Assembly: GCA_950097015.1 (NCBI GenBank)
Contig: CATNEN010000025.1
Coordinates: 248,001-312,000 of the forward strand
Source of the DNA: Macrostomum hystrix
Taxonomy: Eukaryota; Animalia; Platyhelminthes
DNA length: 64,000 bases
Direction of reading: 5' to 3'
The notes beneath the pieces are model-generated. The model searched no databases. It saw only the letters and a list, made by a program, of their open reading frames with translations, and had not been told where the DNA came from. How positions within the stretch are numbered: the first letter of the stretch is position 1; each line of letters starts with the position of its first letter. Position numbers and translations under genes: made by a program. Below, piece by piece: positions 1 through 64,000 of this stretch.

Positions 1-2566
1 CGGTTTTCTGACACACGCACGCGCATCGGGACTAGCCACTAAGTTTAGATAATTAGATTGGAACGTTAGATTTGAATTTGTATAACTACTTTAACTAATT
101 TTGCTCAAGATTTTAAGCGCGTGTGTCAGCAAAGCGGCAATTCTAATTAGCATAACAGAGAAGTATGTCCTATCACTAATTATATTACTAATTATATTAT
201 ATCCCGTAACGCAATTAGACGTTGCCGTCAGGTCGAAAATACGTCTCTTGGAGACGAAAAATATTAGCCATAAAAAGGAAAATACAAATACACAGACGAG
301 TGTCATCGTAAAATGTAGCTATAAATAGGGAAAATTAAACTTTCTGCTGTTGTAGAACACCACAAAATATGTTTTAAAAAAGATTATACGGATAAAATAC
401 GTATCGTTTCGTATATGTGGGATGAAATAACACGAACAGGAACTTCATTTAGAAATAGAAAACTTTGGACTGATATTGATTTTTTAATACTTTTTTTGTT
501 GCTTAAAAATATCTAATGCTATTATTTTGACGTTTATACAGCAGAACATAGTAAAATTGTTTAAACTGGTGAGTTTTAAATTAAAATTTGTCCTGTTTGC
601 TGGGTTCGCGAGTGTTCTCTACTCAATAACAGAACAAGACAGACAGTCAAACGTCGGTCATGGCATTGAGTGCGTTACTTCATCCTATATAAAAAATGTG
701 TCTATATAATTTCAAATTCAGTCACAACCAATGTTTTTTGAATTAAAATTCTCTTGAAGACGAAGTTAGCATAAGTTATGCTGCATAACTTATAGAACGA
801 TATAAGTTTAGTTAAATAATAAATGGACAAAACTTATTCACTATATTTTATGAAAATCTGAAACTTCAGTACTATAAAAAGTACGCTTAGGCCTAACTTC
901 CTTAGGTTTTGCTGAAATCATTGTTTTTGTGCTATTAATGATTTTTATTTTTGATTTTAATTTCCACATCTATTTTGCTTTAGCTCAAATTTTTTAATAG
1001 TAGGCCTAGCTAGCTAGTTTAATGAAGGAATCATAATATTAATATATGTTATATCAATGGCTAACTAGGCCTATGGTTATGCAGTATATGTTCATAAGTT
1101 GATACATGCTCTAAAAATTCAAATATTTAATTGCTAGCCCCCCTATTTAGTAATAATAATTTTTGTCTTGGTAAGTCATATAGTAAAATAATTGGCATTC
1201 TCTTTTCATTTGTTAAATTATTTTGACATTTAAATTTGAATCTATAATGTATTTTATTATAAGGAATATATATCCTTGCAAATAGAAGGACCACTTATAG
1301 CCTAACAGACTATGGTAAACATAGCTTTAGTCTTTGTATGAAGTAAGAAATGAGAATGTCATAGTGTTGCTCAGAAAGTTGTATATGGTCACAGTTTAGT
1401 CAGCTAAGCCAAATACGTGATATTTAGAAAAAGTGTGGTCTATGGTAAAATAAAGAAATACAGCTAATGCAGCAGTCTCATAATTACTTTTAAGCTATTA
1501 GTGCATTTCTACTGACTAAGAAATACTTTGTTGGTTTGTTGAATTTGTTATAAATGACTGTATATTGAAATTTGTATGTCAAAGTAATTAAACAAATAAA
1601 AAAGAAGAATGCCTAATTACTAAAATGCTTAAAAATTATGAATTTTTGTATTTGTTTGCAAATATCAATACTTTAAAAAAATTGTTATGTTATATGTTAT
1701 TATAACAGCAATGTTTGATCATTTTTACTTGAATTGTCTATCTAGGTAGTGACTAGATGTCAATTATTTCAAGAGAAAGGTTATGACTAAAATAAAAAAT
1801 ATAAGTATATAAAGTAATAATTATTATTCATATTTTAATATATTTTAAAAGTAATTGTTTGTTATTTTTTCCGTTTTTTATAGCCATATGGCTAATTTAA
1901 AGAAGTCTCAAAATGCTAAAAATCTTATGAGACTTTCTTCTGTGCTTGTTAGCTCAAGTGACTCGGAAGATACTTTTGAGTTCCCAAATGGCACTAATAT
2001 GGCTACAAAAAATTCCAGTCTGTCTAACACTAATGAACTGAAAAATAGTTCATCAACTTCTGATGATGCTAAGTTATCTATCTCGTCTGATGGTAGGGAA
2101 TTTGATGAGGGTTCAAGTTTAAGCAGTTCAAGCATGGTTTCAAGTACTAGTGAAGATAAACACCCACTGGGGCGCACGAGGTCGAGACGACCTCGAAACC
2201 AGTTGGTGATCTCGAATTAAAAAAATATTGCAAATCTGCACGAGTTGCTTCAGAAAAAGACAATATAAGTAAATAAATACTGCAGGCTTTGGTACCAGCT
2301 TTAAGGAATGCATCTCGAATACAAGCAGAAAAATGAGAGATGGCGTAATTCGGTGTGCTTTCTTTATTTTTAAAAGCTTAGAGCAGATGTTACTGAAAGT
2401 TATTGATAAAAAAGTACAAAAAAGAATGTCATTTACATTATTACATACTTTGTTTCACTGCTCATTATAAAATGTGAAAAATAGCTTTGGTTAGTTATAA
2501 TGATTACGCAAAAAACTATTTTAAAACGTTTTCGTCTCGCTTCGGAAGTTTTGTTTTGGCTAGTTC

Positions 2567-3383
2567 GTGCACGTTATCTTATCTGAAACAACATTGAGAG
2601 ATGCAAATGCGTTCCATCGTAAGTTGCGCGGCCTGCACGAGGTTGAAAACTATAAGGCAGCTGAGTTCCGCACCCTCATTGTTTACCTAGGTCCAGTTTT
2701 GTTCAAGTCCTTTTTGAGTCATGAATATTTTGAGCACATGCTTGTGCTGCATTTTGCATCTTATTGCTTCGTTTCGCCCAACTACTCGAAACTGTACTTT
2801 GACGAGGCAAAGTCCTGCATGGAGGTGTTTTGTCACCGTGCACAGAAGCTCTATGACAACAAACTTCAGTCATTCAACACCCACCTATTATGCCATGTCC
2901 CGGATTTTGTAAGAAATAATGGGTCTCTTGACTTCTGGTCGGCCTTTATTTTTTGAAAATTATAATGGTATCCTGAAGCGCCGTCTGAAATGTACCAGTG
3001 GAATGTTTCAACAAACACTTAATAACGTTTTCCTTATCCGAGATCTTTTTTCTAGTTTTAAGCCATCTGCGCTTGTGTATTCTGCAATTAGTCCTAATAA
3101 CTGCTGTCTACTCAATAACAATATCGTGCTGATGATCTCATCTGTTTCGTTTCAAAACGGTGTAACTCTTGTTAGTGGTACTGTGCTCGAATATTTTTCA
3201 GATCTCTACACGTCTCCCTATCGTTCATCCCTTTTGGGAATTGGTATTTATAGGCTCTCAACCACCCAGTTGTTACATCATGTTCCTGTGACGAAGTGTA
3301 TTCTAATTCCCGACGGTGATGTCTTTGTTGTTATTCCTTACGCCAGTAATGAACTGTATGTTCGTATTTCCAAGACCAGTTAA
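2567..3383 (+). pseudogene. C-terminal part of EnSpm transposase (frameshift near 2950)
   Basis: KAAEFRTLIVYLGPV, NTHLLCHVPD, SAFIFENYNGILK, ESSLLGI-like YRSSLLGIGIY motifs across ORFs 2567-2956 and 2919-3383. Confidence 0.8.
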
Positions 3384-3880
3384 TAACAAATACTAATCAA
3401 AGGATTTTTCCGCTATTGGTTCCACTTAACGTTGGGTTACTTGAGTTATACTTAACGATGAAGCAGGTATAACTCAAGTTTGAAAAAAGTAAATGTGTAT
3501 CAAGTGTTAAATTGCGGTTTGTCAGCACCCTGCAATTGCCTTTTATTGCCACTGTACGGATTCCACTTTATTCAATTTTATATCCACTTCAATATAAAAA
3601 AGTAACTTTCTGATTCTTATTGTACACAGTTCTTTCACAGTCCTGTTTATTGGGTGAGAGATATTTAGATTATTGAACACAGTTTGCAAATTCGATCGGG
3701 AAACCCTATATTCACCATATTTTCGCTTTTTTGCTATATTATACAGTAAGCTTTACTTTTAGTGAGCCATCATATATAAGAGATATGTTAAGCTTGTACA
3801 AGGCATCTATGCTAAGCTGCTTAATAAATTACAGTTTATGATGCATCTACGAGCACTACACTAGACCATATTTCAGACAG

Positions 3881-4793
3881 ATGGCGTCGCATACTTCGAA
3901 AGCTTTTCTGCTCTACTTCCGGTCAGAAAATCCCTTTCAAATCGTTTCACATGACTTCATCTACCTAGCCGAGCCATATTGTAACTGGACACCATCGAAT
4001 TGGCATGAATCTGGCACCATTGAGATAGTTCTGGCGGCTGATTTGGAATCTGGCTCGCTGGAGGGCCTGGTAATCCAAGTTGCTGCAGGCGTTTCTGATT
4101 TACAGGATTCAATAAAGAAGGTAATGGATCTGCGCTTCAAGAAGAAACTACACCTGGCTCAAATATTGACCTACTTTAAGCGGTACAAATCTGGTCGTGA
4201 TGTTGTTCCTCCGCTGAATAGTATTCAGACGGAGACCGAGAGCGAAGCGGAACCTCGGCAGGGGTCAAAGCAAGCTATGTCTGACGAGGCTACATTGCAT
4301 CCTCCCCCAGTGTCAAATGCTGATCCGCTCCTACCTGCATCGCGAATGGCTCAGTCTATATTGTCTACCACCGCCTCTGACACTTCGTCACTGCGAATGA
4401 CACGTGACACAGTCGGGGAGAAACACTATCCAAGTCTGAGGGAGACTCAACCTGGAGACTCAATTGATGCAACCTCCAGCAGATCGACCAGATTCGCTGT
4501 CAATATTGAGCCCTATCTAGTTGCTCTCCGAAGTCAGGGTATTGATCCGATTTCGGCACGCCGGGCACACGCACTTACTGCTTTTGTGCATGTCCGAAAT
4601 TTCCCAACTGAAGCAGACAGTCTCGGATCTACGGGAGGAACTTCGGTCGTCTGGGTTGCCAACTGCAAACCTGGACGGCAGTGAGCGATTCGGTCTCCCA
4701 CTTCGCAATCGAGCAGAGTACGAGGAGTTCAAGAATCTCATTAGCAATGAACCAGAAAGACAGAAAGTTGTGAGTTCAATTAGCTCTTGGTGA
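3881..4793 (+). pseudogene. Second gene of EnSpm element 2 (DUF4806-like, spliced)
   Basis: Downstream of the transposase; frame 4521-4793 has FGLPLRNRAEYEEFKNLISN..KVV followed by GTGAGT donor, as in DUF4806-like genes of animal EnSpm elements. Confidence 0.55.
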
Positions 4794-6850
4794 AGTGAAT
4801 AGTTTATGTATAGTAAAATACTATAGCTAAATCTCCGTGACCGTGTACATGGATCAATTGCATGCCTTAATTCCTGCTTAGATTGAGCTACTCAGACGCA
4901 CCGGTGGCCGCATTTTATACTTTATTACCCAGTCACTGGGGCTGTTGCTATAAACCATTCTATAAGGCTACTATCTAATATATATAATAAAAAGTTTTTT
5001 GTTATTTCGCGCTGTTTTTAAGTTTGCTTTTTTTCTATTACTTACCGTTTGAGTCATATGATTTTGCATACTGTTTTCAAGTCCTCGTTCTTTATTTGCC
5101 TTGCCATTCTTGCCATTCTTGCCATTCTTCGCTTGCCATTTAAAACCTTCCGAAGTAACGCCCTTACGATTAGGCACAATGACAAAACGCAATCGAATCG
5201 CAAAGTATAAGTACAATGCACATGTAGAATACTACGTGAGACAAGTTTACTACTAAACAATTATAGCTGATTACGTCGTAATCACAAAGTACGAAATATC
5301 TATATCGAGCGAACCCTGCTTCCATTACCTATCATCTCGAATCGACATCGATTTTGACATCGTTTTCGATGTACATTCGAGGTTGAAAACGATGTAGTTT
5401 TACCGGAAACTCGCACGACCTCGTTTCGAGATCGGAAAACGAGATCGAAACGAGATCGCGCTCCCCAGTGGGCATTCCTTAAATCTTCGAGAAAATCTTA
5501 GGCTTCTTTGCCTTAATCATAATTTAACACATGCTGCCATTAGAGATATTTTGAAACTATTGAAATCAATGCACTCTCAGCTTCCAACTGATCCTCGAAC
5601 ATTGCTACAGTCACCAGGTGTCATTGATCTTATGGATGTTGAACCAGGGCAATACTATCATTTTGGTGTGAAAAAAGGCTTGAAGCATATCTTTGAGAGT
5701 CTGCAAGCAGTAAACAATATAAATACAGTTGACGAAATTAATTTAATTATTAACATTGATGGCCTGTAATTTTTTAAAAGTTCAGTGAAATGTTTCTGGA
5801 CCATCCTAGCATCTGTCAAGGGAATTCCAAACTCATGCTTCATAGTGGGAATTTACTTTGGGCAGAATAAGCCAACAAGTGCTCATCAGTTTTTGCAGCC
5901 ATTTGTTTCTGAGATGTTAGAACTGCAACAAGGCATGTCAGTGTGTGGAATGCTCTGCACCATTTCCATTGATTACTTCATTTGTGATACACCAGCGAGG
6001 TACTTTATTAAATGTATCAAGGGTTTTACTGGATTGTATGGATGTGACCGATGTGTGCAAAAAGGCATGGCAGGCATGATTATGAGCAGACATGCAACAG
6101 AGGTAGATCTGTAGTTTTCTTGGAGCTAGATGCAGCACACCGCACTGATGACTCATTTCGACAAGCTTAACCTCAGCACCACCATGGCCATTCTCATGGC
6201 CATGGCACTCAAAGCAGTCAAGGATGGTCCGAGGCCTTACAGATTGTCTCAGCTGCTCCTGTGCCAAGTAAATTAATATTTGCTACACGTGAGAAAGTAT
6301 TTCCCTACAGACTTTCAGCGCAGGCCAAGCCTGATGCAGCACACTGGACTGTGGAAGGCGACTGATGTCAGACTGTTTTCTGAGTACCTTGCCCCTCTTG
6401 TATTCATTCCACATGTAGGGCATACAAAATTCTTACGGTGGCTGTTGAAATTTCATGTGATTGCAAATCTTTTTTCCAGCAATAAACTGAGCGAGGAGTA
6501 TGCAGTGTACCTGAAGGAGCTCTGTGTCTCATTTTTCAGCTTCTCAAGAAGAATCTTCGGATGTCAGTACATTGTGTACAACTTGCATTCTCTTCTCCAT
6601 CTGGTGGAAGACTTCTTGAGCCACCGGAATGGAATCAATATCAGCTGCTTCCTGTTTGAAAATTTTCTGCGATTCGTAAAACGCCTAGTACGAAGCTCGA
6701 AAATGCCACTGCAGCAGGCTGTGAAGCGTGTGCTTGAAACTAATCAGTGTCTCGGCCAATTTCGGCCCTCTCAGACCGAGCCACTCCTTCAGCATGAGCA
6801 TAAAAGCAATGCTCTGCCTGTGAACATTGCACCATCTGATGTAAAACAGT

Positions 6851-9800
6851 TATAGCGCTTCAAGTTTTGTCGTCTCTCTCGTGTCAATGTAGTCTAGCGG
6901 TCTGTTGCAGTCTCTTGTCTTGAAGGCTATACTTCCTAACGACTATCGTTCTCAGTATTAAGGCTGATCGATCTCTCGGATTCCTCTCTCTGAAGTCAAT
7001 GAAGATAGAACTCAAACACAGTAAGTTTATATTAAATTGCTAACTTAATAGAACGTAGAGATGACTCTCTAACTAAAATCAACGGCGGTCCTTTTTCCGG
7101 CGCTCCGCTTCGATTTATATATTGTTTGAAAATCCCTCTCTTGGGAGGGTGATACAACTTTATCAATCAGCGCGCTTGGTGATAATGGGTCGAGTGGGGT
7201 CGCAGCCCCGAGTCCAAATCAGCACAAAACATTAGAATACTTGGTTGGCAGGCACGCCAACCCCTGTCCTATGGAGGGCGGGTCAAAGGCCTAAAAGCGT
7301 TAGTTGAGTTAGAAGATTGCCCGTTTCTATGGAATCCCCTTTATCTAGTGTTTGTTGTCACCGTCACTCCGTCACTCCAGGTCTTCTTGGGCGGTCCCGG
7401 CCTCTTCCAGGTCTCATCTCCAGATAGGGCTAAGGCAGGCTCCGATGTTGTAGGCATGGCCGGGCCAGGTCGCGTCAGGCCGTGCCAGGTCGGGTGAGTC
7501 CGGGCGGGTCCATGTCACGTTGGACCTACGTCGGGCCGGATCGGGTCAGATTAGGCCGGGCCGTGTCTTATCGGACCATACCAGGTTGCGTTGGACCGGG
7601 CCGTGTTGCGCTGAAATGAAGTGGCGGTCGTCAATCCGCCATCGATCTCTTCTCCGGTTACTTGTGTGGCTGCGTCAGTCTTTACAACTGGCCGCCCCCG
7701 GATGTCGATATCCACGAATCTTTGTCCTGGGCGGCGGTCGTAATCGTTGTAGGCCATTGTGCTGGAAGGGTGTCCAAGACATGTTACTTTCCTGCCCTTT
7801 TACTGCTTTTCTCAGCTTATTGTCCTCCAATTTCCTTCTGACATGCTTATTGCTGCTGTTTTATCTATTATTGATGACATCTAAGATTTAATTGAAATTT
7901 AGTTAGACAGACAATGAACCTGTGGGGCTTCCAAAGAAGTCTACATAATATTTATTGTTAATCACGTTGGAGAGAATATATATGCTTTGAGAGCCCAATT
8001 AATTAATAACATTTCTGGGCCTCGCAGGCTAAGAACATTGCTTGAATTATAAAATCGCATCAGTTATAGTAATATGGCGTGTGGTTATAATGTGTTCTGA
8101 TATGGCTGTGTCTCATTTATTCGTAGCAAGCTGGATTCTGGATTGTGGTGTGTTTGTTGCCTGTGTCCTATTTTTGTTTACTGAGGCCATGGCCGGTCTA
8201 ATCCACTCGGGCATGTGATCTGTGTGACATTGTACTTTAGGTCTCGAATATGGCCCGGGGCACTGATGACTCTACTTTCCATCTCTCGTGATGTACATTG
8301 GGGTCCTTTCTCCGCGGCGGAGGGGATGGCTGTGATTAGGGCATTCTTGCCATCCATCTTGCCTTGGACTGGGTTATATAAACTTTTCCCCTGGGCCCCT
8401 TTATCTGCTCAGACGTATCTTCTTAACTGCGTTTTCGTCTGTCCCATCGACCACTCTATTCCATGTCGCGCTTTGAGGTGGCCCAACTCGCCAAGCTGGT
8501 GTCCGAACTAGAGGCTCGGGTCCTTCGCCTGGAGGCCCGCCTGGCCCTAGAAGCTACACGCACCCATTCTTTAGAGAACGGGTTGGTGGTTCTACGCCGT
8601 CTCTCCGGAGGTCTCGGGGCCGGAGGCCTTGCCCTGGCCTTGTTCGGGCTACTTCTGGTGTGGCTTTGCTGCCGGCGGCGCCAGGCCGCTCCTATGACAC
8701 CTTGACTGTTGTGTTGTATTCTTATGACTATTCATGGTGTGCTGCTAATTTGCTCTGTTTATTTGCTCTCTTGTTTGCTGGTGTATAATCATTGATATTG
8801 GCATGTATTTTTGTTTTCATTATTTTTGTGTGTTTTTCTTTCCTTGTTTGTTTGTAAGTTGTGATTTGCTGGTGCTAGTACGTGTCGTAGTGAATAAACG
8901 TGTCGGAATGAATAATGAATTTGCATATAATAAATACGTGTGCCTCATCATGGAATTCGGTGAAGCCTTGTCTTTGCCTTTCTTCGCTATTCTAAGCTTG
9001 AGTTCACATTGATTGATGGGCCTGGCTTTCCCTAGTTCACTGGTCCGATTGTTCGAGATGTGAATCACCTCCCGACTTTCTTTTAGTGAACTGGGTTCTG
9101 CTTTAAGGATTGCACATTGAGTGAGAGTGCCACAAGGATAGGACGTCCAATCGAATCGTCTTTTCTGTCCTATCGTTGCGTCAGTGTCTCAGCTCTCGTG
9201 TCTCCTTATGCCCCTAACACTTCCGGTCCCTAAGCTCTTACTGAGGAGCGGTGGCTTGCGAAGCTTCCAGTGCCATTTTTAGTTGCGGCCACTGGAGCAG
9301 CGCCGGTGAGTAAGCGTGGACTACTCGCTTCTCCGCTTCCTGGTTGCTGATACGAATTCCATGATAATCCAACACTTTACACAGATGCTTAGATAACGTG
9401 GTGCATATCGCATTGGGTGGTGGGCCCCACGGATGGATCAGATTGATAGGTAGATTATGGCAGAAAAGATTGAAAATTACGATTGAAAAGCGCTTACATC
9501 GGTTCTCCTTTCAATCAGCGACCTTCATCTGCATTTCGACCCAACCAGCGCTCAAAATAGACCTGAGCGAGCCAGACCGGCTGACCTGACGGCCTGGAAA
9601 GCAATGACGCAGAGACCGAGAACCTATGCACCCTATCAGCCTGCGAACTCGTGGCTAGAATGCTCGGGGCTGGTGTGTTGGGTTGGGGACCATGGCAACG
9701 CGGGGCAGAGAGATAACTGCTTGTGTGTTATCTTTTATATCTCTCTCTCTGACCCCCCCCCCTACTGCTAAACACTGTACCTTATCGCTTGAATATAAAA

Positions 9801-9946
9801 TACACTGCTTCGTAGATATGCTCCGGCACTGAAGCTTTGAGATGTGAGTCTCACACTCATAATTGTTGGCCTCTGTGGTCAGTACGAGTTCAAGTCTTTC
9901 GGTTAGTGTCGGCAGAAGGTAGCAGGCAGCAAGAAAACCTGCTATA
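6851..9946. mobile_element. Unclassified 3.1-kb insertion with TATAGC...GCTATA ends and 5-bp TSD ACAGT
   Basis: ACAGT at 6846-6850 and 9947-9951; 6-bp terminal inverted repeat; removal restores the transposase frame. No transposase or RT recognised inside. Confidence 0.75.
8463..8705 (+). CDS. 80-aa putative membrane protein (coiled coil + transmembrane helix + CCRRR)
   Basis: Heptad-like LAKLVSELEARVLRLEARLAL, hydrophobic GLALALFGLLLVWL, then CCRRR; short, so coding status uncertain. Confidence 0.4.
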   Translation: MSRFEVAQLAKLVSELEARVLRLEARLALEATRTHSLENGLVVLRRLSGGLGAGGLALALFGLLLVWLCCRRRQAAPMTP

Positions 9947-10438
9947 ACAGTATCGCACTCTAACGATGTCAGTTACTAAAATTGCGACCAATTGGCGTGA
10001 CAGCTTTGTTATGACTATCCGTGGAAAAGTTATTAAAGTCATCAACATTGTGTCTGGAAGTGATGGGATTTTTCTGGTTGGAAGGCCTTTCAACCACAAG
10101 AAGTCTTTCCACAAGTACGTAATAGAGTCGGACAAGTTGCACTTCTACAAACTTCAGGGCCTTTCCACCGAGATCGTAGGCTTTCCTATCAAGGATGTGC
10201 TATTTAAAATGATGGTGATTCCTCTGCCGAATACCAAAAGTGCATGGTTTGCTTGCCCAATTCTCCACACTGGAAGTCAGTTTTAACAATGAAGGGTTCG
10301 TGAATTATATTTATTTTTTATTGATGCTATGAAATTATGTATTTTATGTTCCTCTGATTTTGTGATTTTTAATAGGAATTACATGATAATGAGATAACAC
10401 AAAACCAATGTGCCGCAACTGCTTCATTTCAGCTGACC

Positions 10439-11986
10439 ATGTATCATTTAGTTCAATTTGTTGATGGCCTTATGGTTGTGCTAGACAACTGGCTGGCCGA
10501 CAATGGCAAGACTGCGTACTTGCCGAAATTTCGGAGTGCCACCGACAGTGCCTTGGTGTCAAAAATCCGCAAAAAAACTGAACCTGGCAGCGACTGGCAG
10601 AAGTGCAACGTATCCAGTATTCACCTCTCAAATTGTAAGTCCAGCTCGTGGCAAGAGCTTCTGTTTACTTGGTATTTGAAATAGTCGCATACAATTTTCA
10701 ATTACAGCTGATTTGGACTATCTCTTCTACCGTATATGCCGCGCGGATGAAACCGGCGCGTTTGATGACACCGACCTAGACACGGGGAGAAAGCGCAAGC
10801 CGGTCAATTATTTTATCAACACGGAAATCCCACCAGCTATAAAAAACTAGAAATGAGCTCCCTGAGCCACCCAATCGACCTGTAGGATGCCTGCCGTCGG
10901 CAGGTACTCAAAATTGCGCCTCACCCTGTCAGCAGCCTGCGCGCCAGTCACCTGCCCCTTCTCGGGCATCTGCCCTGTGAGGCGCAGAGTCGCCCAGCTG
11001 TCAGCAGCCTGCGCGCCAGTCACCTGCCCCTTCTCGGGCATCTGCCCTGCGAGACCCTGAGTCGCCTCCTCAAGAAAAGCAAAGCTGCCACTGCAAGCAT
11101 ATTGAGAGTAAGTGTTTCAGCTCTACTAATTGGCTACTTACTGTTTGAAGCGAATCCGCTTTGCTCTCTGCTATTGCCCGTTCTATCTACAACTTACGCT
11201 GTCACCCAATCCAGATTTCAGACTGGATAAAGTTAATTTTACAGCGCTTGATAGTAATCGAGGAGGCCATTATGTCAAATGCCACGAGCAACTTGTCACC
11301 TGTCATCAGCGATAGTCTGCGGTCATTGCCGATGATTAAATCCGTCGCAGAGCTTCAGCGTTTCGCTGAGGACGTCGACAGCGACCCAGCGCTGAAAGAA
11401 GCTTATGTGAGTAATCCTAATTTGTAAATTTAGATCAATTACCAGTCATTAATTATGTACGACCGCAACCCTTCTTGCAGAGAAAGTATTGTGCTGGTCG
11501 GGCAGATAATGCTGTAAAGTTATCTGATGCAGTATCTGCTATGCTGACATGGACAGCGAAACCATCCGTTCTGTGTCAATATAATATGGAGGGTCGGAGA
11601 GGGGGCAAGTACAAATTGCTTGCGGCAGTGGCCGACTGTGTAGTTGGTGAGCATTTTTCAATTTTTTAAATAGGACTGTGCAACTCAGGCGAAATCTCGA
11701 ATGCAACTTTTCAGGAGTCGTGCTGGAGTCTAAGTCACTGCGCCATCAGTTGGGATGCGTCAGTGCTAGATCTTTTGTCGGAAGCATCCTTAAGCGAATG
11801 ATGCGAAAATCTCAAACTGACCATTCGAACAGACGCGTAGTCACCACCGACGGCGCCGAGACTGATGAAATCGATGAGGAGCTCAACGAGGAAGGCCAAA
11901 TCGAGGAGGTCAATGGGAAGATAAACGAGGAGATGAGAGGAGAGGTCGACGAAGATGAAGACGATGCAGACGTAGAGAGTGACTAA
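10439..11986 (+). pseudogene. Second gene of EnSpm element 1 (DUF4806-like, several introns, acidic tail)
   Basis: N-terminus MYHLVQFVDGLMVVLDNWL..YLP..W, later SLPMIKSVAELQRFAEDV, YNMEGRRGGKYKL; GTAAGT/GTGAGT/GTGAGC donors; ends DEDDADVESD. Confidence 0.6.
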
Positions 11987-11994
11987 CTATACCA

Positions 11995-14900
11995 TAGCTT
12001 GGACAACGAAACCATACCTCCGCGCGGTGCCAAGCGGGCGGCCCGGATCAAGGCCGGCAAACACGGTTTCGGTGGGGAGAGAGGCCCGCAGCCGTAGAGT
12101 AACATCTACGTTCTGTGGGCAAACCTCCACCCAACAGAGTGGCTCAGGAGTAACGAACCTGAACACCTCTCTAAACAACACAAACGTGAAAGAACCGGAA
12201 CGGGAGCGGAAGGAAAAGAGAAAGAAAAAATATCAACCAAAAATCAACAAAAAAAGACACATAAACGACGAAAATAAAAAAAAGAGAGCGAAAACGGTGA
12301 GAGACAGAAGAAATGTCGAAGCCGAGATCAGAGTCGCGTTGCGCACTATTGAAAAGAACCCGGGCCCGAAAACGGAGGCGCAGAGAACTGCCAGACGACA
12401 ACGAAGGAAACTGAAAAGGTGTCACATCCGAGAAACTCGAGCCTCCGTAAACCAGAACAGGGCCGAAACCAACTGGAAGACACAAAAACTACGAATTGCC
12501 ACATGGAACACCCAGAGAGCAAACATCTTCTCGGGACGTTTCGGTGAAATTGTGAAAGAAGCATCAAAGGAATGGGATATCACTCTTCTCACCGAACTCA
12601 ACACCACCAGCACCGGTGTCCGCAAGTACCACGTCCGAGGCGAAGACATGTTCCTGTTTTTCTCGCAAAAAGTTGGGATACTCCTGAACAACACGGCCTG
12701 GCACAGATGGACAGCCAGTGGGCGGAGATCCCACCCGCAAAAGAGATCGTTGGCTTTGGAATTCAACAACCTACTCCTCATCGCCGTCTACCAACCCGTC
12801 AAGGGTAGTCACGGATACGAGGAAGACATTGAAGACATCAGAACCGAAGTGGAACGACTGCTGACGTCCAAGCACCACAGCACCCTGGCAATAATCGGCG
12901 GCGACTGGAACGCCAGCATGGGATCGGACGCACAAAACGTTTTCACAAACTACGGCAAGACCAACCCAGGTGGCCCGCCCACCAACACCCAGGGCAGAGA
13001 CCTCCTCACCTGGACCGAGAGCATCGGCATGGTCTGGGCCAGCTCATATTACGCCCAAAAGAAACCTGGCACCTGGAGAAACCCGAATACGGGCCGATGG
13101 TATGAACTCGACGGTTTTTTCCTAGAGGCGGATAAACGCCATATGATGCTGCGAAAGATCCACACAGACCACTCCAAAGCAAAGCTCTCTGACCACCTAC
13201 CAAAGGTACTCAACCTCCGCCAAGGATGCCTGACGACCTGCGACACCGACCGACAACACGAGCGGAGAGCGAGGAACCGTAAAAAACAAATCGCCTGGGA
13301 GAAACTCCGGGACCCTGTCGTGAAAGAAGAGTACCGCAAAGCCACGGAACACAAGCTACTCGAAATCGGCAATAAAAACACGGAAACCGGAGCACACCAG
13401 AAGGTTTGCTGGCGCACGGTCGAGGAGAAACTGATGGAAGCGGCCCAAGACACTTGCGGAATTAAGACCAGAGAAACGAACAGTTGGATGATCGGCCACG
13501 AAGATGAGTTGAAAGAGCTGAACAAAGCGATTGCAAACACGTTAGCGGAACGGAATAGAGCGATCACAATAGACCGGAGAGAGAGCACACCAGAGAGTCG
13601 TGCTAACATCGAAGAGGCTCGCAAACGCCTTAAAGAACATCGAAAAAATCAAAAAGATCGCGTTCAAGGATGGGAGGACGATTGGTGGACCAGCATCGCG
13701 GAAGAATGTAAGGACCACTGCGAACGAGGGAACACAGGCGGAATGTACGACTGCCTGAAACGAATGGGAAGAGCCAGCAAAAGGAACAGCAACAACAGCT
13801 CGAGTGTCCCACTTTTCTCGGCGGAAGAGTTTAAAGAACACCTGGCGACTATTCAGGCTGATCGTTTCGAGAACGACCCCGCCAAAATCACTGAGTTGAT
13901 TGCTACCATGGCCAAACCGGACAGTAACCACACCAAAGAAGCCAACGTGAAACTCGCCCGACCGCTTACGGATGGGGAAATTGAGGGGGAAATCCGAAAA
14001 ATCAAAGACGGTGCCCCAGGCGAAGATGGAGTGCGCGTTCGCTACATCCGAGACGCCTGCGACAGAGCCAAGGGTGAACTGATCAAAGAGATCCAGCGCC
14101 TCTGGCACACTGACGCGGAGGAATGGAGTGAAGCCCAAAAAACTGGCCTGGTCTTACCACTCTTCAAGAAAGGAGACAGAGGGAACCTCAATAACTACCG
14201 AGGGATCTGCCTACTCCTGCTCGTCAGTCGCATCCTCGCCCGAATACTAGCAACCAGGATCAGCGAATGGGCGGAATCAGTCGGGATCCTGGACGAGAAC
14301 CAGGCTGGTTTTCGAAGTGGACGCTCAACCATGGATGCCACACAAATACTCTGGCGACTCAACGAAGATGCAGGCAAACTCAGGGACAGCCCGCAGTTTC
14401 ATGAGGGCCTTTGCACGAGCATCACGCTCCTCGACTTAAGAAAAGCGTATCCTCGCGTTAATAAGCCCGCGCTGTGGCAACTACTGAAACATTACAGCAT
14501 GCCGAAGACCATCATCAGCAAGCTACGGGACCTGCATGAAGCCACCGCCTACAAGGTAGTAAGCGACAAAGAAGAGAGTTCACCTTTCTACCCCCAGAGA
14601 GGACTTCGTGAAGGATGTGCCACATCACCGGTGCTCTTCAATATTTTTCACCAGGCAGTGATCCGCCTCGCAGAGATCGAGCGCCGCAAACGGACAGTGG
14701 AGTCCGGAGAACAGTACGGAATCCGCTGGACAGTGCGCTCAGGTCACAGCCTCCCCCCCAGAGAATGGGAGTCATCAACGAGGAAACATCAGTAATGGCG
14801 ATCACGTGCTCCCTTTTTGCGGACGAGACTACGGTGATCGGCACGACGGCGGAAATTGAGCAGGGCACCTCCACCATCAAAGAGGTCATGGGGATGTTCG

Positions 14901-16110
14901 AAGAGAGAATGAACGACGAGAAGGAGGAGCACGCCAAATTGGGCACCGGAGAAAGCGAAAACATCCGCATGTTGGGAACCTGGCTCGGCCGGAAGAACGA
15001 CACCAGCCAACGCCTTCAGAGAGCAGCGAAAGCCTGGGGCGGGGTGAAAAACATGATGCGCCGAACCCGGTTGAGCAAGAAGACCCAAGCCAAGATCGTA
15101 GAGACGTGCGTCGAGAGCACCATGTTGTTCAACTGCGGGGCCAGACCCTTCCATCGATCCGAAACAAGAAGGATGCAACAGGCAGTAGACCGCATCTACC
15201 GTAGGATCTGGAGCAATAAACAGCAACCGACCCTGCGCGAAATGGAAGAGAAAGGAGTCAACAGCTGGGACATCCGCCAAGAACTCGGAATTGCAAGCGT
15301 CGAGACAAAGGTCGAAATGGCCCATTGGCGACGTCTGGGCCATGTCATCCGGTTGCCCGACGAAAACATCGCAAAGGCGTGCCTTCTCGGCTGGAACAAG
15401 GAGTTGGAATCAGTCCGCAAAGCACGCAAACGAAAGCAAACGATCATGTCCTTCTGGAAGAAGATGCTGAGGACAGCGAAAATCGACGAACTGGACATTG
15501 ATAGACTGGCCCAGGACCGCAAAGCATGGAAGACACTGTGTGAGAAGCGACGGCGCCAGCTCACCACCCAAGAGGCGTTGAAATACAAACGCGGCAACAA
15601 CACGACAACAGCGGGGGACCAACGAAGCGAAACACCCCCCACGGGACCGAGGATACCCAAGAGAGCGAACTAACAGGGTACCATTGCAAGTATGAAGGCT
15701 GTAACAAAATATGCGCATCCAGGGGCGGACTGGCCATCCACTGCAGACGCCTACATCACTCCGTCGCCGCAGTCTCCCTCCCCTGCCACAAATGCGAGAG
15801 GACCTTCAAATCAGAAGCAACCAGGAAGAACCACCAAAAGTGGTGCCGGGGAGCCCCCCAGACCGACGGCCGTAAGAACTGCGTCGGCTGCGGGAAGTGG
15901 ATTAGCAGCAGCAACTTCGCAAGACACTGGATCAAATGCGCACAAAAGCACGGGCCGCAAGCGACCATGAACAACACCGAGGGCCAAACGCAGTTGGTCG
16001 AAAACGTCGCCAGAATCTACCGCAGCAGACGCGTTCCGTGCCCGGATTGCGGTCGGACACAGGCGGCAACGAATCTGGCACAACATAGAAGAGGCTGTAG
16101 TGGTATCTAA
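11995..16110 (+). pseudogene. RTE ORF: APE-RT-four C-terminal zinc fingers, frameshifts near 14750 and 15550-15670
   Basis: ORFs 11979-14795 and 14615-15673; frame-1 segment 15601-16110 translates to CKYEGC..H..H, CHKC..H..C, CVGC..H..C, CPDC..H..C. Confidence 0.85.
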
Positions 16111-16177
16111 GATTGACCCGCCCGGTTCGACCACGCCGAAAGGCGATAAAAGGTCTGATGATGATGATGATGATGAT
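11995..16177 (+). mobile_element. RTE-clade non-LTR retrotransposon, full length, frameshifted
   Basis: TSD AACTATACCA at 11985-11994 and 16178-16187; (GAT)n 3' tail; AP endonuclease (RIATWNTQ, GGDWNAS, SDHLP) and RT (NYRGICLL, QAGFRSGRST, LDLRKAYPRV, GLREG, LFADE). Confidence 0.9.
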
Positions 16178-16229
16178 AACTATACCACAACTGACCCCCG
16201 GCTTGAGGGTCAGTTATGATATACCATAA

Positions 16230-16933
16230 CAAACCCAGGGTGAGCATCACCCTCATGGTCATTCACCATTTGAAGAACTAGACATAGATATGGTTGAAGC
16301 CTTTCCAGCTGACCCTATGCATCTGCTTTACCGAGGAATTGGTTACATGATTTTGAAGCTCTTCAAAGAGGGGACAAAGAATTTAGGCTTTCATCCGGAC
16401 TTCGAGACCAAATTAATATCTATATTATTCATTGTCGAGCCTATTCGCCTTGTGACTTTGTTCGCCGTCCAGGCTTGATAACTCAACTTGGTTTGTGGAA
16501 AGCAACAAATATCCGTCAGTTTTTTCTATATCTTGCTCCACTTATTTTAATTCCACATATAAGTAATGAAGAATATCTTGAATGGATAATTTCATTCCAT
16601 GTAGTTGTTACCTTAATGAGTGCAATCAATTTAAGTAATTAATACACTACCTATCTACAACAACTTATCAAGTCATTTATTTTAAAGGCACAGACAATGA
16701 TTAGTGAGCAGTTTATAGTTTATAATATGCACTCATTGATTCACTTAGTTGATGATTTTATCAAGCATAGAAACATTAATGATGTTAGCTGCTTTTTGTT
16801 TGAAAATTTTTCAAGATTTGTAAAAAAACTGATCCGTTCACCACATATGCCTTTGCAACAGGCTGCTAATCGTGTTAGTGAAAGTGATCAGTGTCTTGGT
16901 CAATTTCATCTGAATCAAAAAGCCACTCAGTAA
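16230..16933 (+). pseudogene. EnSpm transposase mid fragment (element 4)
   Basis: HHPHGHSPFEELDIDMVEAFPADPMHLLYRG, WKAT, YNMHSLIHLVDD, FENFSRFVKKLIRSPHMPLQQA. Confidence 0.8.
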
Positions 16934-18617
16934 TCAATTAATACTTTACAATATGCTTAATATCGTGGTGCAGCGTTTAACTGCTTAATTAAAAAAATAT
17001 GCTTATTAGCTGTAGTATTAACAGTTATATGATTGTTTTTGTATTTTCATATTTAATGTAAGCTTATTAGTTTTATGTGCATGTCTATTATAAACCCTGC
17101 GCGTGCTTAATTATTCATTTGCGATTATTTTTGTATCTCTATTATATTATAACCCTATAATGCGTGCTTATTAACTATTCATGGTGTGCAATTGCTATTG
17201 CTTTTATTGTATTTGTATTTTCATATTTAACTGTAGTTTTATAACCTATATAAATAAATTAGTAAATCACTATTCAATATATTATATTAATTAATATTAA
17301 TTTTATAAAGTAAAATACCTAATAACTATGGTATTGTGTGTATTAAAGAAAATAATCTGTTACATTAATTTGTTCTTAACTTAGATATTTTATCCTCAGA
17401 TTTTGGTAATTTAACAGCAAAGTTTATTAGTTTTTGTTGAGTCTTAGTTTTCACTGATCAAAGTGTCGATCGCATTTTAAATCTTTTTTTAGTGTGCTGC
17501 TCTTTGTTCTCAGTGAAGTTGAACGCTCAGTGCAGTCATTAATTGTATCAATTGTTATTAATTGTATTGCTTAATTAGTCAATTTACTCCATTATATTCT
17601 CAAGAAAAAATTTATATATACATTTTCTACCTATTCTGTTTAATATTTATTGATACAAGTTGCAAGTATATTATTTATTTTTGTATTTTGTGCATACTCA
17701 GTCAGTCTCACTCTCAGTTCACTGGTTCAGTACTTTTACTTGCAATAAATTATTTATTAAGAAAGCATTTAATTGGCCTAGCCACTTGGCTAGGTTACGC
17801 CTAGCTAGGCCTTAGTGTATGATAAATGGGCCTAGTGATCCTGCTAATACTATAAGGGATAATTTAGGAATGAGGGGATTCAGATGTACTGTATCTGTCT
17901 TTTCTAATAAGGATTTATTTCAGGTTATTAGTCACATTAAGCTTCATCACTCTTTTGGTTGTAAATGTTTTTTATGTCCAGTTGAGGGATGTTTCCATAG
18001 TAGTACTACCATTGAAGGACTTCGAGCCCATGCATATCGTATACATAAGAAAATCCATACTTTTCCTAATGTTAGTAGTGACAATGTAGGTAGTAGTAGT
18101 GCTAATGACAATGAGAATTTTGAAGAATTGGAAAATCATCTGGATTGAAACTGCAGTATTGAAACTATTACTATTGCCAGTATTGGCACTAATAATCCTG
18201 GTTTTTTAGCGTTAGGTCAAGGGCAAGAAACCAAGCATATTATGATCAATGAGCAAGAACATACATATTCTGTTGAAGATATCCGTAATAATATCAGAAA
18301 GAATCTTGCAGAAAGTTTTGTTCATTTTTACTTAAAGTCTAATAATATTGTCTTAATCCCAAAGCAGAAATCAGGCCAGTTGTGTGAGTTAGTTAAAGAA
18401 ATAATATTAAAATTTGCTGAAGACTATTTTTCACTATTTGAACAATTCCATATAGAGGAATTTCCTTGTTTTGTTAGTAGTTTTAATAGTCATAAAGATA
18501 TTTTAGATCTTTAAGAAATGATAGATTTATAATTAGAACATTTACTTTCTAATCAAAAGATATTAGATATTTTATATACAAGTTATAATTTAGTTCAACC
18601 TATGCAAGTTCCTAATA

Positions 18618-19933
18618 TACCTTTTTGCAATCAACTTCGTCGTTTTTGCGTTCAATTTCGGCGCGAGCGCTAGTGTGCAGTCCAAACAACTGAGCCATAG
18701 ACACTGGGCAACTTTTGCGTTCAAATTCGGCCGTTTTGCGTCCTATTTCGGTAGCGCAATCACAGGGGCACTGTGGGCACAGTTCGAATGTTTTTGCCAT
18801 AGACACTTTCTCATTCGATCGCGTTCAGTGAGGGTGGGATGAAAAATTTGTCTCCGAAAGCAGGCCTATAATTGTCTCCGCAAGTCTGTTTCGGTGTTTT
18901 TACTTTCTACTCCCGGATAGAATGCCTCCAAGAGGACAATACACGCGCGTCACGACAGTTGATCGACAGAGACTGATCGCAGCTTACGACTTCATTGCAG
19001 ACTGGCGAGCGCTCGCTCGTGTGCTAGGCTTTGCGCGCCAAACTGCGGCAAGCATTATCAAAGCCTACGCTGACCAGGGCAGAGCGGACCCTCCAAAAGG
19101 CGGAGCAAAGAGGCGTCGCTTGACAGATGAGATGGTGAATGCGATCACCGAATTCCTGGAGACCCAACCTGGCGCAAAACTGGCGCAGATGAGGAACCAC
19201 ATCCTGCAGGGATTCCCCAATCTAGTGAATGTGTCACTGTCTGCCATCAGCCGCGCACTGGATGGAAGACTCATCACTCTCAAGCTCATGAGAGGGAATC
19301 CAGTGGATTGGAACACTCCCGTGACTAAGGAGGCCCGCCGCATGCATGCTGAGTAGATGCTGGCCGAAGGCGTCCATCGCCACACGATCTGGCTTGACGA
19401 GTTCGGTGTCAATCTGTGGACACTCCGCAGTCAGAACTGGGCTCCACGAGGCCAGCGTGCCGTCTCGGTTTTGAATGGCCAGCGAGGGCAGAACCTAACC
19501 ATCTGCCTGGTCATCTCGCCTGTGTACGGCCTGCTTCACCTGACCACTATACAGGGAGGCTTCACCAACGCCCATTTCGCAGACTTTCTAACCGAGTTGG
19601 ACGTCCTGTTAGAGGAGTAATTCGTGCTCATGGTTGATGGCGCTCGTGCGCACCTGAACGTGCCAGGATTGGGTGAAGGTCATGAGTGCCGGTTTCTGCT
19701 CCCGTATTCACCATTCCTGAATGCCGCTGAGCAGGCAGGCTCATGTGGCGGCGAGGCTAGTTTCTGTAATTTCAAATGGAGAATGTCTCATGCCGTAAGC
19801 TGCCAAAATAGGACGCAAAACGCCGAATTTGAACGCAAAAGTTGCCCAGTGTCTGGCTCAGTTGTTTAGACTGCACTTTAGCGCTCGCGCCGAAATCGAA
19901 CGCAAAAACGACTAAATTTATTGCAAAAAGGTA
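18618..19933 (+). mobile_element. Tc1/IS630-like DNA transposon with long TIRs, defective transposase
   Basis: TA TSD (18616-17, 19934-35); ~130-bp TIRs starting TACCTTTTTGCAA; transposase 18922-19740 in one frame with two stops; WLDEFG, MVDGARAH, PYSPFLNAAE. Confidence 0.9.
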
Positions 19934-20316
19934 TAATATTGTAAATGATTCAAGAAGTTAAGTTTGGTATGTCTCACTAAAAAAATGCTTGGCTCAATTA
20001 TTAAGAATGAAACATTATTGCAATATATTATTTCTAGTCCAAATCAAGGCCTTGATAATGGTAGTGACTTTTTTCAGTCTTCTTATTATAAAGAACATAT
20101 TAGCAATTATGCACCAAATAAGAAAGGCATATTTCTTAAATTTTATTCCGATGAGATTGAAGTCTGCAACCCAATTGGTTCTGCCAAAACAAAACATAAA
20201 CTATGTGTTATCTATTATAATATCCTTAATTTCCCAGACCATCTTAATTCTTCATTAGATTTAACCTTTCTTTCAACAATATTTTATGAGTCAAGTGTTA
20301 AAATGATAGGCTTTAA

Positions 20317-22806
20317 CCTCTTCCAGTCTGTGCAGCTTTTAGTCTAACTCCATTCCAGTCGGATGGGTCGTTTTCGACCATAGACAAAATGTTATCGTAT
20401 AAAAGGTTCACACCCACTCCTGTCGGAAAGAGTTTTATTCTATGGTTTTTCAGCTCGTGGAAATGGCTTCATACAGACCAAAAAGACAGGCGATGCTAAC
20501 TGCCAATCGGAGGCTCGGTCTAGATTCAGCCACGGAATCCGATGACTCATCTGAGACAGACTTGACTGCCAGCACCGACTCTGACACTAAAGAAGAGGAA
20601 GAAGCGGAGATTCCTGGTTGGAATATTGTGTCTGAGGAGAATGACGCACGGCCAGACGGAGTTCCTGAATTTCTTGGAACTGCTGGTAGCAATCCGTCGT
20701 GGAATCTCCCAAGCGATGCTGACGGCAATGAACAGCAATTCATCAACAAGTACCTACCCGGTGAGATGTTTGACATGCTATGTGCGTGGACGAACGCCAG
20801 GGCATGGAAAGACTACGCAGGAGAAAACCCCAACCAATTGCCTCCAAGGGTTCTTCAATGGCGAGACTGCAACGAGAATGAGATCCGCAAAGTAGTTGGC
20901 ATCGCCCTCTACATGGGATTAAACAAGAAGCCAGAACTGAACAGCTACTGGTCAAAGGATGCTTTTTACCACTGCCCGTATCTGAATCACACATTCTCAC
21001 CTTCTCGTGACCGATTCAAGAGCGTCATGTGCTATCTGAGATTGTATGACTGCAACAACGAGATTCAGGATGACCCACTTTCAAAGATGCGTCCCTTTTT
21101 GTCTGAAGTGCAGCGCCTGTGCCAAGACAATTACATCCCTCGCCGCGAGATTTGCGTTGACGAGAGTTTGGTTCTGTACAAAGGACGTTTGAACTTCAAA
21201 CAGTACATTCCGTCCAAACGGAGTAGATACGGCATCAAGCTTTACTGCCTTTGCGAATCGAGCAGCGGCTACCTTTGGAACTTTGCTGTGCACTCCTCTC
21301 AAGAGGAAAATTCTAAGTTTGCCCAAGACCGGGGCTGTGATGGGCTGTCATTCAGCGAAAAGGTGGTCGCTGAATTAGCACGAGATCTGCTCAACTTTGG
21401 TAATCACATTTTTGTTGACAGCTGGTTCTGCTCTAATCGCTTGGCCACGTGGCTTCTGGAGCGGAGTACACTGCTCACGGGAACAACCAGAAAAGATCGC
21501 AGTATTCCAGCATTGCTACAGGAACAGAACATTCCGCCGACCTCTTCTGTGTTTGCAAGATGCGGAAACATTCTGGCTTGCAAGTTTGTTGACAGAAAGC
21601 AAAGCGGAAAGAAGACGGTTTACATGATTGACACAGATGGTGTAGCAGGCTGCACCAACAGCACACGCATTCGTCGCGGAGGTATTGAGGAGGTCATCCG
21701 GAAGCCTCGGTGCATGGCGCTGTACTCGACGTTCATGGGAGGCGTTGATCGCATGGACGGTGGCCTGCAACCGTATCACCCAAACAGAAAGACCCAGAAA
21801 TGGTTTCACCGGCTGGCATTTCACCTTATCCTGCTGCTGCTTCGCAACTCCTGGATTGTCTACCGCAGTGCTGGTGGAACAAAGTGCTTTCTGGGCTTTT
21901 TAGAGCTCGCAATCAAGGATCTGATTGAAGGATCAGGGCCAGGCCGACGCTGCGTCACGGTTGCGCTGGACCAGGCACCCAACCCTGCCGGCCATCTTCC
22001 AGGCAAATCTGCACGAGTCGTTGGCCAGAGTCGGCTCAGGCGTCGATGCCGTGTGTGTCACAAGAAGACAATCTACATCTGCACTCAGTGCCCTGATTCT
22101 CCTGTGCTCTGCATGGGCCCGTGCTTTGCTCTCTTCCATGGCAGGGAGCCTTGACAAATTCACCTTTCGCGTGTTACAGTTTCCCTACAGTAATTTCCCA
22201 CAGTCAACACAAAAACGGGTGTTTTTATACATGTATTTGTACTTTCTGACATGCCAGCACGGTATAGTCCGATTCTAAAGTCGCAGCATTACGCTGCTTT
22301 CATTCTTGGTTTATTTCATCTGATTTTTAATATTCACGCTCCATGCACATTGCCTGTTCGCAGTCTTTTGTTAATAGGTCATTTCCAACGTACAAGTATC
22401 TGTTGATAAGATATTGAAATACGGGCTAAGTATTTTGCGTTCTGTTGCACCGTTACTTATCCTTACTACGAGCGTACTTTTCTATATGTCCTAATTCCTA
22501 ATTAGCGATTTAATTTCATTATAAAACTGGCGCTAAACAAAGCATTAAGCAGTGTTGCTTTACAAAGGTAGTTTCAAAATGGTTTCATTTGTAATCCATT
22601 GCAGAATTCGCAAAATATACAACATTTGGTCGCTTTGTCAGGCTGATAACTTCATTGAATTTAAGAAGATTTCTTCGTGGTCGTTTTCGACCCAGAGCCG
22701 ACTGGAACGGAAGTGTCCAGAAAGGCGAAAAAAGCAATAGACTAACATCTCCGACTGATAGGGAGAAGGCTAAGTGGCCGAAAACGACCTTCCCGACTGC
22801 TAACCG
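20317..22806 (+). mobile_element. piggyBac transposon
   Basis: TTAA at 20313-20316 and 22807-22810; imperfect TIRs sharing CAGTCGG..GGTCGTTTTCG; host frame restored on removal. Confidence 0.9.
20463..22154 (+). CDS. piggyBac transposase, uninterrupted ORF
   Basis: VDESL, YIPSKRSRYGIK, FVDSWF, MGGVDRMD catalytic motifs; C-terminal CRVC..CTQC..C..PCFALFH cysteine-rich domain. Confidence 0.92.
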   Translation: MASYRPKRQAMLTANRRLGLDSATESDDSSETDLTASTDSDTKEEEEAEIPGWNIVSEENDARPDGVPEFLGTAGSNPSWNLPSDADGNEQQFINKYLPGEMFDMLCAWTNARAWKDYAGENPNQLPPRVLQWRDCNENEIRKVVGIALYMGLNKKPELNSYWSKDAFYHCPYLNHTFSPSRDRFKSVMCYLRLYDCNNEIQDDPLSKMRPFLSEVQRLCQDNYIPRREICVDESLVLYKGRLNFKQYIPSKRSRYGIKLYCLCESSSGYLWNFAVHSSQEENSKFAQDRGCDGLSFSEKVVAELARDLLNFGNHIFVDSWFCSNRLATWLLERSTLLTGTTRKDRSIPALLQEQNIPPTSSVFARCGNILACKFVDRKQSGKKTVYMIDTDGVAGCTNSTRIRRGGIEEVIRKPRCMALYSTFMGGVDRMDGGLQPYHPNRKTQKWFHRLAFHLILLLLRNSWIVYRSAGGTKCFLGFLELAIKDLIEGSGPGRRCVTVALDQAPNPAGHLPGKSARVVGQSRLRRRCRVCHKKTIYICTQCPDSPVLCMGPCFALFHGREP

Positions 22807-23289
22807 TTAATTCTTGCTTGTTGCCACTAGTTACAGAAATTAATGAGTTATACTATGAGGAATTTGTTGTTAGTGACACAGTCAAAACTCCAGTGATTGC
22901 TGCCTTTATGACTGGAGACAATTTATCAATGCATAGACTGTTAGGTATTCAAACTTGGTTTTCTAGTGGTTTTATTTGTAGGTTCTGCTTGAAAGAATAT
23001 AAAGACCTTTGTAACATTGATTTTGATAAACTATCTAAATTGTTTGATTTCAAATACCGTGATGACTTCATGTGTATTGAGGATGCTAAGTCTTTGTGTA
23101 ATGGGTTTGTTAATAATTCAGTGTTTGAGAAAGTTTCATATATTGACTTCCAATATTTTTTCCACCTGATATAATGCATGATGTGTTTGAAGGCTTTTCC
23201 CATGTAGTTATTAGTATTGTTCTTTTAAGTGAATAAAAGAACTGCAGAGGACGGTTTTCTGCTTCAAAGACGCACTAGTCGACGGCACC

Positions 23290-23703
23290 CGGAGGAGGGT
23301 CGTCGCCGAGCTGCAGGCCCTCCTGGACCAAGGTATCATCGAGCGCGTCAACGGTCCGTCGCCGTGGGTCGTCCCGAAAGAGAACGGCAGCATCCGCATC
23401 TGCCAGGACCTATGCGACGTCAACTCGTTCGCTGTCCCAGAAAAGAACCCAATACCAACTTTCGAAGAGATCACGGACGAGATGGCAGGCTCCACAGTCT
23501 TCAGCGAGCTCGACATCGCCAAGGCCTTTCATCAGATCGTCGTCAAGCCCGAATCTCGCCACATCTTCACGTTCAGCACTCCCCTAGGCCTGATGAGACT
23601 GACCAGGCTCAGCATGGGCTTCACCAACGCGTCCGAAATTCTGCAAAGAGTAATGACAGGCGTTCTCAGCGGCCTCCGGGGTGTCCGATGGGCGCACGAC
23701 GGA
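23290..23703 (+). pseudogene. Gypsy-type reverse transcriptase fragment
   Basis: LLDQGIIERV..SPWVVPKENGSIRICQD..VN..IPTFEEI..GSTVFSELDIAKAFHQI..FSTPLGL..RLSMG, broken at the YxDD position. Confidence 0.8.
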
Positions 23704-24790
23704 TAGATGCCATCTGGCCCAGGTGCTTTATAAGGGTTAAATGACTTTGCCGCGCGAACGATGCGGTCATTTGTGACGAGTGACTGAGCCAGGCCCTGAC
23801 CGCCATGCGAGTGGTCGTCTAGGCCAAAGTGCGCCGGTACACTCGGGAAGAAATGCCCTAGCATGAGCTCGAGCGTTTCCTCCGGACGCTCCGTGATCGA
23901 GCCGTCAGGCTTTTTGATCGACGAGAGCTTTGAGAAGCGGTCGTTGGTGAGCGCCTTTACCACGCGGTAGAGCTGGGCACCTCAGATGCCTCCCCCGTAG
24001 CCCTTGGTTGCGGCGCCTGCCCCGGTGGGCCACCGCGCATCTCACTGCGCAGCTGGGTCACCTTGGCGGCTCGCACCACCTCGGAGGCCCGCTGGAGAAG
24101 GCCCCGGCGCTTGGTGGCGTGCGCGGAGTGACGCTCAGAGCTGCCGGCAATGGCGCGCTCTGGCCTTTTTTGGCGGGTCGACTGGTCGACTGGGCCCTGC
24201 CCCCGGTTCCAGCCTCGGGGTCCGAGGACCCTTCAGTGGCCGAAATGGTGGTGGGCCCGGTCTGACCCCGGGTTTTGTCTGCCTCGAAGGCGAAGATTTT
24301 GGTCTTCCACAGACCGATGCAGATGTTTGCGCCATCTGGGTAACGGCGTGTCCATTGCTCGGACAGGCCCAGAATGGCGGTGAAGCCGGTGCCGTCGGGG
24401 CGCAGGATCGTGCGGTGCACGATTCGGCCCGCTGTCGGGAGCTCCCGGTTCATCGCGATGAGGCCCATGCGGAGGTCCTCAGCGCTAGTGACGAGGCTTC
24501 AACCGCTCAAGGAGAGCCCGGGCCGCCACCGTCAAGCCGGGCTCCGCGGTTCTGCGCAAGCGGACGGCACGCACCAAGACGCAGACGCCCTTTGAACTCG
24601 AGCCATGGACCGTCACGGACAAGCAGGGCGACTCCTACATTCTGCGGCAGGGCGACGGGACTTGCACTCGCCACCTGACGCACATCTGGCCTCTGACGGT
24701 TGCCGAGGAGCCACCATCTAAGGCTGACGCGGCCGTCGCCTCACCGGAGCGCTGCATCGCGGAGTGGCCTCACCCCAGAGCCGCAAAGGA
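23704..24790 (-). pseudogene. R1/LOA-like non-LTR retrotransposon fragments (ORF1-like piece and pre-RT ORF2 piece)
   Basis: IKKPDGSITERPEETLELMLGHFFPS..KSFNPYKAPGPDGIY; 24058-24468 resembles LOA ORF1 (LIAMNRELPT..W..). Confidence 0.6.
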
Positions 24791-25904
24791 CAAACCCATC
24801 AACTACCGAATTTAAACCAGCGTTCAAAACTTTGAAATTCTGAAAACTTACTCGTAGAACAGTAAAACAATCTATGGTTCAAGTTCCTAACTTTCGCACA
24901 TCCTCGATCACGCCTGCAATATTCTTCGAAACTTTTTATTTCCTTTTCGAGTTTTTTGTTTTTGGGGAGTAATGTAATATTCCAATCTAACATGTGTGCT
25001 CGGAATGTATGCTAGCTGTGCCTAGAACCGCGTGCATTGGCCCAACCAATTATCTGCCTGCGATATGTACGAGTACATCGATATGCCAATCGATAGTTGC
25101 ACCAACCCCCGGTTTGCTCAAATAAAAAGAGGCATACTTGGCCAACTGGGGCCTTACGTTTTCTTCGCACCACACTAAACTACTCTCGTGCGGACTTCAT
25201 ACTTTACACCAATCATCAAACAATTAAGAACATTAGTAGACAATCCAAGAATTAACAAAAATGCTGCTTTTACTTGTGCAAAGCAATTTCAAATTCAAAA
25301 GGCACTTATTATTAAATATTATCAACCTTGCATGATTAAGCAAGGCACTGTTCCAGTAAAATAGAAGCTATCAACTTAAGTTCAATCTTGACACCTTTAG
25401 AGCAAAGCAGACTATTTCATCAAGTAAATTTAGATCAAAGCTAATTAGGAACTAATTGCCTTGCAACAAATGAATTAATATTTCAGGGTTTAATATATAA
25501 TACTCCAACAATAAATTATAGTTACTGCCTTCCAATCTTACCAACTTGAAGTATTTCTCTAGCATTGATTAGTAATATTATTCAGATCTGCAATTCGTGG
25601 TTTATTTATTTACGTATTTCCTAATTAGTCTTAGTTGCAGTGCTGCGACATGCTGAATTTTTTGTTTGTGCGTGCTTGCGTTTTTTTTAAATCCTATAAA
25701 TATACTACAGTCTCTGTATTAAAATACAAAATGCAGCTAAGTACATGTACAAATTAAAATAAATTAGTAGTGAAACTAAAAAGGAATTGACTAACTTGAT
25801 GCATAATGGTTATTAATTTTTTTAAAAGCCAAAAAAATCGCAACTGAGGGAACTTATAATAATAATAATAATAAATAAACAATAATATGGCACTTTTGGG
25901 GACC

Positions 25905-25995
25905 TTTCTTAATTTGGACCCTAAAAACGTCCGTAATATCGACGCTCCGTACCCTTAAATACGGACCCTTTTTCGGACCCTTCCAATTTACAGTG
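25905..25995. repeat. Orphan CACTG-type transposon end with GGACCC/TCCG subterminal repeats
   Basis: Ends ..TTCCAATTTACAGTG; clustered GGACCC and CCGTA motifs; partner end not found. Confidence 0.4.
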
Positions 25996-27169
25996 TAGTT
26001 TAGCACGACTCTTAACTAATCCCGTACGGAAATTCGACGTCGCCCAGCGGTCGGACGGACGTCGAAATTAGACGATCACTTTTCTTGCAATTTTGAAAGA
26101 TACGAGCTGTCTGTCATTTAAAAAAACAGTTTTCAGTTGATTTTTTTGAAGTTAAATAATTATTTTAACTGTCTTTCCTCATTTTCAGGTGGAACGAAAA
26201 ATATCGTCTGTTTTTAGTCGGTCGATAGACGTCGGATTTCAACTGCAATGCGACGAGTACTAGATGAACTCTTTTTAAAAAACAGAATGTAACTGAAAAA
26301 GGCCTAAGTATTTTTATAGTTTAGAGATCAAAGACGTTTTTGTATTTCAAGGTTTGATCTTAACACTGTTCTATAGAAAAACTGTATTGTTTGTTATAAC
26401 ATTTTGATTTAAAAGGTTTTATTTCTGTTTTCGCTTTAACTTTCCAATTTAATTATACTTGATTAATGCTCCACAGTATCAACGTCTGTGTCACTGTCAG
26501 TGCGGCAATTGAAGTCACCGATGATAATTAAATTTATTTCCACTATAATCTGCTAATCATGGAAAACATTTTTGTTTTAAAACTGACGTAAACAGACCGG
26601 AAGACTTTTTAGACCTGATTGATAATACTAATTGGTGTAAAATAAAAAATGTTAGCATTAAACAGATTCATTTGTTAATTGAAGTTTTGTTTTTGAGATT
26701 TGGTCTATTAGGACTATATTTATTTATTTAATTAGAAATCTTAATCAATTGAAACAACTATATTTTAGCAATAGAATTCACAATTGTTTATGAATATATG
26801 CTTTTTTACTCTAAATACAGCTTAGTGGTTAAAGTTATTGTGTAAGAAATACCTATAAATGACTATAACTCTACTATGACCATAGGCTACTATATTGATA
26901 GCTACTTCAATGTTGTTGTTATTACTAAATTAGCATCTATTTTATTTCATAAGTTAGGTATATAGATTCTAGAATATTAGATTATATGCATTTAGATTAG
27001 CTATTAATTCAAAATAAAAAAGTGTTTTTCAGCTATCTGACTGAAGGGGAGTTTAAATTTCAAAATATCTTCCCAGCGTTGGGAAGCACGCCAAGTAAAC
27101 AAGTTCTTAAAAATCCAAAATGAAGATTCATCCCAAAGTGCTTTTTCTGATGAGGCTTCTAATAATTCT

Positions 27170-29278
27170 ATGACAAACTGGCCAATTAATATGAACCACA
27201 ATGAACAAATTCAAGGTTCAAATTCTATGCAGCATTTTGTATCAGGCCAAAATCAAGAAACACATGAAACTACTGACTATGCTAATGAGCCAAGTAATGA
27301 TTCCAATATTTCTAGTTCTGCTGCTAGTTATGACACATCTTTTTCAAGCATCTCAAACATTTCTTTGGATCAATTGAATGAAGACTTGGCTATTCAAAAA
27401 GAACTTCATGATTGGGCTACAACCTGCAATATTAAGCTAGATGATTTGACTTCACTGTTGAAGATTTTGAAGAAAAGAATTCCAAGTTTGCCTACTACTG
27501 GAAAAACATTACCCAAGTCTTCTTTAGAAGATAAAGAACTTTCTAATTTTGTTGATGTTCATCCAGGCAAATATTGCCATTTTGGAGTTATCAAAGGAAT
27601 CAAGTTCATTTTCTCAACCATTAAAGGACAATCCAACTTTCAACTTGCTCAAGAATTTACTTTGTCATTGAGCATTGATGGAGTGCCTCTTTTTCAAAGT
27701 TCTGTTTCTGGACTATGGACTATTCTTGGTGCTATTAATGAAGTGCCAAACTCTGTATTCATTATTGGACTTTATTATGGAAGCAACAAGCCTGACTCTT
27801 CAAATGCATTTTTGAAACATCTTTGCCAAGATCTACTTGCTATCAGCAATGAGCCACTTTGCATTGATGGTTATCAGCTAAGTATAACTTTGAAATGGAT
27901 TGTTTGTGACATGCCAGCTAAGAAGTTTGTAAAAAATACTGCTGGTGTAACTGGCTATTTTTCGTGTGATCAATGTACTACTCGTGGGCAACACAGTGAA
28001 GTATCTAAAAGTGTTGTATTTCCAGAAACAAATGCTTTAAGGTGCACTGACCAATCATTTCGTTCTCGTGCTCAAGAAGAGCATCATCGAACAGGGTTTC
28101 CAAGCTCTGAATTTGTGTCTTTGGCAATAGACATGAATGATTCATTTACAATGGATTCATTGCATGTGCTCTACAAAGGTGTCTAATTAAAAGTTTTATT
28201 GCTTCTTCATACTGGTCCATTCCACCTGAATGGTGCTTGTGAGAAAGAATTAAGCTGCCTTTTAAATCAAATTGGAAGGTATGTTCCTTCAGACTTTCAA
28301 AGAAAACCTAAGGCATTTAAGCATATTCGACTCTGGAAGGCAACGGAACTCAGATTTTTTACTATATATCTTATTCCACTTGTGTTGCCTCGCTTTATGC
28401 CTAAGGATAACCCACGTTTGATGGATTTGTTTTTGTGCTTGCATTTAATTGCAGTGCTACTGAATAGCCAAAATGTTATCCATAACCAGGAATGCATCTT
28501 AGATAGAATATTGTGTGACTTCTACTCTTGTGTCAATGATCTTTTTGGAAATAGCTTCTACAGTCCTGTTGTGCATGGTCTTCAACACCTTGTAGAGGAC
28601 TATAAAGTGCATGGGCCCATTGAACAGTTCTCTTCATTCATCTTCGAAAATTTCAATCGCTATATCAAGAAAGCTGTTCGATCACCTCATTTGCCTTTAG
28701 AGCAAATTAGCAACAGAGTTTTGGAGACTAATCAATGCCTTGGCAGGCTGACCATTGATAATACTACCTTTCCACTGGTGTCCAGACAGCACTATACCAG
28801 GCTTTATGAATTACCAGAGTTCTGTAGGGAGCATGCTATGTTCAAGCAAGTTGTGCTAAGCAAGGGCCTGAAGCTGTCACTAAAGCAACGAGATGCTTTC
28901 TTCACTATTAGAGATAATAATGGCATGTTTAAAGCCTGCAAGTTGATCAATATTCTGCAAAATATCTCCACTCAAGAGACATTGCTAGCATATCAACAGT
29001 TCTCTTTTTATGAAAGCTTCTATAATCTACCACTGGAGTCGTCCAAATTAGGAATTTATCGCCTCTCGGGACTACAAAGGCGAATTCAAGTTTTGGATGC
29101 ACATTTTGTGCAGTCCAAGCTTTTTGCTGTGCCTCAAAAGGACTCTGAATATTATGCATGTACAGTCCTTCATACACTTCGGTACTTTACTTTTTTACAT
29201 CCTATTTTTGTGTTATTTGACTTTTATTTAGTTGAATACTTTGCTTTGTATGCTAAAATTTTCAGATGTTCTCCATGA
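27170..29278 (+). pseudogene. EnSpm transposase with one in-frame stop (TAA 28184-28186)
   Basis: ORFs 27170-28186 and 28199-29278 in the same frame; SIDGVPLFQSS, VCDMPAK, CDQC, MDSLHVLYKGV, WKATELR, VHGLQHL, FENFN, ESSKLGIY. Confidence 0.9.
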
Positions 29279-31472
29279 TCGAGTTTTATGAGGAGCCGGG
29301 TGAACCCACGGCCGTTGTTCCGTCTTCATGGGTTCGTGATGACCAATCATTTTTCCCGCCAAAACATCTGTACCGGAAGTTGAATGAATTCTGCCGTGAT
29401 CAAGTACCGCCGGGTCTTGAATGGGAATGCTATAAGACTAATGTAATCTATTCTGATGGTCAGTCAATGGAGTCAATATTTCTTATTTACTTTTCCATTC
29501 TTCCCATATGTGCATTCGACTTTCTCCTTTTGATCACTTTTTGCAAGATAACATCGAGAAGCTGCGACGGTTGGAAAAGCGATATTCCCAGAAGGGAACT
29601 CTTAGTGAGAGCGAACGCGAATCGCGTGGACGAAATCGATGCCCTCCTGTTCGACTCTCTGATGAATATGAGCCACCCGCTAAAAAGAAGTTGCCCTCCG
29701 AGCATCGCCAAGGCGCCCATTCAAGTTCCGTCAAATCATCCGTTTTAATGGGATCGACATTGACAGTGATTTCAGAGGACCTTGAATCGGTATGTAACGT
29801 CTACATAAAAAAGTTAAATGTTGATTTAATATTTATTTTAAAGTCTGATTTCATTTGGTCAATGTCTTTAGCTATCAGCGTTGTGCCTGAATAAATGTAT
29901 GTATGTACGAGTATATATATGCTATATGCCTATATTTCACCACAGGCTCTACTTTTAACTCTTATTAGGTCAGCCAGATGAACTCGCGCAACTCCATTGC
30001 TGCAGACATGCTCCAACGCTCCAACTCCAATGCTCAAACGACTGCTGTCGTGGGAGCCAGCAGGAGTGTAGCTGCAACTTCTCGTCATGAAGTCGTGCCT
30101 CCGGCACCTCCGAGAATGAGCCTGAGCCTGGGGAGCACTTCCGCAGACTTGGGGCCCTCGGAGATCCGTCAAACGCCGTTACTGGATGGTGTAAGAACTT
30201 TAAGGGTTCATACCACATGATTCAGAAAAGCTTTTGTAATCTATATTCTACTTCGATTGGGGTCTCAACTCAGTATAAAATGAGTGCAAGCTTTGTCTGT
30301 TTAATTAAAAGCTCTGGTATAAACTTACATTTGGGCCATGCATAAGAGTAATGTGTGTCAGACTGGCTAGGCGAGGAGGTAGAGAAAATTTTAAGTTACA
30401 TTGCACTGCATTTTTCATGGACCAATCGCTAAGCAGCAACGCGGAGCAGTCGATTCTACTGCACCTAATGGAGCTGCTTGTTCTACCGAAGAGCTGCAGG
30501 ATTTCGTTTTTGGCGGAAACTTGGCCAACAATAATTCCTGCCAGTGTGCCAACATTCAACGTGAGTTCTTGTATTTTGGGGCATGAATCTGAAGTTTAGT
30601 GGTAGGGTACGCTCGTAACGTCTCCAACACAAATACTTTTAAATATTGTTTCAGAGTGGTTTCGCAAACTGCTGCTTCGAATTAACGACATTGAGCGGAA
30701 GCAATGCAACATTCACGATGTTTTATCCCGCATTTTGGAAGCAATGCCAAATATGGCGGCCTCAAACGCTGCTGAAGCGGGCCAACCAACTTTACTGGCT
30801 GGCTTACCTATGTCATCGGCCGAAGCCATTATCGAACTCGGCGAAGAGGCCATTCGCAACGAAACTTTACCCAGCTGGTATGTTTGTGTTTAACAATTTT
30901 TTCGATTTCTTCTTCTGACGCAAATATCTTGCCGTTGCAAGTTTTTTGCTTCTCCTATACCACAAAATATTTTAGAAACAGCTGGCCCGCTATGTTTGCT
31001 GCTCTGACGTTCGCCGATCAATTCGGGATTTCTTTCTCCGCCTTGCTCCACCAGATGTTTGGCGAAAGTTTAACCTCCAAGGCCGCAAAAAGAAGATGGC
31101 AATCCCTAAGAGGATTGTCTCTGCAATGGAAGGTATCAGTTTTAAAGAACTGTACTGTGACAGAATCTAAATTTTACGACAATGGGCATATCACTTCATT
31201 CAGCTATATATATATACAGAAGAAAGGAAGGTTTCAGTCACCCCATCTTTGCATTTTCAGCTGCAATTCTATCTTCGCAGACACTAAAGCGCCAATTGAG
31301 CAGCAAGCAATCGGTTTCGTCTGTCATTGGCGACGTCTTCAAGCATATTGGCGAAAAATGCCAGGACTCCGAACCAGCCGTACCTTCTAATCCAATCAAT
31401 GCGTCCTCCTCGGATAGCGAATTAAACGAAAAAACTGGACGGCGACTGAGTTTTCAAACAGTTTTTTATTAA
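29275..31472 (+). CDS. Second gene of EnSpm element 3 (DUF4806-like, spliced)
   Basis: MIEFYEEPGEPTAVVPSSWV..FPP..W N-terminus; multiple small introns; ends IGDVFKHIGEK plus low-complexity tail. Exon structure not fully resolved. Confidence 0.6.
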
Positions 31473-33639
31473 ATGGATTCGTCTAAATTGCCTTTGTCCT
31501 TGAGGGAGCTATTTTTCTTTGTTAAATTCGAGTCAGTTAGAAACTAGCAACTTCTATATAACAAATTATGCAGAGTTCGAAATCGATAATACACACAAAA
31601 GTGGGACATTTTGCTTTGGCAAATACATGTATTCTACTTATACTGCAGTAGTTTAAGGAAATGCTCTCTATAATGCGGCAAACATGCCGATTAAGGAACT
31701 GAATATTCTAATTTTTATCTCGGCTTAAGCTCCATTTTTGTAACAAAGCAAAAATTGTTTATTGTTTGTGTTTTGTCGTGCAAGACCACGTTGATGTGCG
31801 ATTCACATTCCCTAAATTTCACGCTCCCTAAATGTCACATTTCCGAAATTTAGTTTCTATATAAATGCATACGATCTAAGACCAAGTCTCTCGCATTTAG
31901 GGGATATGAAATCTCTTGCATTTAAGAGTTGGGAAATTTAGGGAATGTGAAACGCACGCCCCGGTCAGCTAGTGAAGGCCCTGAAAGGGATGTTAGTAGA
32001 CTTCGGCTCTAAAAGTCTGTTTTTGTTTTTGTACGTTTGTAGGAGAAGAAATAAACTGCAAACTGTTCAAGTTCAAGTTCAAGAAGAATTAAAAAACATT
32101 TTGCTCACACAGCACATGGCGTGTTTAGTGTGCGGTTGCTGTCATTCTAACATTTACCTTTTGCGACTTAGAAGCATGGCATATATCAGTGAATACGTCA
32201 CAGGTTTTCTATTCTAAGGTCTTCTAAAATATATGCTTTCAAATTTCGCTCCATATGAATGCAAAATGCAACATTGTAAGACGAATCGAACAAGTCCTTC
32301 GTCGTCAGAATCAAACGTCGGATGGACGTCGCGCTTATGGGAAAAAATTAATATCTTTAGACGTCATTCGACGTCGCTTGCGACGTCTGGCAGACGTCGC
32401 GCTTATGAGAAAACGGTAATGTTACAGAGACGTCGTACGACGTCGGTTAGCGGTCGGTGTCTGACGTCGGTCAGACGTCCGCCGACGTCGAATTTCCGTA
32501 CGGGAATTATGCCTTTGTTGCTCTTAATCTTCATAAGAGTTTTATTATCGTGCCCTTTATACTGATTTATAGACGCTACCCTTGGCAACGGTGCTGTAAC
32601 TGTTGCTGGCGAGATCAAAAAAGCGGATCAAGCCGGCTCAAGATCAAGCGGATGAGGCCAACACTGAAAACTAGAATCGGAGCAGAGCCAGAGTGGGGCC
32701 AGGAAGTCCTTGCGGAGAACAGCGAAAAGGACCAAAATGGTCTTCGTCGACGACTCCGATTGAAACGTAAATCTTTGCCGCCAAACCTGCGTTAGACTGT
32801 TAAACATTTATGAAAAAAAAATATAACTCTATTTTGTTCCTTTTTTACTGGGTTAAATGTTTAAGCACTCATGGATGGTGGAATAGGATGATCGATAATG
32901 GAATGTATCAATAGGATTTTAGGAGCTTGAATTTGAAAAATTTTAAAAACTTATTACGCTAAGAAAGGGAATGTCATGCAGTTGACACTTTGACTGTAAC
33001 CCAAATCAACTGTGACAACTCAAACTTCCGTATTTTCACAACTTGCAGTTGTTACACACAGTGTATACATCGTTATTTTTTATAGTCCGCTTGTTTCGTT
33101 TATTAATACATATTGCTTAAATTTTTTATGCATGCTTCTGCTTTAAAGTTCAAACAAGCAGCTCTTAATTTATAAAATTTTATTTTTTTAATAAAAAGAA
33201 TGTCTGCTACTTAAAACTTTTCTCCTGCGAGTACTATCTGCAATCCAAGAAAACCATCACGATATTTGTTTTGATTTATCATTTATCACGTAAAAATGGT
33301 TCTACTGCAGCGATTATACTCGTACACCGGAACTTAACCCTAGCTGTTACTACTCGTTAAGGGTTAAGCCTTGGAAATGCGCAATTAACGAGTGAAATCT
33401 GTAGATGATAATAAGATTGCTCGATCTAGAAATGATGTAGAATTTATCTGGAGCAATGCAGATTACACTGTCTGTTCGATGTGGATACTCCACGGGGATT
33501 CTATGCTCTAAATCCATATGAAAAAACGGAGACAAATGCATATGTGGAATCCATATTCTAAATCCATGTGGATTCCACATTCCATTTTTCACTGGTTACC
33601 TTTCTTTTTTGGAACTAAACCCCTACAGGCTCTAGGAGC

Positions 33640-34213
33640 AGCATTTTCTTTCTCCGAGTCAGATGGCAATGCTAGCCGGCCGGACGTTGTGGACAACGCG
33701 ACAATCGCCGAAGCTAAGTGGTGGCTGGCCAATCAAGACGAAGAGTTTCGTGTTGCAAAGCAAAAAACAGCGCACATCTATGGCGCCGTGCGAGTCGGCG
33801 TGGATAGTTTTCAAAGCCTCCTTGTGCAATTCTGTGAGAAAAGAGTTCGGGAATCCGACGAGGAGTGCTTGTTTATAACCCGGAGTGGCTGGATGACGAT
33901 GTGGATGCGCCAGCGATCGCTAGAGCCTAAAATTCGTAGAATTACCAACTCGGCTTACCGCAAATAGATCGCAACATGGAGCAAGCTCCTACTCGACCCT
34001 GAAGCTCAGAGAGCGGTTTCAAAGCGACTTGTGCATCGCCAAAATGTGGCGAAACATTTGTACCAGGCAGCAGTTGCTAACGAATCGTTTGCTGCACGAT
34101 TCTCAATTTGTGGGATGCTGTCAACTAGTGTTGATCGCAGTAAAGCAAGCGACCTGGCTGACATAGTCCAGCAAAGTTCCGCGGTTAAAGCTGCCTCGCC
34201 TGGCAAGCGGTGA
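33640..34213 (+). pseudogene. Tyrosine recombinase catalytic-domain relic
   Basis: One frame with a single TAG (33965-33967): KQKTAHIYG, LFITRSG, ITNSAYRK-IAT, LVHRQNVAKHLYQ, matching K / xxxRK / H / Y motif order of metazoan YRs. Confidence 0.65.
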
Positions 34214-35430
34214 TTGTTGCCACCTACACCTTCGAGTCTGAGTCAGATCACGAGTCGAGTTGGAGAGGACACAGAAGCAAGGCAGCCAAGACCAGAGGGA
34301 CCAACAAGGCAGCCAAGACCAGGGGACCAACAAGGCAGCCAAGACCAGAGGGATTAAAAAGGTAGCCAAGACCAAATGGACCAACAAGGCAGATAAGACC
34401 ACTGCAGCTGACAATGGGAAGGAGAATGATAATGATGCCTACATTTTGTGAGACATAAAATTTTAGACAAAAATTATGTACAAGGAATTTTCGAATGATA
34501 AAGTGCATAAAACTATAGGTTCGTATATTTACAGGCATTTTAGAATGATATAGTGCCTCAAGTTATAGGTCATAGGTCATATGTTAAACGATTATAGGAA
34601 TCCTTAATTTTTTGTACTGCTATCAGTTATTTAACTCTCATTTAAATGATATAAGTGATTTTTTACTGGTATTCATGATCATGAGTTTTTGTCTGTCCAA
34701 ATTACTATTTCCAGTTTGTTTTTTTAAATGATTTTGCTATTTTCACTTATAATTTACATTTTCTTTCCCAAAAGTACAAGTTTATCATCTTTGCATTATG
34801 CTTATCGTGTGCAACAAAAGCTGTCTTATTTTAGAAGTTGTCTTATCTTATGTTAGAAGTTGCAAGTCTGCCGAGCAAGACTCGGGATCAGATGTCGGGA
34901 TACGGCTCAAGTTTTGTCAATTTTCTAGCTGAGCATGGAGCAGCTGTGCACGAATTGACTACTGCCACGCTGGCTGAGTTTCTGAGCTGGAATCCAACGC
35001 AATTTGACATTGATTGCTGGACTTATCATGAACATTCTTAGCGGAGAAGAATTTTCCGGAGCTAATCGACTACCGCTCAAAGTCCGTGAGTGGCAGTCCT
35101 CAGGTGGCCTACTCTATGCATATATTCTATTTTAGTGTATTGCCTAAAGCAGCAGTTAGCTTAAAGAAAAACTATCAATGGTCTAGATGAGTGTTGACTT
35201 TTTTCTCTAGCACTTTTATTTGCTGAGTTATGGCTTATCACGCGGTGATCTCTATGGGCATAAATTGCGATTTCACTAGCTGCGGAAGACAGGTCGCAGT
35301 CTAAAGCCGCAAATTGCAGCATCAAATCTCAGTCAATCCTGCAATCCCTCTGCTTAATTAGTCTTTAAGCAATTAGTTCAACAGTTGGCACAAGTTAACC
35401 GTTCAGCTAAATATTGCTAAAAAACACAAG

Positions 35431-36290
35431 ATGGCATCAGCTTCAAAGCAAGACCTCAAACCAGCAATGCGTGGTGTCATTCGCTTCTGGATCGACAGCG
35501 GACGCACATATGCGGCTGACATGCACGCAGAGCTTGTTGCGACATATGGAGAGGCGTGCCAAGCGAACCGACTGTCCGACGGTGGGTACGCGAGTTTAAA
35601 GAGGACCGTACCTCCCTTGACGACATAGCACCTGGCCTATCTGGCTCCACGCCGGCGCAGGTGCGCGCCCGTCTGCAAAGCGTTCTCGCTGTTGAAGCTG
35701 CTGTAAAAGCTGCGCCTAAGAGCTCACTTCGCAGGCTTTCTGCCACTGTTGGCCTTTCAAATCCATATGTGCACGAGATTCTCAAGACCGATCTTGGGCT
35801 GTCCCGCCTCTTCTTTCGATGGATTCCCCGCATCCTCACGCCAGAGCAGAAGAGTCGACGTGTCGAGGTTGCGCACGCGCTGCAAGCTGCCTACACTCTC
35901 GAGGGTCAGCATTTCCTTGACAAGATCATAACGTGCGACGAGACGTGGCTGCCCTTTTTGAGTCGGCTGGCAAGCAGAAAGACGCTGAGTGGTGTGTGCG
36001 AGGCTCAAACTCGCCAACGAAGCCTCGGCAGACGTGGACAAAGAAGATCATGATCTCTCTCTTCTTCGATGGCCAAGGTCCCCTGCTGGTCGACTTTCTG
36101 CAGGATGGCAAGACCATCAACTCAGTGCACTACCAGGAACAGCTTGAGCGCCTCAAGGTGGCTGTTATTGCGAATCGACGCGGCACGTGGCGAAGCGGTC
36201 GTGCGCTTCTCCATGACAACGCTCGCCCACATACCGCCATGGCAACCATCGCAAAGCTCAACGAGATCGGGCTCGACGTGCTGGACCACG
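35431..36290 (+). pseudogene. mariner transposase pseudogene, 3' truncated
   Basis: TVRRWVREFK, RWIPRILT, ITCDETW, LLHDNARPHTA; stop at 35626-35628, frameshift near 35950, breaks at LDH before YSPDL. Confidence 0.85.
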
Positions 36291-38946
36291 TGTTGTGAGC
36301 TGCGTCTCATAACGACCTTGCCCCGACCCCTGCGTCTCCAGCCCTTCCACCCCAGCCGCCTGCTCAATCTGGTTCTGCCCGGCTCCGGCTTAGGCCACCC
36401 TCCGTTGGCGTGTTTGTCGTTTGTCGTTCGCCCATTGACTGTCCCCTATGCCGTCCTCGCTAGTCCAATCAGGCCTCTCGCCAAGGAGGCTTCTGATTGG
36501 CTAGCCGGTCTCCTTCTCTCTCTCTCTCTCTCTCGGCTTGCAGCCGACCCCAGCCCAGCCCTGTTTGCTACCACCCCAGCCCTGCGTGGCTTAGCCCTAC
36601 CCCGTCCAGCCCTATGCCCTCACCCCACCCCACGCGGTTATTTATTTGCGCGCGCTGCCCGTGGCCAGCCCCGCGCCTCCAGAGTACTAGGGCGAGAACG
36701 TTGGCGAAGCTAATACAACATTAGAAAGTAGAATCCATAATAAACTACGCAGCCTGAAGCACAATTTATTGCATGAGTTCCACGTTCAACCCCTCCCGGT
36801 AAGAAAAGCATTCACGCGTTATTTATTTCTTTATTATCGAATCTTGTTCCTCTGCCCAACCTCGGCTGCTGCCAAAAACTCACCATCATCCTTCTCCTCC
36901 AGAGTCTTCCTCGAGTCTGCGAAGTGTCGGTACGCTTCCAGACCATCATCTACCTCTCTCTTGGGCTGTCGAGTGGCTACCCGCTAAACAGTTGGAGCTA
37001 AGTGTGCACTCTACCTTAAGCAGTCCCACAGATAAAGATTTGTGGAGTTTAAAACAGCCTTTTCAGGTCCACCAATTATTTAAAGTGTTTGGTAAAGGAT
37101 AGGAAAATACATATGTTAAGTAGAGAGTAAAATGGCCTAGAATAAAAACTACCTAAAGAGATTAAATTGAGAGTGTAGGCCTGCTTACACAGGCAAAAAA
37201 TCCGTCTTTCAAATTTTTTAATCAATTGAATATTGCATTATTTTACTTCTAATAGCTCTTGAGAATGGTGTTTTAAGTGTAATAGATTAAATTACTCGTA
37301 ATAAAAATGTAATTTGAAATTCACATATTTTAGTCATTGTATATGACAATTGTCATTGTCATTAATATGATATTTCAAAGTATAACAACAACAAAAATCT
37401 ATAAGAAAATTCAGGTAGGTACTATATATACATATTTTTCTGCTTCTGCTCCTTTACCTGGACATATAAAAAGATAGCTATTTGTCTGGTTAACTGGACA
37501 AATATCCAAGATGGCTAATTGTCTGAATGTCCAATTAACAAGACAAATAACAACTGCCTAACATTTTATCCATAGTGCAAAAGGATGGGTATACTCCGGA
37601 AGTTTCTGTCGTTCACAAAGATAGCCTGTTGTACATGTCATACACAAAGAAAATGTTTGGGGTGCATGTTGTACACTGTCGTACATTAAATTATGTTTAA
37701 AGTTATGTCGCCCAAATGTGAGTTGAGTTGTCATTGTTGTACACAAAGTAAAGTGCAATTGTTAGTTGTTACAATTTATCAGGAAGCAAAATTTTAAAGT
37801 TTTTAATGTTACATTTTTACTTAATTTTCTATTCCATTAATTTAAGAAAAATATATATAGCCTTAAAAGAAATCTTGCTTTTAATTTCCTTTTTTGCAGA
37901 GTAGGGCTATCTGCAAGTTGTGTTTCACAGCGCATCTTTCAAAAAAATGGCACTCTTTAAGTGCCAGTTATGTAGACAGAATGATTTGAATTATATTGTT
38001 GCGAATAGTTTATTAAGAAAGTATTTATTATTATTTTTTATTATTAGCAAATGCTGGTAACACTCCGCGCATGAAAAAGAAATGAAGATGACTTTAAATC
38101 TAATGGAATTAACATATATTACAAACTAAGTTTAACATAAACATACTGTAAAACTAGAAAGTACTATACATACTGTAACATGTTAATGGCTAGATAAATT
38201 AAATTAATCAGTGTACCATTTTGAGGAAAAGGGACAATAATGTTACAATTTAAAAATGACTTTGTCATACAACAGTACTACGCTTATTTGATCCCTGTTG
38301 TACCATCGTACAACAGAATGAAATAGAAAATTACCTTCTGTCATACAAAAAAATCCTTTTGCTCTATGGTATTTTATATATATTCTGAATATATAGGAAT
38401 TTAGTCAATAAGAACTTGGGTTAAACTGGGCAAATTTAGTTCAGTGCAAGCTTGATAGGATTGCTTAAAACCAGTGTGTTCACAATAATAATAATAGGAA
38501 ATTAATAGTGTCTTGCTGCTTGGACAATGGACATTAAATTGCAACAAAAACCATATAATATAATTCTGAAATAAAGGAAAAAATGAATAGTGTATTATAC
38601 AGTAAAATATAGATACAAATTATTATAAAAGCCAATAGTAAATGCAGAAGTGAAATATATAATAGGAATTGATGTAGACCGAAAGCTAGTATGTTTGAAA
38701 ATGTGCGACTTTTCCTATTTTTGTTTAAATTACGTATATTTGTTTTAACGCGAAAATAGTTGTTTGAATACACTGTAAATATTTGTTTAAAATGATACGA
38801 AAATTAGTATAAATACAGGAGTGAAAGCGAGAGAGAAATTAACCTTGTTCAACGCAGTTTGAATCAAAGTTCATATACAATACTCAGAATCGTGTTCTTT
38901 CATTCTTTATAAAACATACGGAGACAAATACAATACTAAGAAAGAT

Positions 38947-39516
38947 GGCTATGGTGGAGTTCCGTTCGTTATATTATTTTTTAATTTCAAAATGGTGCCA
39001 AAAGCCTGGTAATGCAACGGACGATTTGGCATGACGTGGCATATGTATGTCTATGGTCTAAAATTGACTGTTGGCTCAAGTCAAGACCTTATCGGCTCAA
39101 GTTGCTCAAGTTGCCTCAGCACAAATCAAAAGTACAAATCAACCCAAGCTGCTACTGGAGATGGCGGGTCGACCTTCTGCACCATCGACAATTATTCTCC
39201 CAGGAGAGATTATGGCTGCTGTGGAACTATGCAACATCGACTGGACACTGCGGGACATGCACACCATGACTGTGGACACACTGTCAACCATGCGCTGGCT
39301 AGCAAAGTACCGGCTGCTGGCCAATGAGCGGCGCTGCCACTGTGCTAATGCACCACCTATGCGCCTGCAGCGTCGTCAGGGAGACCGCTACATCGATGAG
39401 TGTCCTCATTTAAATGTTTGTTTAAATGTTGCTGCATTGGTCGTAAAACTTGTTTAACCTGTCCGCAGTCATTTCAAATTGCAAAATAATATAACGAACG
39501 GAACTCCACCATAGCC
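38947..39516 (+). mobile_element. 570-bp internally deleted Merlin (IS1595/ISXO2-like) element
   Basis: 34-bp perfect TIR GGCTATGGTGGAGTTCCGTTCGTTATATTATTTT; 8-bp TSD AGAAAGAT/AGAAAGAC; WLAKYRLLANERRCHC..MRL matches Merlin transposase N-terminus. Confidence 0.8.
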
Positions 39517-41100
39517 AGAAAGACTCAAGAGAGAGAAGTAGGAAGTATTGCTGTATACTTGAGATCATTGGTAACGCTCTTCGGAAAGCCTATAATCAGA
39601 AATACATACATGCGATAAATTAATCGGCCAGAATAACTAAATACGCTACCTTAGACTAACTAAAGATGATATTCAAGGATAACTAAATACGCTACCAAGA
39701 AATTCTTTTAAGCATATAGAATACATTCTCAGAAATTAATTCTAAGAAACATTAACAGTAAAAAATACAACATTGTGAGAGTAAAAGTTAGAATAATAAT
39801 TAGCGCTAGAACAACTTTGGTGGTATTCAGTAGAATATTAAAATATTATAAAATAACCCTAGGACAGAATAATTTAAGCTACTTGCAGTAGCTTAATATA
39901 ACTTGCAGTTTTTACAAATAGTTTTAATGTCAGAGAGGGCCTCCAACATATTACATTTACAACCTGTAAAACGTAACAATGGATTATTTACGACAGCAAT
40001 GAGCAAGAAATTTGTTATTAAAGGAGTTGGCTTCGTTGCTTTAGTTAAAACTTTTAATAATAATACGTTGTAAATCTTGCTAATGTGTCTTGCATAAGGC
40101 GAATGTATTCATTGAATGATAAGTCACGCGGCGCAGTGGTTCAGTGCGCGAATCCCTTTCGAATTTGTAATTTTAACAAAAGCAAATCTACCAAATATAT
40201 ATATTATATTTTCTTACAAATAAAGCATAAAATTTATTTTATTAACGTTACGTTAGATCTTTCTTAAAGAATGTTACAATACTTTCCGAATTTTCAGATT
40301 TTTGCCCAGCTTTTTTCGACTCATTATTCGGTCTTTTCGGAGAGCCATTTGGGCCTCATTGGAACGCAAACAGCAATTTTCGTATAGCGCTTATATTTCA
40401 GTGCGCAGCAGTTCAGTTCTGCTCCATTTAGCTAACTATTTAGATTGATTTATTCGGAAGTCAGATTAAGACAAAAAATGAACATAAAGGCCTTCCTAAA
40501 ATCATTTTCATCTTCTCTCGTTTATAACAACGTAAACAGTGTATTTAAACGATCACGCGTATTTAAATTCACGCGCTAGCTCTGCAGCTATTTTTAGAAC
40601 TGGGAAGACCACGCTTCCTATATGGCTTTGCTCGCAAGCACTCTTTTTCTCTCGTTATTGATATTGCATTAGAGCAGCAGCAGTGTACAGTATACTGAAT
40701 GTATTGTTTCGTTCGAGATCAATTGACTGACTGATTGACACTGATTAAGACAGACTCTGTCTTATGGCATTCATTCATTTGATTTAACTTTGACTGGCGG
40801 CGGCAGCGACGACAAGCAAAAAACACGGAAAGGCAATTCGAATATTTTCTAAGCTAAAGGCTACTCGATTATATTTCGCAGAGGCTAACTAATGCTATCC
40901 AGCTGTACAATTGAATTTTTATCTCACCTCGAAGTGCGCACAGGCGGACGGGGCTGGCTACTGCTGCTTCTGATGCTTCTGCTGCGGCCCGGGGCTGGCT
41001 ACTGCTGCATGCTTCTGCTGCTACTGCTGCTTCTGCTGCGGCCGGTACAGCTGCACTGAGCTGAGGATGAGCATGGAAAAAAACAATTAGAATATAATTT

Positions 41101-41123
41101 CACATGTGCGCGCTTTATACGCT
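41101..41123. other. Half recombination-like site: spacer CACATGTG + arm CGCGCTTTATACGCT
   Basis: Same arm as the 47370-47407 site; inverted-repeat homology stops exactly at this spacer. Confidence 0.6.
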
Positions 41124-43175
41124 GCAGTAACACAGTCTAATGAATTCAATCAGCCCTCCCTCCAAGGCCTGTGCAAGTTTTCTCTGCGTGTTTTCTCTCT
41201 GTCCCGGCCCCCTTTATCTGCCCCACGGTGTTTTTGACTCACTATTTAAATATTTAAATATATTAAATACTATAAATATTGTATATATAAAATCTTAAAT
41301 GTAGCAGGCAGACAGACAGGCGGGCAGGCAGGGCGAATCACTCAAATTTAATGTTCCGACACTGAGGGCAGCCGCCGTCTCTTCCGTGCCACCGGTCTAC
41401 CGTGCAGGACTGCGTCGGCTCGTTGGGTGCTCGCCGCCACCTCACCACTTCCACCAGCCAGGCTGCTGATGAGTCCCTGGGTCGGCGGCCTAACTATGGG
41501 TCGCATCTCTTCGGCACCTGATGGCACCACAAACCGGCGGACAATGTCGCGGCTGCGAATCACCGCGCCCATCTCCGTGGCCATCTGCGCGTTGTGACCA
41601 TAGTTAAACCGGATGACAGCTGCAGATGTGCCGTGCGCTCTGGCAAACACATCTAGCTGCTCCGGCTCCATCATGAGCACTACGGCACAGAGGGTGCGAC
41701 GCCAGTGCGTGGCCACATAGTGCCGACCCAGTACTCGCTGCCCGCCTGCGCTGATCATGCGGCTCATTGCCGACTGGCTGTACACGCCGCCGAACACATC
41801 TATGAAGACCGTCGGCGACTCCGGTTGCTCGATGCCGCGAGCAGCAAGCGACGGCAAGATGTATTCGTCGTGCAGGCGCAGCAAGGCCTCGCAGAATAGA
41901 TCCGGCAGTACCATCCTGGCTGGATCGCCGGAGTGTCCGACCTTGTGCGGCACTTCACGCAGCGGCAGGACGAGGTGCGAGTGCCCAGCCAGATCGGCAG
42001 CGGACAGCGCGCTCTCCCAATCTGCACTTTGCGTGTGTTGGCGGAAAAGCTGTTTTTGGTCGGCCGACGCGTTTCGCAGAACCGAACTGTCGACCAGGTG
42101 TCGCCGTCTTAAGTATATCCACGGCAGAAGTCGCAGTGGCTGCTCGACGCTGCAGTAGAAAAGCATCTCCTGCACTATCCGCCGCAGACATACCATCCGG
42201 CGACTGAAGGCGCCATCATCTGCTTCGCCGTTGTCTTTGGTGTCATCAGCGATGCCATTAGCGACCACACCTGCTGCCTGCATGCCCCATTCGCCGTCGA
42301 CTGGCAGTGAAGACCAGCTGTGTCTTTGGAGCATGATGAAAAAGCGGTCTCGACGGGCGAACACGGCATCAACCTCGTCCACGTTGACGTAGGTGTCCAT
42401 GAAGGCCACCTGCCGCTCATTGTGGCCAAGCTTGTAGACGGCTTGTATAGTATAAATGTGGTTGCGTTTACTTCTAGTAGATAGCAGCACGAAACCAAAT
42501 AGAACTAACTGTCATTAATGCAGCTGCTGTGCAGCTAGCTCACCTGCTGGATGGCGCGGACGTTGCCGAACTCGCCGCGAGCCTGCTGCACCACGCTGCT
42601 AAGGCGGGCGATGAGAGCCTGCTCAGCCGCCAGCGGGTTGTTGGCCTTCTGCGCCAACTGCAGTCTCCAGCAGACTCCACTGCAGACAAGGTCGCCGTCC
42701 TCAATATCAGCAGTAGCAGTAGCAGCAGCATCTGCGCGGGCGGCGTCAGCCGAGGGGGAGTCGATGCTGCAGAACAGCTCGGCCTCGCGCAAGCCAATGG
42801 CGGCCATGATGGCATTGGCGCCTCGCAGGCCCCTTACGCGCAGCCAGCCCTCCATGCAGCGACAGATGCTGACCAACTCCTGGCACTTTCGCGCCGCTGT
42901 CGACTGAGCCAGCTGCATGGCGTCACTGACTGTTTCGGCGCTGAAGCAGTCCTGCACCCTGTCCGGCTGCAGCAGCAGGTCTGCAAGCGAGATGCCCGCT
43001 CGCTGCCAGGTTCGCAGAAGCGTCGCGCTCACCGACTTACTTATGTCGCGCCAACGCTGCTGGTGGCACAAGTTGGCCGCAATCCTGGCCCGCGATGGGT
43101 CCCTCCACCACAGCTCCCGCAGGCGTTCCACCGTCGCGGAGATGCTGGGCCGGTCACCCAACGGCTGCAGCAGCT
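41101..43175. repeat. Left arm of ~2-kb inverted repeat (partner 45623-47392)
   Basis: Reverse-complement near-identity with 45623-47392; identical translated ORFs on opposite strands. Confidence 0.95.
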
Positions 43176-44083
43176 TCTGATCGGCTGTCGACGCTTCCTG
43201 CTGCAGTTCTGCTCCGAAGATGGACAATCGAAGCCGGTCGAATTCGGCATTAGCCAGCCTTCTCTTTGCAGCAGTCCACTTTGCTGCAGCTGCTCGACGC
43301 TGCCTCGGCGGGGTAGCTGCCAGCTTCACTAGCGGCCTCTGTGCAGCTGACAGCACAGCCGATGACGTGCTGGGACGACAAAGTGCTGCCTTGGTGGCCT
43401 GCACCGCCAACTGCAGACAGGCAGCCGAATAGGAAGACTCTGCTGCCACCGTCTGGACCGTCGGCAGCGTCCGCATTCTGATGCTGGTTCCGGGCAGCAG
43501 CTCCTGCAAGCCGACATCGTAGTCTCCATCCTCGTCATCGTCAGCGACTACGGGGGCCTCCTGTGAGGACATCAGCAGCAGCGGCGCAGTCGGGTCAAAT
43601 AGGCGTCGCCGGACGGCTGGACGGCTGGCTGACGACAGCCGAGCACTGGCCGCTGACTGTCGACCGTCAACGGACGGCGCGGCGATGCTGTAGAGCTCGG
43701 CCAACAGAGACCCACCCTCGTATTCAGCTGGTTCTGCCTCTGAAGGCAGCTGCGGAGGCGGTGGTGGCATCTGCTGGACAACTGTGCTGCCTTGCTGTCC
43801 TACGCAGCACCTTGCCGCAGGCTGGGCACGCGTGTACATGCTTAGTTTTTGCTGAGCTGCGCGTGTGGGTGCTGCACGTCAGGCAGAGCCAGACCATCTG
43901 GGCACGCTGCTTGGCTGACGCCGCTGCCCAAGATGCCTCGGACGGCCGCACCTTGACTGGTGCATCCTCGAGTCGGAATTGGCGCACAGCCTCCTCCGCG
44001 TGCCTCCTCAGGAAGTGGCGTTTCGGGTGCGTCTGCGGTCTGCCGTCGCCACAGAAGATGCAGCACGACTCGTTGTCTGTCAT
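41348..44083 (-). CDS. Zinc-finger / tyrosine recombinase fusion gene, one intron (donor 42543), probable frameshift near 43760
   Basis: N-terminal CIFC..H..H, CLTC..H..C, CPAC..HxC fingers; helical middle; catalytic exon with EQPLR, HKVG, VFID, ATHWRR, RAHGTS, FNY in YR R-K-(H)xxR-H-Y order. Confidence 0.7.
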
Positions 44084-44353
44084 AGCTATTGTTATTACAA
44101 ATTGATGCAGTGCCATATAGGTGTATGAACTGAATTCAGTATGCATGCTCAATCAACACATGCTATATACAGTCCGTTGTGCGTGCACAATGCCTAAATA
44201 AATATATGTATATGCCCCTATATCCCATTATGGAATACACTATTTTAAGTGTTGTGCGAGCACATTGTCCCGTACTGTTGTCATCGCTGCTGCATTTATA
44301 TTCGATTGAGTGCTGCGTTGAGCACATAAATAACTTATTTTTCTGTTGTCCCT

Positions 44354-44400
<47 letters not shown>

Positions 44401-44401
44401 C
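44354..44401. repeat. (AAC)16 microsatellite
   Basis: Direct reading. Confidence 0.95.
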
Positions 44402-45183
44402 CCGGCTGTAAAAAATTATAAGCCTCTGAATCATTGATAAATTTTAAAAACATAATTTTTCATTTGCAATGTAGTACAATCAGCGTGTGTGCCAATCCGT
44501 GCCCTGCACTATATACCACAGATTCTATATTATATAGGTAATATAGAATCTGTGCTATATACTACATTTGTTTACGCTTTAGCAAACCCCTCGAAAAGCT
44601 CAGACATTCGATTTTCCAGTGAACAGCACACCCACCCCCTCCAACTCGATCTTCCTCCCTCAAAAGCAGTGCCGAGCCAGCATCAGACCTGCAGATGGAA
44701 AGTGAGACGACTTCGATCGTCTTTAGTCTATGGTCACAGGGGTGAAATTATCGATTGGTTGAAGCAGACACACTGCTTCTCTTTTTCAAGGCAGAGCAGT
44801 GGCCCTTCCACACCCTTTTACCATAGACTATGAATTTAGAGACAGGGCCGCCCCTTCGATTTCGAAGGTTTAAAGAAAGGGTGGCAAGCCAAGTAGCAGT
44901 CTTTTAGTTTTAGCCCGGCCCAACTGCTCGATCGAACTGCAGCTTACAGTCAAATATAATTCAGAGATTCATCCACAATTCGAATCAACAGTCAGCCTTC
45001 TATTTGCTTGGACTATATTAAAACAGGCTACAGATATAATATCGACAGAGAGCCACAGGATCTATTATTATGTCAACAGCGAGCATTACGATCTAATATA
45101 TTTCTACGCAGCTCAGAACTGCATTACACTTACAGAGATTACAAATATATTATTATTATAGAGAACTGCATATTATATATACA

Positions 45184-45300
45184 AAGACTAATTAAAGGGC
45201 CTAATATATATAAAGACTAATTAAAGGGCCTATTATATATACAAATACTAATTGCAGGGCCTATTATATATACTAAGACTAATTAAAGGGCCTATTATAT
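45184..45300. repeat. About four copies of a ~30-bp AT-rich unit (AAGACTAATTAAAGGGCCTATTATATAT)
   Basis: Direct reading. Confidence 0.8.
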
Positions 45301-45622
45301 TAACCCAGCTTGTAATGCATATTTATGAGCAGAGACTTACACGGCCTATTTTAAATACAGAGCCTTTTTCTTATTTGCAGCGCATCTTCACTCTCCAGCA
45401 GCAGCATAAGCAGCACCAGCAGTAGCATCAGAAGCAGCAGTAGCAGCAGAAGCAGCAGTATCCAGCCCCGGGCCGCAGCAGAAGCAGCAGAAGCAGCAGC
45501 CAGCAGAAGCAGCAGCTGTAGCAGCATCAGTAGCAGCTCGACAGCCCCCGTCCGCCTGTGCCCACTTCGAGGTGAGATAAAAATTCAATTGTACAGCTGG
45601 ATAGCGAAGCCCGTGCCACTAG

Positions 45623-47145
45623 AGCTGCTGCAGCCGTTGGGTGACCGGCCCAGCATCTCCGCAACGGTGGAACGCCTGCGGGAGCTGTGGTGGAGGGACC
45701 CATCGCGGGCCAGGATTGCGGCCAACTTGTGCCACCAGCAGCGTTGGCGCGACATAAGTAAGTCGGTGGGCGCGACGCTTCTGCGAACCTGGCAGCGAGC
45801 GGGCATCTCGCTTGCAGACCTGCTGCTGCAGCCGGACAGGGTGCAGGACTGCTTCAGCGCCGAAACAGTCAGTGACGCCATGCAGCTGGCTCAGTCGACA
45901 GCGGCGCGAAAGTGTCAGGAGTTGGTCAGCATCTGTCGCTGCATGGAGGGCTGGCTGCGCGTAAGGGGCCTGCGAGGCGCCAATGCCATCATGGCCGCCA
46001 TTGGCTTGCGCGAGGCCGAGCTGTTCTGCAGCATCGACTCCCCCTCGGCTGACGCCGCCCGCGCAGATGCTGCTGCTACTGCTACTGCTGATATTGAGGA
46101 CGGCGACCTTGTCTGCAGTGGAGTCTGCTGGAGACTGCAGTTGGCGCAGAAGGCCAACAACCCGCTGGCGGCTGAGCAGGCTCTCATCGCCCGCCTTAGC
46201 AGCGTGGTGCAGCAGGCTCGCGGCGAGTTCGGCAACGTCCGCGCCATCCAGCAGGTGAGCTAGCTGCACAGCAGCTGCATTAATGACAGTTAGTTCTATT
46301 TGGTTTCGTGCTGCTATCTACTAGAAGTAAACGCAACCACATTTATACTATGCAAGCCGTCTACAAGCTTGGCCACAATGAGCGGCAGGTGGCCTTCATG
46401 GACACCTACGTCAACGTGGACGAGGTTGATGCCGTGTTCGCCCGTTTTCCGCCAACACACGCAAAGTGCAGATTGGGAGAGCGCGCTGTCCGCTGCCGAT
46501 CTGGCTGGGCACTCGCACCTCGTCCTGCCGCTGCGTGAAGTGCCGCACAAGGTCGGACACTCCGGCGATCCAGCCAGGATGGTACTGCCGGATCTATTCT
46601 GCGAGGCCTTGCTGCGCCTGCACGACGAATACATCTTGCCGTCGCTTGCTGCTCGCGGCATCGAGCAACCGGAGTCGCCGACGGTCTTCATAGATGTGTT
46701 CGGCGGCGTGTACAGCCAGTCGGCAATGAGCCGCATGATCAGCGCAGGCGGGCAGCGAGTACTGGGTCGGCACTATGTGGCCACGCACTGGCGTCGCACC
46801 CTCTGTGCCGTAGTGCTCATGATGGAGCCGGAGCAGCTAGATGTGTTTGCCAGAGCGCACGGCACATCTGCAGCTGTCATTAGGTTCAACTATGGTCACA
46901 ACGCGCAGATGGCCACGGAGATGGGCGCGGTGATTCGCAGCCGCGACATTATCCGCCGGTTTGTGGTGCCATCAGGTGCCGAAGAGATGCGACCCATAGT
47001 TAGGCCGCCGACCCAGGGCCTCATCAGCAGCCTGGCTGGTGGAAGTGGTGAGGTGGCGGCGAGCACCCAACGAGCCGACGCAGTCCTGCACGGTAGACCG
47101 GTGGCACGGAAGAGACGGCGGCTGCCCTCAGTGTCGGAACATTAA
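45623..47145 (+). pseudogene. Partial inverted copy of the YR gene lacking the zinc fingers and first catalytic Arg
   Basis: Starts mid-gene; 305-bp deletion is frameshifting and removes EQPLR. Confidence 0.85.
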
Positions 47146-47392
47146 ATTTGAGTGATTCGCCCTGCCTGCCCGCCTGTCTGTCTGCCTGCTACATTTAAGA
47201 TTTTATATATACAATATTTATAGTATTTAATATATTTAAATATTTAAATAGTGAGTCAAAAACACCGTGGGGCAGATAAAGGGGGCCGGGACAGAGAGAA
47301 AACACGCAGAGAAAACTTGCACAGGCCTTGGAGGGAGGGCTGATTGAATTCATTAGACTGTGTTACTGCAGCGTATAAAGCGCGCACATATG
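45623..47392. repeat. Right arm of the inverted repeat, with a 305-bp deletion at 46445
   Basis: Equals reverse complement of 41101-43175 minus 42048-42352; a few SNPs. Confidence 0.95.
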
Positions 47393-47407
47393 CGCGCTTT
47401 ATACGCT
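47370..47407. other. Palindromic recombination-like site, 15-bp arms, 8-bp spacer CACATATG
   Basis: AGCGTATAAAGCGCG-CACATATG-CGCGCTTTATACGCT. Confidence 0.7.
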
Positions 47408-47609
47408 AATGTTTTTATAATTGATTATATGCTATAGTTAAGGATATTTATTGTATTTGATTGATTACTCTCGTTGATAATAGTATACTTTATTGTTTTT
47501 GTTGATAGAATTATTTAATTAGCCATAGATTTATCTGACATTTATTAAACAAATGCTGCTAACTGCTCTACTTATAGTAGTCAAGCAAGCAATTTAATTT
47601 TAGATTTAG

Positions 47610-47725
47610 GTACAGTTCATAGTGCGCGCACAATACTTAAAAAATATAAGGATTGTTGTTCTAAAATTAGAGCAGACATGCCTTATATATATTTTTAGGG
47701 AATGTGCGCGCACTACAGACTGTAC
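47610..47725. repeat. 116-bp hairpin module (GTACAGTTCATAGTGCGCGCACA ... TGTGCGCGCACTACAGACTGTAC)
   Basis: 23-bp inverted arms with 3 mismatches; near copy at 52903-53038; TA|CAGT ends compatible with a Tc1-type MITE. Confidence 0.8.
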
Positions 47726-48571
47726 ACGTTGAATTTCTTAGAATTTAGCGCGAATTTGAAATTTTAGTTTCTTATAAAATTTATAAATAACTGAGTAGCA
47801 CTATATGCAGCTGTTAATTGCCGTTATAAGCTCGTATTATATATTATATGTATAGCTTTTTGCGTCCATCCAAATTGTATTTTAATGCACACATTACTAC
47901 ATGTATTTTAATTGCTTGTTGTTGCAGATGCCACTTGTTGATTCTCATCTTAAATTAGTTATTTGCCGCTTTTTCATATCCATACGTACCGTCTACATGT
48001 AGTTCTTGATCGAATGCTTATTCTTGATTTATGACTATATTTATTCACATATATGCATGCAGTCAGCTCTTCAATTCATATATACAAGTATACTTACTCT
48101 CGTTGCTACAGCTGAATTATTATAAATTATAATAACACAATTAGCGCCCAAATAAGCACATAACAACTGCGTGTGTGTGAAATTATTTTTAGACTACTAT
48201 TAATAAAGGAATGCGATAAACTCAAGACATAGACAAAGGTTAGGCACATAGAAACTAAAGGAAGGACTGTGCTGCCGTGGCTCATCTTGAGCACACAAGT
48301 CAAAGAGAGCTAGCTCGCGCTGATTGATTTCTCTATGCCAATCGATTAAGACAGACTCGATCGTTCCCAAGCTACTTTGATTTTCAATCCCAACTCTATT
48401 AATCAACCAAATCAACTCCTTCGTGATCTACTGTTTCGTTTCGACTGCCCCCTACACTGTTCCGATTACTCCGCTCCAGCTGCGACCCCAACGACGACGA
48501 CTGCATTTAAAGTGATTTTTATCTGCGCTCCACAAGGTAGGCAATCATTGTTAATTATTCTAGCTGCCCAT

Positions 48572-51500
48572 CTATCTAACTTGTTGGAGAGCAGCAACAG
48601 CAACAACAACAACTATTTGTTGGCGGTGAGGGATTAAAAAGTTTAATGGAGCCGGTACAGAAAAAGAAAAAGCCACGGAGTGGCGCGCGGTGTCCAGGCC
48701 GTCAAACATGAAGTCATTACCGCCGAAGCGCTTAATGACCGGGCAGAATACGCGCTCCTGGCCCAAGTGGCGCTCGACGGCGGTGGTCTTGCCGACTCCC
48801 GACGGCCCATACAGATAGACAACGCCCGACTGGTGGCGAAGGGCTGTGCAGACAGCCTCTCGGAGCGGGCACGAGTTCCGGTTGTCGGCAGCCTCGGTGG
48901 AGCATGCGGAACAGCCGGCGAGCTGCTCCCTGCGAATCCGGCGCTGGCGCTGCACATCTCTGAAAACCCCCAGCAACGTGGCGCGCATCTGCTGGTGGGC
49001 CAACAAGACGCCGTCAGTCTGGTCGGGCAGGTTGGCAGTCAGCGGGTAGGACAGCGCCCACCGAGTCGCTTGCACCAGCATGCTGCACTGCGTGGCGCCG
49101 ATCCCGATCAGCAGCGGGTAGCCGTCGTGCTGCGTCAGGCTCCGCAGCACACTGTCTGGCGAACGGACGCCGCACAGCGTCAGGGTGGTCCGGTCGGGCA
49201 CCACAAAGCAGCGTCCCTCGTCTCGGCTAGGCAGCAGGCTGAACAGCAGCTCGTATAGATGCCAGCCGGCCGCGTTGGTCTCCAGGCGCACGAAGCCGGA
49301 CAGAGTGCGGTGTGGCCGATACTCGCTATGCTGCTGCTGTTGGTGTTGCTCCATCTCGTCGACGGAGAGCGGGTCAGCGACTAGCCGCCGGTCGCAGAAT
49401 TCATCCATGCCGACGCAGAGGCCCGGGCTGGACGCCAGGACGAGCTCGACACAGTGTGCCTCCAGAGCCTCGCCCAGATATACCTTGGCACGACCCGTTT
49501 ATGTAGGCAGCATGGAAACAGTGGATGCCAGCTGGTTATACGAGGGTCACTCAGAAAGTCTTTAGCCTGAACAAGAAAACAGCAACATATGAAATAAAAA
49601 ACCATTACAACTGCTCGAAGTACTCTCCCCCCGCATTGATACAGGCTTGTATCCTGTGGAACCAGCTGTCGAAGCACTGCCGCCAATCCTCATCCCGGAG
49701 CTCCCCGATGACGTCTTTGAACTCATTCACAGCTTCTTCCGGCGAATAAAAAATCTGGCCCTTTAATATCTCCTTGCACTTCAGGAATAAAAAAAAGTCG
49801 CACGGTGCCAGGTCTGGACTGTATACGCAGGGTGAGTCATCAGCTGGACACCACAGTCGGCCAGAAACTCGAGAGTTTGAGCTGCCGTGTGCGCACTGGC
49901 ATTGTCGTGGTGCAGAAGCACCCCACGCATTCCACACCTTGGGCGCCTCTGGCTCACAGCAGAAAAAACTTTGGGCAGGCAAACCGTTGTGTACCAGTCA
50001 GCGGTGACTGTCAGGCGATCTTCCAGTGAAACGGAAGCCACATGTCCAGTGCGCATGAAGAAGCAGGCCACCATCTGCTTGCCGGCACTCCGGTTGCGTC
50101 GAAACTTGGTTGGGCTGTCCTCGTCTCTGAAGGTCCACATGGATGACTGGCGCTTGTTTTCGGGGTCGTATTGATAAATCCAGGTCTCATCTCCCGTGAG
50201 GATGTCCCAGATACGCCGGCTGGTCCCAGATTCGAATTTCTGCAGCATAAATCGGCACCAAGCCACCCGGGTGTCCCTCTGCTCGTCCGACAGCTGATGG
50301 GGGATCCACCGGGAAGCCAGCTTCCGCACTCCGAGGTGTTCGTGCAGAATGGTGTGCACACTCCCCGATCCAATGCCCATCTCCTGCTGGATCTGCTGGT
50401 AGGTCACTCGCCGGTCAGCGTCAATCATGCTGGACACAGCGCAGATATTTTCTGGGGTCACTGCGTCGCAGGGTCTCCCGGATCGATGCTCATCTTCGAG
50501 GCTTTCTCGACCTCGGCGAAACTCAGCGAACCAGTTTTTGACGGTTGCGTATGAAGGACACAGATGAGCGAAAACGTCTTGTAAAGTTTGAAATGAATCG
50601 GCCGGCGACTTGCCTTGCTTGAAATGCAAGTACATCATAGCTCTGAAGTCACGATTTTCCAGCTTCATTGTGCAATTGAACGGCGCAAGGGGTGAACTGA
50701 CTTTGGCTCACTGCAGTGGACTCAAAAGTAACTGCTTCTGTTTGAAAATGTAGCTATAAGACTTTAAAAAGGTGGTCTTTACCATAGACAAATTTCATGC
50801 TTCTGCGTCTCGTGGATCATACTCAGGCTAAAGACTTTCTGAGTGACCCTCGTATGATTCAAAGCTTAAGAACAAAGCAAGTGACTCACCGACGAAGCGC
50901 ACGTTGTCGATGTGGAAGACGTGCAAATAGCGGCGCCCGGTCAGAATCCCGCTGTCCTCTGGCAGTCGCTCCGCAGGAGCAGCACCGGTCATTGCGAGCG
51001 GCCGGCTGCCGGAGCGCGTCACCGTGAACTGCTGCTGTGCTGCTGCCGCATTAAGCAGCGGGTTTTGGCCCAGCCGTCGCACGCCTCGGCCGCCTCGTTG
51101 TCCTCTGGCGCCGCCGACCGCGCTCCTGCTCGCCTCGCTGTCCCCCTGCTGTTGCTGCAGGAAGTGCATATACTGTGCCGCAGACGCCGGCGGACTGTAG
51201 CTGAATGCCATCAGCGAGGGAGGACGCTCGAGCTGCACCTGCTCTTGTTGCTGCAGCGGCTGCGGTGTCATTATGCGCCACCACTCCTGGCCGACAGGGA
51301 CGGACTGGCTGGCCTCATTCATAGCGGCCACCACCGCTGCTGCGAATGCCGCTGTGCCAGGCGACACCACGTAGGCCGTCGTCTCATCTTCCGGACGCTG
51401 AGACGGTGTGGTCTTGGCGACTGCAAGTCGTCGGCCATCGGGCTGCGAGTCTGGCACCATGGCGCCCACAATGGAGCAGTCGGCAGCAGCAGCAACAGCA

Positions 51501-52552
51501 GGAGCAGTCGTTTCGAGCCGCTGAAAACGGAACCTCCGCCTCCCTGGCTGCCGTTGTTGGTCGGCCGCGACTTGAGGCGGTTTCGGCACCGTGCTGGCGA
51601 CCTCCTCCATTTCCGCATCAGCGCCCGACGGTGGGGGATCTGCAGCGACTGACAGCGCAACGGTGGACGCCTCGTAGTCCAGCAGTGCCTGCAGAGCATC
51701 GCGGTCGTCGCTATTAATCGCCTCCTGCTCGTTAGGCTCCGATGGCTCCGCCTTTGGGCCGCTACTGCGAGTTGCCGCTGTCGGCCTGCTTTTATCGTGG
51801 CGCTCGTCGTCGACGTCCTCAATCTCGATGACGACGGGGCTGCGAGGCTGTAGAGCTGCCCTGGACCTGTCGGGCGCGTCAGACGCCGCACCGTCGCTGT
51901 CGTCACTGTTGCCAGCAGCCTGTCGCCCGACGTGCCTGATCACTGCCGGCGACGACCATCTGCTGGTGGCCTTCTTGGCACTCCGGTGCTGATCTCCGAG
52001 CCAAGCCAGCAGGCTCCCTTTTGGCGCAGTCGAGGCTGAGGCTGCCATCGCGTGGAAGATTGGTGCGTAGACGGTCGTGTTATTTGCCGATGTACTGGCA
52101 GGTGGTGGCTGCTGATTGCCTGCTGCCGCTGGCTGGGATACGACGCGGATGGACACAATCGACGCGTTCAGCAGGTCCACACTGCCTGATGCTGTGGACA
52201 TCTGGTCATTGGCAGGCTGCTGCTCTTCGGTGTTCAGGCGCATGACACCGCTCAGGGGCAGCAGGCTGAAGTCGTCAGCGTCACTGCTGATGTTAGCCAC
52301 CGCTGCTGTCTGCACTGGACGGCACCGCTTTGGGCCTGGCGTAGATTCTGCAGCTGCTGCTGCTGCCGCTGCATTGACAATGCGACGTTGAGAGGGAGCG
52401 CTCTTTCTTTTTCGCTGTGATGGTGGCTGGTGAGTTGATGACGCTACCGGCCCGGCGGAGTTGCTATCTTGGGCAGCTCTCTCAAACTCGTCCAGCGCGG
52501 CCGCAATTCGTTCATCGTCGCTGTCGCAGCCGGTTGAAAAATTGAACGACAT
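48572..52552 (-). pseudogene. Large spliced gene: low-complexity N-terminus + possible Rep-like domain + SF3-like P-loop ATPase, disrupted
   Basis: Exon 1 52552-50890 (GTGAGT donor), exon 2 from 49531; frameshift near 49485; VVYLYGPSGVGKTT followed by FMFDGLD as in Rep SF3 helicases; Walker B not found (truncated near 48660). Confidence 0.55.
49541..50852 (-). mobile_element. mariner (DD34D) transposon, 1312 bp, inserted in a 44-nt intron
   Basis: 30-bp perfect TIR CGAGGGTCACTCAGAAAGTCTTTAGCCTGA, TA TSD; transposase 50668-49605 with TGDETW, HHDNAS, YSPDLAPCDF and one 2-bp frameshift near 49825. Confidence 0.95.
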
Positions 52553-52770
52553 TCTGTGCTTCCGCGGGTTAATTATAGGCGCGTTCAAATTTGGATGTAT
52601 GAAAATGAGCAGGCTGCAGAAAGCCAACGCAGTCCCAGGTTCTCAACTTCAACTGGGTGCAACATGGTGGGATTCCCTATTAATAGAGTCCCAAGTACAT
52701 CCCAAGGAGAAGGAGCAGGCTATTTAGGATGAGCAGCAGATAGTACCACTGTTACTAATTCTTCTAGTAG

Positions 52771-52804
52771 ATCAATATGCGCGCACATGTGCGCGCATAT
52801 TGAT
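52771..52804. other. Perfect 34-bp palindrome with 13-8-13 layout
   Basis: ATCAATATGCGCG-CACATGTG-CGCGCATATTGAT. Confidence 0.75.
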
Positions 52805-52902
52805 TTTATAGCTTTAAACTGATAGATTCAGATTCTATTAATAGGTGCTTAATTAGGTTAATTCGGATCCCGGTTAAGTTGATAGTGTACTTTTAGCGAG
52901 AA

Positions 52903-53038
52903 GTACAGTTCATAGTGCGCGCACATTACTTAAAAATATATAAGGACTTGCCTGCTATTCTTAGGTAGATAAGCAGCTCGAATCGAATCGTCTTATATAT
53001 ATATTTCTTAGGGATTGTGCGCGCACCACGAACTGTAC
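52903..53038. repeat. Second hairpin module
   Basis: Left arm identical to 47610-47632; right arm TGTGCGCGCACCACGAACTGTAC. Confidence 0.8.
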
Positions 53039-53201
53039 TCTGCTGTCTATTTTTAGGTTATCCAAAATAAACTTCCCGGTATCGAGTTGGATCTGCCAAC
53101 TTAGTTGATACTAAACCATTCTTTTATTGGTGCAGAGTTGGTTTGGGTTCACAAACAGGGATAAGTTATTTAAACTGTCTAGCTAAGTCTTTTTGCTGCT
53201 G

Positions 53202-53620
53202 CTACTGCTCCATTCGATATTGGCGACTCCGGAGCAACTCTCGCAGTCTTGCCCTTTGCTGCACGCCGCGCCAGTAGTCCAGCCCGTGTAGAATGTGCTG
53301 CAGCTCCAAACAGGTGTCCTCCACCAGGCCTAGCAGCTGGCCAAGTCGAAAGCCTCGTTCTCTGTTAGGCAGGTCACCTCCAGGATGGTCTCGTAGCCCG
53401 CAGCTGTCTGGTGTTGTAGCAGCCAGTCCAGGAGGCTCTTCAGCAGGGTGTGTAGCTGGGTGGCATTCAGCTCAGCATTCGGGCAGTGGCGCTGCAGGCA
53501 GGTCAGCTGCTCCAGTCGTCCTCGGTGCGCCAGGAACGGGGCCAGGCAGGCGATGTCGCATCTGGCCAGGAGTGCCACGATGGCCGGCGAGCCGAACAGC
53601 GCCACAGGATGAGCATTCAT
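53202..53620 (-). pseudogene. ~138-aa GC-rich gene with one frameshift near 53340; possibly death-fold-like
   Basis: MNAHPV..LAPFL..LLDWLLQHQTAAGYETILEV..AFDL / GQLLGLVEDTCLELQ..LDYWRGVQQRARLRELLRS; codon usage like neighbouring YR and helicase genes. Confidence 0.45.
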
Positions 53621-54002
53621 CGTGGTTCTACGCACCCAACAATGTCGTGAGTGCAGCAGCAACGCGTCTAACACTAGCTAATACCGCTATAGTCACTATA
53701 TATCCCACAGTATATTGGAAAAATTTCGATCGATCATCACAGTGCGAAATGGGTCCCTAATTCAGGTGCGGGCAGTGGCATGGGGCTGCAGTCATCATGT
53801 AACGTAAGATAATACCCTGTATGAAACTCATTTCATAGAATGTTCGAACTGCATTCCGCTGCTGTCACAACTGCGCCATTTGAAACAAAATTATCATGAC
53901 TGGTATATATTTAAGTATTCAATCAGCCAACCGATCTCGCACCTAACACTGCAACAATTGCTATCAGTAGTAATCAATTTAGAATTATAGCAAAGCGGGT
54001 CG

Positions 54003-54505
54003 CGGGCTCTTTTGCTGCATAAGAAAGCATTAAGGGTTGAGTCGGGCTCTTTTGCTGCATAAGAAAGCATTAAGGGTTGAGTCGGGCTCTTTTGCTGCAT
54101 AAGAAAGCATTAAGGGTTGAGTCGGGCTCTTTTGCTGCATAAGAAAACATTAAGGGTTGAGTCGGGCTCTTTTGCTGCATAAGAAAGCATTAAGGGTTGA
54201 GTCGGGCTCTTTTGCTGCATAAGAAAACATTAAGGGTTGAGTCGGGCTCTTTTGCTGCATAAGAAAACATTAAGGGTTGAGTCGGGCTCTTTTGCTGCAT
54301 AAGAAAGCATTAAGGGTTGAGTCGGGCTCTTTTGCTGCATAAGAAAGCATTAAGGGTTGAGTCGGGCTCTTTTGCTGCATAAGAAAGCATTAAGGGTTGA
54401 GTCGGGCTCTTTTGCTGCATAAGAAAGCATTAAGGGTTGAGTCGGGCTCTTTTGCTGCATAAGAAAACATTAAGGGTTGAGTCGGGCTCTTTTGCTGCAT
54501 AAGAA
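54003..54505. repeat. 40-bp tandem repeat, ~12.6 copies
   Basis: Unit TAAGGGTTGAGTCGGGCTCTTTTGCTGCATAAGAAAGCAT with one G/A variant site. Confidence 0.97.
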
Positions 54506-56362
54506 TCGCTACATAAAAAACCATAGACTACACAGTCGGGCTGAATTGCCGCTATTGCAATTTCAATAGAGAGAGTGAGTGCGAGCGAGGAAAATATGTT
54601 TTACAGTAACTGTCAAATAGAGGTTAATTTGATAGAGTTTTGGTAAACCCGTAAATATACTCAATTAAGATAAATCACACATGTTCTGGACTGTTTTGTG
54701 CCGAAAGTAGCAAAAATAACGCAATAAATTCATAAATTTACAAAATTATGAATAATCTGTAGCTTAACGTTTGTCAATCAATTCACTAGTTGCCTATAGA
54801 TTTTGTTGTTCAAAGATTTGACTGATTTGTCTTGTGCTTGCTGGGATACTGTGGAATTGTGGAAGTCCCTGTGGAAGTCCCTGTGGAATTGCCGACTAGT
54901 CGGCTGCGCTGATCTGCAATATGGTTATTTTGAAATTATGCTCCTTATATGGTCTTTGATGAAAAGATTAGAAATTGAAAATATCGTCGTTTCGGCGCCC
55001 GCAGCCGTCCTGCAATTCTTATTTTATAGCTATACGTACCGTGTACATAAAGCTTCGAGTCTTCATTAACGAAAAACCAAGCTGGCACACTTCCAGAGAG
55101 TAAAAACCTATCAGCTATCAGCTCATTTCAAAGTACTCAATGACTTTCGAAGTATGGAAATCGTAAACATCTCAGGCAAAATAGGGTGCATGGTGCAGTG
55201 AATGCTTAAAAGGCATACGCATTTTTGTTGATCCTCATCGCCGATTGTAAAGTAAAAATGTTGCGTTATGAGTATATTAGTATAGTACGAGTACTATCTA
55301 AAGAATGAACACAGTGAATCACCAGAGAGAAGAATATGAATGCACAAGAGTTCTGCAATATAAAAGGTGCAGTAGTCTGGAAAGTCTGTCACATTTATCC
55401 TCTTGTAATTGGGATCGTATTGAAGCAAGATATCGCCAGTGTTATGCGCGTTACTTGTTTCTAACTTACTAATTTGGTATCGATCTTTACTTTTTCTCGT
55501 TACCACGGGCTGGTAATAAATATGACGGCAACAAGTCGTTACTAACAGTGTGCATTTCCCGTTACCTGTTTTCGTTACTAGTTTCCGAAAAAATAATTTG
55601 ACTTTAGCAGCACTGTAAATAAATTATTTTGCTGCATTAAACAACTTTTTAAACTGTCCATTTTTTTCTTTTAGACTGAAAGGCGGGGTGGAGTACTCAC
55701 TAAACAAGAAGCATCGCTGCAGGGATATCGATGACCAGCTCATGGATCAATACAATGAAAACGATGGTGACTTGCGCGTGACTGTAACCTGTTTGTATTT
55801 ATTTACCTGACTGTAACGAATAGAGACCGCAGAGCAGAGGCAAGCTGATCACTTAGCGAGCAGCAACTAGCGCTGACCATATGCGTATGACCGCGAACGA
55901 GTTGCGGTCTACAAAAGCTGGTTACCACAAGAATAAGATGAGTTTTCTTCTAGTCAAATGGTCGCACAAGCATATCGAGAGCGAACTCTCGACCTCCCGT
56001 CGCTCATTCAATCTTCAAAATTGCGAGCTTTCCGCTTGTGCCGAGGCTCAAGTGTGACTTTGACAAGGAGCTTCAGTCTGGATTGATATCCGTTAGCCTG
56101 CGACCAGCTTCTCTGGCAAAGTGGACTTCAGTCGCTTGGCTGAGCAAAAGCAACGCAGGCGTTCGCATCGGCAGCGGTGCTTAATTCGGTTCCCCGATGT
56201 GCATCGATTCCAATGCTGAGTTCTCTGGACAATCCATGCACCGAACTTGGGCATTGCCGGCATCGATTAGCTGTAACAACTGTTTGGCGTGTCACAAAAC
56301 ATCTTGCGTAACGGCTGGTGGTACGCGCGTCCAATGCCCTAGCAGCGACTGTTCGACCGTGA

Positions 56363-57592
56363 TCAGTAGTAGGGGTTAGCAGTTAGCAGCCCCCACATTG
56401 TTTTCCTTGTTGAAAACAACCCTTTGTTCACTGTAGAGATAAGAGAAATGGCGGGCCTATCTCTTTGCGCTGCGTACGGCTGCAGTGGAGTGGAGAGGCC
56501 GATGGAGGGTGGGTGAGGTGTGAGGTGGGAGTTGGAGATAAGGGCCCCAGTCCTGGCAGACTGGCTGCTTTTCAGGTAGTGCAAGTACTCTCGCACAAAT
56601 GAGTTGTTTTCGGGTGTGAATGCACCGTGGCACATGGTTTCCCCGCCTTTCTTTAGAGCTAGCTGGCTGAGGTTGAAGCTCTGGAACTCGAAGGGGCAGG
56701 TGTGATGATTCCCGTTGAAGGCTCGGTGGCTCACGAAAGCCAGCATGATGAACTTAGGGAGTTTTCCGTGGGTAAAGCCTTCAATGTTCTTCGACTGGAT
56801 TCTCTGGGGCAGAATAAAGTTCTGCATTTCGGCTCGCTCCATAGGATAGAGCGCATTCTGGTTGGTCAGTCCCTGATCATGGGCTAGGCTGATGTGAGAA
56901 GCCACCTTGACTCGGCGGAGATGCAGGATGCAGTGGGAGATTTCCATGCGGTAGGCTGTGTTGTTTGTGACCGGGGTTCTGATGGCAAATGCAGCGTCGC
57001 TGGGCACCAACTTGATGTGCAGGTGCAGGTTGTTCAGCAGGAACATGGGGCACTGGAAGATGTCGCTGAACAACGGTCCGACATACTCCACCCAGCGGGA
57101 CAGCCTGTGGCTCTCCATGTGCGCCTCTGCAGCGGAGTCAGGTTGCAGGAATCCAGCGGGGTAGAACTTCAGCTGCTGGGCGTCTGAGGAGCTCATGAGA
57201 GCTTTGAAATAGGCATGGTAGGGATAGAGCTGGTCTCCCCCGGACACAACTCGCTGGTTAATGCTCACAATGACATCAGAGAAGAGCGTAGACAGGACGA
57301 AGTTTTCAGGGTGCACATCACTGTCTCGGCGCTCTGTCAGCTCTCCTTCAGCGTTCAGAACATTCTCCCTCAGCAAGCCCCCATCCAGTCGGACTAGGCG
57401 GCAGCGAATGTACAGGAAAGAATTCAATAGTTCGGTGTATTCGTCAGCTGATGGGTGGCAATCGAATTCGATGGGTGCATTTGCAGCAATTGAGTTCACG
57501 GGGTGAATATCGACATAGGAGGATTTGTCAATGGCAGTCTGCAGCGCAGGAGCCTTGAACAAATCGAGCCTTGGGTTGAATCCATAAGCCAT
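56363..57592 (-). pseudogene. Polinton major capsid protein (PY/hexon-like), C-terminally truncated and reading into the terminus
   Basis: LDLF..LQTAI..YVDIHP..PIEF..EY..L..VHPENFVLSTLFSDV..YPYHAY..GPLFSDIF..GKLPKFIMLAFVSHRAFNG..PFEFQ pattern. Confidence 0.88.
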
Positions 57593-57656
57593 GTCTACGA
57601 CAAAGAGTCCAGCACGCGCTTCACCGTTTTCCTGCTGACTTTTCGCTTCCTCTTGC

Positions 57657-57983
57657 TTACCGTTTTGCCCTTTGCTTTGCTCTCTCCTTTCTTAGGTTTC
57701 TTTCTACCTGCATTGTTCCGTTTCCTTGATTTTTTCCCCTTCTTGCCATTTTGGCGAGAGGTGTCTTCTTTATTATCTTTTTCCTAGAAACTTTAGCATT
57801 CAACTGTCTTCTTTTGCTAACGCTTTTGCCAGCCGAGGCCAACTGAGATGCATGTGCTGGTGAAGTTGCTGGAGGAGGTTGATATGTCATGATCCCTGGA
57901 AAACTTCCGCACCCATAGGGCGCAGATTTATCGCTTCCATTTCGAGTTCCAGAGTACTGCCGGATCATCTGTTGATAGTTCAT
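57657..57983 (-). CDS. Small basic protein upstream of MCP (Polinton core/PM-like)
   Basis: MNYQQMIRQYSG..GCGSFPG..YQ then K/R-rich tail; syntenic position. Confidence 0.45.
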   Translation of the reverse strand: MNYQQMIRQYSGTRNGSDKSAPYGCGSFPGIMTYQPPPATSPAHASQLASAGKSVSKRRQLNAKVSRKKIIKKTPLAKMARRGKNQGNGTMQVERNLRKERAKQRAKR

Positions 57984-58041
57984 CGAATAAGTTTCTCCCG
58001 GATCTGAATCGTGAGCAAAACAGGACTGCAGCTCTGAGCAG

Positions 58042-58375
58042 TCAGAGGGGACCAAATGTATCCCGCAGTTGAATTCGAATGCTGTGTAGAAAATTTGCTT
58101 TCTGGATTGGGAAGAAAAGTGTTTTCTTAAACACTTTGCTGAAGTAGCAGCCCCATTCAGCATTAGAACTGATGTTCACAGTTCGCAGCAGGGAGTCCCA
58201 GTTGCAGCTTGTTGACTCAACAAGGCTGCAGCGCACATTGACCAGGTTGGTGGGCGGACAGCCGATGCAACAGCTTGACACTTGGCACCCAGGTGGGATT
58301 TTGATTGACTGGTTTCCAAATCCCAACCACTGCGAGCCCCGAGGCGGCACGAAATTGGTACCAGACCGGATCGCG
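58042..58375 (-). pseudogene. Polinton minor capsid protein (penton) C-terminal part
   Basis: WLGF..VNVRCSLVE..SLLRTVNI..FFPIQK..IRIQLRDTFGP motif; flanked by stops. Confidence 0.65.
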
Positions 58376-58447
58376 GCTTAATTCACTGTCCTGCAATGGT
58401 ATGCGCCCAGATGGCGACGACGAAGCCACACTGATTTCCTTGTCGGA

Positions 58448-58855
58448 CTAGGCGATGAGTAGCGTCTTCCGGTCCTCCTCCTCCTCACACGTTCCTTCAA
58501 CAGAAGCCAGCTCAGCCTTGACATCGATGCCCACCTCACGTATGACGTCTTGAGTGCCCAGCTCATATTCACCTTCTGGTGATTTTCCTTGTAGCTCCGA
58601 GTCAATCCAGCTCGCTTTTTTCCATAGCTCATTCCATAGACGGGGTGACAGGGCCACGGAATTGCGCCTTAGGTATTCTTCCGTACAATCTTCGGGAAGA
58701 CGCTTGAGCCAGATGGTTCCTCGGCTAAACATCGCGATCTTCTCAAAACCCAGCTTGATCGTGACGTTGTGTCGGTTGACCGCGGAGTGCACAAGTTGTT
58801 GCTTCACTTGCTTTAGCTTTTCCCATTGATACGCGTTGAGGTTGAATCCGGGCAC
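58448..58855 (-). CDS. 135-aa protein with two PC4/KELP-like ssDNA-binding motifs
   Basis: GFNLNAYQWEKLKQ and VALSPRLWNELWKKASWIDSEL resemble the PC4 GISLxxxQWxxL motif. Confidence 0.5.
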   Translation of the reverse strand: MPGFNLNAYQWEKLKQVKQQLVHSAVNRHNVTIKLGFEKIAMFSRGTIWLKRLPEDCTEEYLRRNSVALSPRLWNELWKKASWIDSELQGKSPEGEYELGTQDVIREVGIDVKAELASVEGTCEEEEDRKTLLIA

Positions 58856-61800
58856 GCCTGGCTTCAGTTCTCATTCACTAGAAAAGAAGCGCCGAATCGC
58901 TATAAAATGATGACCTTATAATCTTGCACTTGCACTTTAAAGCCGTCGCAGAGATCCATGCTCAACAATCTGATACAGAAACAAAGGGTTGTTTTCAACA
59001 AGGAAAACAATGTGGGGGCTTCGCCCCCACACCCCCAGCAACTCATAGTCACTGCATGTGTGCATGCAGGCGCACTCTCCGCAGCGCGATTGGTTATCTT
59101 CCACCATTTTCTGCTTTCCCGCTTGCCACAGCCACAACCATATCACCATAGAATCATAAAATCTCTTACCTGGCTCGGCCTGCGCTCCACTGCAGGTGGG
59201 GCACAACTCTCTTACCAGGGCCTGATTGGCTCAGCCATCCCAGCAGCATAGACCCAACCCCTACTATCAATTTGCATTGTCGCTTATCTCCTCAGTACAA
59301 GTGCGGCAGAGTTGCATAAAGTCATACTACAGCTCTATCTCTTCAGACTCAAGATTCAGAACTATACTCACAAAATATCAATGTTTTCCGGATATACACA
59401 TTTTATATATTATATATTATATATATTATATTATATTTTAAATCAATATATGAGCTAGATAGTATATGCAGACATATAGATACATACCGTTTACCTTGAC
59501 TGCTCACCAATTCCAAACTACATTGCATGCCATGGAATTTCCACGGAATTTCCTGCTAACCCCTACTACTGTGATCGACTCAGCTGCGTACTCTAGTCCT
59601 CAGCTGCTGCTTCAAGCGTGCTTCGCAAATGACAGCGCGATTCACCAGTTTCTCAGTTCTGTCCGCGATTCTATCTCGCAGTGGAAGCCTTCACATTTTA
59701 GTTATAGAATGTTATTAGGAAGTTAGGAAGTTATAGACTTCCTAGAATTGCTAGAAAATTGCTATAATTTAACACCATGTTATTGCAAAACAAGGCTTGA
59801 TCAAAGCATTAATTTTTTCATTCTTTTAATTTTGTATTTTATAATATGTAATTTTGAGAATATCGTTTTGCAATGATATTCTCGATACTGAATTACGAAA
59901 AGGCATATTGAGAAAATATTGCGTGTACAATCGAGCATTGGTTATGCTAAGGCTCTTTCGTATTATTTCAAGCGGAAGCGAAAGATTAGATAAGATTACA
60001 CTCACGTTTCACTAGCGACTCGCTATAAACCCACTTTTTTTAACTCGTTCGCCACAAATGAAAAACTACTTTTCTTCTATATCTTGATGTATCTCTTATT
60101 CGCCACTAATTGTTTCAAGCAGCGATGTTACTTATAGCTTGGTCTGGTCGTTTAAAATAAACTTCGGCTTATAACGGGTTTATGAGCGGTTTATAAGCCC
60201 CTACGATAATTTATACGAAAGCTTTCGCCGTTTTAAAATTCGAATAGCCTCTATTGGACTTAATATTAATATTAATATATGACTTAATATTTGACGTAAC
60301 TACGGCCGGAAAAAGGAAATTAAAAAATTCTATGTAACTAACTTCATGATGTAAAGAAAAATTAAAGATTTATAGGCCTACGGCATCATGACCATTCTAA
60401 TCTTACTTTACTAGTAGTCTAGTTTTTTTGTAGCTACAGACCAATACTTGGTCGTATTAGTCTGTGTCTATCTATTAAAACTTAGTATTTTGAAATAGCC
60501 TAGGGTACTATGTATATTGCTTGCTTTTGAATAAAAAGTAAACCAGGAATACATGGGAATTGGGGATCTCCATTATAGCTGAGCTGTATTGCTAAGCTAA
60601 TAATAGCTAGCTGCTAGGGTTTATTTTTAGCTGGCCCCTAACTAGGCATATTCTTATGCAAGCATGTCTAGTTTACTTAATAAATTCCAATGAGAAAAGC
60701 CAAAATGACAATATTGGCTATTTATCTAGTTTGTAGGCCTGAATACAAAGCATAGGGTAATGTATCATCTACCGAACAGTGTATCTTCAAAACCGAACAA
60801 GAATTTTGACTCCTTCCTTGGTCTCGTGCAAGACAGAAACAAGCTATTGACCTATTGTGTTTCACAGAACAACTAATTTGAAAGTTGAAGAAATTATCTA
60901 CAAGCTGAGGCATAATGTGCAATGAAGCATTAAGAGGAAAGAAAGATATAGATATTTCAGTAGAATTTTTTATTGCAGAAGCATACTTTTTAACAACATT
61001 TTTTCAGTATGTACTTTAGACGAAGATTGTATGTGGTTGCTTGCTAATTAAATGACCATAAATGTAGTTATTTATAGAACATGAAAAATGCTTTCAAATG
61101 ACATAAATTATGATAGTTCACTCCTTAAAATAAGATTAAAACACTCACTCAAATTATAAAACCAAACATCAAATTCTCTGTTTGGTTTGAAGATACATGA
61201 AAATCATTGTTCGGTTTTAGATAAAAAGCAGGAATAACTTTTTTCTATTTGACAAAATAGCAAAAGCAGATACTTTTTAGAAAGATGTAACTGTTTTCTA
61301 TAACTTGGCTTTTGATTTATCATCATATCTTAAATAGAAAATCTGTAGCTTAAGTTTGAAGTTAAAAAAATACACATTCTTGTTTGGTTGATGATACATT
61401 ACCCTATAGTACTTATCATATTGATTCTTAAGCCCTTTTCTCTGACTGTGTATATTCTCTGACTTAGGCCTAACACAAGTGCCAAAGCTGCCAACAGTGC
61501 TCTCATGCTTTTCCTCCACAACACTTAGGGTTAGGCCTAGCACCAATCTCTAGGCCTAATACCAACTCATTCTCTCATCAAAAGCACAGAAGGGTCTACA
61601 CTAACATGTACCATATCCTTAAATACTGACCCCAACATCAATGTTATGCTCATACTATTTTGATTATTGCAAAAAGAGTTGGTAGGCCTAGTACCTAATC
61701 AAGTTTCCACAAACAGTAGGCCTATCAAACTGAAATAGGCTTTAAGTAGGCTCGGCTTCATGTTTTAACAAAGATATGAAAACATGTTGCATGAAACAAG

Positions 61801-62784
61801 AAAACATGTTTTTATGAAACTTGTCTTGATTTACCTATTTTTTTAAACAAAAATTATGAATAAATGAACAAAATCATGAGCTTCATTGCAAGAATGTTGT
61901 TGTTGTCATTTGCTATCATTGTCATGTTGACTAATTCATATATATTTGTATACCCACACAATTCCTTAGGCAGTTAGGCCTAACCTTTAATAAATAGTAT
62001 TAATCTTCAATTGGTCCCCATATCTCTATTCCAATTTAAACCTATTTATTATTCACACAGAATTTACCAGATTGAAAACCCTTTAATCACCATGTCTGGC
62101 TTAGTGTGGTATTCCTATATATTGGGGTCCCTAAAAGAGCCTTTGGGCTAAGGGTATCCAAAAAAAGAGTAATCTTCAATAGGTCCTTGGGACCTTGAAT
62201 CTATTGATAATCATGTTTATTTGTCATTCTCCCACCTATAGTCACCCAACACTTTTTTTTCTAAATTCCTAATGCCCTATGTTCCCTAGTGTTTTTCTGT
62301 GGTAGGGAAGCCATTCCATAGAAAATTGTTTTCTTTATTAAACTTAGCATCCCAAAAAAACAGATTTATGCGCCTACTAAAACTTGAACTATTTATAGGA
62401 TTAAAGTTCAATAAGCCTGGCAATATGTGTATTATAAGAAAAAATTGCTAGGCCAAAATATGTTAGTGTTAGTAGGCTGCAGTTTTTTTCACATTTTAAA
62501 ATGTTTAGGAGACGATCTAGCTATTTACAAAACCAAATTCAACTTAAATATAACACAAAATTAATTCTTTTTTAACTTTTGAGATTATTATTACTATTAT
62601 ACTTTCAATAATTTATTTAAGTATAGACTGGGAAATAAATCACTTCTGTTTAAAAAATTCATGTTTATTGGTACATCTTACTTTATTAACAAATGACTTA
62701 CTAGATGGTGCTGCTTGTTTTATTTAAACATATTTGTGGACGCTCAAATGTTTTATCAATTTCTTTCAGTCTGATCTGTGAAAA

Positions 62785-64000
62785 ATGCCTGTACCAGAGG
62801 CTGAGCTCAAGCGGCTGGCGCCCACCATTGATGAAGCTCGGCGTGCAGCCTATGCTAGTCTGGTCTTCTTATTGGCTTGCCTGCTATTTGTGCCACTGTG
62901 GTGGCGCCTCACAACAGTTGAAAGGCAGCCCTTGCCAACTGATGAAATCAACAGGCTGTATTATAGACAGCCTGAGTTGCAGGTCTGTGTCCCAACTGTG
63001 TGATCTATGGCCTGACAGAGCTGAGAGAAGCTGATGTTACTGAGGGATTTTTGGGATTAAGGCAAGCTCATGTTAATGAGGGACCAGGGATAGGATTAAA
63101 TTGAGGATCTGGGGATGGGAGTAGCTCAAGGATCTGAGGATGGGAGTAGCTTAAGGATCTGAGGGTGGGAGTAGCTCAAGGATCTGAGGATGGGAGTAGC
63201 TCAAGGATCTGAGGATGGGAGTAGCTCAAGGATCTGAGGATGGGAGTAGCTCAAGGATCTAAGGATGGGAGTAGCTCAAGGATCTGGGGATGGGAGTAGC
63301 TCAAGGATCTGAGGATGGGAGTAGCTCAAGGATCTGGGGATGGGAGTAGCTTAAGGATCTGAGGATGGGAGTAGCTCAAGGATCTGAGGGTGGGAGTAGC
63401 TTAAGGATCTGGGGATGGGAGTAGCTCAAGGATCTGAGGGTGGGAGTAGCTTAAGGATCTGAGGGTGGGAGTAGCTCAAGGATCTGAGGGTGGGAGTAGC
63501 TCAAGGATCTGAGGGTGGGAGTAGCTCAAGGATCTGAGGGTGGGAGTAGCTCAAGGATCTGAGGGTGGGAGTAGCTCAATGTTTGATTGTGGGACCTTCA
63601 AAGGCATCGCTCGCACCTTTTTACAGGTGGACCTGCGCATCATTAGCTTCGACGCCTGGTTAGAGCCGTCCGACCTGGCGAATCTAGAGCGGCACCTGCT
63701 AGACCGTCTGGTGCCAGCCGGCCTGGACAAGCGGCGCCACGTCCACCTGCGCTACCGGGTGTCTGCCAGGCCCGCCACGCCGCAGGAGACGGAGCTGATG
63801 CGCTCGGCTGGCTCTCCAGCCGAACTTGAAGACGGCCTTCGCCTGACATCGTCGGGAAGCGGGATCGGTGGCGGAGTCGGAATGTCGCCGGGTTCAAGCG
63901 CTTCGACATCGGCTTCGGAGTCCACCCTGACAATACTGCTGCTGCCGAATTCGTCCAAACTGTTGGAGCCGCCGGCTTCTGTTGGCGGAGGTGGCGGCGT
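62785..64000 (+). CDS. PIGS: GPI transamidase component PIG-S, 5' part (exons 62785-62982 and 63627->64000)
   Basis: RRAAYASLVFLLACLLFVPLWWRLTTVERQPLP (PIG-S N-terminal TM, LWW.TT.YR..LP); phase-0 GT..AG intron; exon 2 open with YRVSARPAT and TILLLPNSSKLL. Confidence 0.85.
63111..63579. repeat. 25-bp G-rich minisatellite (~19 copies) in PIGS intron
   Basis: Unit GAGGATGGGAGTAGCTCAAGGATCT with variants. Confidence 0.97.

Follow-up and report, generated by a model that had tools for sequence, protein, structure and literature searches.

A damaged three-gene locus of Macrostomum hystrix with a predicted Xer/Cre-type tyrosine recombinase and a predicted SF3 helicase, tentatively read as a segmented mobile element

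Described systems and the place of the locus

The closest known system to the locus analysed here is the recombinase-helicase module of Polinton-like viruses, in which a tyrosine recombinase adjoins an SF3 helicase, for whose N-terminal part no homologue can be detected, and inverted repeats are proposed as recombination substrate and origin (PMC11296320; PMC4642659). Our locus shows the same pairing and the same orphan helicase N-terminus. It differs in lacking a capsid, a packaging ATPase and terminal inverted repeats, and in having introns, a CRESS-type SF3 alignment and cis-sites that occur once per gene. Cryptons are eukaryotic DNA elements with a tyrosine recombinase and are proposed to move via a circle (PMC3212892; CryptonV, PMC8869645). 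The locus is likewise a eukaryotic DNA element encoding a tyrosine recombinase, but it adds a helicase, a third gene, internal palindromes and a paired-site module, M, and its recombinase gave no match to DUF3504 or GCR1_C. Whereas a Crypton has the recombinase as its sole mobility enzyme, here a helicase gene shares the cis-sites. Phaeovirus integration needs minimal homology, and a 6-bp palindromic telRL core is cut to hairpins (PMC13236599). Structural and feature neighbours of the element recombinase are phaeovirus proteins, yet phaeoviruses are giant viruses with two separate enzymes, whereas the element has about 14 kb and one enzyme. Bracoviruses lie as tandem chromosomal segments, bounded by direct repeats and released as circles, with their enzymes encoded elsewhere; the element, by contrast, carries its enzymes on the modules themselves and has palindromes as junctions. 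CRESS viruses and densoviruses share with it the SF3 helicase domain and, weakly, a densovirus-like His motif, but the element has no significant HUH match and no capsid, and to our knowledge these viruses encode no tyrosine recombinase.

The locus lies in a 64,000-nucleotide stretch of DNA, analysed at its full length and called the window below, which is rich in nested transposons. The element is damaged and intron-bearing and has three modules, each with one gene and one module M. Its modular layout had been proposed by an earlier sequence-only reading, together with three GC-rich minus-strand genes in a partly decayed copy. These proposals hold: the three minus-strand genes have a GC3 of 0.67-0.82 (vs 0.56-0.67 in four other mobile-element ORFs of the window), share a codon bias and are separated by spacers of 23-43% GC, all three are broken, and the modularity is reinforced by a third hairpin module described below. 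We put at about 0.4 the probability that this is a segmented, self-replicating animal DNA element, which would sit as a chain in the chromosome, every gene having a segment and an origin to itself, and whose Xer/Cre-type recombinase would free circles or hairpin-capped molecules at the perfect palindromes. If true, this would be a class of multipartite episome or virus without described counterpart.

Recombinase, helicase and small gene

The genes, and the later insertion that interrupts one of them, are as follows.

41348..44083, minus strand: tyrosine recombinase gene, full-length copy
48668..52552, minus strand: predicted SF3 helicase gene, split by a mariner, carrying a frame break and ending just before Walker B
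49540..50853, minus strand: mariner, inserted later into what looks like an intron of the helicase gene
53330..53620, minus strand: small gene of no known family, with a frame break near 53340

The recombinase consists of N-terminal zinc fingers, a low-complexity linker, a helical domain and a catalytic domain; its gene has a frame break near 43800 and a short intron beginning near 42534. Judged by its structural model, the protein is a Xer/Cre-type tyrosine recombinase. The top seven structure matches are all recombinases (Z 8.9-11.2), including XerA (Z 11.2, rmsd 5.1, 179 aligned), XerH (10.5), Tn1549 Int (10.0) and Cre (8.9), and protelomerases score lower (TelK Z 5.8, TelA Z 4.7). Foldseek agrees on the fold, but with best matches weaker than E 0.001; its viral neighbours are integrases, including phaeovirus FirrV-1-B4. 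A single-sequence fold was uninformative (pLDDT 34.5). Five of 30 Atlas matches fell in the ResT/TelK cluster (score 0.94), and Pfam ResT-TelK gave no match for the recombinase. Catalytic codons were placed at 42133 (Arg), 41944 (Lys), 41701 (Arg) and 41602 (Tyr). In the family alignment, where these residues were located by motif rather than by 3D superposition and two fragments ending at the Lys were excluded, Arg-I is conserved in 4/5 spanning rows, Lys in 4/4, and Arg-II and Tyr in 6/6 each. Fold and catalytic residues thus bear out the tyrosine recombinase proposed earlier. The His-II and His/Trp-III positions are replaced in all six rows, with Thr throughout at the second.

Relatives of the recombinase comprise seven M. 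lignano gene models and 6 environmental proteins, and one relative has the same architecture of zinc fingers and recombinase. Word-index protein searches, Pfam, NCBIfam and PDB sequence searches gave no match, nor did PHROGs for the window recombinase; the relatives gave single weak PHROGs matches (E 0.028 or worse). The 21 recombinase variants listed (10 at third, 8 at first and 3 at second codon positions) make too small and too selective a sample to demonstrate purifying selection.

The helicase has a long low-complexity N-terminus, a middle region, a Cys cluster and Walker A, the only SF3 motif retained in the window copy. The empty site of the mariner is present in run X1. By sequence comparison the family is assigned to SF3, as had been proposed, through an M. 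lignano homologue (P0001) that is 71% identical over 143 residues. P0001 shows Walker A, Walker B, B', C and the Arg finger in order, and it aligned with 26 CRESS Reps over their SF3 domain, from Walker A through the Arg finger (prob 79.5, E 1.5e-5). An HUH test with CRESS domains gave z -0.8, and a by-eye CRESS HUH alignment failed its own control. The weak densovirus-like His motif lies about 240 residues before Walker A; with a densovirus motif profile the candidate exon ranked 8th of 1203 (E 1.3), its first His being absent. Two short motifs that might be taken for an AEP primase are separated by only about 8 residues, and that reading was therefore discarded. Helicase tblastn searches of phages and plasmids gave no match, and Atlas gave weak AAA leads only.

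At the frame break of the small gene the contigs of all four sequencing runs differ from the window. No major or minor capsid protein and no packaging ATPase was found among the ORFs of 40-55 kb, and a nearby Maverick-like piece was excluded from the element because it has its own ends and lacks the shared motif. The viral, metagenome and genome contigs searched held no related locus.

Palindromes, module M and an inversion

The sites and repeats of the locus are listed here in order of position.

40894..41100, no strand: CAG-rich unit A, recurring in inverted orientation at 45410-45605; duplication at the inversion's left breakpoint
41101..41123, no strand: half-site comprising the complete 6-bp core ACATGT and a single arm of palindrome 1, joined to unit A
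44167..44275, minus strand: module M0, two inverted half-sites with an AT-rich interior, homologous to M1 and M2
44510..44561, no strand: inverted repeat of 52 bp that lacks the shared motif and lies 234 bp from M0
45171..45300, no strand: 31-bp tandem repeat, 4.3 copies
45606..45622, no strand: 17-nt filler at the second rearrangement junction
45623..47369, plus strand: partial second recombinase copy covering the 3' portion of the gene, 99-100% identical and lacking 305 nt at 46445
47370..47407, no strand: palindrome 1, 38 bp, 16-bp arms and a 6-bp core, one core mismatch in this copy
47610..47725, plus strand: module M1, 116 nt, 202 bp from palindrome 1
52771..52804, no strand: palindrome 2, 34 bp, perfect, 14-bp arms around ACATGT
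52903..53038, plus strand: module M2, 136 nt, 98 bp from palindrome 2
54003..54505, no strand: tandem array of 12.6 copies of a 40-bp unit, close to the probable right edge

Both gene-gene boundaries carry perfect palindromes, save for the core mismatch in this copy of palindrome 1. These two are the only loop-free palindromes of at least 15 pairs in the 64 kb, and none occurred in any of 100 block shuffles. Their outer arms differ, each pair being private to its palindrome and perfectly symmetric, and their 6-bp cores are self-complementary, with a centre that alternates purine and pyrimidine. TGT-GCGCGC-like boxes occur in all half-sites (11/11), and nothing of comparable score was found elsewhere in the 64 kb. 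Three palindromes (41101, 47385 and 52784) had been claimed earlier as lox-like sites bounding each cassette; two are full sites, but the one at 41101 is a half-site that belongs to an inverted duplicate and is not independent, and the helicase module alone, one of three, has palindromes on both sides. No palindrome of the same type was found upstream of the recombinase or past the small ORF. Among the 15 of 66 joints listed for the run contigs there was no palindrome-to-palindrome joint or hybrid site. The sole match of the palindrome search was a phage-like contig whose ORFs point to a chance match. Palindromes and M are known from this single locus, parts of which are overlapped by contigs of four sequencing runs.

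M1 and M2, the two hairpin modules noted earlier, are confirmed and fold at z -10 and -7. The third, M0, had been missed; it lies 83 bp upstream of the recombinase ATG and folds weakly (z -1.0 and -1.8), and its arms score 34.4 and 23.0, where the highest score in 200 shuffles was 19.1. There is one M for each of the three genes, and its orientation is constant regardless of gene direction, the recombinase pointing away from M and the other two genes towards it. Because orientation is kept while gene direction relative to M varies, M is not a promoter or terminator; these roles and that of an integron-like attC were rejected, since M precedes one gene but follows the other two. A pre-miRNA reading of M1 and M2 is unsupported, Rfam giving sub-threshold microRNA hairpin matches only, and a pattern search for M in viral contigs gave 0 matches. 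The inverted repeat near M0 is skipped in one deep contig of run X1.

A 2-kb inverted duplicate had also escaped the earlier reading: 41101-43175 recurs at 45623-47392 with 99-100% identity, and the plus-strand 3' recombinase copy and the helicase gene face each other across the 47380 palindrome. Elsewhere in the window the filler matches over at most 9 nt. A single inversion, accompanied by duplications at its two breakpoints, accounts best for the present layout, and one of these breakpoints falls on the predicted cut in palindrome 1. Since the half-site at the 41100/41101 junction retains one arm and the whole 6-bp core, a recombinase cut is suggested at 41101, and judged from these letters the half-site is the likely cut point. 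One junction proves little, because palindromes break at the centre without any recombinase; inverted duplications with deletions can also arise as amplification or assembly chimeras.

Competing readings of the locus

The circular form of the segmented reading, which we favour tentatively and at less than even odds, is an integrated chain of gene-sized segments that would be excised at the palindromes in circular form and replicated from M. The recombinase would bind the shared half-site motif and make 6-bp staggered cuts at the 6-bp palindrome core, a stagger that one junction fits, freeing gene-sized circles; the SF3 helicase would copy these from M, a candidate origin in view of its inverted boxes around an AT-rich interior and its presence once per gene. 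Exchange between palindromes would make hybrids, and because the arms are private and symmetric this form is weakened; the single module closed on both sides, the poor folding of M0, the replacement of both His residues, the weakness of the Foldseek matches and the failure of the helicase searches to bring out a nicking or primase domain count against it as well. The self-complementary core gives no direction and would suit hairpin formation equally. Were the modules freed separately, their life cycle would be a new one between transposons, plasmids and multipartite viruses. Only a small number of animal DNA elements are mobilised by a tyrosine recombinase, and for most of these the DNA sites have not been identified; the locus pairs a divergent recombinase family with clear candidate sites, making enzyme and substrate directly testable in a laboratory flatworm genus, and the enzyme may be a new eukaryote-adapted recombinase or a hairpin-forming one.

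Somewhat less probable, in our view, is a single-piece transposon, or a capsid-less remnant of a Polinton-like virus, that would move as one unit of about 11-14 kb through the action of the recombinase at its true ends; the palindromes and M would then be internal sites for binding, replication origin or inversion, left behind by module duplication. Such a unit would fit the outer modules, which palindromes do not close, and the contigs of run X1, deep at about 40279-54570 and shallow (45) at 54571-55563, with depth being no copy number. Cryptons have terminal direct repeats of 4-6 bp and no terminal inverted repeats; TTACA, which is of that size, stands at both depth-defined edges, but the deep contig extends 40 letters beyond 40279, which makes the left edge and the TTACA match doubtful. 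Polinton-like viruses have recombinase, SF3 helicase and inverted repeats as one end module (PMC11296320). One M per gene with fixed polarity is left unexplained by a single piece.

Still less probable, in our judgement, is a telomere-resolvase mode, in which the self-complementary core would be cut with a 6-bp stagger and the hairpins sealed to give linear, hairpin-capped segments with M as an internal origin. The core, the perfectly symmetric private arms and the alternating purine-pyrimidine centre would suit such an enzyme, as would the Atlas matches in the ResT/TelK cluster; protelomerases cut palindromes 6 bp apart (PMC3558466), and an integrated algal virus is linearised at a comparable site (PMC13236599). 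The recombinase model, however, is far nearer to Xer, Int and Cre (Z 9-11) than to TelK and TelA, and the palindrome lies at the outer edge of the inverted duplication, whereas hairpin fold-back would put it at the centre.

Finally, it is very improbable that unrelated nested repeats, or an error of assembly, only give the appearance of one element. Nested transposons do fill the window, and the two inverted copies agree at 99.5% while the deepest X1 contig is about 5% different, but one motif is common to the three modules and confined to them, codon bias is common to the genes, parts of the element are covered by contigs from four runs, and a deep X1 contig has a version of the second junction.

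Genes, palindromes and paired half-site modules

The element, a minus-strand tyrosine recombinase gene with an SF3 helicase gene and a small gene, is real and coherent, and it is more regular than the sequence-only reading had seen. Its three genes, with their high GC3, and the AT-rich spacers between them were confirmed in the window sequence. The features needed below are the following.

40894-41100: CAG-rich unit A, repeated inverted at 45410-45605
44167-44275: M0, a paired half-site (hairpin) module like M1 and M2
47370-47407: palindrome 1
47610-47725: M1
49540-50853: mariner, a later insertion in the helicase gene
52771-52804: palindrome 2
52903-53038: M2

The two palindromes are the only ones of that size in 64 kb (0 in 100 shuffles); they have the central 18 bp in common, with purine-pyrimidine alternation at the centre, and differ in their outer arms. 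These full palindromes bear out part of what had been claimed, and the sites are fewer than claimed: 41101, taken for a third full palindrome, has the core and one arm only. This half-site stands at the end of a stretch in which the 3' part of the recombinase is duplicated in inverted orientation; the two copies (41101-43175 and 45623-47392) are 99-100% identical, the second lacking 305 nt. Flipping 40894-45605 would give the order M0, recombinase, palindrome 1, M1, helicase (reverse), palindrome 2, M2, small gene (reverse). We infer that a single inversion led from that order to the present one, with sequence duplicated at each breakpoint: unit A on the left and the 3' part of the recombinase gene on the right.

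Self-comparison revealed M0 as a third hairpin module, and its arms score 34.4 and 23.0 against a profile built from M1 and M2 alone, compared to 19.1 for the best shuffle (n=200). M polarity is constant whatever the gene direction. Every gene has its own M, which suggests a need for each module to be replicated or recognised individually. As M1 and M2 fold strongly and M0 does not, the feature conserved across the M modules may be the predicted paired binding sites rather than the hairpin itself. Furthermore, a single motif underlies the alignment of all 11 half-sites in the palindromes and in the arms of the M modules, and no other place in the 64-kb window scores near them. The window search found no palindrome-type site upstream of M0 or past the small gene. 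A 52-bp repeat at 44510, without the half-site motif, lies 234 bp from M0, a spacing similar to the 202 and 98 bp that separate palindromes 1 and 2 from M1 and M2. When M1 and M2 are folded, mismatches beside the common box fall at identical positions with differing bases (A-A vs T-T), a pattern reminiscent of folded single-strand recombination sites. An (AAC)16 microsatellite (44354-44401) is situated 80 bp from M0; microsatellites are targets of some CryptonV families (PMC8869645).

Recombinase and helicase proteins

A search of 1.84 billion representatives returned eight relatives of the recombinase (28-38% identity), six being unnamed environmental proteins and two sitting in clusters with seven M. 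lignano gene models. One relative, P0013 (1084 residues), has the zinc-finger, linker and catalytic layout of the window recombinase. The structure model, based on a nine-sequence alignment (pLDDT 66.5), matches XerA (Z 11.2), XerH, the Tn1549 integrase, an integron integrase and Cre. Protelomerases score lower than Xer/Cre-type structures, and Foldseek agrees with a recombinase-type fold, no match reaching E 0.001. The family retains the catalytic Arg, Lys, Arg and Tyr, with both His positions of the catalytic set replaced throughout.

The sole helicase homologue among the scored candidates, P0001, comes from M. lignano, which makes a Macrostomum-type flatworm the probable host; the window gene is 71% identical to it and stops right before Walker B. 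Contigs of X1, a sequencing run matching the element, continue with different sequence at 48666 and 48675, indicating that other copies have more sequence there. Of 36 CRESS-type Reps, 26 were retained as full-length, and P0001 can be aligned with their SF3 domain; comparison with 19 CRESS domains detected no nicking domain in the helicase. A short His motif directly past the mariner is like one shared by 10 distinct densovirus-type proteins; it precedes Walker A by 239 residues, compared to 266-291 in those proteins. It ranks 8th of 1203 ORFs in a test chosen after the likeness was noticed and lacks the first His, and we regard it as a lead.

Copies, candidate mechanism and known systems

Copies were compared in contigs from four of the eight runs listed. 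X1 depth is several hundred across most of 40279-54570 and 45 at 54571-55563, and X1 contigs show several variants at one place and include the site without the mariner as well as a form of the second rearrangement junction. Pieces of the element at ~89-97% identity occur in an outdoor metagenome. The X1 depth and variants and the metagenome pieces are compatible with a multi-copy family; depth is not a measure of copy number, and one deep locus may account for it instead. No palindrome-to-palindrome joint is found among the 15 of 66 contig joints listed. TTACA stands right outside both depth-defined edges (40274-40278 and 54601-54605), a match that may be due to chance because the left edge is doubtful.

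Tyrosine recombinase sites consist of inverted 11-13-bp arms flanking a 6-8-bp spacer (PMC3212892), a format that the palindromes, with their core ACATGT, fit at the sequence level. The junction 41100/41101 retains exactly arm and core, one base being assignable to either side, which fits what a 6-bp staggered cut leaves, although palindromes also break readily by themselves. The M modules, with two inverted boxes flanking an AT-rich interior, resemble the origins of SF3 initiators. Based on the site format, this junction and the distribution of M over the genes, we hypothesise, with a probability slightly below two in five, that recombinase exchange between palindromes would release modules as circles, which would be copied from the M modules as origins. 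That the element instead moves in one piece, as the absence of outer palindrome sites would favour, appears somewhat less likely, and a segmented life cycle is plausible. Hairpin capping, in which ends would be sealed at the palindrome core, is less likely again, for all its precedents (PMC3558466, PMC13236599), the self-complementary core and palindrome arms that are perfect and private to each.

A recombinase, an SF3 helicase and inverted repeats have been described in Polinton-like viruses (PMC11296320, PMC4642659, 10.64898/2026.10.13.758929), zinc-finger recombinases in crustacean nimaviruses (PMC10871703) and short terminal direct repeats in Cryptons (PMC3212892; also PMC13465315, PMC8869645, PMC5753468); the word 'helicase' is absent from the main Crypton description (PMC3212892). 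The enzymes of the element would work like those of all three, whereas the tested features exclude it from Cryptons and from Polinton-like viruses. The element is apparently undescribed so far: among the papers listed in the literature search none describes it, and a Repbase entry is possible.

Neighbouring elements in the window

The window is eukaryotic and transposon-rich, and includes the following smaller features.

18613-19938: presumably a Tc1-like element, with 90-bp inverted ends
20403-22154: ORF that we take to be piggyBac-like
35520-36053: fragment, presumably mariner-like
38946-39517: small element with 46-bp inverted ends

Non-LTR retrotransposon ORFs at 11976-16110, which a frame break divides near 14700, presumably encode an endonuclease, a reverse transcriptase and C-terminal zinc fingers. 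Two related sets of broken transposase-like ORFs (27041-29748 and 6277-6855) represent another DNA transposon family. A 3.2-kb element at 56365-59570, which has inverted ends beginning AGTAGT and is flanked by the target duplication GTGATC (6 bp), contains a 442-aa ORF with no match in Pfam or NCBIfam and a 140-aa ORF with none in Pfam; we take these to be Maverick/Polinton capsid-like and PC4-like, respectively, and the element is likely a deleted Maverick. Further on, 62818-62946 is a PIG-S-like host exon (Pfam E 1.6e-5), after which a 25-bp unit is repeated 19 times in tandem at 63104-63579.

Follow-up and report, generated by a model that had tools for sequence, protein, structure and literature searches.

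The window analysed here, a stretch of 64,000 nucleotides from the flatworm Macrostomum hystrix (contig CATNEN010000025.1), carries on its minus strand, at 41348..44083, what is probably the decayed copy of a divergent Crypton-like tyrosine-recombinase element. We judge it reasonably likely that what survives there is a spliced gene, now broken, whose product is predicted to have served a Crypton-like DNA transposon as its tyrosine recombinase, with an active site reduced to Arg-Lys-Arg-Tyr.

A single gene in three ORFs

Three minus-strand ORFs of the window (43724-44152, 42535-43878 and 41348-42511 in its ORF listing), none of which gives a significant match in a Pfam scan, lie in a block of 56-64% G+C surrounded by A+T-rich DNA. 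The initial annotation had joined them into one intron-containing gene, and the elements on which it relied are in place: the ATG at 44083, the GT donor at 42543 and, in the third ORF, all five proposed motifs (EQPLR, HKVG, ATHWRR, AHGTS and FNY). The three ORFs are real as well, except that the middle one, given as 42535-43839, extends to 43878, 43839 being an internal point. The reconstruction is right in outline, because P0011 (A0A1I8G604), a 1084-aa gene model of M. lignano with zinc fingers, a helical domain and a catalytic domain, holds counterparts of all three ORFs in the same order (pairwise E 4e-5 for the zinc-finger ORF, a weak 0.069 for the middle ORF and 2e-26 for the catalytic ORF), and P0006, independently of P0011, links the middle and catalytic parts in a single chain (E 8e-10).

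On the minus strand the gene comprises a 5' coding piece with the ATG and the fingers (43771..44083), placed by the P0011 alignment and by silent differences; a low-complexity linker and helical domain matched in P0011 and P0006 (42544..43770), the helical domain itself (~43130-42550) being by its position a likely core-binding domain; a GT-AG intron (42442..42543); and a catalytic-domain exon defined by alignment and fold model (41348..42441). The fusion of zinc fingers to a recombinase-type catalytic domain is supported by the single chain of P0011. Only two of the three fingers claimed have a counterpart there, namely finger 1, of C2H2 type with the pattern C-x2-C-x11-H-x4-H (44062-44000, minus strand), and finger 3, of C2HC type (43828-43778, minus strand). 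The middle CxxC (43885-43832, minus strand) has none, lacks a clean fourth ligand and would need a cysteine that finger 3 also uses.

Relatives and copies

A phmmer search of 1.84 billion representatives with the catalytic part returned seven matches (E 3.5e-18 to 1.2e-5, 28-40% identity), two in M. lignano clusters and five among proteins from short contigs. These relatives are few and distant, in agreement with the proposal of a distinct family. Searches with the catalytic domain assigned it to no family by Pfam, PHROGs, NCBIfam or PDB sequences, and Pfam scans found neither DUF3504, GCR1_C nor DUF3435 in the window ORFs or the seven relatives. Five queries of IMG/VR gave no relative, nor did searches of metagenome-contig loci, which hence offer no second genomic context. 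Word-index protein searches also returned no match, and are uninformative since phmmer did find relatives; a tblastn match in a phage record (E 7) was rejected as chance. The family escapes standard domain libraries. The literature covered, outside whose scope lie Repbase Reports, Kojima 2020 and the supplementary alignments of PMC3212892 and PMC10871703, gives no account of it in flatworms.

A second copy lies inverted at 45623..47392 (plus strand), 99.4% identical to the first. It is 5'-truncated, beginning at the equivalent of 43175, and a 305-base internal deletion removes the first catalytic Arg; together with an out-of-frame acceptor this deletion produces at 46294-47145 (plus strand) an open frame that lacks that residue. 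Copy 1 is followed (40894-41060), and copy 2 preceded (45355-45605), by a CAG-rich exon-like segment that has both an acceptor and a donor. Every run covers this segment very deeply, and contigs of runs X1 and X3 join it to copy 2. At 44505-44566 there is an A+T-rich hairpin, probably a MITE, which is absent from a deeper X1 contig whose joint skips 115 bases.

In M. lignano the recombinase family has six near-identical entries, which could be alleles or genome duplicates. Several M. lignano fragments of the family (P0004, P0005, P0008-P0010 and P0012) bear the UniRef label 'Ras-GEF domain-containing protein', which no Pfam scan supports. Locus-specific joints have a depth of ~80-100 in run X1, whereas the gene itself is mostly at 530-1240, and depth remains at several hundred throughout the gene and on both its sides; this hints at several copies and at an element longer than the gene, and yields no copy number. 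With two copies in the window, the six M. lignano entries and this depth, the gene is likely multi-copy. Element ends, a target site and an empty site were sought and none was found.

Palindromes, inverted repeats and the neighbouring genes

At the 3' end of copy 2 lies P1 (47370..47407), a palindrome with 16-base arms and a 6-base centre that is a candidate core site, and the 3' end of copy 1 carries half of a palindromic site at a duplication breakpoint (41101..41122, minus strand). Duplication has made these two out of one site, and may have created P1 as a fold-back. P2 (52771..52804), a perfect 34-base palindrome, has the same core as P1 and is of uncertain membership in the element. Three inverted-repeat units, mutually related and all with GTGCNCGCAC boxes, accompany these sites: the diverged H3 (44168..44275, minus strand), with two GTGCNCGCAC boxes and 85 bases upstream of the ATG, and H1 (47610..47725) and H2 (52903..53038), whose membership in the element is likewise uncertain. 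The ends of H1-H3 read TA/CAG..CTG/TA, like those of Tc1 MITEs, and the three units may be Tc1-type MITEs.

Hairpins with arms of at least 14 bases number three in 40-54 kb and none in 15 shuffles; the GTGCNCGCAC box motif has 10 matches at six places where 0.36 are expected, and the palindrome core motif 5 where 0.15 are expected. Nearly all matches of the motif scan of the window (12 of 13) fall within 41106-53019, and none of the six GTGCNCGCAC boxes or three GCGCGCACATRTG sites falls outside 41.1-53.0 kb, where they surround the recombinase gene and a P-loop NTPase gene. Recombinase sites typically consist of two 11-13-base arms around 6-8 bases (PMC3212892), a layout that the palindromes at the 3' end of the gene and nearby fit, and these are candidate recombination sites.

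We would picture an intact copy as spliced to give one protein of roughly 900 residues, whose zinc fingers and helical domain would bind the GCGCGCAC boxes, and whose Tyr, helped by two Arg and one Lys, would attack the palindromic site at the edges of its six-base centre. Leaving as a circle, the element would then re-insert, as has been proposed for Cryptons (PMC3212892).

The NTPase gene (48572..52642, minus strand) lies between H1 and H2, is split by a mariner and is possibly part of the same element. This invites another reading, which we consider unlikely: the recombinase gene would belong to a larger multi-gene element or virus-derived island together with the NTPase gene, and its product would resolve replicated or hairpin ends at the palindromes, with or without integration. 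Besides the boxes and sites that surround both genes, the two resemble each other in their low-complexity front parts and GTGAG donors; P2 is perfectly palindromic, a site of this sort, with a 6-base palindrome at its centre, is described in phaeoviruses (PMC13236599), and the best viral matches in the fold searches described below come from eukaryotic DNA viruses. Against it, the spacers between the P and H units give no convincing alignment, the NTPase has P-loop matches only, five IMG/VR queries yielded no relative, and the capsid-like block (56.4-59.0 kb) comes with a 41-base inverted repeat of its own. For a resolvase in particular, the fold matches listed include no telomere resolvase and there is no TelN profile match. 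A bolder version, which we regard as quite improbable, is a new kind of multi-gene flatworm mobile element in which a zinc-finger recombinase whose active site is histidine-free and topoisomerase-like, acting on GCGCGCAC palindromes beside a Rep-like P-loop replication gene, would excise gene cassettes lying between the palindromes or resolve hairpin ends.

As to the neighbours themselves, the mariner (49538-50855, with 33-base perfect terminal repeats) sits in a likely intron of the NTPase gene; the front part of that gene is long and of low complexity, and its GTGAGT donor lies near 50885. HUH-like and Walker motifs of the NTPase resemble those of CRESS Rep/SF3 proteins, and the matches found are generic AAA only. 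Beyond H2 a small, frameshifted, G+C-rich ORF (53094-53677, minus strand) has its best match in phrog_21857 (E 0.002). Two ORFs at 56363-58870 (minus strand), which we take to be Polinton-like major and minor capsid ORFs, have no Pfam match; they are truncated, and a perfect 41-base inverted repeat encloses them (56388-56428 and 58980-59020), as if the block had been captured by a DNA transposon. The window also contains tandem arrays (54003-54505, of 40 bases; 63088-63594, of ~25; 45171-45300, of 31) and transposon debris detected by the Pfam scan (11976-15673, 20403-22154, 27041-29278, 18832-19356 and 35520-36300), made up of a LINE with endonuclease and RT, a piggyBac-type transposase, CACTA-like ORFs and Tc1/mariner fragments.

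Fold and active site of the catalytic part

A model of the catalytic part from a single sequence was useless (pLDDT 35), and that from a nine-sequence alignment reached a mean pLDDT of 60 and a pTM of 0.64, with pLDDT below 50 over residues 101-177, which hold Arg-I and Lys. In a fold search of 48,161 chains all of the top nine rows (human, vaccinia, variola and bacterial topoisomerase IB, XerH, XerA, Cre and staphylococcal integrase) were recombinases or topoisomerases IB, with Z 5.9-6.9 and 161-174 residues aligned, the next being spectrin repeats (Z 5.5, 92 residues). A second search likewise gave only this superfamily at ranks 1-33, and the best rows of both had Z 5.9-7.1 and rmsd 4-5.4 over 161-179 aligned residues. 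Foldseek placed XerA and Cre first, ahead of topoisomerases (best E 0.06, not significant). At the head of the viral models stood those of Tetraselmis virus 1, Hyperionvirus, phage integrases and Heterosigma virus (E 0.01-0.02). Atlas features scored 0.95-0.96, and two of the three top clusters carried PF00589 (17% and 63%). No single fold match is significant (best Foldseek E 0.06 and 0.01; Z below 8); taken as a set, these individually weak matches are consistent and support the tyrosine-recombinase-type fold that had been proposed. Neither a telomere resolvase nor Flp is among the fold matches listed, an absence that excludes neither. Profile comparison gave weak matches to Cre, with Arg-I on Cre R173 (E 0.03), and none to lambda Int or TelN, the 80 lambda loci being 99-100% identical and so too alike for a diverse recombinase profile. 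We therefore assign the catalytic part, with moderate confidence based on the model, to the tyrosine recombinase/topoisomerase IB superfamily fold.

The putative catalytic residues of copy 1 are Arg at 42133, Lys at 41944, Thr in the place of His-II at 41710, Arg at 41701, Thr in the place of His/Trp-III at 41629 and Tyr at 41602 (all minus strand). Six members of the family, when anchored on the last Tyr, share the pattern [TYMS]-x-x-R-R followed 24 residues on by Thr-Ser and 9 later by Tyr, spacings (24 and 9) that compare with 23 and 9 in Cre and 22 and 9 in lambda Int, where the corresponding residues are His-x-x-Arg then Trp, and His then His, respectively. Arg-II, Thr and Tyr are invariant in all six, and Arg-I and Lys are each kept in the four alignment rows that cover them, so that Arg-I, Lys, Arg-II and Tyr occur in the order and spacing of the superfamily. 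HDLRRT is a common tyrosine recombinase pattern, and the favoured register of the family agrees with it and with the helix start in the model, for which reason the His of ATHWRR would not be catalytic; this His is not conserved either, being Asp in four members and Thr in one. None of the six has His-II of HxxR in that register, and one has it in the alternative register built on the second Arg (spacing 23), where His occurs in the window protein only. Nine residues before Tyr all six have Thr, not His or Trp; in the helix layout of the model this Thr falls within the turn between helices L and M, and Tyr comes where helix M ends. The predicted active site thus reads R-K-x-R-T-Y, from which both usual histidines appear to have been lost.

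The motif set of metazoan tyrosine recombinases is HKT / TxxRK / MxHS / YY. The claim that the window gene deviates from it applies to Thr at His/Trp-III, found in all six members, and fails elsewhere: THWRR fits TxxR[KR], HK is kept and YY is present in P0011. On the aligned sequences, this Thr is the sole new deviation. Cre strictly requires only Tyr and Lys, and all but five substitutions of its His289 are still active, whereas Trp315 changed to Gly or Ala leaves no detectable in vitro activity (PMC2943603). Thr at His/Trp-III may therefore impair recombination, and by analogy activity of an intact family member is plausible but not assured.

The same features admit the idea, to our minds improbable, that instead of a working recombinase the gene encodes an enzyme resembling topoisomerase IB, or a domesticated DNA-binding protein whose catalysis is weakened. 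Human, vaccinia and bacterial topoisomerase IB tie with the recombinases at the top of the fold rows, and topoisomerase IB has no equivalent of His-II (PMC2943603), as the window family lacks both histidines; yet Foldseek places XerA and Cre before the topoisomerases. Domestication has befallen animal Crypton domains repeatedly, but the DUF3504 proteins concerned lose most of the R-H-R-Y tetrad (PMC3212892), whereas here Arg, Lys, Arg and Tyr persist at ~30% identity, and the window copies are decaying and rearranged.

Decay of copy 1

To return to the decayed recombinase gene that we favour, its break in frame, initially placed near 43760, is real and maps to ~43771, coinciding with a short direct repeat (43765..43776, minus strand). 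Both X1 contigs extending from the fingers to 43771 (depth 441 and 262) go on with other letters, and in X2 two contigs diverge from the window at this point while one (depth 4.9) matches across. The window junction, being present in that X2 contig, is not only an assembly error, and the break is most likely a deletion private to copy 1, a minority allele. Mutation and programmed frameshifting had both been offered for the overlap of the ORFs, and mutation is favoured.

The proposed intron is supported by one joint, of 102 bases with GT..AG (42441/42544), in an X3 contig that starts it exactly at the predicted donor; run X3 is guessed to be DNA, so that the joint may represent spliced RNA or an intron-less DNA copy. 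The acceptor is out of frame in copy 1, where it leads to a stop after 88 codons, and its sequence in the deeper X1 and X2 contigs differs from the window; homology to the relatives begins just upstream of the YKLG motif. This contig, the only spliced-looking one, is of the copy 2 type, because it seems to carry the 305-base deletion (525+89+34 = its 648 bases).

Differences from other copies were taken from the best-supported coding rows of 241, plus 8 from break-site contigs. Silent changes make up 19 of these 34 listed differences where 25% would be expected (P 1e-4), among them 8 of 10 in the catalytic exon and 4 of 6 in the 5' coding piece; the frames of the family were therefore under selection. 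The frameshift and the out-of-frame acceptor of copy 1 are likely decay and not recoding. That the gene works and is read through by programmed ribosomal frameshifting is very improbable and largely refuted, for although the overlap is real and its junction occurs in one X2 contig, the deeper contigs have other sequence at the site, P0011 is continuous where copy 1 breaks, and copy 1 has, besides its acceptor, lost ~65-75 bases that an X2 contig retains near 43170.

Significance

Animal tyrosine recombinases are few, and the portions of the literature surveyed describe no Crypton-type animal recombinase with a biochemically defined site. A natural R-K-R-Y family that lacks both histidines would probe how closely a recombinase active site can, by reduction, approach that of topoisomerase IB, and the palindromes close by offer a concrete candidate substrate. 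The gene also marks a repeat family missed by standard domain libraries. Interest is limited by the fact that copy 1 is dead and that its zinc-finger fusion and intron have parallels elsewhere.

Comparison with known systems

Linked reverse transcriptase and RNase H, as in DIRS, Ngaro and VIPER elements, are absent, the only RT match among 27 ORFs being LINE-type and 26 kb off (11976-14795). Starship captains are defined by DUF3435, to which there is no match. TelN gave no profile match; P2 is nonetheless a perfect palindrome. Type IB topoisomerases resemble the window family in their equal fold score and in lacking His-II, and differ in that the family has no Pfam topoisomerase match and its window copies are repeated and decaying. 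The top predicted-structure matches (E 0.01-0.03) are to recombinases encoded by Polinton-like and giant viruses (Tetraselmis virus 1, Heterosigma akashiwo virus and phaeoviruses), whereas the window gene is spliced and zinc-fingered and has no linked capsid or packaging genes shown, the capsid-like ORF 9 kb from copy 2 lying inside its own inverted repeat.

Zinc-finger fusions and introns in recombinases have precedent. Recombinases with such fusions or several exons are described for a DIRS class (PMC3537659). The telomere- and rDNA-targeting recombinases of nimaviruses combine a C2H2 finger with a helical (SAM-like) and a catalytic domain, and some are multi-exon, with only five of seven key residues located (PMC10871703); the window has neither nimavirus genes nor telomere repeats, and the likeness is drawn from domain descriptions.

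Like CryptonA and CryptonI, the window family has an animal host, a tyrosine recombinase as apparently the sole mobilising enzyme, and neither an adjacent reverse transcriptase nor visible terminal inverted repeats (PMC3212892). It differs from CryptonA, CryptonF, CryptonS and CryptonI in matching neither DUF3504 nor GCR1_C and in its R-H-R-Y tetrad, which is not intact, His being absent, and from Cryptons in its N-terminal zinc fingers and palindromic candidate sites. CryptonV and CryptonH have zinc fingers in front. Neither a protein of these two types nor an animal HKT-type recombinase was reached by phmmer among the 1.84 billion representatives, and the comparison uses motif sets in place of Repbase sequences; on that basis Thr-Ser replaces His-Ser in the window family, which shares with CryptonV, CryptonH and animal HKT-type recombinases HK, TxxR[KR] and a late Tyr (YY in P0011).

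Follow-up and report, generated by a model that had tools for sequence, protein, structure and literature searches.

Palindromic candidate core sites linked to a predicted zinc-finger tyrosine recombinase in the genome of Macrostomum hystrix

Introduction

A 64,000-nucleotide stretch of the Macrostomum hystrix genome, referred to here as the window, harbours two long palindromes and a half site beside the gene for a predicted tyrosine recombinase (YR). Are these palindromes the sites on which the enzyme acts, and, if they are, does it exchange strands there or cut and reseal hairpin ends? The analysis described below indicates that the palindromes are likely the symmetric core sites of the YR. 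The interpretation that we tentatively place first is that they are crossover cores of the attP type in an undescribed modular element of low copy number that carries this enzyme; no earlier description of this element was found in the literature searched.

Palindromes and half site

The first palindrome, P1 (47370..47407, no strand assigned), spans 38 bp in a 15-8-15 arrangement with one central mismatch and is the candidate intact crossover core. The second, P2 (52769..52806, likewise unstranded), is perfect over the 34 bp at 52771-52804 in the window sequence and reaches 38 bp elsewhere. Their cores include stretches of alternating purine and pyrimidine of 18 and 26 bp, the longer one in P2. 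Both palindromes are real and exceed chance expectation: three palindromes with arms of at least 13 bp and a spacer of at most 8 bp are present in the 64 kb, and none appeared in any of 30 local order-3 Markov simulations. A previous, sequence-only reading of the window had described both palindromes and the dissimilarity of their outer arms correctly, and had likened them to loxP and FRT sites. The likeness holds for the geometry, with inverted arms of at least about 13 bp on either side of an 8-bp centre, but it does not extend to the spacer. The spacers of loxP and FRT are asymmetric and thereby give direction, whereas those of P2 and of the half site are perfect palindromes, and that of P1 has a single mismatch, which is absent from P1's own second copy. 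The GCGCGCACA core occurs eight times in the window, always within palindromic sites or linked repeat pairs, and the supposed tie between motif and YR locus is in this sense upheld within the window.

The half site (41101..41123, minus strand) consists of the entire 8-bp spacer and a single 15-bp arm of P1 type, joined to unrelated AT-rich DNA, and forms the end of recombinase copy A. This copy and copy B are oriented head to head and share a 948-nt inverted duplicate (41101-42048 and 46445-47392, 99.4% identity). The half site is not a third member of the family, because it is the end of this duplicate and hence repeats the left half of P1; its spacer, arm and AT-rich junction are nevertheless as first reported. 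The 948-nt homology stops precisely at the spacer edge, in agreement with the proposed att-like junction, but as a single event: the window contains one half site only and no matching attL. On its left, copy B is joined through nothing more than a 2-nt microhomology, which shows that non-specific joining also happens at the locus. The two copies differ by 10 substitutions (one of them the one-base spacer difference of P1), by a gap of ~304 nt and in their upstream sequence. Palindromes and inverted duplications commonly arise as artefacts, and assembly or fold-back might have produced those seen here, be it the palindromes or the inverted copy of the YR gene; the differences between copies A and B make this hardly credible, as does the presence of P2 with identical flanks in independent runs, including one X2 contig that crosses it.

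Six of the 15 outer-arm positions differ between P1 and P2, and every one of these changes is mirrored in the opposite arm. Because of this mirroring and of the full central symmetry, a simple crossover fits less well than a process of pairing or copying. Exchange between P1 and P2 is disfavoured because asymmetric hybrids would be expected, and no such hybrid was seen in the window or at P2 in the four runs. The suggested family of YR crossover sites is retained in part: a predicted YR gene ends shortly before the site in both copies and the break falls at the spacer edge, but no arm exchange is found between sites that are each self-symmetric.

Variation at P2 in other samples

P2 was compared in four runs (X1, X2, X3 and X4) by means of assembled contigs, in which rare forms are lost; all 20 runs listed consist of contigs. 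A C at position 52805 in X1 (major variant), X2 and X4 enlarges the symmetry to 52769-52806, i.e. to 38 bp and a 15-8-15 arrangement, the length of P1. X2 shows a further difference at 52800 (single contig, depth 3.7), and X3 is without cover over 52791-52816, a part of P2. In X4, one of the 22 listed non-coding differences lies inside P2 or the pair-b arms, which occupy 21% of the stretch (p 0.036), and this sole difference extends the symmetry. The alternative alleles envisaged by the sequence-only reading did not emerge, as the contigs of all four runs (with partial cover in X3) contain no alternative junction, flank or loose end within P2. An X4 contig that seemed to join P2 to a new left flank was dropped, for it stops at 52777, where the assembly graph breaks within the palindrome. 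Depth differs between modules (in X4, for instance, 8.8 to the left and 28.9 to the right of P2), but was given no weight, contig depth being no measure of copy number.

Recombinase gene and protein

Recombinase copy A (41348..44083, minus strand) is composed of three overlapping or adjacent frames, presumably joined by splicing, which cover the zinc fingers (43724-44152), a linker and core-binding part (42535-43878) and the catalytic part (41348-42511). Copy B (45604..47145, plus strand) is inverted with respect to copy A, 5'-truncated with ~304 nt missing, and followed by the intact P1. In both copies the stop codon is located ~225-245 bp ahead of the palindromic site. Relative to the variant of another sample, 20 of 28 listed differences are synonymous against 25% expected (p 3e-7), a coding pattern indicating that the gene is under purifying selection.

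The product is a zinc-finger protein with a predicted YR fold. When its model was compared with solved chains, the best seven matches were all YRs (Z 8.5-10.7), headed by XerH (Z 10.7, rmsd 3.6, 184 aligned) and XerA (Z 10.5) and including Cre (Z 8.6), while the protelomerases TelK (Z 5.9) and TelA (Z 5.3) scored lower; the model itself is modest (pLDDT 62.8, built on 9 sequences), and a single-sequence fold (pLDDT 32) was useless. XerA, an integrase, XerH and Cre also lead the Foldseek matches, none at E <= 0.001. The closest look-alike is the phaeovirus integrase cluster EsV-1-213 (feature score 0.95, 156 of 256 features in common), and the phaeovirus integrase cluster FirrV-1-B4 is matched by Foldseek at E 5.8e-3. 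In the alignment, the homologs that span them conserve the positions R, K, xxRR, TS and Y, which would correspond to the catalytic R, K, H-x-x-R, H/W and Y of the YR motif; both of the motif's usual His positions are replaced, a point against the assignment. Relatives of the protein come from Macrostomum, among them UniRef100_A0A1I8G604 of Macrostomum lignano, and from metagenomes, and its N-terminal zinc fingers are common to a Macrostomum protein. HMMER returned eight matches, none identified as viral at sequence level, and Pfam gave no family for the recombinase and no YR-type family for any of the eight alignment members. A word-indexed protein search found no match to it, and a profile search gave known matches only.

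Repeat pairs, ATPase gene and neighbours

Three inverted-repeat pairs accompany the palindromes. Pair a (47610..47725, plus strand), made of two ~40-bp arms with a GTGCGCGCAC core, begins 202 bp after P1; pair b (52903..53038, plus strand) begins 96 bp after P2; and the diverged pair c (44167..44275, minus strand) precedes the start codon of the recombinase by ~85 bp, in the gene's polarity. A third palindrome (44517..44554, unstranded, 38 bp, 16-6-16) lies another 242 bp upstream, measured from pair c and in its polarity; its sequence is unrelated to P1 and P2, it has an 8-bp direct repeat at its flanks, and its membership in the element is uncertain. Between P1 and P2 lies the gene of a P-loop ATPase (48572..52627, minus strand) with a long low-complexity N-terminus and a Walker A motif. 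Two interruptions break the gene, one a mariner and the other, near 49500, an in-frame stop or tiny intron. The mariner (49538..50855, minus strand, 33-bp terminal repeats) is missing here in X1, X2 and X3 and is not part of the element. After pair b, a short frame of no known family (53339..53641, minus strand) could represent either a third cargo or an independent repeat, and X2 and an X1 contig depart from the window sequence at 53121. The repeat pairs and the ATPase gene were absent from the sequence-only reading.

The palindromes and repeat pairs might instead be stems of a replication origin bound by a Rep/SF3-like ATPase, with the half site an ordinary break at a fragile palindrome and no role for the YR. 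Palindromes and repeat arms have the GCGCGCACA core in common, in four copies per unit with a tract of 68-77% AT between them, and it could be the ATPase protein that binds this core; the position of the ATPase gene between P1 and P2 and the microhomology junction of copy B also suit such an origin. The resemblance of the protein to Rep/SF3 helicases is a putative one, drawn from motifs. No Rep family match was obtained in Pfam, PDB, phages, plasmids or the Atlas with the gene scanned in pieces, the Walker A stretch is the only part with matches, and a word-indexed search with the ATPase part found none among longer proteins. These results, together with a break exactly at the spacer edge beside the YR gene, render the origin improbable.

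The window is rich in transposons, and its long frames are transposon genes or of no known identity. Palindromes and repeat pairs could accordingly be remnants of foldback elements or MITEs, or sites for host transcription factors, with no relation to the YR and near it by chance. Pairs a and b are edged by TA-CAG...CTG-TA, bounds that resemble mariner-type ends, and the 8-bp repeat of the third palindrome looks like a target duplication. Against this, all six repeat arms lie inside 44167-53038, with none in the remaining 55 kb of the window, and the contigs matching the P2/pair-b stretch number 20, 1, 5 and 4 in the four runs, which is no high-copy family; a chance assembly of remnants or host sites is thus highly unlikely.

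A capsid-like frame nearby is part of another unit, which has terminal repeats of its own and a 6-bp duplication. No capsid or packaging genes were identified within 41101-53700, nor a protease or primase in the module; the scanned frames of 41-58 kb gave no RT match, and Rfam gave 0 matches across 38-60 kb. No usable related locus was recovered from metagenome contigs with the recombinase and P0002, from viral contigs with the recombinase, the ATPase part and P0001, or from prokaryote genomes and viral contigs with the repeat-arm pattern. The sole prokaryote-genome match to that pattern (L012) was rejected because it lies antisense to an ordinary bacterial gene, apparently fliM, and an 18-nt core in 11 viral contigs was rejected as chance, none having extended arms or related proteins.

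Crossover cores or hairpin ends

The att-site reading is favoured because the sites are linked to a YR gene, the break lies at the spacer edge, the protein is predicted to have a YR fold and its gene is under selection. It is also favoured because the phaeovirus attP has the same anatomy, with an inverted repeat around a core and a conserved left-end inverted repeat (PMC13236599). On this view P1 would represent a circle junction of attP type that is still intact, 41101 would be an attR-type junction arising from a cut at the edge of the spacer, and P2 would have diverged after duplication of a P1-type site. A YR dimer would occupy both arms and exchange strands across the 6-8-bp centre, and the host target site would have little beyond the core in common with the element. 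The repeat pair may act as an accessory left-end binding site or origin, and the ATPase may replicate the excised circle.

The main rival, somewhat unlikely and already raised by the sequence-only reading as hairpin ends, treats the palindromes as resolution sites of telRL type or as copies of hairpin ends. The YR would cut each of them and reseal it as a covalently closed hairpin, and the element, or its individual modules, would replicate in linear, hairpin-ended form; at the half site, such an end would have been opened 4 nt beyond its tip and joined to host DNA. Symmetry through the centre, a length of 38 bp at both sites in most covering samples, the mirrored changes at all six variable arm positions, the alternating purine/pyrimidine cores, the head-to-head YR copies and a third 38-bp palindrome ahead of a third repeat pair are all consistent with hairpins, as is the ResT/TelK cluster at rank 11 (score 0.93) in the feature search of the Atlas. 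Phaeoviruses, too, have such a site internally (PMC13236599). On the other hand, the model is nearer to Xer and integrases than to TelK or TelA, and known protelomerases cut 6 bp apart (PMC3558466), whereas 4 nt beyond the centre are retained at the half site, one above expectation. No fold-back molecule was seen, in k=31 contigs that are unable to display one at a palindrome. As to the extra nucleotide, a 1-in-4 chance match could account for it.

A more far-reaching, and unlikely, proposal is that of a capsid-less, segmented, plasmid-like animal element, in which each module (recombinase, ATPase, small cargo) would be headed by a 38-bp palindrome, an AT tract and a repeat pair. The element's own YR, cutting the chain in the chromosome at every palindrome, would release one-gene circles or hairpin-ended linear DNAs able to replicate themselves.

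Significance and comparison with known systems

The ends of known eukaryotic YR DNA transposons are hard to define, and the present locus offers a sharply bounded 38-bp candidate site. With a YR family outside Pfam and a site of this length, crossover and hairpin chemistry can be tested on a short oligonucleotide. If the interpretation is confirmed, the mobile DNA of animals gains a lineage of zinc-finger YRs, with phaeovirus integrases as its nearest counterparts, and the element may supply a native eukaryotic pair of recombinase and site. If modules are released separately, they would constitute a segmented replicon without a described counterpart in the literature searched.

Several known systems share part of this anatomy. 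Replitron/CRESS Rep elements are defined by an HUH endonuclease Rep, and the interrupted ATPase gene, scanned in pieces, gave no Rep family match, with matches to its Walker A stretch only; DIRS/Ngaro YR retroelements differ in their RT, for which the frames scanned at 41-58 kb gave no match. Crypton transposons (PMC3212892) are likewise low-copy eukaryotic DNA elements with a YR and without reverse transcriptase; they are described there as lacking terminal inverted repeats and carrying nothing but direct repeats of 4-6 bp, and the animal forms match DUF3504. The present element, in contrast, has no Pfam or DUF3504 match, long palindromes and a linked ATPase gene. Polinton-like viruses carry an end module of YR and helicase with repeats proposed as att site and origin (PMC11296320) and thus resemble the locus in the clustered YR, helicase-like gene and inverted repeats, but not in the capsid, protease and primase genes, none of which was identified within this module. 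Cre/loxP and Flp/FRT of the 2-micron plasmid have inverted arms of 13-15 bp, an 8-bp centre and an adjoining YR, Cre being among the structural matches; here the spacer is symmetric, the sites are non-identical and extra repeat pairs lie downstream. The protelomerase/telRL systems (N15 TelN, TelK, TelA and the phaeovirus telRL) share a palindrome symmetric through its centre and a YR-type enzyme (PMC3558466, PMC13236599), and differ in the lower fold scores and in a break 3 nt rather than 4 nt past the centre. The phaeovirus systems (EsV-1, FirrV and EVE) provide the nearest protein look-alike, an integrase whose gene adjoins the element end, together with an inverted repeat about a short core and a further one at the left end (PMC13236599). 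The Macrostomum element, ~12 kb as seen and without giant-virus genes, departs from them in its GC-cored arms and 8-bp symmetric centre in place of a CC core, in its two or three units in tandem and in zinc fingers common to a Macrostomum protein.

Palindromes and repeat pairs

Inspection of the window sequence confirmed the three sites of the sequence-only reading, namely the palindromes P1 (47370-47407, 38 bp with one central mismatch) and P2 (52771-52804, 34 bp) and a half site at 41101-41123. Palindromes with arms of at least 13 bp number only three in the 64-kb window (P1, P2 and a third at 44517-44554), and each of 30 simulations preserving local composition had none; they are a real feature of the window, and the chance that they are an artefact is very small. 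P1 and P2 are alike at the centre and over the 5 innermost bp of the arms, whereas 6 of the 15 arm positions differ. All six changes are mirrored in the opposite arm, which indicates that each palindrome was kept symmetric independently, with no sign of mutual arm exchange.

Each of the two is followed by an AT-rich tract and then by a pair of imperfect inverted repeats of about 40 bp (pair a, 47610-47725, after P1; pair b, 52903-53038, after P2), and a diverged pair c occupies 44167-44275, some 85 bp ahead of the start of the predicted tyrosine recombinase (YR) gene. The earlier account of site anatomy was sound for the palindromes and overlooked these pairs. Left and right arms retain their own signatures, so that the pairs have a polarity, and their orientation is common along the chain of YR gene, P1, ATPase gene and P2. 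With an arm profile, on which its own six arms necessarily score high (22-49), no further arm was detected in the window (next best site, 10). A small inverted-repeat pair at 31796-31957, missed by the profile, carries in its arms a short CACATTCCCTAAA-like stretch that is also present in pair a's right arm. The third palindrome, also 38 bp, is situated 242 bp upstream of pair c with the same polarity, has an 8-bp direct repeat on either side and is unlike P1 and P2 in sequence; it could be either a very small foldback insertion or a third unit. A GCGCGCACA core is common to the palindromes, pair a and pair b. That the palindromes are unrelated foldbacks is quite improbable.

Half site and predicted YR gene copies

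The half site had been placed at a homology breakpoint, where it does lie, and it proves to be the terminus of a second YR gene copy. Copy A (41348-44083, minus strand), the longer gene, terminates in one 15-bp arm and the entire 8-bp spacer, followed by unrelated DNA, whereas copy B (45604-47145, plus strand), truncated at its 5' end and internally deleted, continues into intact P1; homology thus breaks off precisely at the spacer's outer edge. Identity is 99.4% between 41101-42048 and the reverse complement of 46445-47392, and 99.5% between 42353-43175 and 45623-46445; 10 substitutions separate the copies, as does a gap of about 304 nt. Of all the features, this break speaks most clearly for a site-directed event, though for one event alone. 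At its left end, copy B is joined in an ordinary way through 2-nt microhomology. The symmetric centre, mirrored changes, fixed length and head-to-head copies are better explained if the palindromes are hairpin-telomere sites, a reading that is nevertheless unlikely overall.

Upstream of 43175/45623 the copies differ, and downstream they are 99.5% identical. Contigs of two other samples (X2, X3) agree with the B-type sequence from 45604, so two N-terminal versions of the gene exist; either copy A or copy B is likely a chimera. Related CAG-rich, exon-like stretches (40894-41039 and 45425-45605), mutually inverted, each adjoin one copy.

The predicted recombinase family

Sequence searches of Pfam, PHROGs, NCBIfam and PDB with the catalytic frame returned nothing. 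In a language-model search the top rank went to an EsV-1-213-like cluster (0.95), followed by a phage-integrase cluster; a ResT/TelK cluster came eleventh. HMMER against 1.84 billion representatives gave eight matches, of which two are proteins of Macrostomum lignano and the other six are unnamed fragments from metagenomes or assemblies. One M. lignano member of 1084 aa matches both the catalytic frame (E 2e-26) and the upstream two-zinc-finger frame (E 1e-4), and another match bridges the middle and catalytic frames, from which we infer that the three frames form one spliced gene. The product is predicted to be a tyrosine recombinase, and its family is unclassified. UniRef100_A0A1I8GN39 and related M. 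lignano entries align with this family, yet most are named 'Ras-GEF domain-containing' at source, probably wrongly.

A structure model from nine sequences (pLDDT 62.8) matched XerH (Z 10.7) and XerA (10.5) best, then integrases and Cre; the top viral match was FirrV-1-B4 (E 5.8e-3), and Foldseek gave no match at E 0.001 or better. The predicted fold is less protelomerase-like (TelK Z 5.9, TelA Z 5.3), which counts against hairpin telomeres, as do the cuts 6 bp apart made by protelomerases (PMC3558466). Before an indel zone, 20 of the 28 listed differences between the window and the X1 variant (from 40 of about 500 rows) are synonymous, where 25% is expected.

The ATPase gene and surrounding sequence

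The gene between P1 and P2 (48572-52627, minus strand) has a Walker A motif and a mariner insertion; its mariner-free joined form occurs in X1, X2 and X3. Its motifs suggest a likeness to Rep/SF3 helicases, which none of the database searches confirmed. An origin bound by this ATPase would leave the break at the half site to chance and is improbable. A short X3 contig in which sequence like 48722-48750 is joined to 52398 points to a derivative of the gene with an internal deletion (window about 48730-52398).

The window is transposon-rich eukaryotic DNA with mariner, piggyBac-type, reverse-transcriptase and other frames. A unit at 56365-59570 has AGTAGT-type terminal inverted repeats, a 6-bp target duplication, inner 41-bp inverted repeats (56388-56428, 58980-59020) and a long frame (56363-57691, minus strand) without a Pfam match that, by motif, presumably resembles a Polinton/adintovirus capsid protein; it is likely a deleted Polinton. 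Tandem arrays occupy 53963-54522 (40-bp units), 63000-63680 (25-bp) and 45168-45303 (about 31-bp).

P2 in other samples

Twenty runs contain part of the stretch, and the best four, from a single study, were compared (X1-X4). P2 has identical flanks in X1, X2 and X4, X3 being without cover at 52791-52816. With C at 52805 in these three, the symmetry of P2 reaches 38 bp, as long as P1; one low-depth contig of X2 differs additionally at 52800. P2 and the pair-b arms hold 1 of the 22 non-coding differences listed for X4 (p 0.036), a count outside which one difference and some gaps lie. None of the seven listed loose ends falls at P2, and no joint is listed in the four runs, which counts against the crossover reading. 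Hairpins cannot show in contigs, which lose rare forms and are interrupted at palindromes of 38 bp. With only 20, 1, 5 and 4 contigs on this stretch, pair b is not a high-copy MITE. At 53121, X2 and one X1 contig diverge from the window with identical alternative letters, so the sequence 3' of pair b varies between copies.

Candidate mechanism and comparison with known systems

The link of the YR to the palindromes is well supported. An attP-type core is tentatively favoured, somewhat short of an even chance, in view of the adjoining YR gene, the break at the spacer edge, the integrase-like predicted fold and the nearest look-alike family, that of phaeoviruses, whose attP comprises an inverted repeat surrounding the core and another at the left end (PMC13236599). 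P1 would then represent an intact circle junction that had been captured, 41101 would be a right-end junction, and P2 would have arisen by duplication of the unit and subsequent divergence.

The likeness to loxP/FRT proposed earlier is upheld in that a predicted YR gene adjoins the palindromes; loxP and FRT have an asymmetric spacer, whereas that of the window sites is symmetric. Unlike Cryptons (PMC3212892), the element has long palindromes and no DUF3504 match, and in contrast to those Polinton-like viruses whose end modules combine YR and helicase (PMC11296320) no capsid genes were identified in its module. No reverse transcriptase was found in the element and no HUH domain was confirmed. 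Such an element appears in no title or abstract opening retrieved by full-text literature searches, and Repbase, subscription journals or supplements may hold an entry. The element would work in the manner of other YR-mobilised eukaryotic DNA elements that integrate, yet it fits none of the named families clearly.

Follow-up and report, generated by a model that had tools for sequence, protein, structure and literature searches.

Organization of the locus

The analysed window is a stretch of 64,000 nt from Macrostomum hystrix (contig CATNEN010000025.1), and all positions given here refer to it. Its central feature is a two-exon gene on the minus strand with the first half of an SF3 helicase at its 3′ end, a mariner transposon in its intron, palindromes on both sides and several further open reading frames nearby (Table 1). 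Most of the interval 40.3-54 kb is covered by contigs from all four public runs compared, which come from one study and in which contig depth is not equivalent to copy number. Contigs from three of these runs depart from the window sequence at 40279, and divergent variants of the locus are present within one run.

Table 1. Features of the helicase locus in the window
Feature	Position	Strand	Remarks
Gene B/C	41348..43839	(-)	about 818 aa; 35-nt in-frame GT-AG intron 42509-42543
Gene A	43724..44152	(-)	small Cys/His-rich ORF; zinc-ribbon matches, weak only
Third long-palindrome copy	44168..44263	(.)	more diverged; upstream of genes A and B/C
Inverted partial duplicate of gene B/C	45623..47392	(+)	99% identical, without 304 nt
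Near-perfect hairpin with GCGCGCAC core	47370..47407	(.)	inverted duplication ends near its centre
Long imperfect palindrome downstream of gene	47610..47725	(.)	73% like the upstream one; z -10.5
Deletion junction	48666..48675	(.)	Walker B, B′, motif C and arginine finger missing (about 110 aa in P0001)
Exon 2	48671..49495	(-)	predicted HUH-derived domain, helical linker, Cys cluster, first half of SF3 helicase
Walker A motif	48785..48808	(-)	sequence
CxxC and Cx6C cluster	48848..48913	(-)	predicted zinc site, absent from intact Reps
HUH motif III column	49124..49147	(-)	catalytic Tyr and Lys absent
HUH motif II column	49283..49306	(-)	His pair absent; joint alignment
Intron	49496..50889	(-)	about 80 nt without the mariner; GT donor 50889; acceptor near 49,497 broken in window copy
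Mariner transposon	49541..50852	(-)	1,312 nt; 33-nt perfect inverted ends; TA duplication; frameshifted transposase
Exon 1	50890..52552	(-)	554 codons; low-complexity, predicted disordered; last ~60 codons conserved with P0012
Perfect 34-nt palindrome with shared GCGCGCAC core	52771..52804	(.)	z -5.5
Long imperfect palindrome upstream of gene	52903..53038	(.)	z -6.9; candidate origin or MITE
Gene D	53202..53620	(-)	ORF with frame break near 53338; link to element uncertain

Gene structure and lesions of the window copy

Exon 1 begins with an ATG and stays open up to the GT donor, and 74.5% of its residues are of the disorder-promoting kind, in agreement with the disordered N-terminus of about 550 residues in the original prediction. 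Both exon 1 and gene B/C have been under coding constraint. All four indels or skips listed among the length differences of exon 1 in other copies are multiples of three, and seven of its 11 listed substitutions lie at third codon positions (p=0.039, with 309 further rows beyond those listed); for exon C of gene B/C the corresponding figure is 21 of 28 listed substitutions (p=8e-6, with 693 further rows).

The exon junction can be followed in the homologue P0012, a natural protein of 526 aa, of which residues 381-446 match the end of exon 1 and residues 447-490 continue directly into the frame starting at 49498 with 66% identity. In a comparison made with X placed at the breaks, a model with a 44-nt intron leaves a gap of 12 residues against P0012, whereas a long-intron model leaves a gap of one (scores 185 vs 196). 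As P0012 crosses the junction without 12 extra residues, the alignment indicates an intron of about 80 nt, presumably spliced, with an acceptor that is broken in the window copy, rather than a 44-nt intron followed by a frameshift. The 44-nt GT-AG stretch proposed earlier does exist, but the use of its AG as acceptor, followed by a 1-nt frame shift, is not confirmed: no indel occurs there among the gap rows listed (12 of 63), and all four runs carry a single substitution relative to the window at the acceptor site expected by the long-intron model. Two other gene models were rejected. A second intron of 103 nt would remove a stretch that has 66% GC and matches P0012 at 66% identity, and separate re-initiation at the overlapping start and stop near 49,409 is contradicted by P0012, which stays in a single frame through this region.

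The open frame from 49498 carries the Walker A and FDGLD motifs, as had been noted before, and its match to relatives stops at 48671. Public-run contigs match the window up to 48666 and 48675 and then continue for 446 and 208 letters, respectively, that are unlike it, and the window copy therefore carries a deletion, which agrees with the earlier view that Walker B is missing and the copy truncated. Contigs in three of the four runs (X1, X2, X3) join across an empty mariner site, which makes the transposon a later insertion. The window copy thus has three lesions: a broken acceptor, the mariner and a lost helicase C-terminus. Taken together, the alignments indicate that the gene is a real, Rep-related, spliced and now broken copy.

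The helicase resembles cressdnavirus Reps

The lost part of the helicase can be read from P0001 (Macrostomum lignano Mlig013629g1), which is 71% identical to the window protein and was the single match among 1,482 candidates in a near-length search. P0001 has Walker B, the B′ lysine and the arginine finger, and with Walker A this SF3 set falls within about 120 aa in P0001 and its relatives, while the window copy keeps Walker A alone. The Asn of motif C is replaced in most family members, by His in P0001, P0002, P0003 and P0008 and by Ser or Val in P0006 and P0013, and the Asn of P0005 lies one column off; ATPase activity is therefore not certain.

The motifs and cluster assignments suggest that the helicase resembles cressdnavirus Reps. 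In the Atlas, the closest cluster to the helicase part of P0001 is unnamed (0.97), followed by two Cressdnaviricota Rep clusters (0.96 and 0.95). In a helicase tree of 16 rows, from which fragments without most of the helicase were left out, a 100/100 branch separates the family and four intact Reps from four IMG/VR CRESS Reps, and the family is not recovered as a single clade (18% of bootstrap trees). The best Pfam matches are generic AAA families. Neither the window piece nor P0001 or P0006 has a Pfam match to E1 or large T, and there is no Pfam match to Parvo_NS1; PPV_E1_C matches the intact Reps only, and weakly (E 0.004). PDB sequence searches gave no informative match. The likeness to CRESS or parvovirus Rep helicases in the original prediction thus holds for CRESS Reps, but parvovirus NS1 is not the nearest match.

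A family with a degenerate HUH domain

When 1.84 billion proteins were searched with a profile, 22 matched, and 17 of these read as a single family. Its members are mostly metagenome and read-assembly fragments and include a second Macrostomum lignano protein, P0003. Set aside were P0014, P0018 and P0019 (other Rep-like helicases), P0020 (a generic AAA protein) and P0021 (an intact Rep). No single member spans the whole protein, five helicase-only members do not cover the HUH region, and no longer family protein was present among 4,075 candidates. Protein and pattern scans of viral contigs and scans of metagenomes and genomes returned no family member; the seven viral loci found were ordinary CRESS genomes with intact Reps, and the five prokaryotic loci were weak P-loop matches. 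Plasmids and phages contained no match to P0021.

The intact Reps used for comparison, P0021 and P0025-P0028, sit on contigs of 2.3-2.7 kb, and two of the five match Gemini_AL1 (best E 2.9e-4). With the helicases removed, the family profile matches the intact CRESS Reps at 93% in HHalign (E 3.5e-7), over a span that covers the motif III strand and helix and the linker; the HUH part by itself reaches a probability of 9%. Taken singly, four of nine members score above every one of 200 shuffles in the comparison with the Rep profile, with a best E of 1.1e-9. The window piece alone does not rise above shuffles (10 of 200 as high). These profile comparisons indicate that the pre-helicase part of the family is homologous to that of intact CRESS Reps, weakly so for the window piece taken alone.

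Within this homologous region the nicking residues are absent. The His-x-His of motif II is found in none of the four family members that cover it and in four of five intact Reps, and the Tyr-x-x-Lys of motif III in none of six members and in all five intact Reps. A candidate strand for motif I in P0012 gave no significant match (121 of 500 shuffles as high). The six members without the Tyr are 25-42% identical to the window piece and keep the pattern around motif III, and CxxC and Cx6C each occur in seven of the 13 proteins scanned, most of which are fragments. As the motifs are missing from all divergent members that cover them while the surrounding pattern and the new Cys cluster are kept, the alignments indicate that the loss of nicking residues is family-wide and not a decay of the window copy. 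The region is indeed degenerate, as first proposed, but not through damage to this copy, and ETNAAGWHLYELL, originally proposed as a possible degenerate motif II, aligns with the helix after that motif. In outline, the original reading of a CRESS-Rep-like SF3 helicase gene that is spliced and truncated and has a degenerate HUH region agrees with the P0001 motifs, the Atlas clusters, HHalign and the joint alignment.

Structure prediction points in the same direction at low strength. A single-sequence fold was unusable (pLDDT 34), and a model from a 17-row alignment reached pLDDT 61, with intact Reps included in that alignment so that the fold evidence is partly circular. Foldseek against PDB and BFVD returned nothing at E<=0.001; CRESS Reps account for many of the 50 BFVD rows, all at E>=0.1. 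In a VIA fold search, three of 50 rows extend over the N-terminal domain, two of them RepB of pMV158 and one SIRV1 ORF119 (Z 4.2-4.6), both HUH proteins, and the linker matches B19 NS1 (Z 5.1) and AAV2 Rep40 (Z 4.6) among many unrelated helical bundles. The fold matches are consistent with an HUH domain and a helicase linker, but weak and below significance.

Palindromes and neighbouring genes

The three related long palindromes and two short hairpins around the gene have a GCGCGCAC-type core in common. Furthermore, TGCGCGCA occurs six times where 1.4 are expected, in every case beside the window helicase gene. The TA-CAG ends of the palindromes are also compatible with mariner-type MITEs, and the palindromes may be MITEs. 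Rfam gave no match.

Among the neighbours, gene B/C has no Pfam or NCBIfam match and is possibly a tyrosine recombinase. Its motif order is recombinase-like, and its best HHalign register against 34 prokaryotic integrases lies at the HxxR/LGH region, but the match is not significant (probability 0.14%, E 0.41, with 118 of 300 shuffles as high). A comparison of gene C with plasmids and phages gave two weak matches. No recognisable capsid is present among the neighbours of the helicase gene, and neither element ends nor a target duplication, a circle or a link to a capsid were found in the window and the short public-run contigs. Signs of a mobile element are present in the divergent variants within one run, the rearranged and partly duplicated neighbours, the palindromes on both sides and the second Macrostomum lignano match, P0003.

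Proposed function and alternative origins

The preferred interpretation, which we consider probable, is that the gene derives from a cressdnavirus-type Rep, that its nicking residues were lost family-wide with the SF3 helicase kept, and that the intact protein is likely an origin-binding, ring-forming replicative helicase of a mobile virus-like DNA element. The best reading of the architecture is that it is convergent on papillomavirus E1 and polyomavirus large T, which, in the part of PMC6668415 consulted, provide a precedent for a replicator with a dead HUH domain and an SF3 helicase. In such a mechanism, the dead HUH domain would bind the GCGCGCAC palindromes as origin, the linker and zinc site would build the helicase ring, and the disordered N-terminus could serve to recruit host replication proteins. 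Host polymerase and primase would then copy the DNA unwound by the helicase without a Rep nick, and neighbouring gene B/C might, as a guess, integrate the element.

Among the alternatives, domestication is unlikely: a captured Rep would have lost nicking, gained introns and assumed a cellular DNA-binding or helicase role, with the window copy a pseudogene. The introns and coding constraint, the absence of an adjacent capsid and the location of relatives on eukaryote-like contigs would fit, and three matches that end in VS just past Walker B suggest a common intron. The further claim that introns imply long nuclear residence does not follow, as the accessible part of PMC6186406 reports free CRESS viruses whose genomes have introns in the Rep gene. 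The variant copies, rearranged neighbours and palindromes argue against domestication, as do the relatives, which are sparse singletons; contig depth relative to unrelated repeat contigs varies by run (about 460-610 vs 65-101 in X2, 7-13 vs 11-46 in X3/X4), which is a hint only. Similarly improbable is that the gene served as helicase module in a larger virus of Polinton/adintovirus or adomavirus type that encodes a capsid and would include a capsid-like ORF at 56.4-57.7 kb. This ORF, with a putative likeness to Polinton major capsid proteins, lies 4-6 kb off together with a weak PC4 match (E 0.093), and adomaviruses with CRESS-type Reps exist, but the ORF has no confirming database match and it lies in a block with separate 41-nt inverted repeats, set apart by a 40-nt tandem array. 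The supplement of PMC11071296, as far as it could be consulted, lists Macrostomum adintovirus contigs, whereas the adomavirus CressRep sequences compared from the same source retain His-x-His and Tyr-x-x-Lys.

An ordinary endogenised CRESS Rep, with rolling-circle replication working now or once and motifs that decayed or are supplied by a helper Rep, is very unlikely. The closest intact relatives are Reps on contigs of 2.3-2.7 kb, hairpins are present, and by-eye comparison finds the same linker motif in the Rep of Cress2851, which is accompanied by a capsid in a circular genome of 2,710 nt in the portion of PMC11071296 consulted. In six divergent members, however, the Tyr is uniformly absent and yet the pattern around it and a new Cys cluster are conserved, unlike decay. 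Hardly credible is an unrelated AAA+/P-loop host ATPase, for which generic AAA families as best Pfam matches and the generic AAA protein P0020 among the profile matches would speak; the short SF3 motif spacing, the Atlas matches and homology beyond the P-loop contradict it.

Beyond the preferred reading of a nicking-deficient, Rep-derived replicative helicase, it is possible, if doubtful, that the locus belongs to a class of invertebrate DNA elements or viruses not described so far. In this class, a cressdnavirus Rep would have become E1/large-T-like independently, with a dead nickase, a new zinc site, a long disordered tail and introns, accompanied by a tyrosine-recombinase integrase and palindromic origins. 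No description of this helicase family was found in the literature searched, which included few subscription journals and supplements in part only. The locus points to an unannotated mobile element in the flatworm model genus Macrostomum. In the origin proposed for papillomaviruses and polyomaviruses, the key step is that the HUH domain changed from a nickase to an origin binder. The window family would have made this change too and can still be aligned with intact CRESS Reps, and thereby offers a before-and-after pair for residue-by-residue comparison of a change whose driving forces are called obscure in the part of PMC6668415 consulted. Should the locus indeed belong to such a new class, double-stranded replication would have been reached from rolling-circle ssDNA viruses by a second route.

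Comparison with known systems

By its defining features the family is distinct from CRESS Reps, NS1, E1 and large T, and its kind is that of a Rep/SF3 replicator. The unclassified Cressdnaviricota Rep group of P0021 and P0025-P0028, which is like the Cress2851 Rep, shares with it a collinear HUH domain, a DPF-type helical linker and the SF3 helicase, but keeps all HUH motifs, has neither the Cys cluster nor the 550-aa N-terminus and resides in genomes of ~2.7 kb.

E1 and large T have a long flexible N-terminus, and large T a zinc site ahead of its helicase. They combine an inactivated HUH domain with an SF3 helicase, as described in the accessible part of PMC6668415, a likeness that for the window family is one of sequence architecture only. 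They differ in that the window protein and P0001 have no direct match to PPV_E1_C or large T models and no L1/VP1 capsid is seen, and the closest kin of the family are CRESS Reps, whereas the same part of PMC6668415 has E1 and large T arising via parvoviruses. Parvovirus NS1, an active HUH nickase, is set apart by the lack of a Pfam match and shares a weak linker fold match only. Helitrons pair an active HUH Rep with an SF1 Pif1 helicase, whereas the window family has an SF3-type helicase and lacks the HUH residues.

Polinton-like viruses with an SF3 helicase and a tyrosine recombinase possibly have the same pairing as the window locus, but their helicases are D5-like or primase-fused and not HUH-derived; the legend in PMC11071296 shows Yrec together with an S2 helicase in Meld19810. 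The adomavirus/xenomavirus CressRep class, as covered by the consulted parts of PMC11071296 and bioRxiv 10.1101/341131, likewise has a CRESS-type Rep in a multi-gene animal DNA virus. The seven entries compared (of 22 places) differ from the window family in keeping the His pair and the Tyr where visible, and these CressReps are accompanied by virion genes in circles of 9-20 kb. Planarian PEVE/PIVE and other invertebrate Rep-bearing repeats, as described in the accessible text of PMC3198968, are also virus-like elements, the former of a flatworm, with Rep or helicase genes and inverted repeats; PEVE/PIVE differ in being parvovirus NS1/E1-like by that description.

Relatives of the helicase

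In three protein relatives of the broken spliced Rep/SF3-like helicase gene recovered by profile search (P0007, P0009 and P0010), the matches stop at VS directly after Walker B, which points to a putative intron that these relatives from other hosts would have in common. The nearest intact relatives of the family (P0021 and P0025-P0028) form a divergent group of CRESS Reps on contigs of 2.3-2.7 kb and have almost no Pfam or PDB matches. In circular IMG/VR contigs of 3.5-3.9 kb (L003-L007), the Reps are near-identical and the capsid-like ORFs of ~600 aa are nevertheless quite different.

Neighbouring features

Features of the window around the helicase gene
Feature	Positions	Strand	Remarks
Gene B/C, spliced, ~818 aa	41348-43839	-	purifying selection
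Inverted duplication	41101-43175 and 45623-47392		two arms, 99% identical
Block of 2.6 kb	56363-59020		flanked by perfect 41-nt inverted repeats
Further near-perfect hairpin, then tandem arrays of 31, 40 and 25 nt	44517-44554, 45171-45300, 54003-54505, 63087-63594
Other transposon remains	11976-16110, 18613-19938, 20403-22154, 35520-36053		plus several ORFs within 2.5-6.9 kb and 27-29.9 kb

The neighbouring gene B/C is without match to any family, and the order of its motifs recalls that of a tyrosine recombinase; a test of this likeness was not significant. The inverted duplication stops close to the centre of a hairpin at 47370-47407 and could have arisen by hairpin-primed copying. Judged by motif, the transposon remains presumably comprise an ORF for a LINE-like reverse transcriptase, transposases of the Tc1/mariner-like and piggyBac-like types, and EnSpm-like ORFs. 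The 2.6-kb block carries Arg/Lys-rich ORFs, a weak PC4-like ORF (E 0.093) and a capsid-like ORF, which is without database match and which we take to resemble the major capsid proteins of Polintons.
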